Under the pieces are notes generated by a model. The model ran no database searches. It saw nothing but the letters and a program-made list of their open reading frames with translations, and was not told where the DNA came from. A DNA stretch of 21,222 nt from Planctomycetota bacterium (GTDB taxonomy: Bacteria > Planctomycetota > UBA1135 > JALUZX01): positions 1-21,222 of the forward strand of contig JALUZX010000628.1 in assembly GCA_027011425.1 (NCBI GenBank), given 5' to 3'. Positions 1-21,222 of the stretch are shown one piece after another; positions within the stretch are counted from its first letter, which is position 1; every line of letters begins with the position of its first letter. A program made the position numbers and the translations under genes.

Positions 1-1
1 G

Positions 2-907
2 GGCCCCAACCGGGTGGGGCCCTGGGGCCTTCTCCAGTCCCTGGCGGACACGCTCAAGCTCCTCTCCAAGGAGGACCTGGTCCCCAGGGCGGCCGACGCG
101 GTCCTCTTCGTCCTGGCCCCGGCGGTGGTGATGGCCTCGGCCCTGGGGGCCTTTACGGCCCTTCCCTTCTCCCGGGACGGCGTGGCGGCGGACATGCCGC
201 TGGGGATCTACCTGATCATGGCCATGCTGGCCCTCTCGGTGCTCGGCGTGGTCATGGCCGGGTGGGCCTCCAACAACAAGTGGTCCGTTCTCGGCGCCAT
301 GCGCGAGGCCGCCCAGATGATCGCCTACGAGATCCCCATCGGTCTCCTGGTGCTCTCGGCCGTGGTCTGGTACGGGTCCCTGAACCTCGGCGTGATGGCG
401 GAGAAACAGGCGGGCGGGTGGCTGAACGTGGGCCACTGGTTCGTCTTCCACAATCCGCTCTTCGCGATTCCCGGGTTCCTGATCTTCTATATCTCCATCC
501 TGGCCATGACCAAGAGGCTTCCCTTCGACCTTCCCGAGGGCGAGTCGGAGCTGGTGGCCGGGTTCATGACGGAATACTCGGGGATGCGCTGGTCCTTCTT
601 CTTCATGGAGGAATACGGCGCCATGTTCATCACGAGCGCCGTGGCCGTCCTGATCTTTCTGGGCGGATGGAACCTTCCCTTCGTCCCGGGGGAGTGGCTC
701 ACGGGTTCGTTCTTCGGCCAGCTCGTCGCCGCCGGGGTGATGTTCGGAAAGGCCCTCGTCCTGGTCCTGGTGATGATCTGGATCCGCTGGACCTGGCCCA
801 GGCTCCGCGTCGACCAGGTGACGGCCCTTTGTTACAAGTACCTTACGCCCCTGGCATTCATTTGCCTCCTGGGGACTTGTCTTTGGAAATACGCCTTCAG
901 GATGTAG
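2..907 (+). CDS. nuoH: NADH-quinone oxidoreductase subunit H (complex I membrane subunit), 5'-partial; reading frame enters from the window edge
   Basis: Polytopic membrane protein whose sequence (GPWGLLQSLADTLKLLSKED..., PFDLPEGESELVAGF, EYSGMRWSFFFMEEY) matches the NuoH/ND1 family. It is followed in canonical order by nuoI-N, and the ORF continues upstream of position 14 in the same frame. Confidence 0.88.
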   Translation, partial: GPNRVGPWGLLQSLADTLKLLSKEDLVPRAADAVLFVLAPAVVMASALGAFTALPFSRDGVAADMPLGIYLIMAMLALSVLGVVMAGWASNNKWSVLGAMREAAQMIAYEIPIGLLVLSAVVWYGSLNLGVMAEKQAGGWLNVGHWFVFHNPLFAIPGFLIFYISILAMTKRLPFDLPEGESELVAGFMTEYSGMRWSFFFMEEYGAMFITSAVAVLIFLGGWNLPFVPGEWLTGSFFGQLVAAGVMFGKALVLVLVMIWIRWTWPRLRVDQVTALCYKYLTPLAFICLLGTCLWKYAFRM

Positions 908-911
908 GCCC

Positions 912-1466
912 ATGACGACTACAGCCGGGGCAGGACTTTCGGGTTACCTCAGAAACATCTGGACGGGCTTCTGGTCCTGCCTGTCCGGGATGGGGATCAC
1001 GTGGAAATACTTCTGGAAAAAGCCCGTGACCTACGAGTATCCCGAGACCAGGGAGGCCGCCTCCTACGGTGAGGGTCTCCCGGCGGGGCCCCCTTCCTTC
1101 GGGGTGGCCGAGCGCTACCGGGGGATCCACAGGCTCGAACAGGACCTCTGCATCTTCTGCATGGGCTGCAAGCGGGCCTGCCCGGTGGACTGCATCGAGA
1201 TCGAGGCCGCCCGCAAGCCGGGAAAGGTCCTGGATTGGAAGAGCTTCCGGATCGATTACGGGCTCTGCCTCTTCTGCGGGCTCTGCGTGGAGGCCTGCCC
1301 CAGGTCCTGCCTGGACATGGGCAACGAATACAGCCTGGTTCGTTTCGAGGGCTCCGACCTCACCCTGGAACTCCTGGGCTGGAAAGGGTTGCGGGAGAAG
1401 GACCTGGAGGCGATCCGGGCGGCTGAGGAGAAGGCCAAGAAGAAGAACGAGGAGGGGGGATCATGA
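912..1466 (+). CDS. nuoI: NADH-quinone oxidoreductase subunit I (2x[4Fe-4S] ferredoxin-type)
   Basis: Two CxxCxxCxxxCP motifs (CIFCMGCKRACP, CLFCGLCVEACP). ATG lies 4 nt after the nuoH TAG, and the position between nuoH and nuoJ is canonical. Confidence 0.9.
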   Translation: MTTTAGAGLSGYLRNIWTGFWSCLSGMGITWKYFWKKPVTYEYPETREAASYGEGLPAGPPSFGVAERYRGIHRLEQDLCIFCMGCKRACPVDCIEIEAARKPGKVLDWKSFRIDYGLCLFCGLCVEACPRSCLDMGNEYSLVRFEGSDLTLELLGWKGLREKDLEAIRAAEEKAKKKNEEGGS

Positions 1467-1987
1467 CGGCCGAGTTCCTCGCCTTCCTGGTGGTGGCCGC
1501 CGCTGCGGTAAGCGGCGCCTTGATCACCCTCTGGAGCAAGTCCATCGTGCGCTCCGCCTTCGGGTTGATCCTGGCCTTTCTCGGCGTGGCGGGCGTATAC
1601 GCCCTGCTTGGTTGCGCCTTCCTGGCCATCACCCAGCTCGTGGTCTACGTGGGCGGCGTTGTGGTCCTCTACCTCTTCGGCGTCATGCTCACCCCGCCCG
1701 ACCTGGAGGAGAGGCGCGCATCGAGGGTGAGCTTCTGGGCGGCTCTCGGGCTGGTTTCCCTGGTTCTCTTCTCCATCAGTCTTTTCGGGACCAGGCTTCC
1801 CTCCTCCCAGGGCAAGCCCATGGGGGACGCCGCCGGGATCGGCGAGGCCCTGCTCACCAGGGACGCCTACCTGCTTCCCTTCGAGATCGCCTCGATCCTG
1901 CTTCTCGTGGTGCTCGTCGGGGCGGTCCACCTGGCGCGGCGCGAGAAGAAGAAGGCCCAAGAGAACGCGGAAGGAGAAGAGGCATGA
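1463..1987 (+). CDS. nuoJ: NADH-quinone oxidoreductase subunit J
   Basis: Small hydrophobic protein in the canonical slot. ATG overlaps the nuoI stop (ATGA), and a GGAGGGGGGA Shine-Dalgarno sits upstream. Confidence 0.85.
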   Translation: MTAEFLAFLVVAAAAVSGALITLWSKSIVRSAFGLILAFLGVAGVYALLGCAFLAITQLVVYVGGVVVLYLFGVMLTPPDLEERRASRVSFWAALGLVSLVLFSISLFGTRLPSSQGKPMGDAAGIGEALLTRDAYLLPFEIASILLLVVLVGAVHLARREKKKAQENAEGEEA

Positions 1988-2298
1988 CCGTTCCCCTGGT
2001 CTGGTATGTCTTCCTGGCCTTGATTCTCTTCACCATCGGCCTTGTGGTGATCGTCTCCAGGCACAACCTGATCTACACCCTGATGGGCGTGGAGTTGATC
2101 CTCAACGGGGCCAACATCAACTTCATCGCCTTCGCCAGGGCCCTGGGGGGGAAGTATCCCATCGCGGGAAACATCTTCTCCATTTTCGTGATCGTTCTGG
2201 CCGCGGCGGAGGCCGCCGTGGCACTGGCCATCGTCTTGCACGTCTTCGGGCATTTCGGCTCGGTCCGGCCCGAGGACCCCAACATGCTCAGGGAGTGA
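1984..2298 (+). CDS. nuoK: NADH-quinone oxidoreductase subunit K
   Basis: 104-aa three-TM protein (MTVPLVWYVFLALILFTIGL...LMGVELILNGANINF) typical of NuoK/ND4L. ATG at 1984 overlaps the nuoJ TGA. The ORF track shows it only as the tail of a longer spurious frame (1069..2298). Confidence 0.9.
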   Translation: MTVPLVWYVFLALILFTIGLVVIVSRHNLIYTLMGVELILNGANINFIAFARALGGKYPIAGNIFSIFVIVLAAAEAAVALAIVLHVFGHFGSVRPEDPNMLRE

Positions 2299-2331
2299 CG
2301 CCGTGGAAGGAGCATTCACCTCGGGGATCTC

Positions 2332-4440
2332 TTGGAGTCGGGGATAGGAATGGACTGGCACACCTTCACAACCGTGGACTTCGCCTGGATGCTGGCCATC
2401 CCGGCCCTTCCCCTGGCGGCCTTCGTCATCCAGATCTTCTTCGGGCGCTGGCTTCCGAGGAAGGGGGACTGGGTCCCCACCACGGCCATGGGCTTCGCCC
2501 TGGTCCTGGCGGTGGGGTTCTTTCTCAAGGCCATGGGGATCTTCGATCCCACCCTCTATATCCAAAGTAGTAATCCCCCTCCCGGGGAGACCGGGCTCTC
2601 CCTGGCCTGGCTCTTCGGGAACGCCCCGAGCGGCGCCCCCAACATCGTCTTCAGCGTCCTCTTCGACAACCTGACGGCGGTGATGCTCGTCGTGGTGACC
2701 GGGGTCTCCTTCCTGGTCCACGTCTACTCCATCGGCTACATGGAAGGGGACAAGCGCTACGGCAGGTTCTTCGCCTACCTGGCCCTCTTCTCCTTCTCCA
2801 TGCTGGGCCTGGTGCTCTCGGGCAACCTGCTCTTCCTCATGGTCTTCTGGGAACTCGTGGGACTCACCTCCTACCTGCTCATCGGGTTCTGGTTCGAGAA
2901 GCCTTCCGCCGCCCACGCCGGGTTCAAGGCCTTCATCACCACGAGAATCGGCGACGTGGGGATGCTGCTGGGCTTCCTCATCATCTTCAAGCATTTCCAG
3001 ACCCTGGATATCGTCACGATCTTCCAGAAGCTGGGGGAGACCACGGGCGATTTCCAGCACTGGCCCGGATGGGTGACCGCGGCGGGACTCCTGGTCTTCT
3101 GCGGCGCCGTGGGCAAGTCGGCCCAGTTCCCCCTGCACATCTGGCTTCCCGACGCCATGGAGGGCCCAACCCCGGTCTCGGCCTTGATCCACGCCGCAAC
3201 CATGGTGGCCGCCGGCGTCTACCTGGTCGGCCGGTTCTACCTCTTCTTCTCCCCCTCGGCGCTCCTGGTGATCGCCATGGTGGGTTCCTTCACGGCGCTC
3301 TTCGCGGCGGTCATCGGGGTCTGCCAGTGGGACATCAAGCGGGTCCTGGCCTATTCCACGGTGAGCCAGCTCGGCTACATGATCGCCGCCCTGGGATGCG
3401 GGGCCTACTCGGCCGGGCTCATGCACCTGATGACCCACGCCTGGTTCAAGGCGGGCCTCTTCCTCCAGTCCGGTTCGGTGATCATCGGAATGCACCACGA
3501 ACAGGACATGCGGCACATGGGGGGGCTCCGGAAGAAGATGCCCATCACCTTCTGGACCATGCTGATCTGCACCCTGGCTCTATGCGGGATCCCGCTTTTC
3601 GCGGGCTTCTACAGCAAGGACGCTATCATCGCCGGCGCCATGCACGCCGCCGCCCACGGCGGCCCGGCCCTCTGGCTCTGGTATTTCCCGGCGATCGCCC
3701 TGGTCGTAGCGGCCGGCCTGACCTCCTTCTACATGTTCCGCCTGATCTTCCTCACCTTCTACGGGGAGCCGAGGTCGGAGCACGCCGAGCACGCCCACGA
3801 GACGCCCTGGACCATGACGGTCCCCCTGATGGTCCTGGCGGCCCTGGCGCTGTTTTCCGCCTCCCCCTGGATCTTCAACGGCGACGTCCTGGGCCACCAC
3901 CTCTGGTTCCCCCATGTCGTGGCCCATCCCGAAAAGGTGGAGGCCGGCCGGCTGGTGGTGGAGAAGGCGGCCGAGGAGCACGGCGTCCTTCCCCTGGTCA
4001 TGTCCATCCTCGTGGCCTTGGGCGGCATCTTCCTGGCCTGGGCCTTCTACTACAAGAAGTGGCTCAGCGCCGAGGAATGGGCCCGGAAGATGGGATGGTT
4101 CTATAAGGCCGTATACAACAAGTTCTACGTGGACGAGTTCGTGATGAAGTTCATCGTCCGGCCCGTGGTCTTCCACTGGAACGTGGCCTGCGCCGCCTTC
4201 GACAAGTATGTGATCGACGGGATCGTCAACGCCGTGGGGAGGGGCGGAGTGGAGGCTTCGGAGGGTTCGGGCTGGTTCGACAAGTATGTGATCGACGGAA
4301 TCGTCAACGCCGTGGGATTCACCGTCCAGGTCTTCGGGGGAATCGCCCGGCTCTTTCAGACAGGTTTTCTTGACCAGTATCTGGCCTTTACGGCGGCGGC
4401 GATCGCCCTGGGGGCCGTTCTGTTCTTCTTTTTCCTCTGA
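2332..4440 (+). CDS. nuoL: NADH-quinone oxidoreductase subunit L (antiporter-like); start could instead be the ATG at 2350
   Basis: 702-aa polytopic protein with Mrp-antiporter-like core motifs (WLPDAMEGPTPVSALIHAATMVAAGVYL) and the C-terminal FDKYVIDGIVNAVG motif region. Carries an internal in-frame 78-bp duplication (see repeat feature). Confidence 0.9.
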   Translation: MESGIGMDWHTFTTVDFAWMLAIPALPLAAFVIQIFFGRWLPRKGDWVPTTAMGFALVLAVGFFLKAMGIFDPTLYIQSSNPPPGETGLSLAWLFGNAPSGAPNIVFSVLFDNLTAVMLVVVTGVSFLVHVYSIGYMEGDKRYGRFFAYLALFSFSMLGLVLSGNLLFLMVFWELVGLTSYLLIGFWFEKPSAAHAGFKAFITTRIGDVGMLLGFLIIFKHFQTLDIVTIFQKLGETTGDFQHWPGWVTAAGLLVFCGAVGKSAQFPLHIWLPDAMEGPTPVSALIHAATMVAAGVYLVGRFYLFFSPSALLVIAMVGSFTALFAAVIGVCQWDIKRVLAYSTVSQLGYMIAALGCGAYSAGLMHLMTHAWFKAGLFLQSGSVIIGMHHEQDMRHMGGLRKKMPITFWTMLICTLALCGIPLFAGFYSKDAIIAGAMHAAAHGGPALWLWYFPAIALVVAAGLTSFYMFRLIFLTFYGEPRSEHAEHAHETPWTMTVPLMVLAALALFSASPWIFNGDVLGHHLWFPHVVAHPEKVEAGRLVVEKAAEEHGVLPLVMSILVALGGIFLAWAFYYKKWLSAEEWARKMGWFYKAVYNKFYVDEFVMKFIVRPVVFHWNVACAAFDKYVIDGIVNAVGRGGVEASEGSGWFDKYVIDGIVNAVGFTVQVFGGIARLFQTGFLDQYLAFTAAAIALGAVLFFFFL
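4198..4317 (+). repeat. In-frame tandem duplication inside the nuoL 3' region, period 78 bp; a 42-nt core (ttcgacaagtatgtgatcgacggRatcgtcaacgccgtggg) is present twice, at 4198-4239 and 4276-4317
   Basis: Direct comparison of the two segments gives 41/42 identical nt. They encode FDKYVIDGIVNAVG twice, separated by a Gly-rich linker GRGGVEASEGSGW. Confidence 0.9.
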
Positions 4441-4496
4441 CATCGTGAGGAAAGAGTGGGAACTGTAAACGAGAGCATCGGCAGGAGCTGACCGGA

Positions 4497-6065
4497 ATGC
4501 TTGGAGGAATCTTGAACCAGGTGGCGGGAGGAGAAGGCGGCATCCTTCTCTCGCTGATCACCTTCGTGCCCATCCTGGGGATGCTCGTGATCCTCTTCAT
4601 CCCCAAGAAACAGCACGACATCATCCGGACCATCGCGGGCGTGGCCACGGGAATCCCCTTGGCTCTCTCGATCCTGCTCTGGTTCCTCTTCGATCCGTCC
4701 AAGGGAGGGGCCACGGCGGAGGCCATGCAGTTCGTGGAACGCCACGCCTGGATTCCCACCTTCCACATCCAGTACTACCTGGGCGTGGACGGCCTCAGCG
4801 TCCCCCTGATCTTCCTGAACTGCCTGCTCCTTTTCATCGCCGTTCCTGCCTCGTGGAAGATCGAGAAGGGCGTCAAGGGCTATTTCATGCTCCTTCTCCT
4901 CCTGGAGACGGGCATCACGGGATGCTTCGTGGCCCTGGACTTCTTCCTCTTCTACATCTTCTGGGAACTCATGCTGCTCCCCATGTATTTCCTCATCGGC
5001 ATCTGGGGAGGGCCCAGGCGGGAATACGCGGCGATCAAGTTCTTCCTCTACACCCTGGCCGGCTCGGTCCTCATGCTGGTCGGGCTCGTGGCGGTCTACC
5101 TGATCTCCGCCAAGGAGGGCAACCCCACCTTCGACCTCATGGCGCTGGCCGAGATGGCCAGAAGCGGAAAGCTCGGCGCGAACTGGAGCGTGCTGGGCAT
5201 GGGCTTCAAGACCTGGCTCTTCTGGTTCCTGTTTGTCGCCTTCGCCATCAAGGTGCCCATCGTCCCCTTCCACACGTGGTTGCCCGACGCCCACGTTGAG
5301 GCCCCCACGCCGATCTCCGTGATCCTGGCCGGGATCCTCCTGAAGCTCGGGGGCTACGGGATGCTCAGGATCAACTTCCCCCTGGCCCCCGAAGCGTTCC
5401 GCCGTTTCGCCGTCGTCCTGGCCGTGATCGGGCTGGTGAGCATCGTCTACGGGGCCTTCGTGGCCATGGCCCAGAAGGACTTCAAGAAGCTCGTGGCCTA
5501 CAGCTCGGTGAGTCACATGGGCTACGTCCTCCTGGGATTCGGGTCCCTGGCCCTCCTGGGCTTCGCCGGGGGCGCTTTCCAGATGTTCGCCCACGGCACC
5601 TCGTCGGCCATGATGTTCTTGATCGTGGGCGTTATCTACGACAGGGCCCACCACAGGGACCTGAACCGGTTCGGCGGATTGGGGTCCCGGATGCCCTACT
5701 ACGCCGGCCTCGCCTCGGTGGGTTTCTTCGCGGCCCTGGGCCTTCCCAGCATGTCCGGGTTCGTGGCCGAATTCCTCACGCTGATCGGGGCATACGAGGG
5801 GGACCACACCAGGTGGATGGTGCTCATCGCCATCGTGGGCGTGGTGATCACCGCGGCCTACATCCTCTGGACGATCCAGCGGGTCTTCCTGGGCCCCATG
5901 AAGAACGAGGAATACAAGAAGTTCCCCGACATCAGCCTGCGGGAGGCCATCTGCCAGGCCCCCCTGGGGCTCTTGTGCATCCTTTTCGGCGTTTTGCCCT
6001 TCCTCCTGCTGGACACGATGAGGCCCTCCCTCGAGGGGCTCATGGGCGTTCTCGGGCTCAAGTGA
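4497..6065 (+). CDS. nuoM: NADH-quinone oxidoreductase subunit M (antiporter-like)
   Basis: 522-aa polytopic protein with the NuoM/ND4 pattern (WLPDAHVEAPTPISVILAGILLKLGGYG) in the canonical position. GGCAGGAG lies upstream of the ATG. Confidence 0.9.
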   Translation: MLGGILNQVAGGEGGILLSLITFVPILGMLVILFIPKKQHDIIRTIAGVATGIPLALSILLWFLFDPSKGGATAEAMQFVERHAWIPTFHIQYYLGVDGLSVPLIFLNCLLLFIAVPASWKIEKGVKGYFMLLLLLETGITGCFVALDFFLFYIFWELMLLPMYFLIGIWGGPRREYAAIKFFLYTLAGSVLMLVGLVAVYLISAKEGNPTFDLMALAEMARSGKLGANWSVLGMGFKTWLFWFLFVAFAIKVPIVPFHTWLPDAHVEAPTPISVILAGILLKLGGYGMLRINFPLAPEAFRRFAVVLAVIGLVSIVYGAFVAMAQKDFKKLVAYSSVSHMGYVLLGFGSLALLGFAGGAFQMFAHGTSSAMMFLIVGVIYDRAHHRDLNRFGGLGSRMPYYAGLASVGFFAALGLPSMSGFVAEFLTLIGAYEGDHTRWMVLIAIVGVVITAAYILWTIQRVFLGPMKNEEYKKFPDISLREAICQAPLGLLCILFGVLPFLLLDTMRPSLEGLMGVLGLK

Positions 6066-6080
6066 CGGTAGGGAGAGTCC

Positions 6081-7787
6081 ATGAGTCAGCTTCAGGCATA
6101 CATTAAGGATCTGGGTTGGATCGGGCCGGAACTGGTTCTGGCCGCGACGGCCCTGGTGGTCCTGCTGGTGGAACTCTACCGGCGGGGCCGCAAGTCCGGC
6201 TGGTCCCTGGGGCTGGCCCTGGTGATCACCCTGGCCGCCGGGTTCGGGCTCTCCTGGCTGGGGAGGACTTTCTCGGCCGCCCTGGGAAGGCCCGTGGACC
6301 TGCGCCTGGACGTGGCGGTCCTGGGGCTGGTCTACGTGCTCGTCACCATGGGGGACCTCTGGTTCAAGGGGGACAAGTGGGACCGCCTCGTGCCCGGGCT
6401 GGTGGTCCTGGCCGGGACCCTGCTGGCCGGGTATTACGCCGTGGGCCTCATGTCCGCCCTCTCAGCCGACCCCAAGGGGACGAGCGTCTTCGGGCTCCAG
6501 CTCGTGGACTCCTACTCGGTCTACTTCAAGCTCCTGGCCCTGGTCTCGCTTTTGGTGGTGACCCTTTTCACCATGAACTACCGCGACCTGAAGCGGGGGT
6601 TCGGCGAGTATTACCTCTGCCTTGTGGGCGCCCACCTGGGGATCATGTTTTTGGTGAGCAGCAATCACCTGCTTCTCATCTACCTGGGCCTCGAGACGCT
6701 TTCCTTGAGTTCCTACCTGCTCGCGGGTTTCCGCAAGGAGGATCCCCGCTCCGCCGAGGCGGCGGTGAAATACGTGATCTACGGGGGCGTGGCCAGCGCC
6801 ATCATGCTCTTCGGGTTTTCCCTGATCTTCGGGCTGGGCGGTTCCCTGGACCTGGTGGAGATCGGGCGCCACCTGGCCGGCACGGCCCAGGGGTCCAACC
6901 GGGTGCTCGTAGGCCTGGGCATGGCCTGCACCTTGGGAGGACTCTCCTACAAGATCGCCGCCGTGCCCTTCCACTTCTGGTGTCCCGATGTCTACGAAGG
7001 CGCCCCCACGCCGGTGACGACCTTCCTTGCCGTGGCCAGCAAGGCCGCGGGTTTCGCCGTGATCGTCCGGATCGTGGCCGTCCTGGGGCAGGGCCCGGGA
7101 TGGCTGGAGAAGGTCACCTCGCTCATGGCCGTGGCCTCGGCCTTGAGCATGACCTACGGAAACCTGGGGGCCCTCCACCAGACCAACGTGAAGAGGCTTC
7201 TCGCCTACTCATCGATCGCCCACGTGGGCTACATTCTCATGGCCGTGGCGGCCCTCTTCGGCGCCGCCACCGCGGGGGAGGGTGGGACCTTCCACGTCGA
7301 TCCCAGGGCTGCGGAGTCGATCCTCTACTACTTGGGAGCGTATATGATCATGAACCTCGGCGCCTTCGGCGCGGTCATCTACATCGCCAAGAGCGCCGGT
7401 TCGGAGGACATGGACGACTGGTGGGGCCTGGGGTGGAAACTGCCCGTGGTCTCGGGGGTCCTGGTGATCTTCCTCTTGTCCCTTACGGGAATCCCGCCGA
7501 CGGTGGGGTTCTACGGGAAGTGGCTCCTCTTCCGGACGGCCATCGCCGGGGGGTTCCTCTGGCTCGCCGTATTGGCCGCCGTCAACACGGTGTTTTCCCT
7601 TTTCTATTATTTCAAGGTGGCCAAGGTCCTCTTCCTGAAGCCCGCCGAGGAGAGCCGGGGCGTGACCGTCCGCCCCGCCGCCGTGATGGCCGTGGTCCTG
7701 GTGGCCCTGGGCCTCCTCACCCTCTTCTTCGGAGTCCTGCCCTCCGCCCTGGAAAGCCTGGCCGGCGCCTCCGCCGCGGCCTTGTAG
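6081..7787 (+). CDS. nuoN: NADH-quinone oxidoreductase subunit N (antiporter-like)
   Basis: 568-aa polytopic protein with the NuoN/ND2 pattern (FHFWCPDVYEGAPTPVTTFLAVASKAAGF). A GGGAGAG Shine-Dalgarno lies 6-7 nt before the ATG, and it is the last gene of the canonical nuo order. Confidence 0.9.
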   Translation: MSQLQAYIKDLGWIGPELVLAATALVVLLVELYRRGRKSGWSLGLALVITLAAGFGLSWLGRTFSAALGRPVDLRLDVAVLGLVYVLVTMGDLWFKGDKWDRLVPGLVVLAGTLLAGYYAVGLMSALSADPKGTSVFGLQLVDSYSVYFKLLALVSLLVVTLFTMNYRDLKRGFGEYYLCLVGAHLGIMFLVSSNHLLLIYLGLETLSLSSYLLAGFRKEDPRSAEAAVKYVIYGGVASAIMLFGFSLIFGLGGSLDLVEIGRHLAGTAQGSNRVLVGLGMACTLGGLSYKIAAVPFHFWCPDVYEGAPTPVTTFLAVASKAAGFAVIVRIVAVLGQGPGWLEKVTSLMAVASALSMTYGNLGALHQTNVKRLLAYSSIAHVGYILMAVAALFGAATAGEGGTFHVDPRAAESILYYLGAYMIMNLGAFGAVIYIAKSAGSEDMDDWWGLGWKLPVVSGVLVIFLLSLTGIPPTVGFYGKWLLFRTAIAGGFLWLAVLAAVNTVFSLFYYFKVAKVLFLKPAEESRGVTVRPAAVMAVVLVALGLLTLFFGVLPSALESLAGASAAAL

Positions 7788-7887
7788 GCTTCAGTTGGAC
7801 TGCAGAGGGGAATCCGCCGGCGGTTGATTGGACCGGTGGAAGGAGCTAGCCTCTTATGTGAATCCTCAGGGTCGACAGGAGGCTGAA

Positions 7888-8571
7888 ATGCCTTTCGAAG
7901 AGGTGGAACTGGAGGCCCTATACGGCCCTCTCAACGAAACGGAGAAGAAAAACGCCCCGGCAACCCTTTTCGTGGCCGGGGACAAAGAACTCCTGCGCAG
8001 GGGAAGAAGGGTTTCCGTCGTCGGAACCAGGAAGCCTTCCGAGGAAGGCCGGAAAAGGGCGGAAAGATTCACCCGATTCCTGGTGGAAGAAGGGATCACC
8101 GTGGTGAGCGGGCTTGCCCAGGGCATCGACACCGTCGCCCACTGGACGGCGATCGAGTCGGGAGGGCGAACCATCGCCGTCCTGGGGACGCCCCTGGACA
8201 AGTGCTACCCGGCGAAGAACAGGGAACTACTGGAAAGAATCATGCGGGAACACCTGGCCGTTTCCCAGTTTCCCCCGGGTTCTCCCGGGGGCAGGCGTTG
8301 TTTCCCCATGCGGAACCGTACCATGGCCCTTCTTTCGGACGCTACGGTCATCATCGAGGCGGGGGATGGAAGCGGGACCCTTCACCAGGGGTGGGAAGCT
8401 CTTCGGTTGGGCCGGCTTCTTTTTCTGGCGGAGTCTCTTACCAAAGACCCCTCTGTGAAGTGGCCCGCTGAAATGATCCATTACGGGGCCCAGGTTTTGT
8501 CCGACACAAAACATTTTCTCGACCTTCTCCCCGAGATTGGGCGGAACGAGGTCGCCGATCTTGATTTCTAA
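7888..8571 (+). CDS. DprA/Smf-family Rossmann-fold domain protein (DNA-processing protein A-like, domain-minimal). Likely start is the ATG at 7888 with an AGGAGG Shine-Dalgarno; the ORF track starts it at an upstream TTG (7828)
   Basis: Motifs VVSGLAQGIDTVAH, IAVLGTPLDKCYPAKNRELLERI, FPMRNRTMALLSDATVIIEAGDGSGTLHQG and LRLGRLLF reproduce the conserved blocks of the DprA Rossmann domain (GxARGID..AH; VLGtGlD..YP..N; RNRIiaglS..vVvEA...SGsL). At ~227 aa it has no room for the N-terminal SAM-like or C-terminal winged-helix domains. Confidence 0.7.
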   Translation: MPFEEVELEALYGPLNETEKKNAPATLFVAGDKELLRRGRRVSVVGTRKPSEEGRKRAERFTRFLVEEGITVVSGLAQGIDTVAHWTAIESGGRTIAVLGTPLDKCYPAKNRELLERIMREHLAVSQFPPGSPGGRRCFPMRNRTMALLSDATVIIEAGDGSGTLHQGWEALRLGRLLFLAESLTKDPSVKWPAEMIHYGAQVLSDTKHFLDLLPEIGRNEVADLDF

Positions 8572-9193
8572 GGTCGAATTCGGATCCTTTCTGGTCTATT
8601 CGCCGCGGGGCGTCTCACCTACATCGAAAAAGTCCAGTCGTTTGGTGCGTGCTGTCAAATGCGACCATCCTGGTATTGTGAGAAAAGCGGCGATTGCCTT
8701 AAAAAAGAGCAAGGAGGCTGAGAAGCTGGGCCTCTTCGATTTCTTTCGTGACGCAATCCTCGTTCCCGTTCCCGGTTGTGCGCCGATCAAGAAAGGGTAT
8801 CATTGGCCTGCGTTGCGGATTTGCCAAGAGTTGCAAAATGCAGGCTTGGCAAGGGTCGTTTATCAGGGTTTGGTAAGGGAGCATTCTGTTCCAAAATCCG
8901 CTTACGCCGCCCCTGGGGAAAGGCCCGGGCCAGAGGTGCACGTCCGATCTTTTACTTTCCATGGGATACCCGGGCTCTTTGAAAGAAAAATACTCCTGGT
9001 GGACGATGTCATTACCAAGGGCGCCACATTGCTTGCCGCCGCGACTGTGGTTTTGGAAAGTCCTGTTCCCTTGGATGTTCGTTGTTTCGCCCTGGTGAGG
9101 ACGATGGGACTTGTGCCGGACGTGGAAAAGATCGTCGACCCTTGTGTGGGAACCATCACCTGGGATGGATCGGATGTCCATCGATGGCCTTGA
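8537..9193 (+). CDS. ComF/GntX-type phosphoribosyltransferase (PRTase) domain protein without N-terminal zinc finger. There is no in-frame ATG; start is TTG/GTG (8537, 8561, 8642 or 8645) and uncertain. Overlaps the preceding gene
   Basis: PRPP-binding loop ILLVDDVITKGATLLAAA. The upstream block ILVPVPG...KKGYHWPALRICQELQNAGLARV...VREHSVPKSA and the distal CFALVRT follow the ComF-family layout (VPVP..RGfNqa..LA..l; VLLVDDV.TTGAT; vLaRt). Codon usage is A/T-richer than the flanking genes. Confidence 0.7.
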   Translation: MGGTRSPILISKVEFGSFLVYSPRGVSPTSKKSSRLVRAVKCDHPGIVRKAAIALKKSKEAEKLGLFDFFRDAILVPVPGCAPIKKGYHWPALRICQELQNAGLARVVYQGLVREHSVPKSAYAAPGERPGPEVHVRSFTFHGIPGLFERKILLVDDVITKGATLLAAATVVLESPVPLDVRCFALVRTMGLVPDVEKIVDPCVGTITWDGSDVHRWP

Positions 9194-9236
9194 TCCTCCT
9201 TGGAACTACTTCGGATGGTTGCGGAAGGCCAAAGAA

Positions 9237-9268
9237 AAAGGGGCGGAACGAAGGCGTTCCGCCCCTTT
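9237..9268. terminator. Bidirectional intrinsic-terminator-like hairpin between the convergent genes ending at 9193 (+) and 9303 (-)
   Basis: Perfect inverted repeat aaaGGGGCGGAACG-aagg-CGTTCCGCCCCttt (11-bp GC stem extended by A/T pairs). It is flanked by an A-run on the left (a U-run for the minus-strand transcript) and TTTCC on the right. Confidence 0.5.
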
Positions 9269-9302
9269 CCTCATCCGGAGAGATCCGGCGAGGGCCCGGG
9301 TC

Positions 9303-10394
9303 TCAGTTGTGCCAGAACATCAGGGTGTCGCCCCGCTTTTTCCAGGGACCACTGTTGAAGAGGGGATCGGTGTCGGGGTTCACGCCGCCCGTGTAGTAGC
9401 TGTAGGCCATGGGGACCGGAATGCCGCCCGCGGCAGGGCCGATGATCCCGGTGAAGCAGTTGGAGAGGCCCAGGTTGACGGTGGTCCCTTTGACGTTGAT
9501 CAGGGCGAACTGGGCGTAGACGGGGGTGCCCGCGAAGAAGGCCTGGTTGGGGATGGGCCAGTTGGCCTTGACGGAGGACCCGGTAATCGGAAGGACCTGG
9601 GTCAGGTCGATGCTGCAGTAGATTTTGCATCCCTTGAAGCCCAGGGGGGTGAGGTCGAAGGGAAGGGGAATTCCCGAAAAGTTCTTCAGGCTGGTCCCGA
9701 TCCAGGCGAGGGCCGTTCCGGTCGTGGGGCTGAGGGAGGAAACCCTGGTGTAGAAGGCGCCTCCGACTTTCAACTGGCTGGAAATTCCGTAGATATAGTT
9801 CTTCTTGGCCGGGCAGCCCGCTCCCACGTACCCGGAGAGCCCGCCCGAGGTGGTTCCGTAGAAACGATCACAGTTGTAGGTGGCTATTTTGTTGCCCGTC
9901 TTGTCGTAGTTGCTGACTTCCACCAGGAAGTTTCCACCTTTGTAGGGGAAGGGCCTGTCGAGTTTGTGAATGAGGATGGGCTTCCAGGGATATTGGGGCA
10001 CCGTGACGGCGGGGAGGGAGATGATCCTCTTCCTGAAGACGATCGCGTGGTCTGCTCCCCGGTTGAGCTTGGGGTTCTTGCTCATCGTGGCGGAAGCGGC
10101 CTTGGTGTTGCTCATCTCGATCTGGGTGACGAGTTTCTTTGCGGCATAAGTGGCCGAGTAGCGCCCCTCGTGGCGGAAGGCCACGGCAAAGATGACCTTG
10201 CCGGCGGGAACGCCCATTGCCTTCTTGTCGATCACCTCCTGGTAGAGCATGTTGGTGTCGCGGTAGGGCTTGAAGTGCCAGGAGGAGCCCTCGATGTACT
10301 TGGCCTGCTTGGGCGCCGTGTCCAGAATGCCTTGAGAGAAGGCAAAGCTGGAGAGCCCGGCGAGGGCTAGGGGAAGAAGAATGCGTGCTTTCAT
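9303..10394 (-). CDS. Hypothetical Sec-secreted protein (364 aa) of unrecognised family. Start is the ATG at 10394; the ORF track extends it spuriously to 10742
   Basis: N-terminus MKARILLPLALAGLSSFAFSQG is a classical signal peptide (basic n-region, hydrophobic core, small residues before the cut). AAGGAG lies 6 nt upstream of the ATG. Third-position G/C bias is strong throughout, consistent with genuine coding, and the mature part is Gly/Thr/Ser/Tyr-rich with several Cys. Confidence 0.65.
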   Translation of the reverse strand: MKARILLPLALAGLSSFAFSQGILDTAPKQAKYIEGSSWHFKPYRDTNMLYQEVIDKKAMGVPAGKVIFAVAFRHEGRYSATYAAKKLVTQIEMSNTKAASATMSKNPKLNRGADHAIVFRKRIISLPAVTVPQYPWKPILIHKLDRPFPYKGGNFLVEVSNYDKTGNKIATYNCDRFYGTTSGGLSGYVGAGCPAKKNYIYGISSQLKVGGAFYTRVSSLSPTTGTALAWIGTSLKNFSGIPLPFDLTPLGFKGCKIYCSIDLTQVLPITGSSVKANWPIPNQAFFAGTPVYAQFALINVKGTTVNLGLSNCFTGIIGPAAGGIPVPMAYSYYTGGVNPDTDPLFNSGPWKKRGDTLMFWHN

Positions 10395-10477
10395 AGAGTT
10401 ACTCCTTGCTCTGAATGGGTTGGGGAAGAGTTTAAAAGGAACAGACGCCCGGGCTGGCCCCGGGCTGAAAAGGGATA

Positions 10478-10504
10478 ATTGTAAGACTTTCAGAAGACAT
10501 GCAA
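10478..10504 (-). promoter_or_regulatory. Candidate sigma70-like promoter for the secreted-protein gene (minus strand: TTGCAT - 15 nt - TACAAT)
   Basis: The hexamers were read off the reverse complement of the AT-rich 10395-10560 interval. Spacer is a short 15 nt, and nothing confirms that this organism uses sigma70 consensus promoters. Confidence 0.2.
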
Positions 10505-10596
10505 AGTTCCTTGTTTTTAAAAAATAACTTCCAAGTTTGAGACACTTCAGGTCATGGGACCCCCTGTTCCCCCAGGCCTTGACTCCACCCATGAAT

Positions 10597-10623
10597 CCCC
10601 CTAACCCTGCAGGGGGGCTTTTT
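10597..10623 (+). terminator. Orphan terminator-like hairpin on the + strand (CCCCCT-aaccctgc-AGGGGG followed by CTTTTT)
   Basis: 6-bp GC stem, 8-nt loop and a T5 tail. No + strand gene is upstream, and the orientation is wrong to terminate the minus-strand MNT gene. Confidence 0.3.
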
Positions 10624-10720
10624 GTAAGAAACAAGCAATGGGGCCTGTTCGGTCCGGGATTCGGTGGGTGCTTCGGGACCGGCCCCCGACGTCCCGGGAC
10701 GGGATCAGCGATCCGGGCCT

Positions 10721-11017
10721 TCAGGGAAGCAGGACCTCCCACTTTCCTTCCAGGGCCGCCCGGAAGGAGGGGCTGGTCCGGTGCCAGTCCACCAGGTCCA
10801 CCCGGAAGGGGAGGTCCGATTTGGAAAAGGCGTCTTTCAGGCGCGATAGGACGGCCCGGGGGATCTTGTCTTCCCCCACCAGCAGAAGGTCCAGGTCCGA
10901 ATAGGGCTGGGCCTTCCCTGTCGCCCGTGACCCGAAGACCCGCACTTCCACGCCGTGGAGATGGGCTTTCAGGATCTTCTTTACCAGGTCCATCTCTTCC
11001 GGGGTCAGGTCAATCAT
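10721..11017 (-). CDS. Minimal nucleotidyltransferase (MNT, HI0073-like) domain protein, putative antitoxin. Start taken as the ATG at 11017 (MIDLTPEEM...); an alternative ATG at 11035 would overlap the HEPN gene by 26 nt
   Basis: VRVFGSRATGKAQPYSDLDLLLV is the canonical MNT GS-x9-13-DxD nucleotidyltransferase signature. Size is ~98 aa. Confidence 0.75.
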   Translation of the reverse strand: MIDLTPEEMDLVKKILKAHLHGVEVRVFGSRATGKAQPYSDLDLLLVGEDKIPRAVLSRLKDAFSKSDLPFRVDLVDWHRTSPSFRAALEGKWEVLLP

Positions 11018-11429
11018 TCCTCTCTTCCAGCGCATCCAGGAGAGCCCGGGCGTAATCTTTGAACCGGAGGGCGGCCTGGAAGACTTCTTCCGGCATTTCT
11101 TCGTCGTAGGTGTGGGAGGTGAGATTGCGGGCTTCGTGGAATGCCCACCAGGCTTTCACGTCGTCGACCAGGCGGTTCTCGGCGGCCACCCGGTAGAGAT
11201 CCTTCCGGGAGAGACCGTCCACGTTGGAACTGCCCAGGTTTTTCCGGAGCCATCGGCGGATGAACTTCCAGCAGAGTTCGTAGGTAAACTCGAAATGCTG
11301 GATCACTCCCGCCTGGATTCCTTTCCGGGGGACAGGGTCCAGGGAATCCATGAAGGCCTTGTTCGTTGCTACGGCAAGGAGGTCGTCGAAAGCTGTTATT
11401 GCCTTTTTCAAGCTCGTCAGGTCCAGCAT
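11010..11429 (-). CDS. HEPN-domain protein of the HI0074 / nucleotidyltransferase-substrate-binding family, putative toxin
   Basis: 139 aa carrying ARNLTSHTYDE, which matches the HEPN R-x4-6-H motif. GGAGG lies 6 nt before the ATG, and the gene is immediately adjacent to the MNT gene. Confidence 0.8.
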   Translation of the reverse strand: MLDLTSLKKAITAFDDLLAVATNKAFMDSLDPVPRKGIQAGVIQHFEFTYELCWKFIRRWLRKNLGSSNVDGLSRKDLYRVAAENRLVDDVKAWWAFHEARNLTSHTYDEEMPEEVFQAALRFKDYARALLDALEERND

Positions 11430-11460
11430 GATCGACCTCCGAGGACTGGCTGGATCCGGG

Positions 11461-13599
11461 TCAAATGTCTTCGCCCCTCGTTTCCTCCACGATGGGGTCC
11501 ACGTGGTTCTTCCGGCCCGTGCGGGCGTAGGTATAGAGGAAGAAGCAGAGCAGGATCATGGCGCCGATGGAGATCCATTCCCCCAGGGTCTCCAGGTTCT
11601 TGCCCCGAAGAAGGAAGAGTTGTTTTTTGATCGACTCGAAGACCGGGTAGCCCGTGCTCGAGACCGGGCAGATCCCCCTCTCCCAATCGACGACCAACAC
11701 CGAGCTGGGCCAGGATGCCAGAACGGCGTCCAGGATGCCCACGAGCCCGCCTCCGGCGATGAGGCCCGAGGCGATGAGGATGCCCTTGTCGTGGCCGGCC
11801 TTGGTGGCCTTGGGATCCTCTCCTTCCCGTTTCCGGCCCACGAGGTACGCCACGAAGCCCCCGATCATGACGGGCACGTTGAGCTGGATGGGGAGATACA
11901 TCCCCAGCGCGAAGGCCAGGGCCGGGATCCCCACCATGCGGAGGATCAGGGCGAAGATCACCCCGAGCCCGAAGAGGATCCACCGGATCCCCTGCTCCGG
12001 GTTCTTGCCCATGATCCCCTGGATGATCTCCTTCATGGCGCTGGCCTGGGGCGCGGGGAAATCGGCCGACCCGAAGTGGTTCTTGGAGAGGAGCCACATG
12101 GCCAGGGCGCAGGAAAGGGCGGCCGCCGCTGTTCCCACGAACTTCCAGAGGAGCTGGTTGCGCGGCGTTGCGCCGATCCAGTAGCCGATCTTCAGGTCCG
12201 AACTCAGGGCGCCCGAGGCGGCGAGGGCCGTGCAGACCACGCCTCCCACGATCAGGGCGACAGTCATTCCCTTGGGTCCCGTGAGGCCTATGGAGAGGAA
12301 GACGATGGCCGTGATGATCAGGGTCATCAAGGTCATGCCCGAGACCGGGTTGGTCCCGACCAGCGCGATGGCCCGGGCCGCCACGGGAGCGAAGAGGAAG
12401 GCGATGACCAGCACGATGGCGAGCCCCACCAGGGCCTGGGGAAGGCTGGTGCCCAGGACGAGCCAGAAGAAGCCCAGGGCCAGGGCGGAGAGAAGAACCA
12501 GGCCGATCCCCACTTCCTTCATGGTCAGGGAGCGCATGATCCTGGGAACCCCGCCTCCCTCCTCTCCGTGGTGGCCGAGACCTTTCATGCCGAAGGCGAT
12601 GGAGCGCATCATGGAGGGGAAGGCCGCGATGATCCCGATGATTCCCGCCCCGGCGATGCCACCGATGCCGATCATCCGCACGTAGGATGTGAAGACGTCG
12701 TCGATGGACATGGCCGAGAGAAGCCTGGTCCCAGGGGGCACGATCTGGGTGACGTAGGGGGCGAAGGCGTGCACGAGGGGAATCAGCACGAAGTAACTGA
12801 CGAAGCTCCCGGCGCAGATGATGGCGGCGTACTTGAGCCCGATGATGTAGCCCACGCCGGTGACGGCCGCCAGGTTGCTGATCCGGAGGGTCATGAACTG
12901 GGTCTCCAGGAACCCGCCGATGGTCATGAGCTTGCCCTGGGCGTCGTGGAGGAAGGGGATGGGCACGCTCTTGAAGTCGATCAGGTCCCGGAAGGCGTGG
13001 AGGGTCTGGCCGCAGAACTCGTAGAATCCGCCGAGAAGGGTGGAGATCACCAGCACCAGGGCCTGGCCGCTGGTCCCTTCGCTGGAGACCAGGATCTCCG
13101 TGGTGGCCGTGGCCTCGGGCCAGGGGAGCAGGCCGTGTTGTTCGGCCATGAAGTAGTGCCTGAGCGGCGTGAAGAAGAGAATGCCGTAGGAGCCGCCCAG
13201 GAATGCCGTGAGGGCCGTGACGTACCAGGATGGCGGAATCCCCAGCATGTAGAGGGCCGGGATGGTGAAGACCGCGCCCGCCACGACGTGGGAGGAGTTG
13301 GCCCCGATGGACTGGATGATCACGTTTTCCAGGATGGAACTCTTCCTGGAGTAGAATTTTCCCATCCCGATGGCCAGGATGGAGATGGGAATGGCCGCCT
13401 CGATGCCCTGGCCCACCTTGAGGGCCAGGTAGGCCGCCACCAGGGAGAAGAGCACCGTCATGGCGAGCCCGGTGACCACCGAGCGCAGGGTGATCTCGGG
13501 GAGGGTCGACTCCGTGGGGATCAAGGGCCGGTAGACTTCGCCGGGCTTCAGGGGGGTCTTCGCGTTGTCGGGAAGGCGGAATCCTTGGGTCTCCGTCAC
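11461..13599 (-). CDS. OPT-family oligopeptide transporter (bacterial OPT superfamily), GTG start preceded by AGGAGG
   Basis: 712-aa protein with many TM segments. The N-terminal block ITLRSVVTGLAMTVLFSLVAAYLALKVGQGIEAAIPISILAIGM resembles the conserved start of bacterial OPT transporters (TLRAvilG...LGLKVG.t..AsIPaAV). Confidence 0.65.
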   Translation of the reverse strand: MTETQGFRLPDNAKTPLKPGEVYRPLIPTESTLPEITLRSVVTGLAMTVLFSLVAAYLALKVGQGIEAAIPISILAIGMGKFYSRKSSILENVIIQSIGANSSHVVAGAVFTIPALYMLGIPPSWYVTALTAFLGGSYGILFFTPLRHYFMAEQHGLLPWPEATATTEILVSSEGTSGQALVLVISTLLGGFYEFCGQTLHAFRDLIDFKSVPIPFLHDAQGKLMTIGGFLETQFMTLRISNLAAVTGVGYIIGLKYAAIICAGSFVSYFVLIPLVHAFAPYVTQIVPPGTRLLSAMSIDDVFTSYVRMIGIGGIAGAGIIGIIAAFPSMMRSIAFGMKGLGHHGEEGGGVPRIMRSLTMKEVGIGLVLLSALALGFFWLVLGTSLPQALVGLAIVLVIAFLFAPVAARAIALVGTNPVSGMTLMTLIITAIVFLSIGLTGPKGMTVALIVGGVVCTALAASGALSSDLKIGYWIGATPRNQLLWKFVGTAAAALSCALAMWLLSKNHFGSADFPAPQASAMKEIIQGIMGKNPEQGIRWILFGLGVIFALILRMVGIPALAFALGMYLPIQLNVPVMIGGFVAYLVGRKREGEDPKATKAGHDKGILIASGLIAGGGLVGILDAVLASWPSSVLVVDWERGICPVSSTGYPVFESIKKQLFLLRGKNLETLGEWISIGAMILLCFFLYTYARTGRKNHVDPIVEETRGEDI

Positions 13600-13633
13600 C
13601 TGGTCCTCCTGTCTTTTCCGGTGCTCCCGGGGA

Positions 13634-14089
13634 TCAGCTCCCCGATCTCCAGACCTCCTCGGGGTCGATCTCGAAGAGGTCGGCCCCGCCGAAGAAGAAG
13701 TGGACTTCCGTGGAGGCGTTCTCCACGGAATCCGAGCCGTGAACGGCGTTTTTCTCGATGGACGTCCCCAGGTCGCCCCGGATGGTCCCCTTGGGGGCTT
13801 TCCTGGGATCGGTGGGTCCCATGAGTTGGCGCCACCGTGCCACGGCGTTCTCCCCGCGGAGGGCGAGGAGCACCACCGGGCCGGAGGTCATGAAATCCAC
13901 CAGCGATTCGAAGAAGGGCTTGCCCCGGTGGACGTAGTAGAAATTCCGCGCCCGGGCGTGGCTGAGCCTCTCCATGCGGAGAGCCGCGATCTCCAGGCCC
14001 GCCGCCTCGATCCGGGAGAGGATCTCTCCCACCAGTTTCGACGCCACGGCGTCGGGCTTCACGATGGCCAGGGTGGTCTCTTTCGCCAT
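13634..14089 (-). CDS. ndk: Nucleoside diphosphate kinase
   Basis: LAIVKPDAV, FMTSGPVV and NAVHGSDS (active-site His) match the NDK family. The ATG lies 3 nt after the stop of the upstream gene. Confidence 0.9.
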   Translation of the reverse strand: MAKETTLAIVKPDAVASKLVGEILSRIEAAGLEIAALRMERLSHARARNFYYVHRGKPFFESLVDFMTSGPVVLLALRGENAVARWRQLMGPTDPRKAPKGTIRGDLGTSIEKNAVHGSDSVENASTEVHFFFGGADLFEIDPEEVWRSGS

Positions 14090-14092
14090 GGG

Positions 14093-15931
14093 TTACAGGT
14101 ACCTCCAGCCGGGCCGCCGGGAGGGCCTCTTCAAAGGGTCGCGCGGAGGCTCGTCCCCGCCGGCGGATCCCCGGGACGGCGGGGGGGCGTAGCCCGTGAA
14201 GGATCGCTTGCCGGCGGCGATGGCGAAGGTCCGCTCCGCCGCCTCGACGATCTCGGGCTTCAAGCCTTCCCGTGCCACCTCCTCGGTGAACTTCCGCCGC
14301 CCTTCCACCAGGTCCTCGATGTAGGCCCGGATCTGCTCCTCGGAGTAGAAGTTCCTGGGATTCCAGTGGGAGAGATCCCCTCCTTCGCAGGAGACGATGC
14401 TCCTGGTGCCCAGGATGCCCGGGGCGTAGCGGTTGGTTCCCCGGAAATCCCCCCTCTGGATGGCGGCCATGAGTTCCAGGGGGACCCGCTCCACCTTCCG
14501 GACGACCCGCTTGACCGTCTTTCCGCCTTCCCGGGAGGTCTCGATGATCTCTCCCATTCCGCCCGTGTTGTATTGCATGAACTTGACCTTGCCCGGGTAG
14601 CGGGAGACCAGGCCCATGACGATGTCGTGGAACTGGTTCACCTTGGCCGCCCGGGAGCCCACGATGAAGGGGTCGGTTCCCACGATCCGGACGGACTCCC
14701 CGGCCTTGGCCGGGTTGGAGGCGTAGCTGTGGGTCGATTCCCCCCAGAGGTAGGCGAGCACCGCCTCCTCGGGGGTCAGCTCCTGGGCGAAGCTCATGAT
14801 GGTGTGCCTTCTCGTGATGAAGGCGAACATGAGACCGTCCAGTTCCTCCAGGGAGGGGAGGTTGATCGTCTTGGCGCTGATGCAGATTTTCCTGTGGCCC
14901 CGCTTGATCTTGAGCTGGTTCCTCTGGACGATGCCCCGCCCGTTCTTGCAGAGGCTCTCGTCCAGGAAGAGAAGCTCGCCCTTGTGGTTCACCATGACGT
15001 TTTCCAGGAGGGCCGACCGGTGGCTCAGGGCGTGGTACATGGCCTCCTGCTGCTCGGGGACCACGTCGGTCTTCACGTAGAAGCCCGCCTCGGAGCCCAG
15101 GGCGGAGCCGTCGGGGGAGAGGAAGACGATGTCGTCCTGGGCCACCTCGGTCCGCTCGCCGGCGGCGTAGTCCATGTGGAGCTGGTGGCAGGACCAGGTG
15201 GATTTTCCCGTGGCCGTAAGCCCGAAGATCAGGCAGCCCCAGCGCTTGAGCCGGCCCGTGGCGGCGTCCTTGGCGGTGACTACCTTGGAGCCTGCGTGGA
15301 GGCCGAGCATCCCCATGCCACTCGCCGTATACATGGCCTGGCGGAGGAAGCCTTTCTTGTCCTCACCCATGTAGTCGCTTCCGAGAACCACGGTGATCCC
15401 GTGTTCGGGGAGCATGAGGACCTTCTGGTCCATGTGGTGCTCCTCGGGGATATGGATCAGCGTGAATCCGGGCCCGGGGCGCTTCCGGGAGGGGGGCGCC
15501 ATGGTGTTCCCCCACATGAAGGCCAGCCTGGCGTTCTTGGGGTCGGCCGTGGACACGAAGAGGTTGCAGTCGGGGTTGAACCTCTCGTTGTCCCCCATCC
15601 GGCGCCGCAGGTGGATGAAGGGGAGGGTCTCCAGGAGGTGGAGGACCTTTTCGAAGGTCTTGGGCGCGTCCTGGATGATGGACTCCTGCAAGGGCGTCGG
15701 GTTGGGAAGGCGGACCTTCTCGGGTCCCAGGTAGACCGTCTTGGGCGCGATCCGGCTGGAGACGCAGGATCGCCAGACCAGGGAGCCGTTCTTGGTGTGG
15801 AAGGCCGTCTGTTCGGCCAGGGGCTCGATCTCCTCCAGGGTCAAGGTCTGGATGTTCCTGCGTCTTTCCAGGTCCCGCAGGGCCCCGGCGAAGCGGTCGT
15901 AAGCGGCCAGGTCGTAGATGTCGGTCCTCAT
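14093..15931 (-). CDS. Divergent ATP-dependent phosphoenolpyruvate carboxykinase-like protein (PckA family) with a Pro/Arg-rich C-terminal tail
   Basis: IFGLTATGKSTWS corresponds to the PckA kinase-1a motif GLSGTGKTTLS. GFYVKTD, ALLENV and YNTGGMGE align with PckA CYAKT, ALLENV and VNTGWTGG respectively. Residues beyond these blocks are divergent. Confidence 0.6.
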   Translation of the reverse strand: MRTDIYDLAAYDRFAGALRDLERRRNIQTLTLEEIEPLAEQTAFHTKNGSLVWRSCVSSRIAPKTVYLGPEKVRLPNPTPLQESIIQDAPKTFEKVLHLLETLPFIHLRRRMGDNERFNPDCNLFVSTADPKNARLAFMWGNTMAPPSRKRPGPGFTLIHIPEEHHMDQKVLMLPEHGITVVLGSDYMGEDKKGFLRQAMYTASGMGMLGLHAGSKVVTAKDAATGRLKRWGCLIFGLTATGKSTWSCHQLHMDYAAGERTEVAQDDIVFLSPDGSALGSEAGFYVKTDVVPEQQEAMYHALSHRSALLENVMVNHKGELLFLDESLCKNGRGIVQRNQLKIKRGHRKICISAKTINLPSLEELDGLMFAFITRRHTIMSFAQELTPEEAVLAYLWGESTHSYASNPAKAGESVRIVGTDPFIVGSRAAKVNQFHDIVMGLVSRYPGKVKFMQYNTGGMGEIIETSREGGKTVKRVVRKVERVPLELMAAIQRGDFRGTNRYAPGILGTRSIVSCEGGDLSHWNPRNFYSEEQIRAYIEDLVEGRRKFTEEVAREGLKPEIVEAAERTFAIAAGKRSFTGYAPPPSRGSAGGDEPPRDPLKRPSRRPGWRYL

Positions 15932-15943
15932 CGGGCAAGCACC

Positions 15944-18277
15944 TCAGGAAATTCCCGCGAGTCGTTTCAGCTGGTCCAGGGCGGCGGGAAGACCCGTTCC
16001 GCCCACCCTGAAGAGGAAGGGTTCCGACAGGTCGAAGAGGCGCAGATAACTCCGCCTCTGGAAGGAGAGCCTGTCCTCGCCGGCGTCCAGGATGTGGGGA
16101 TTCAGGAAGGGGTGTCCCCCTGCGCCGGTGGTGGTGGAGAGGGATTCCAGTGTCCGGACCGCTTCGTCCGGCTTGATGGGTTCGGGGGAGCCCGTCCCGC
16201 TCTCCGGGGAGAGGAGCACGGTCCACCGGATGTTGGTCCGCCTCGCGTATTTTTCGCTTCCCCCGATCCAGAAGGGATCGAGGAGGGCGTGGGAGTCCTT
16301 GGAGGCGAAGAGGCAGTAGGGGGCGCCCTTCTCCAGGAGGCAGTCCCCGGCGAGTTCGCAGGATGTGTTCCGGCAGTCCTCGCGCCGGGTGACCACATTG
16401 AGGCAGAGGCTCCTGGCGACGGGGTCTTCCAGGGAGGGAACGGTCTTCACCGTCCTGGCGGGAAGGAAGATCTTCCGCTCGGGCATGTCCGCCGTGGCCG
16501 CGCCTCCGCCGTAGTGCAGGAAGGAGAGGTCGATGCCGTGGAGCCTCACGCCCTTTTCCCGGAGGAGCCCGAAGGTGAGTTCCGTCTTCATCACCCCCGC
16601 GGGCCCGAGCAGGAGCAGTCCCTTGCCGTCCAGGTCGAGGCTCATCCCTCTGACCGCATGGGCGTCGCCGAGCCTTCCGCTGATGTCGGCCGCCGTCCCC
16701 AGCGCCAGGGTGCGGAGCCTGGCGTAGTCGTCGCAGTTGACCAGAAGGGCCGTCCGCGTCTCGGGGTCGTAGTAGGCGTGGGGCTCGCGGCCTTTGACCC
16801 CTTCCACGGCGTAGATTACGGCGTGGGGCTCGATGTCCGCCTCCAACTCGGCGGGAAAGAAGTTCTCCGTGAAGAGTTCGCACAGGTGGGGGAGGTTGGT
16901 CCGAAGCTGGATCACGAGTCCCGCCACGTTTGCGTTCCACTCGTGGTAGTGGTCGAAGGGAAGGAAGCTCTCCACCTCGGCCACCAGGGCGTTGCGCCGC
17001 TCGGCGCCGGGCTGGATCTCCAGGGGGACGGGTTTCCTCGAGCGGGTGCGGATGTTGCGGAGGGCGGCTTTGCGGACCTTGCGGGCCGGTTTCAGCTTGC
17101 CCAGGGCGGCGGAGATCCGGTCCGCCGCCGCCGAGAGGTTCTCCATGGAAGTTGCATAGGAGAGGCGGATGTGGTCGTCGGCGCCGAAGGCGTCCCCCGG
17201 CACGACCGCCACGGCCGCCTCCTTGAGGAGGAAGTAGGCCAGGCCGTAGGAGTTGCGCATGGGCACGCCTTCGTACTCCAGGTCGTAATAGGCGGAGACG
17301 TTGGGGAAGAGGTAGAAGGCCCCTTCCGGCCGGTGGCAGGACACGCCCGGAAGGGATGCGATCCTCTGGTGGAGGTAGTTGCGGCGGCGGCTGAACTCCA
17401 TGGCCATCCTGCGCACCTCGAACTGGGGGCCCGAGAGGGCCTCACGGGCGGCCTCCTGGGAGATGGAGGAAGCGTTGGATGTGACGTGTCCCTGGATCTT
17501 GGCCATGGCGGCGATGACCGGCTCGGGGCCGGCGGCGAATCCAAGCCGCCAGCCCGTCATGGCGAAGGCCTTGGAGACGCCGTTGATCACCACCGTCCGC
17601 CGGCGGACTTCCTCGCCCAGGGAGGCGAAACTCGTGAACCGGAAATCGTCGTAAACGAGTTGGCTGTAGATCTCGTCGGCCGCCGCCAGGATGTCCTCTT
17701 CCACCACCACCCGGGCCAGGGCCTCGAGCTGGTCCCTGGTGTAGGCCGAGCCCGTCGGGTTGGAGGGGTTGTTGAGGAGAAGGAGCCTGGTGGAGGGGGT
17801 GATCGCCGCCCGGAGTCGTTCCGGGTCCACCCGGAACCCGTCCTCCTCGCGGGTGGCGAGGATCACCGGGGTCCCGCCGGCAAGCTCCACCATCTCCGGG
17901 TAGGAGACCCAGTAGGGGGAGGGGATGATCACCTCGTCCCCCTCGTCCACCAGGGCCATCACCAGGTTGAAGAGGGACTGCTTGGCCCCCGTGGAGACCA
18001 GGATCTCCCGGATGCCGTAATGGAGCCCGTGCTCGCGGCGGAGCCAGGCTGCGGCCGCCTCGCGGAGTTCCACGGTCCCCTGGTTGAGGGTATACCTGGT
18101 CTTGTCGGCGTCGATGGCCCGGCGGCCCGCCTCCTTGACGTTGCGGGGCGTGGGAAAGTCGGGCTCGCCCACGCTGAGATCGATGACGTCGATCCCCTGG
18201 GCCCGCATGGCCTTGGCCTTGGCGGAGATCTTCAGTGTGGCCGAGGCGCCGACGCGCTTGACTCGATCGGAAAACAC
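15944..18277 (-). CDS. Fusion protein: N-terminal class-I (aspartate/aromatic-type) PLP aminotransferase plus a C-terminal ~350-aa domain with an HprK/PEPCK-like degenerate P-loop; GTG start preceded by GAGAGGAAGG
   Basis: Aminotransferase half: NNPSNPTG and SKAFAMTGWRLG (PLP-Lys) motifs, with an N-terminus like AspAT (RVKRVGASATLKISAKAKAMRAQGIDVIDLSVGEPDF). C-terminal half: GLLLLGPAGVMKTELTFGLLREKGVRLHGIDLS parallels the HprK C-domain pattern vLitGpSGvGKSE.aLeLi.rGhrLvaDD, but the GKS/T is replaced by MKT. The two halves are joined by a basic linker (KPARKVRKAALRNIRTRSRKP) in one continuous 777-aa ORF. Confidence 0.7.
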   Translation of the reverse strand: MFSDRVKRVGASATLKISAKAKAMRAQGIDVIDLSVGEPDFPTPRNVKEAGRRAIDADKTRYTLNQGTVELREAAAAWLRREHGLHYGIREILVSTGAKQSLFNLVMALVDEGDEVIIPSPYWVSYPEMVELAGGTPVILATREEDGFRVDPERLRAAITPSTRLLLLNNPSNPTGSAYTRDQLEALARVVVEEDILAAADEIYSQLVYDDFRFTSFASLGEEVRRRTVVINGVSKAFAMTGWRLGFAAGPEPVIAAMAKIQGHVTSNASSISQEAAREALSGPQFEVRRMAMEFSRRRNYLHQRIASLPGVSCHRPEGAFYLFPNVSAYYDLEYEGVPMRNSYGLAYFLLKEAAVAVVPGDAFGADDHIRLSYATSMENLSAAADRISAALGKLKPARKVRKAALRNIRTRSRKPVPLEIQPGAERRNALVAEVESFLPFDHYHEWNANVAGLVIQLRTNLPHLCELFTENFFPAELEADIEPHAVIYAVEGVKGREPHAYYDPETRTALLVNCDDYARLRTLALGTAADISGRLGDAHAVRGMSLDLDGKGLLLLGPAGVMKTELTFGLLREKGVRLHGIDLSFLHYGGGAATADMPERKIFLPARTVKTVPSLEDPVARSLCLNVVTRREDCRNTSCELAGDCLLEKGAPYCLFASKDSHALLDPFWIGGSEKYARRTNIRWTVLLSPESGTGSPEPIKPDEAVRTLESLSTTTGAGGHPFLNPHILDAGEDRLSFQRRSYLRLFDLSEPFLFRVGGTGLPAALDQLKRLAGIS

Positions 18278-18315
18278 CTTCGCCTTCCTCTCCCGGGGGT
18301 TTCAGGATCCCGGGC

Positions 18316-19731
18316 CTACTCCCGGTCTTCCTCTTCTTCTTTCTTGGAGCCGAATTTCCGCTGGAGCACTTCCTTGATGTCAACGCCCGCCAGGGCCTTG
18401 ACCACCTCCGGAAGTTGGGCAAGGACTGAGGCCACCTGCCCGGTGAGCGCCGAGGGGCCGCCCGCGCCGGAACCGCCCACCATGACGATCTTGTCCACCT
18501 TGGAGAGGGGCTCCGAGACGGAGCGGGCGAGTTCGGGCATGGCCTGGAAGAGCATCTGGGCCAGGGCCGTCTCGGGCTGGGAGGCCAGGGCCTTGAGCTT
18601 CTCGCTCGCCGCCTTGGCCTCGGCCTTTCCGAGGGCCTCCGCCCGAAGGGCCTCGGACTCCCCTTCCAGCCTCCGGGCCTCCGCCTTGGCCTTGGCCTCC
18701 TCCTTGATCCGGGCCGCCTCGGCCTGGGCCTCGGCCTGGGCCTGGTATTTGCGGGCGTCGGCGATCTTTTTGACCGTGGCCTCCAGCTCTTTTTCTTTGC
18801 GGAGGATTTCCTTCTCCTGCAGCTCGATGGCCTTTTCCTTCTCGGCGATCCGGACATCGTATTCGGCCCGGCGGACTTCGAGTTCCAGGTTGTAGCGCTC
18901 CAGGTCGTAGGCCAGGTCCGTCTGGGCCTTGACCCGGTTGACCTTGGCCTGGTTCTCCGCCTTCTTCCCCTCGATCTCCAGGCGGAAGGCGGCGATCTCG
19001 GCCTCCGCCTGGATGCGCGCCTTGTCCCCCTGCTTGCGGGCTTCCGAGGCCTTGATCGTGGCGTCCCTGTCGGCCTCGGCCTGGGCCACCTCGGCCTCCG
19101 CCTTGACCCGGGCCACTTCCGGGCGGCCCAGGGCGTCCAGGTAGCCCTGGCTGTCGGTGAGGTCCTTGAGGGAGAAGGAGAGGATGGTGAGGCCCATGCG
19201 CTTCAGGTCCTCCGAGGCGGGCTCCAGGACCTTCCGGGCGAAGTCGTCCCGGTTCTGGTAGATCTCCTCCACCGTCATCTTGCCGATGGCGGCCCGCATG
19301 TAGCCCTCCAGCACGGTATGGGCCACCTCCCGGATGTAGTCGGCCCCCTTGCCCAGGAACTGCTCCGCCGCGGCGTGGATGGAGCCCTCGTCGGTCTGGA
19401 TCTTCACCTGGGCCAGGGCCTCGGCGATGAGCGGGACCCCCCGGGCGGAGAGGACCTCCGGGGTGCGGACGGGCACGGTCACCACCTCCAGGTTCAGGGT
19501 CTCTGCCCGCTCCAGGAAGGGGAGGACCAGGGTGCCTCCGCCCACGCAGGTCCGGTACCCCACCGTGACGGTCGTGCCGTCGGGCTTGGTGAGGGTCCGT
19601 TTCTTGAGCCCGTAGATGATGAGGACCTGGTTGGGGCCCACCTTCTTGTAGTTCTTGGAAGCAAGAAAGGCGATGCCCGAGAGCAGGGCCAGGACGACGA
19701 GGACGACGATGAGCGTGGCCATTTCCTCCAC
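18316..19731 (-). CDS. Flotillin-like SPFH/band-7 protein (FloA/YqiK-like) with a long Ala/Glu/Lys coiled-coil segment; start is GTG at 19731 or ATG at 19722
   Basis: N-terminal TM helix (LIVVLVVLALLSGIAFLA), an SPFH core (VVTVPVRTPEVLSARGVPLIAEALAQVKIQ) and an extended EA/AK-rich repeat region, ~470 aa overall, as in bacterial flotillins. Confidence 0.8.
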   Translation of the reverse strand: MEEMATLIVVLVVLALLSGIAFLASKNYKKVGPNQVLIIYGLKKRTLTKPDGTTVTVGYRTCVGGGTLVLPFLERAETLNLEVVTVPVRTPEVLSARGVPLIAEALAQVKIQTDEGSIHAAAEQFLGKGADYIREVAHTVLEGYMRAAIGKMTVEEIYQNRDDFARKVLEPASEDLKRMGLTILSFSLKDLTDSQGYLDALGRPEVARVKAEAEVAQAEADRDATIKASEARKQGDKARIQAEAEIAAFRLEIEGKKAENQAKVNRVKAQTDLAYDLERYNLELEVRRAEYDVRIAEKEKAIELQEKEILRKEKELEATVKKIADARKYQAQAEAQAEAARIKEEAKAKAEARRLEGESEALRAEALGKAEAKAASEKLKALASQPETALAQMLFQAMPELARSVSEPLSKVDKIVMVGGSGAGGPSALTGQVASVLAQLPEVVKALAGVDIKEVLQRKFGSKKEEEEDRE

Positions 19732-19867
19732 CCGCTGGCTGGGACTACTTCGCGTGGGAACCGCCGCCAGAGGCGGCTCTTGGGGGACACAGGGCGAAAC
19801 CTATGGAACCCCTCCCGGAAGGGGCCTCTTTCCCGGTTTGTCCCGGGAAAGAAGGGGAAAAATGAGG

Positions 19868-19896
19868 ATTCTACGGGGTGGGAGGGGAGGCGACAA
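19868..19896 (-). promoter_or_regulatory. Candidate sigma70-like promoter upstream of the flotillin gene (minus strand: TTGTCG - 17 nt - TAGAAT)
   Basis: The hexamers were read from the reverse complement of the 19732-19902 intergenic region. Spacing is ideal, but the hexamer match is only moderate and the assignment is speculative. Confidence 0.2.
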
Positions 19897-19902
19897 AGGG
19901 AA

Positions 19903-21120
19903 TCAGGCCGTCTCCTCCACTTCCCACTGGTGGTCCTGGAGGATGAGGCCCACCTCCTTGCCCACGTTCCGAACCACCAGGTTCTTCTCCTGGACGGCCT
20001 GGTCGAAGCGGATCTTCTCCTCCGGGTCCACGAGCCAGGCGAAGACCACGAATTCCCCGGCCAGCAGGTCCAGGCGGGGGATGTCCAGGACGATCCTCCC
20101 GGCGCTCTTTTCCACCTTCAGGCCTTCCCAGGCTGTGGAGAAGGCGAAGCAAAGGGTGGTGTCCGTTCGGGTGAACCCCACGCCCAGGGAGACCTCCCGG
20201 GGAGGGCCCGGGTTGGAGAAGTCCACCACCACCTGCACGGCGGCGCCGGGACGGACCTCCTGGAGGGGCTCCCCCGTGGCGGGGTCCACCGTGCGGATTC
20301 CGTCGATCCTGGGCCGGTTCTCTTCCTCCGCCGGGCGGCCGGGGAGCTGGGAGAGGACGTCCATCTCCCTGCCGATGAGCTGCTTTTCGTAGGTGGCGTA
20401 GTCGTTGGTGACCATCATGGCGTTCCCGATTTCCCGGATACGCCCGTTCTTGAGCCAGGCCGCCTCGTCGCAGAGCTGGCGGATGTCGTAGAGGGAGTGG
20501 GAGCAGAAGAGGATGGTCTTTCCCTGTTTCTTGAAGCTCCAGATCTTGTCTACGCACCGCTTCTGGAACTCCATGTCCCCCACCGAGAGGATCTCGTCCA
20601 GGATGAGCACGTCCGGGTCCACCGAGATGGCCACGGAGAAGCCCAGCCGGCAGACCATGCCCGAGCTGTAGGTGCGCAAGGGCGCGTCGATGAAGTCCTG
20701 GAGCCCCGAGAATTCCAGGATCTCCTGGAAGTTCCGCTCCATCTCCCGGCGGGAGAAGCCCATCATGGCGGCGTTCATGAAGATGTTGGCCCTGCCGCTG
20801 AAGTCCTTGTGGAACCCGGCCCCCAGTTCCAGCAGGCTCGCCACTTTGCCTTGGACCCGGAACCCTCCCACCGTGGGGAATGTCGTCCCCGAGAGGATCT
20901 TGAGGAGGGTGGACTTGCCTGCGCCGTTTTCCCCCACCAGGCCGAAGGTGGACCCTTTCGGAACATCGATGCTGATGTCCCGGAGGGCCCAGAGGGAGCG
21001 GTGGTATTTCTTCTTCCCCAGGGTGAGGCTTTCCAGGAGCCGGTGGTAGGGATTCCCGTAGAGCCGGTACTCCTTGCCCAGATTTTGGATTTCTACTGCA
21101 TTCTCCATGGACCGGTTCAT
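19903..21120 (-). CDS. ABC transporter ATP-binding protein of the polysaccharide/O-antigen export type (Wzt/TagH/KpsT-like) with a C-terminal extra domain; an alternative start is the ATG at 21108
   Basis: Walker A GENGAGKSTLLKILSG, signature YSSGMVCRLGFSVA, Walker B VLILDEILSVGD and an H-loop CSHS. The N-terminal LGKEYRLY block is typical of ABC-2 export ATPases. A ~150-aa C-terminal domain follows the ATPase core. Confidence 0.8.
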   Translation of the reverse strand: MNRSMENAVEIQNLGKEYRLYGNPYHRLLESLTLGKKKYHRSLWALRDISIDVPKGSTFGLVGENGAGKSTLLKILSGTTFPTVGGFRVQGKVASLLELGAGFHKDFSGRANIFMNAAMMGFSRREMERNFQEILEFSGLQDFIDAPLRTYSSGMVCRLGFSVAISVDPDVLILDEILSVGDMEFQKRCVDKIWSFKKQGKTILFCSHSLYDIRQLCDEAAWLKNGRIREIGNAMMVTNDYATYEKQLIGREMDVLSQLPGRPAEEENRPRIDGIRTVDPATGEPLQEVRPGAAVQVVVDFSNPGPPREVSLGVGFTRTDTTLCFAFSTAWEGLKVEKSAGRIVLDIPRLDLLAGEFVVFAWLVDPEEKIRFDQAVQEKNLVVRNVGKEVGLILQDHQWEVEETA

Positions 21121-21222
21121 TTCCTGGAAAGGTAACCCTGGGGTTCGGCCATCTTGTTTTTTTGCCCCCTTTTCGGGGGGCCGGGGAAGGCTTTTTTCGG
21201 GGCGGCCTTCCCCCCTCCTATC

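Follow-up and report, generated by a model that had tools for sequence, protein, structure and literature searches.

The locus studied here raises the question of what a DprA-like protein reduced to its Rossmann domain and a stand-alone phosphoribosyltransferase (PRTase) do together when they are encoded by two overlapping genes in a stretch of DNA of 21,222 nucleotides (the window). ShosTA systems consist of a DprA-like antitoxin and a phosphoribosyltransferase toxin and act in phage defence and plasmid maintenance. We conclude that the pair is probably a compact, horizontally acquired member of this family, i.e. a type IV toxin-antitoxin or abortive-infection module. Membership rests on what we observed for the pair itself, namely profile HMM matches, fold, key residues, a conserved pairing and gene order, mobility, and variability of the locus. 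DprA-like plus PRTase modules have already been published as the toxin-antitoxin and anti-phage systems ShosTA and PsyrTA (Rousset 2022, PMC9122126; Millman 2022, preprint 10.1101/2022.05.11.491447; Pu 2025, PMC11961720; Yang 2026, PMC12961424), while the Makarova/Koonin reviews do not mention the pair. The original prediction of an undescribed module therefore falls to existing ShosTA models, which detect both proteins, and the pair does not represent a new kind of system. The closest known system is that of E. coli (APEC O1 / KTE181; P2-like prophage hotspot; structures 8ZVA-8ZVD and 9VZO), which, as seen in phage 10W, is likewise an operon of two co-oriented genes in which the DprA-like gene precedes that of the PRTase. 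The features of the pair are compiled in Table 1.

Table 1 Features of the gene pair and of its right border, in positions of the window.
Feature	Position	Strand	Description
Shine-Dalgarno-like AGGAGG	7877..7882	+	5 nt 5' of the ATG of the DprA-like gene; direct sequence reading
shosA-like gene	7888..8571	+	227-aa protein with the DprA Rossmann fold as its single domain; predicted to bind ssDNA and to act as antitoxin
Gene overlap	8537..8571	+	11 nt from start 8561, 35 nt from start 8537
shosT-like gene	8561..9193	+	210-aa stand-alone PRTase; predicted PRPP-dependent toxin; TTG start 8561 as in the ENA record
PRPP-binding loop ILLVDDVITKGAT	8990..9028	+	D148/D149 at nt 9002-9007; hhalign pairing with E. 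coli ShosT residues 320-350
Perfect 14-nt inverted repeat with A/T runs on both sides	9237..9268	.	Putative bidirectional terminator between the convergent PRTase gene and 363-aa gene

The most plausible start of the DprA-like gene is the ATG at 7888, the mechanical open reading frame (247 aa) reaching back to a TTG at 7828. Residues 37-224 of this longer frame match Pfam DNA_processg_A (PF02481, E 2.6e-55), and the PADLOC ShosA model PDLC03961 matches the protein with E 1.3e-73 and 245.9 bits over positions 90-289 of the 303 in the profile; against the same model the validated E. coli ShosA (phage 10W, L089) scores 284 bits. The E. coli-specific ShosA model PDLC02997 (E 5e-17) and the PsyrA model (E 1.7e-27) match as well. 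The scores remain below the curated cut-offs for competence DprA (TIGR00732, 164.8 bits vs 191.15; NF008007, 127 vs 495). Superposition of the AF2 model (pLDDT 91.8) on DprA of S. pneumoniae and H. pylori gives TM 0.79-0.84 for the Rossmann domain, and the Foldseek matches comprise 3uqz (TMq 0.80), 4ljk (TMt 0.84) and ShosA 8zva (TMq 0.74). After this superposition no residues are left for a SAM or winged-helix domain, so that the protein, unlike the competence DprA of S. pneumoniae (3UQZ), has neither a SAM nor a DML1/winged-helix domain. The N-terminal SAM domain of ShosA (E. coli residues 1-94) is absent, the HMM match starting only at profile position 90, and only about 15 residues lie ahead of the Rossmann fold.

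In E. coli ShosA, R139 and R234 are ssDNA-binding arginines that are needed for antitoxin activity (PMC11961720, PMC12961424). They correspond to R48 and R142 of the DprA-like protein, which are invariant in 124/124 family members, whereas R261, dispensable in E. coli, is replaced by W169. Unlike these arginines, the RecA-contact residues K200 and R206 (A109 and L115 in the window protein; the host RecA differs too) and the dimer-interface residues L144, L181, F182 and L275 (E53, E90, S91 and S183) of E. coli ShosA are not conserved. Dimer modes of DprA proteins differ from species to species. The absent SAM domain, whose deletion destabilises E. coli ShosA (PMC12961424), and these unconserved residues count against the assignment to ShosTA, as does the hydrolase domain that the PRTase lacks (see below).

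For the PRTase gene an alternative TTG start at 8537 would give a protein of 218 aa (8537-9193). The AF2 model (pLDDT 94.6) shows a PRTase fold that is closest to ComF, with H. pylori ComF and E. coli ShosT as the best structural matches. D148, D149, T152 and G154 of the PRPP loop are invariant in the family alignment A1, and the two aspartates align with D331/D332 of E. coli ShosT, whose replacement (D331A/D332A) abolishes toxicity (PMC11961720, PMC12961424). R106, S113, R121 and H127 are invariant in the same alignment and K112 nearly so, and this region was matched to the PRPP ligands of E. coli ShosT (H204/H240, K280, R285) by loop region only. Unlike competence ComFC (H. pylori ComF, 7P0H), the PRTase has no zinc-finger N-terminus: a 4-Cys cluster was not found there, and the first 70 residues contain a single Cys. 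The N-terminal pyrophosphatase-like hydrolase domain of ShosT (E. coli residues 1-164) is also absent, the whole chain forming one PRTase domain; in E. coli the contribution of this domain to toxicity is marginal (PMC11961720). The domain content proposed for both genes in the original prediction, i.e. a DprA Rossmann domain only and a ComF-like PRTase with an intact PRPP loop and no 4-Cys zinc finger, was thus borne out, as were the two overlapping genes themselves.

The match of the PRTase to the general ShosT model PDLC03962 is moderate (E 4e-13, 47.8 bits, profile positions 77-199 of 237, i.e. 52%), with 180 bits for the validated E. coli ShosT (phage 10W, L089), but the model matches 30/30 PRTase homologues tested (best E 4.4e-24). 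The same pair of general models finds both the window proteins and the validated E. coli system, and the suggested role in conflict or defence is supported. The E. coli-specific ShosT model PDLC03012 did not match the PRTase. The PsyrT model PDLC03928 (E 0.051) is aligned only over profile positions 643-684 of 689: PsyrTA / RqlHI resemble the pair in combining a DprA-like antitoxin with a PRTase-containing toxin, but their toxin is a RecQ-like helicase-PRTase, and the window PRTase, which matches its last ~40 residues, carries no helicase fusion. Pfam Pribosyltran stays below threshold (22.5 bits; cut-off 26.3), the ComF model TIGR00201 reaches 20.7 bits over its last 38 profile positions only (cut-off 233.55), and PDB sequence and profile searches returned merely the generic PRPP loop of APRT/OPRT/PyrR and neither ShosT nor ComF. 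The link to ShosT and ComF surfaced only through the fold and the general PADLOC model, and hhalign of the PRTase family profile against E. coli ShosT covered 31 columns with 16% probability. In sequence, a large distance separates the PRTase from the one ShosT that has been characterised, which speaks against the assignment to ShosTA. A search of a phage database returned no compact PRTase homologue.

Because the two genes overlap, translation of the PRTase is likely to be coupled to that of the DprA-like gene; the TTG at 8561 is preceded, at a distance of about 9 nt, by a GAGG (8548-8551), and overlap or near-abutment (-7 to +36 nt) is also found in most DprA-type loci. The codon usage of the PRTase gene is atypical, as had been claimed: its GC3 is 0.555 and that of the DprA-like gene 0.702, compared with 0.86-0.92 in nuoI-N, OPT, NDK, PEPCK and the aminotransferase, and AAA/AAG amounts to 7/8 vs e.g. 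0/23 in nuoL. The inverted repeat 3' of the PRTase gene also marks the right edge of the variable segment, and similarity to a relative (L090) ends at position 9240 of the window. A promoter scan 5' of the DprA-like gene found nothing, and promoters of the sigma-70 consensus may not be in use in this organism. Among integration signatures, neither a tRNA gene nor convincing flanking direct repeats were seen at the locus. The 363-aa gene and an MNT/HEPN pair were considered as parts of the module and rejected, as they are not conserved beside the pair elsewhere and both are present in L090, which has no PRTase at the same junction.

The compact pair recurs as overlapping genes in 33/80 loci of species-representative genomes (at least 8 phyla or classes), and also in unrelated metagenome contexts. 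Among the plasmid copies, that on Paracoccus p7 directly follows repA-parA, that on Allochromatium pALVIN01 adjoins repB, and that of Chryseobacterium follows a recombinase, all of them classic addiction-module positions. At one locus SNF2, HNH and MmeI-like RM genes lie nearby, at another a NACHT gene, and BrxC, LmuB, GajA, a type I MTase and RosmerTA-like genes were among the matches of a PADLOC scan of 105 neighbour proteins (an uncontrolled count), so that the defence-type neighbours are supportive only. A relative with 95% identity (sample ERZ23491050) carries a 1-nt frameshift in the PRTase alone, where GGG at window positions 8793-8795 is reduced to GG, and an orphan DprA-like gene was found elsewhere. 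The host PEPCK comes closest to that of FCB-type candidate phyla (60-64% identity); the closest relatives of the DprA-like protein, by contrast, are Planctomycetota proteins (66-71% identity). Together with the GC3 values and the frameshift or absence in relatives, these sequence comparisons indicate that the pair is horizontally acquired and variable, in a mobile context as in the case of E. coli ShosTA, and not the syntenic housekeeping orthologues with ordinary codon usage that a competence origin implies. This agrees with the earlier view of a self-contained acquired unit.

How such a pair might work can be outlined from the E. coli system; from it alone we infer that the PRTase is toxic and depends on PRPP, that neutralisation involves ssDNA and RecA, and what the triggers are. 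The ShosT-like PRTase (210 aa) would be the toxin, binding PRPP through the DD loop and then using or consuming it, which would damage nucleotide metabolism and thereby harm DNA integrity. The ShosA-like protein (227 aa) would be the antitoxin, acting not by sequestration of the toxin but by binding ssDNA via the conserved GTR and RNR arginines and promoting recombinational repair, which would offset the damage. The antitoxin would be translated first, the toxin being coupled through its overlapping start, and the toxin would be freed by loss of the antitoxin supply or by titration of the antitoxin by ssDNA, as might occur upon phage infection or loss of the element.

Among the alternatives, the one that survives best, although we consider it unlikely, is that the pair is an ssDNA-handling accessory of mobile elements, in which a ComFC-like PRTase would work together with a DprA core, as ComFC does with DprA in natural transformation, to protect, process or recombine ssDNA that enters the cell, e.g. 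during establishment of a plasmid or ICE after transfer. Stand-alone ComFC-like PRTases on mobile elements are known as the solo PRTases described for conjugative elements and phages (Iyer et al. 2017, PMC5512222) and as retron/Ophion PRTase effectors. A sister clade of the window PRTase (46 loci) has, like these, no DprA and follows MobA/MobL relaxase and T4CP genes; the PRTase can thus do without a DprA partner in some settings, which counts against the toxin-antitoxin reading. Unlike these PRTases, the one in the window has a DprA partner and no transfer genes: its copy is chromosomal, and no transfer or uptake genes are located within the 21 kb. Moreover, plasmids carrying the pair are typed as non-mobilizable, with the pair located near rep/par and other TA genes; the ComF zinc finger is absent and the ComF model score is far below its cut-off, while the ShosT model recognises every PRTase family member tested; and the frameshift confined to the toxin and the orphan DprA fit the decay of a toxin-antitoxin system.

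Less probable still is a PRPP-dependent defence system with a mechanism of its own and no more than a resemblance to ShosTA, in which the PRTase makes a signalling or modified nucleotide or phosphoribosylates DNA, and the DprA core serves as a sensor and not as an antitoxin. The acceptor substrate of every defence PRTase still awaits identification (PMC12961424), the PRTase is equally far from E. coli ShosT and ComF, and in two loci (three-gene loci, including that of Haloferula) an E. coli-type long ShosT lies directly behind the compact pair; since both PRTases thus coexist behind one DprA gene, they may not be redundant. The same arrangement also supports a link of the compact pair to ShosTA itself. 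On the other hand, no additional effector or receptor recurs beside the pair, and the pair agrees with ShosTA in its two-component logic and in its HMMs. That the pair constitutes the lineage's own housekeeping or decaying competence dprA and comFC is very improbable, since, despite the right domain families and the TIGR00732 score, both proteins fall below the curated cut-offs (far below in the case of ComF), GC3 is lower than in host genes (0.56-0.70 vs ~0.9), the closest homologues come from other phyla and from plasmids, relatives that share 95% identity in the flanking genes either lack the pair here or carry a frameshifted copy, and dozens of residues in both proteins are invariant over hundreds of homologues of equal short length, which argues for a selected architecture and not for decay products. 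Unlike competence genes, the two genes lie next to each other and overlap, are carried by plasmids and have a patchy distribution, and the occurrence of the pair in many phyla, on plasmids by rep/par and beside RM/BREX-type genes further argues for a mobile element.

Taken as a compact ShosTA, the pair differs from the E. coli system in lacking both accessory domains, i.e. the ShosT hydrolase and the ShosA SAM domain, while the DD motif is kept, as are both arginines for ssDNA binding. As the variant drops the accessory domains of the only characterised ShosTA but retains residues shown to matter, this suggests that the minimal working core of ShosTA consists of a DprA Rossmann domain and a PRTase domain, and it offers a smaller protein in which the acceptor of the PRTase can be sought. 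The resemblance in structure between the PRTase and ComFC connects the evolution of ShosTA with that of DprA-ComFC, the pair of natural transformation. There is a small chance that the compact PRTase is itself of the ComFC type, acting on or with ssDNA and not as a poison of the purine pool, and that ShosTA-type modules are a captured and weaponised DprA-ComFC pair. One PRTase lineage has been plugged into three settings, namely pairs with DprA, transfer modules with relaxase/T4CP, and loci of three genes that include a long ShosT. If the reading holds, the minimal pair of the window would represent the core from which the family arose and give the easiest access to the PRTase substrate. The relaxase-linked clade and the three-gene loci show a modular reuse of the PRTase.

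The two co-oriented plus-strand ORFs, which we read at 7888-9193 of the window, are a compact variant of ShosTA. In PADLOC-DB, the first protein was matched by the general ShosA model (PDLC03961, E = 1.3e-73) and the second by the general ShosT model (PDLC03962, E = 4e-13), the latter of which also matched all 30 of 30 diverse aligned homologues of the second protein (best E = 4.4e-24). The meaning of these models was checked with the experimentally studied E. coli ShosTA, recovered from the P2-like phage 10W; its ShosA and ShosT matched the same general models (284 and 180 bits) and additionally the E. coli-specific models. From these matches we conclude that the module, a candidate undescribed one in the original prediction, is of a known kind. 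ShosTA was first presented as a toxin-antitoxin pair, and anti-phage defence was shown later (Rousset 2022, PMC9122126; Millman 2022 preprint, 10.1101/2022.05.11.491447). The gene order, a DprA-like gene followed by a PRTase gene, is the same in E. coli and in the window; however, both window proteins are bare cores, which lack the SAM and pyrophosphatase-like domains of the E. coli proteins.

The DprA-like protein was matched by Pfam DNA_processg_A (E = 2.6e-55) and reached 164.8 bits against the NCBI DprA equivalog, which is under the cut-off of 191.15. As predicted, it is confined to the Rossmann domain: its AF2 model (pLDDT 91.8) shows this single domain, which superposes on the DprA Rossmann domains of S. 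pneumoniae (TMq 0.80) and H. pylori (TMt 0.84) and on that of E. coli ShosA (TMq 0.74). Since about 15 residues precede and about 25 follow the fold, a SAM or winged-helix domain is missing, and the absence of the SAM domain also follows from the ShosA model match, which begins at profile position 90. In an alignment of 124 members of the short DprA family, R48 and R142, which correspond to the two essential ssDNA arginines of E. coli ShosA, were invariant; the RecA-contact (K200, R206) and dimer-interface residues of E. coli ShosA were unconserved. The partner-recruitment details of the latter cannot be transferred to the window pair.

The second protein gave a sub-threshold Pfam PRTase match and a tail match to the ComF model (20.7 bits, cut-off 233.55). 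Its confident AF2 model (pLDDT 94.6) adopts a PRTase fold, its family keeps the PRPP loop VDDVITKG without variation and the N-terminal Cys cluster is absent, in line with the predicted ComF-type PRTase with an intact loop and no 4-Cys zinc finger. It is half as long as E. coli ShosT, so that the pyrophosphatase-like domain is missing, and beyond the PRPP loop we found no sequence relationship between the two. The functional core of the pair appears to be intact.

ShosT is a PRPP-binding PRTase, of which D331/D332 are required for toxicity and the N-terminal pyrophosphatase-like domain contributes marginally, and ShosA is a DprA-like dimer, which neutralises the toxin without being bound to it, via ssDNA binding (R139, R234) and RecA recruitment; among its triggers are a shut-off of transcription and perhaps ssDNA of phages (PMC11961720; PMC12961424). 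By analogy, the window pair is probably a type IV toxin-antitoxin or abortive-infection module, in which the compact PRTase would be the PRPP-dependent toxin and the DprA core the antitoxin, working through ssDNA binding; toxicity, neutralisation and triggers are all inferred from E. coli ShosTA.

A homologue search with the PRTase retrieved 865 proteins (E ≤ 0.001), the best 120 of which were nearly all 198-232 aa long; for the DprA-like protein, the 120 best homologues were 222-271 aa long. Scanning one genome per species, we confirmed 383 stretches encoding a PRTase relative, and among the best 80 a short DprA gene was located immediately 5' with a like overlap in 32-33 loci, which belong to Planctomycetota, Verrucomicrobiota, Holophagales, Eisenbacteria, Myxococcota, Bdellovibrionales, Gemmatimonadota and Alpha- and Betaproteobacteria. 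Metagenomic neighbours are unrelated between sites (a NACHT protein; transposases; an MmeI-like RM gene with SNF2 and HNH genes; a PIN/DUF433 pair), and plasmid copies in cultured bacteria follow repA-parA (Paracoccus p7), lie beside repB (Allochromatium vinosum pALVIN01) or follow a recombinase gene (Chryseobacterium). In 30 loci, the 105 nearest neighbours gave PADLOC matches, counted without a control set, that include BrxC, LmuB, GajA, a type I MTase and RosmerTA-like peptidases. Family membership, fold, conservation of the key residues, pairing and mobility are directly demonstrated by these data, and the original prediction was right about an acquired conflict module.

On Chryseobacterium plasmid p1 (L088 5840-7170), SLATT-domain and nucleotidyltransferase genes follow the compact pair about 1.2 kb downstream on the same strand, which suggests a small defence cluster. 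On a single contig of an Eiseniibacteriota MAG (CBDCYW010000006.1, 33.8 kb; L014 and L015), two compact pairs are separated by about 21 kb and have the same DprA match statistics; the contig end truncates one of them, and the arrangement reflects either a duplication of the module or a repeat produced by the assembly.

An explanation that we keep alive is that the compact PRTase acts with ssDNA, instead of or besides poisoning nucleotide pools. It draws on ComF being the best structural match and on two kinds of loci. In 46-48 of the best 80 loci no DprA was found within 6 kb of the PRTase; these PRTases (38-43% identity to that of the window, mostly from Steroidobacteraceae and other Gammaproteobacteria MAGs) form a single clade (46/46), sister to the window PRTase. 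Their gene and the end of a MobA/MobL relaxase gene overlap; a gene for a TrwB-type coupling protein lies before the relaxase gene, and a conserved ORF of about 190 aa without Pfam match lies downstream (e.g. L021 7612-8187). Such loci are L016, L018, L021, L022, L024, L026, L028-L031 and about 38 more; ComFC-like solo PRTases in conjugative elements were noted earlier (Iyer et al. 2017, PMC5512222). Haloferula sargassicola and one Planctomycetota MAG have three-gene loci, in which the short DprA and compact PRTase genes are directly followed by the gene for a long ShosT of the two-domain E. coli type, so that one antitoxin-like gene accompanies two different PRTases.

Coordinates of the window features and of the compared loci.
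Feature	Coordinates	Strand	Remarks
nuo operon end	nuoN stop at 7787		upstream of pair
DprA-like gene	7888-8571	+	227 aa; ATG 7888 most plausible start, AGGAGG five bases before
PRTase gene	TTG 8561-9193	+	210 aa; start as called in source ENA contig k141_463170
PRTase gene, alternative start	TTG 8537-9193	+	218 aa
Perfect 14-nt inverted repeat (terminator hairpin)	9237-9268		closes pair against convergent 363-aa gene
363-aa protein gene	9303-10394	-	convergent with PRTase gene
MNT/HEPN-type overlapping pair	10721-11429	-	GC3 0.74-0.81; conserved in L090 (related MAG)
L021 (DprA-free example), T4CP	2843-4300
L021, small Cys protein	4334-4852
L021, MobA/MobL	4858-5973
L021, PRTase	6001-6630
L006, three-gene locus	5304-7899		Haloferula sargassicola NBRC 104335; long ShosT 419 aa, PDLC03012 E = 4.7e-69
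L050, three-gene locus	5337-7804		long ShosT 378 aa, PDLC03962 E = 1.7e-44

Depending on the PRTase start, the genes of the toxin-antitoxin-like window pair overlap by 11 or 35 nt; the start at 8537 agrees with the 5-9 residues preceding the conserved LLSEVxFG in homologues. The GC3 values of 0.70 (DprA-like gene) and 0.555 (PRTase gene), compared to 0.86-0.92 in the flanking housekeeping genes, substantiate the atypical codon composition noticed originally. Planctomycetota proteins share 66-71% identity with the DprA-like protein; for the host PEPCK, named relatives reach at most 64% identity and belong to FCB-type candidate phyla.

A contig from another sample (L094) is collinear with window 7581-10606 (94.9% nucleotide identity) and carries an intact DprA gene (99% amino acid identity) and a GGG to GG deletion (L094 ~1208-1217; window 8793-8795), which frameshifts the PRTase; the toxin may truly be inactivated there, or the assembly may be wrong. 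The related MAG GCA_027057615.1 (L090) is 95% identical to the window from the aminotransferase gene up to and including the MNT gene; the similarity breaks off right at the hairpin of the terminator (window 9240), and no PRTase is encoded in the 230 nt that are left of its contig. At L097 5001-5678, a short DprA gene (225 aa) is an orphan: neither a PRTase nor a remnant of one lies within 5 kb. Loss of the toxin and presence/absence variation are what one expects of a mobile toxin-antitoxin module but not of housekeeping competence genes, which argues against decayed competence genes, the alternative offered originally.

Between its MNT and 363-aa genes, L090 harbors an extra thioredoxin and DUF302 pair (12140-13196), which is absent from the window (~10604-10715), and the two versions of the 363-aa gene have only 85% identity, compared to 95% in the flanks; the nuoN-OPT stretch is thus a small variation hotspot. 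Downstream of the pair, the window encodes a secreted protein without assigned function, the MNT/HEPN-type pair, an OPT transporter, NDK and PEPCK. The first of these, the 363-aa protein, has a signal-peptide-like N-terminus (MKARILLPLALAGLSSFAFSQG) and no match in Pfam, NCBIfam or PADLOC, and its gene is not conserved beside the compact pair in other genomes. The MNT/HEPN-type genes encode an MntA-like nucleotidyltransferase, whose 34.6 bits stay under the cut-off of 60, and a substrate-binding subunit of the HI0074/HEPN type, whose 70.4 bits exceed its own cut-off, and look like a type VII MNT/HEPN toxin-antitoxin pair.

Follow-up and report, generated by a model that had tools for sequence, protein, structure and literature searches.

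The gene at positions 15944..18277 on the minus strand of the window, the whole 21,222-nucleotide stretch of DNA that was analysed, encodes a protein of 777 residues plus a stop codon, in which a class-Ib aspartate aminotransferase (AspAT; residues 1-395) is joined through a basic linker to a C-terminal domain of ~350 residues. The latter is a miniature PEP carboxykinase (PEPCK) fold with a remodelled active site. Our preferred, though still tentative, reading is that this domain is a pseudo-PEPCK without catalytic activity, which binds anions and serves to sense a ligand and/or to dock the AspAT onto PEPCK. AspAT and PEPCK stand at the junction of amino-acid and carbohydrate metabolism, and the occurrence of the fusion in several phyla indicates that Aminicenantes, Calditrichota, Ignavibacteria, Zixibacteria-like bacteria and related lineages have a different organisation of this node.

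The fusion gene and its distribution

The reading frame begins with a GTG codon, with a Shine-Dalgarno-like GGAGAGGAAGG just upstream. Seventy-seven intact orthologous ORFs of 774-791 residues occur in other genomes, which identifies the fusion as a true gene rather than a chance ORF in high-GC DNA. A 1776-residue ORF (13565..18895) on the strand opposite to the fusion gene was dismissed as a shadow ORF. The C-terminal domain is encoded in at least 221 genomes, with hosts among the Aminicenantes, Calditrichota (including Caldithrix abyssi), Ignavibacteria and Zixibacteria-like bacteria, and the fusion has been kept in hundreds of uncultured bacteria. The groups that bear it are abundant peptide-degrading sediment bacteria. 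Because one carrier of the gene, Caldithrix abyssi, is in culture, the hypotheses put forward below are directly testable.

A frameshift or mis-assembly that merged two separate genes would agree with three public assemblies, L001, L002 and L072, that show a split gene, but the L001 assembly contains further split genes and is thus error-prone. The two halves lie in frame, as a single gene, in all 80 related species genomes, and in 77 of these as one intact, contiguous ORF. The junction itself is conserved, with L395, K396, L406 and N408 retained in at least 95% of 78 orthologues and T411 invariant in smaller alignments. The artefact explanation was therefore rejected and retains practically no credence; the earlier note's treatment of the two halves as one gene is borne out. 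No description of an AspAT–PEPCK-fold fusion was found among curated families or in the literature and, as the same note had supposed, the fusion appears to be undescribed so far. At present the protein is annotated merely as 'aminotransferase'. Searches of the window for Rfam families and tRNAs returned no matches.

Aminotransferase half and fold of the C-terminal domain

The aminotransferase half (17093..18277, minus strand) is a complete class-I PLP enzyme, as first proposed. Pfam Aminotran_1_2 (PF00155, E 5.8e-77) matches residues 30-388 over profile positions 2-361 of 361, scoring 259.7 bits against a gathering cut-off of 19.7, and the motifs NPSNPTG and SKAFAMTGWRLG are both present. The PLP Schiff-base lysine is K236, in GVSKAFAMTGWR (SKAF); this residue, N173 (NPSNPTG), D201 and Y204 (DEIY) and R371 (IRLSY) line up with the AspAT structure 1j32. 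K99, within STGAKQS, falls opposite GGKQS in 1j32 and corresponds to Thermus AspAT K109, the Ib-type lysine for the distal carboxylate. Each of these active-site residues, K99 included, is conserved in 97% or more of 78 orthologues and, judged by its sequence, the AspAT half is catalytically intact and strongly constrained.

The best PDB sequence matches are 1j32 (3e-115), the Asp/prephenate aminotransferase 5wmh and the Thermus AspAT 1bkg. The N-terminal 395 residues align end-to-end with the Ib AspATs of Thermus thermophilus (1bkg) and Phormidium lapideum (1j32) at E values of 1e-99 to 3e-115, and have the above active-site residues, from the PLP lysine to the Ib-type lysine, in common with them. 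Bifunctional Asp/prephenate aminotransferases (Arabidopsis 5wmh, Sinorhizobium 6f35/6f77) are among the nearest relatives, and prephenate aminotransferase activity is also possible, as for Ib enzymes. None of the NCBIfam aspartate-transaminase equivalog cut-offs was reached; the best score, 432.8 bits, was with NF004769, which requires 617. Two features set the fusion apart from the Ib AspATs: a clade-specific, conserved nine-residue insertion, YYDLEYEGVPMRNSYG, at residues ~330-338, and a C-terminal extension of ~380 residues that is absent from the aligned solved AspAT chains (370-475 residues).

The extension starts with a linker (residues 396-425, KPARKVRKAALRNIRTRSRKPVPLEIQPGA; 17003..17092, minus strand) that contains the conserved N408 and T411 and has pLDDT values below 50 in the models; the basic stretch KPARKVRKAALRNIRTRSRKPVP is present. 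The C-terminal domain proper comprises residues 426-777 (15947..17002, minus strand) and includes the central block GLLLLGPAGVMKTELTFGLLREKGVRLHGIDLS, on which its likeness to PEPCK and HPr kinase (HprK) was originally based. That likeness is supported by both structure and profile searches. The top 50 Foldseek matches of the domain are all PEPCK structures in the PDB, and hhalign against PEPCK gave 98.8% and E 1.3e-16 over 344 columns, a result that needed both profiles to be broadened; both lobes of the PEPCK fold are present. A narrow profile of the domain aligned globally by hhalign with the single E. coli PckA sequence gave no match, and residues 396-777 match neither PF01293 nor TIGR00224, the PEPCK homology being seen profile-to-profile only. 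The full-length AF2 model has a pTM of 0.52 and no confident domain packing; its N-terminal confidence is poor because few sequences cover that region.

At the level of sequence, the domain matches HPr kinase/phosphorylase best, with E ~0.005 for four PDB chains, 0.004 for TIGR00679 and 0.19 for Pfam Hpr_kinase_C (PF07475). These matches would suit an HprK-like kinase/phosphorylase that regulates flux by phosphorylating the AspAT, PEPCK, flotillin or an HPr-like protein, a reading that we regard as very unlikely. The scores are far under the respective cut-offs (16.4 bits against 240 for TIGR00679, 11.7 against 33.3 for PF07475), as they are for the HprK-related kinases A/B and ScmC (TIGR04352, TIGR04355, TIGR04249). 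The PEPCK fold match is twice as strong and includes a PEPCK-type N-lobe that HprK lacks, while the N-terminal domain of HprK is absent here. The HprK core (GxSGxGKS, His, ADD) can be aligned, but the Gly is lost, the catalytic His is replaced by Arg543 and the first Asp of ADD by Ile/Asn at position 582. Moreover, no HPr gene was found among the 20 window ORFs scanned against Pfam.

Active site of the C-terminal domain and its standalone relatives

The P-loop of the domain is non-canonical (GPAGVMKT, residues 558-565; 16583..16606, minus strand; clade consensus GPKGTKKT). The earlier note had described the domain as degenerate and attributed this to an altered Walker-A Lys-Ser/Thr pair. The degeneracy is confirmed but lies elsewhere, at the positions that serve PEPCK for metal binding and phosphoryl transfer. 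The Lys-Thr pair itself survives as K564 and T565, here and in 76-77 of 78 fused sequences; what is lost is the Gly before it. In this protein Val replaces Thr at 562 and Met replaces Gly at 563, where most of the clade has Lys. The kinase-1a pattern G-x-x-G-x-G-K-[ST] is not matched, Gly preceding Lys in only 2/78. The loop drifts within the fused clade (GKT, KKT, GRT, GRP, VKKE, VMKT), and the N-lobe motifs are invariant.

Catalytic positions, in E. coli numbering, were compared between 30 standalone relatives and 78 fused proteins by profile alignment, a mapping in which one-residue shifts are possible, e.g. at K212 versus K213 and in the R333 register. At the H232 position, His in 28/30 standalone proteins contrasts with Arg in 77/78 fused ones (R543 here). 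Position G253 is Gly in 29/30 standalone sequences but Lys in 58 and Arg in 7 of the fused ones, the rest having other residues (Met in the window protein). Asp at position D268 (28/30) gives way to Asn in 62/78 (Ile/Asn at 582), and Arg/Lys at K288 (28/30) to Pro in 67/78. Position R333, Arg in 27 of the 30, is variable in the fused clade (H26, Y19, Q9, F7, A6, R5) and is H663 here. A first mapping, which equated H540 with H232 and E600-R601-K602 with the R333 loop, was dropped; the better profile alignment put H232 at R543, E282 at E600 and R333 at 663.

PEPCK binds Mn2+ through K213, H232 and D269, and oxaloacetate or PEP through R65 and R333. Of the metal ligands, D269 alone is kept (D583), K212/K213 aligning with R522/T523. 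The R65 equivalent is not aligned, since the hhalign span begins at E. coli residue 74. The domain ends shortly past the counterpart of the E. coli LVNTGW strand, where the tail of the alignment is of low confidence; the adenine-binding C-terminal segment of PEPCK contains R449, I452 and T455. Compared with the ATP-PEPCKs of E. coli (PckA, 1aq2), T. cruzi (1ii2) and Thermus (1j3b), the domain is ~160 residues shorter, lacks the Arg65 segment and apparently the adenine-binding one, and carries an additional insert with four to five cysteines. The PEPCK positions K254, T255, D269 and E282 (E600) are still held in the fused clade, in which D583, E600, R601 and K602 are nearly invariant. A positively charged pocket is kept, formed by R522, R543, K564/T565, D583 and E600-R601-K602.

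The insert, C625-x9-C635-x4-C640-x5-C646-x8-C655 (16313..16405, minus strand), replaces the PEPCK hairpin that precedes Arg333. Among 78 orthologues C635 and C646 are conserved in 78/78 and C625 in 77/78; position 640 has 74 Cys and 4 His, and position 655 has 74 Cys and 4 Ser. This is a probable Zn or Fe-S site. In the standalone relatives the insert is optional.

These relatives belong to a wider, unannotated mini-PEPCK P-loop family of 296 clusters at 50% identity, on which no paper was found in the literature. They comprise hypothetical proteins of 320-410 residues (e.g. P0022, P0024, P0036 and P0041) and unannotated longer variants of 480-566 residues (P0060, P0073, P0101). They are of the same domain family as the fused C-terminal domain (hmmsearch E 1e-87 to 1e-14), with which they share the N-lobe motifs NG..VQL.TN..HL.DFW.ENW and, in some, the Cys insert. 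In contrast to the fused clade, they have no aminotransferase attached and keep APTGTGKS(T), SIHG, HSDDW, SER..Y.RTD and NSRA. With these canonical motifs in place, the standalone proteins are probably active enzymes, and the analysis exposes a seemingly catalytically competent family with no known substrate. One standalone relative carries an intein immediately after GTGKS.

Such intact relatives lend some weight to the view that the fusion is a bifunctional enzyme, in which the C-terminal domain works as a minimal PEPCK-like phosphotransferase or decarboxylase. Such a domain would convert oxaloacetate made by the AspAT to PEP, or the reverse, possibly with Arg/Lys replacing Mn2+ or with a phosphoryl donor other than ATP. 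The entire fold is present, many polar residues are invariant (EWNAN, QLRTN, EPH, GRE, ERK), and the conserved K564, T565, D583, E600, R601 and K602 would also fit a still-active enzyme of altered chemistry. In addition, a nucleoside diphosphate kinase (NDK) gene adjoins both the fusion locus and that of an Omnitrophota standalone relative (P0024). We nevertheless consider this view unlikely. The fused clade has substitutions at five positions that hardly vary in PEPCK or among the standalone relatives, and the Arg65 region and the adenine-binding segment lie outside the homologous span. The P-loop is free to vary across the clade, and P0016 and P0032 have none. The adjacent gene, moreover, encodes a genuine PEPCK, which would make a second one redundant. 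The earlier note had offered two functional ideas, a coupled transamination/phosphotransfer step and a regulatory or sensor domain. The substitutions at catalytic positions make the second catalytic step the less likely of these and favour a sensor, regulatory or docking role.

Gene neighbourhood and proposed coupling to PEPCK

The fusion gene is preceded, at a distance of 38 nucleotides, by a gene for a 471-residue flotillin/SPFH protein (18316..19731, minus strand; Band_7 E 1.7e-27 plus a Flot domain) with an N-terminal hydrophobic helix. In all related loci whose flank is long enough, a flotillin gene occurs upstream in the same orientation, which makes flotillin a tighter partner of the fusion than PEPCK; this invariant neighbour had initially gone unnoticed. 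Twelve nucleotides after the fusion gene follows a 612-residue PEPCK of a divergent clade (14093..15931, minus strand), which had been recognised correctly as PEPCK-like: PF01293 is matched with E 3e-25 and 89.2 bits against a cut-off of 26.5, the score against NF006821 (286.8 bits) being under its cut-off of 369. It keeps the motifs YMGEDKKG, LHAGSK, GLTATGKST, QDD, EAGFYVKT, LENV and CKNGRG, its catalytic motifs align with 1ii2 and 1j3b, and its clade is highly conserved (~60% identity across phyla). Conservation of the neighbourhood is partial in this respect: a 610-residue PEPCK is encoded directly downstream in ~58 of 80 loci, and also in L001, L006 and L007, and is missing from the adjacent position in ~20. 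The same-strand run continues with ndk (13634..14089; PF00334 E 8.8e-54), 3 nucleotides past the PEPCK gene, and ends with an OPT oligopeptide transporter gene (11461..13599; PF03169 E 2.6e-84). A sigma-70-like -35/-10 match upstream of flotillin (19868..19896, minus strand) is a possible, weakly indicated operon promoter, one such site being found where 0.6 are expected.

The constancy of flotillin, set against the ~20 loci without adjacent PEPCK, might mean that the C-terminal domain is a module for recruitment to, or assembly at, membrane microdomains, with the adjacency of PEPCK secondary. Consistent with this, no flotillin neighbour was found at the standalone loci L003, L091 and L092, the three that were examined, or at those of the P0032 fusion. 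This explanation is, in our judgement, improbable: no precedent is known, and adjacency may reflect a shared promoter only. The protein P0032 (899 residues), moreover, joins the same mini-domain subtype to a PEPCK scoring above the NF006821 cut-off, and is a Rosetta-stone link between the mini-domain and PEPCK, not flotillin. It was found on three contigs, the two retrieved loci coming from two samples. Its mini-domain has the motifs LRS.ALG, LRG, HSND and SERK and a destroyed P-loop.

Under the preferred pseudo-PEPCK reading, the AspAT half would interconvert aspartate and 2-oxoglutarate with oxaloacetate and glutamate. The C-terminal domain would be a reduced PEPCK homologue that has kept the charged pocket, gained a Cys-rich metal site and lost catalysis along with the residues for metal-assisted phosphoryl transfer. 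It may bind an anionic ligand, a metabolite or nucleotide resembling PEP, oxaloacetate, phosphate or an NTP, and/or pair with the true PEPCK of the adjacent gene. Oxaloacetate made or used by the AspAT could in this way be coupled, by allostery or proximity, to the oxaloacetate-PEP step. The flotillin-fusion-PEPCK(-NDK-OPT) run would then constitute an aspartate-oxaloacetate-PEP module that serves amino-acid and peptide catabolism or aspartate synthesis. The identities and fold of the domains, the substitutions in the active site and the conserved fusion and synteny are observed; loss of catalysis, binding of a ligand and physical or functional coupling of the fusion to PEPCK and flotillin are what we infer. 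Were the domain indeed a pseudo-PEPCK for ligand sensing or docking, bacteria would offer a clear example of an enzyme paralogue turned regulatory or scaffolding module, and channelling of oxaloacetate would be possible. A further, speculative and improbable extension is that a 'pro-PEPCK' pseudoenzyme tethers the dimeric AspAT to PEPCK on flotillin microdomains beside the peptide transporter, where it channels labile oxaloacetate and is gated by a metabolite in its dead active site. Such a membrane-associated metabolon, leading from transamination to PEP, would be an assembly of bacterial central metabolism with no described counterpart.

Parts of this scheme have parallels. AspAT feeds PEPCK in PEPCK-type C4 photosynthesis, and the PEPCK fold is reused without catalysis in the Euglena complex I subunit NDUEG2 (8j9h_E2). 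Pseudoenzyme paralogues that partner or regulate catalytic relatives are exemplified by the trypanosomatid AdoMetDC 'prozyme'; the likeness is one of functional analogy rather than family membership. An architectural analogy is offered by Methanosarcina mazei CobD, a bifunctional L-threonine kinase/threonine-phosphate decarboxylase in which a PLP enzyme of aminotransferase fold bears a Cys-rich metal-binding extension tied to phosphotransfer. CobD differs in belonging to another aminotransferase subgroup, in its much shorter extension, which is not of PEPCK fold, and in its cobamide-pathway context. The route from AspAT to PEPCK is established, an example being the GDH2-AAT2-PEPCK pathway of Pichia (bioRxiv 10.1101/2021.03.10.434748).

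The neighbourhoods of the standalone relatives gave no consistent functional clue beyond the one NDK adjacency; P0036 adjoins a radical-SAM-like gene and P0164 adjoins ABC/CbiMQO transporters.

The fusion gene and its aminotransferase half

The fusion gene (window 15944..18277, minus strand) encodes 777 aa from a GTG start codon with GGAGAGGAAGG upstream, and is a genuine gene despite its high-GC setting. At 65% GC the window also contains long ORFs that arise by chance: one of 1776 aa on the plus strand (13565..18895), antisense over the ndk, PEPCK and fusion genes and into the flotillin gene, is a shadow ORF and no gene, and could be picked up by ORF callers. A flotillin/SPFH gene (18316..19731, minus strand), whose product has an N-terminal hydrophobic helix, lies 38 nt upstream of the fusion gene. 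The downstream neighbours are those named in the earlier note: a PEPCK-like gene after 12 nt (PF01293, E 3e-25), ndk 3 nt after it, and then an OPT transporter. Elsewhere the context is ordinary, with three consecutive nuoL/M/N-like Proton_antipo_M genes (2332..7787, plus strand) and, after them, dprA (7828..8571) and a gene for a ComF-like phosphoribosyltransferase (8537..9193). No Pfam match was obtained for the long ORFs of either strand in window 9111..10742 (419 aa, plus; 479 aa, minus).

The motifs quoted in that note (NPSNPTG, SKAFAMTGWRLG, the basic linker and GLLLLGPAGVMKTELTFGLLREKGVRLHGIDLS) are all present in the protein, and the class-I PLP aminotransferase is complete, as it had proposed. 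Aminotran_1_2 covers residues 30-388 (E 5.8e-77), and an end-to-end alignment of residues 1-395 is obtained with class-Ib aspartate aminotransferases of solved structure, the closest PDB matches including Phormidium 1j32 (E 3e-115) and Thermus 1bkg as well as Arabidopsis and Sinorhizobium aspartate/prephenate aminotransferases. The top NCBIfam models are aspartate transaminases, scoring under their equivalog cut-offs. Conservation across 78 orthologues reaches at least 97% at the PLP lysine K236, at N173, D201/Y204 and R371, and at K99, the lysine of Ib type. The sole peculiarity of this half is an insertion of 9 residues, YYDLEYEGVPMRNSYG, which is likewise conserved. Judged by the active-site residues this half is predicted to be a working aminotransferase, most likely for the pair aspartate/oxaloacetate, and prephenate may be a further substrate.

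Fold and remodelled site of the C-terminal domain

No Pfam or NCBIfam model attains its cut-off on the C-terminal domain. A single-sequence profile scan gave a faint Hpr_kinase_C match only (E 0.19), and a ten-relative profile retrieved four HPr kinase/phosphorylase chains from the PDB (E ~0.005), with an alignment spanning the motif H..G..D..G.G.L..G..G..K[ST]...D. These matches are what favours an HprK-like protein kinase, a reading considered improbable given the following comparisons. The AlphaFold model of residues 396-777 is good (pLDDT 79.9, pTM 0.82), and its top 50 Foldseek matches are PEPCKs without exception (E 6e-14, TM 0.6-0.71). A broadened profile built from fused and standalone relatives aligned with a PEPCK profile whose master sequence was E. 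coli PckA (identical to 1aq2_A) over 344 columns, corresponding to E. coli residues 74-466, with 98.8% probability and E 1.3e-16. The domain, rightly described before as HprK/PEPCK-like, is therefore more than an HprK-like nucleotide core: it is homologous to the entire two-lobed PEPCK and ~160 residues shorter. Among its best Foldseek matches is 9a4u_A, titled as an integrative crosslinking-MS model of PCKA-QOX2, which by its title may be a precedent for the association of PEPCK with a membrane protein.

Standalone relatives of 320-410 aa, labelled 'hypothetical', carry the motifs YYGQxKS, SIHG, APTGTGKS(T), HSDDW, SER..Y.RTD and NSRA, which map by profile alignment to the PEPCK catalytic set. 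With positions mapped in this way (E. coli PckA numbering; window residue in brackets), 30 standalone proteins were compared with 78 fused ones. K212 is Lys in 29/30 standalone proteins and Arg in 77/78 fused ones (R522), and the Mn ligand H232 is His in 28/30 and Arg in 77/78 (R543). P-loop G253 (29/30) is replaced by Lys in 58 fused proteins, Arg in 7 and others in the rest (M563); D268 (28/30) by Asn in 62/78 (I582); K288, Arg/Lys in 28/30, by Pro in 67/78 (P606); and R333 (27/30) by His 26, Tyr 19, Gln 9, Phe 7 or Ala 6, with Arg kept in 5 (H663). Retained are K254 (29/30 and 77/78; K564), T255 as Ser/Thr (29/30 and 76/78; T565), D269 (29/30, and Asp 68 or Glu 10; D583) and E282 (29/30 and 77/78; E600). 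The Lys-Thr of GPAGVMKT, thought earlier to be altered, is thus intact; the deviations are the two residues preceding it. The PEPCK Arg65 segment lies beyond the homologous span.

Since catalytic positions are replaced and the P-loop drifts within the fused clade (GKT, KKT, GRT, GRP, VKKE, VMKT) while the N-lobe does not vary in motifs such as EWNANI.G..VQLRTN..HL, the fused domain is probably repurposed and non-catalytic, with a predicted basic pocket kept (R522, R543, K564, R601, K602). Strong conservation of K564, T565, D583, E600, R601 and K602 counts against this reading and would suit a minimal, still active PEPCK-like enzyme, an unlikely alternative in view of the replacements. A Cys-rich insert, optional among standalone relatives, sits where the hairpin preceding Arg333 would be and looks like a metal site, its cysteines being conserved in 77 (C625), 78 (C635), 74 (C640; His in the other 4), 78 (C646) and 74 (C655) of 78 proteins.

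Conservation of the fusion and its neighbours

A word-indexed search yielded 12 relatives only, each including the aminotransferase end, and an exhaustive profile search for the C-terminal domain gave 296 clusters; when one genome was scanned for each species, at least 221 proved to encode it. The best 80 of these comprise Aminicenantes/Acidobacteriota, Calditrichota (including Caldithrix abyssi), Ignavibacteria, Fischerbacteria and unclassified MAGs. The two halves follow in the same frame in 79/80 loci, with at most 4 codons between tblastn matches (in L072, the lone exception, the aminotransferase match is in a different frame), and 77 loci hold intact fusion ORFs of 774-791 aa, which refutes an assembly artefact and bears out the earlier view of one gene rather than a frameshift-joined pair. 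Splits in L001 (9001..11287), L002 (2972..5319) and L072 likely come from assembly frameshift errors and not true fission, as additional genes, Formyl_trans_N and adh_short, are split in L001. Near-identical window copies are present in three MAGs; the nearest public copies, L011 (CAYQBW010000046.1), L008 (GCA_027057615.1) and L010 (GCA_015494315.1), are MAG sequences with 96% identity over the domain. The label of L011 reads 'uncultured Planctomycetia'; that series also has many 'uncultured Eubacteriales' labels, which look machine-assigned and unreliable.

A flotillin gene lies upstream on the same strand at every locus, among the 80, that has enough flank, and is a more constant neighbour (window; L006-L090) than PEPCK. 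A separate 610-aa-type PEPCK is directly downstream in ~58/80 loci, and NDK follows in few loci only. Where PEPCK is absent the following genes are on the opposite strand, so flotillin and the fusion form the invariant pair. The trio was recovered independently from the PEPCK side, in Latescibacteria and a complete Aminicenantes chromosome. The window PEPCK (612 aa) belongs to a very large clade annotated PEPCK (ATP), ~60% identical across phyla and distant from textbook PEPCKs (E 4.5e-7 to 1ii2). Every catalytic motif is present (YMGEDKKG, LHAGSK, GLTATGKST, QDD, EAGFYVKT, LENV, CKNGRG). This is, in all likelihood, the PEPCK that functions in the organism.

A possible link to PEPCK and the wider family

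Aspartate aminotransferase feeds PEPCK in PEPCK-type C4 photosynthesis. The route is also established in Pichia as GDH2-AAT2-PEPCK (10.1101/2021.03.10.434748). Tentatively, and with somewhat less than even confidence, the pseudo-PEPCK domain would bind an anionic ligand and/or dock onto PEPCK, whereby oxaloacetate formation or consumption by the aminotransferase would be coupled to the interconversion of OAA and PEP as part of a flotillin-fusion-PEPCK(-NDK-OPT) module. The 899-aa P0032, a natural fusion of the mini-domain and PEPCK found on 3 contigs (two retrieved loci from two samples: L004 8001..10700; L005 7138..9837), bears on this. Its PEPCK part exceeds the NF006821 cut-off (416 vs 369), and its mini-domain is of the fused-clade subtype (LRS.ALG, LRG, HSND, SERK) with the P-loop obliterated; together with synteny it provides Rosetta-stone evidence that this subtype may work with PEPCK, the P-loop being dispensable. 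The surroundings of P0032 look archaeal (V4R, faint TFIIE-alpha matches).

Against the coupling stand the quarter or so of loci that lack an adjacent PEPCK, an uninformative full-length model (pTM 0.52), residue equivalences that rest on profile alignment rather than an inspected superposition, and the constant flotillin linkage, to which it assigns no role. The first and last of these would fit a flotillin-centred, PEPCK-independent function, which is judged quite unlikely beside the P0032 fusion.

Public records label the fusion protein 'hypothetical' or merely 'aminotransferase', and a literature search found no description of the architecture, in keeping with the initial impression of an undescribed family. 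The PEPCK fold is known already, as are the two parent families; the fusion, remodelled site, flotillin/PEPCK synteny and wider 'mini-PEPCK' family appear undescribed. Within that family, P0101 (754 aa, of a 550-aa class) carries an intein immediately behind its P-loop GTGKS, which suggests that the P-loop is functionally critical in its subfamily. The standalone P0024 (409 aa; L092 4325..6077, Omnitrophota MAG GCA_016206665.1) lies 23 nt after ndk, with yicC and a guanylate kinase gene behind it; this independent case is the family's second NDK/nucleotide association. One standalone subgroup (P0059, P0096, P0105, P0114, P0139, P0149, P0150) lacks the P-loop and retains a 4-Cys cluster, C..C..C..C, behind ENV; its members look like independent pseudoenzyme derivatives.
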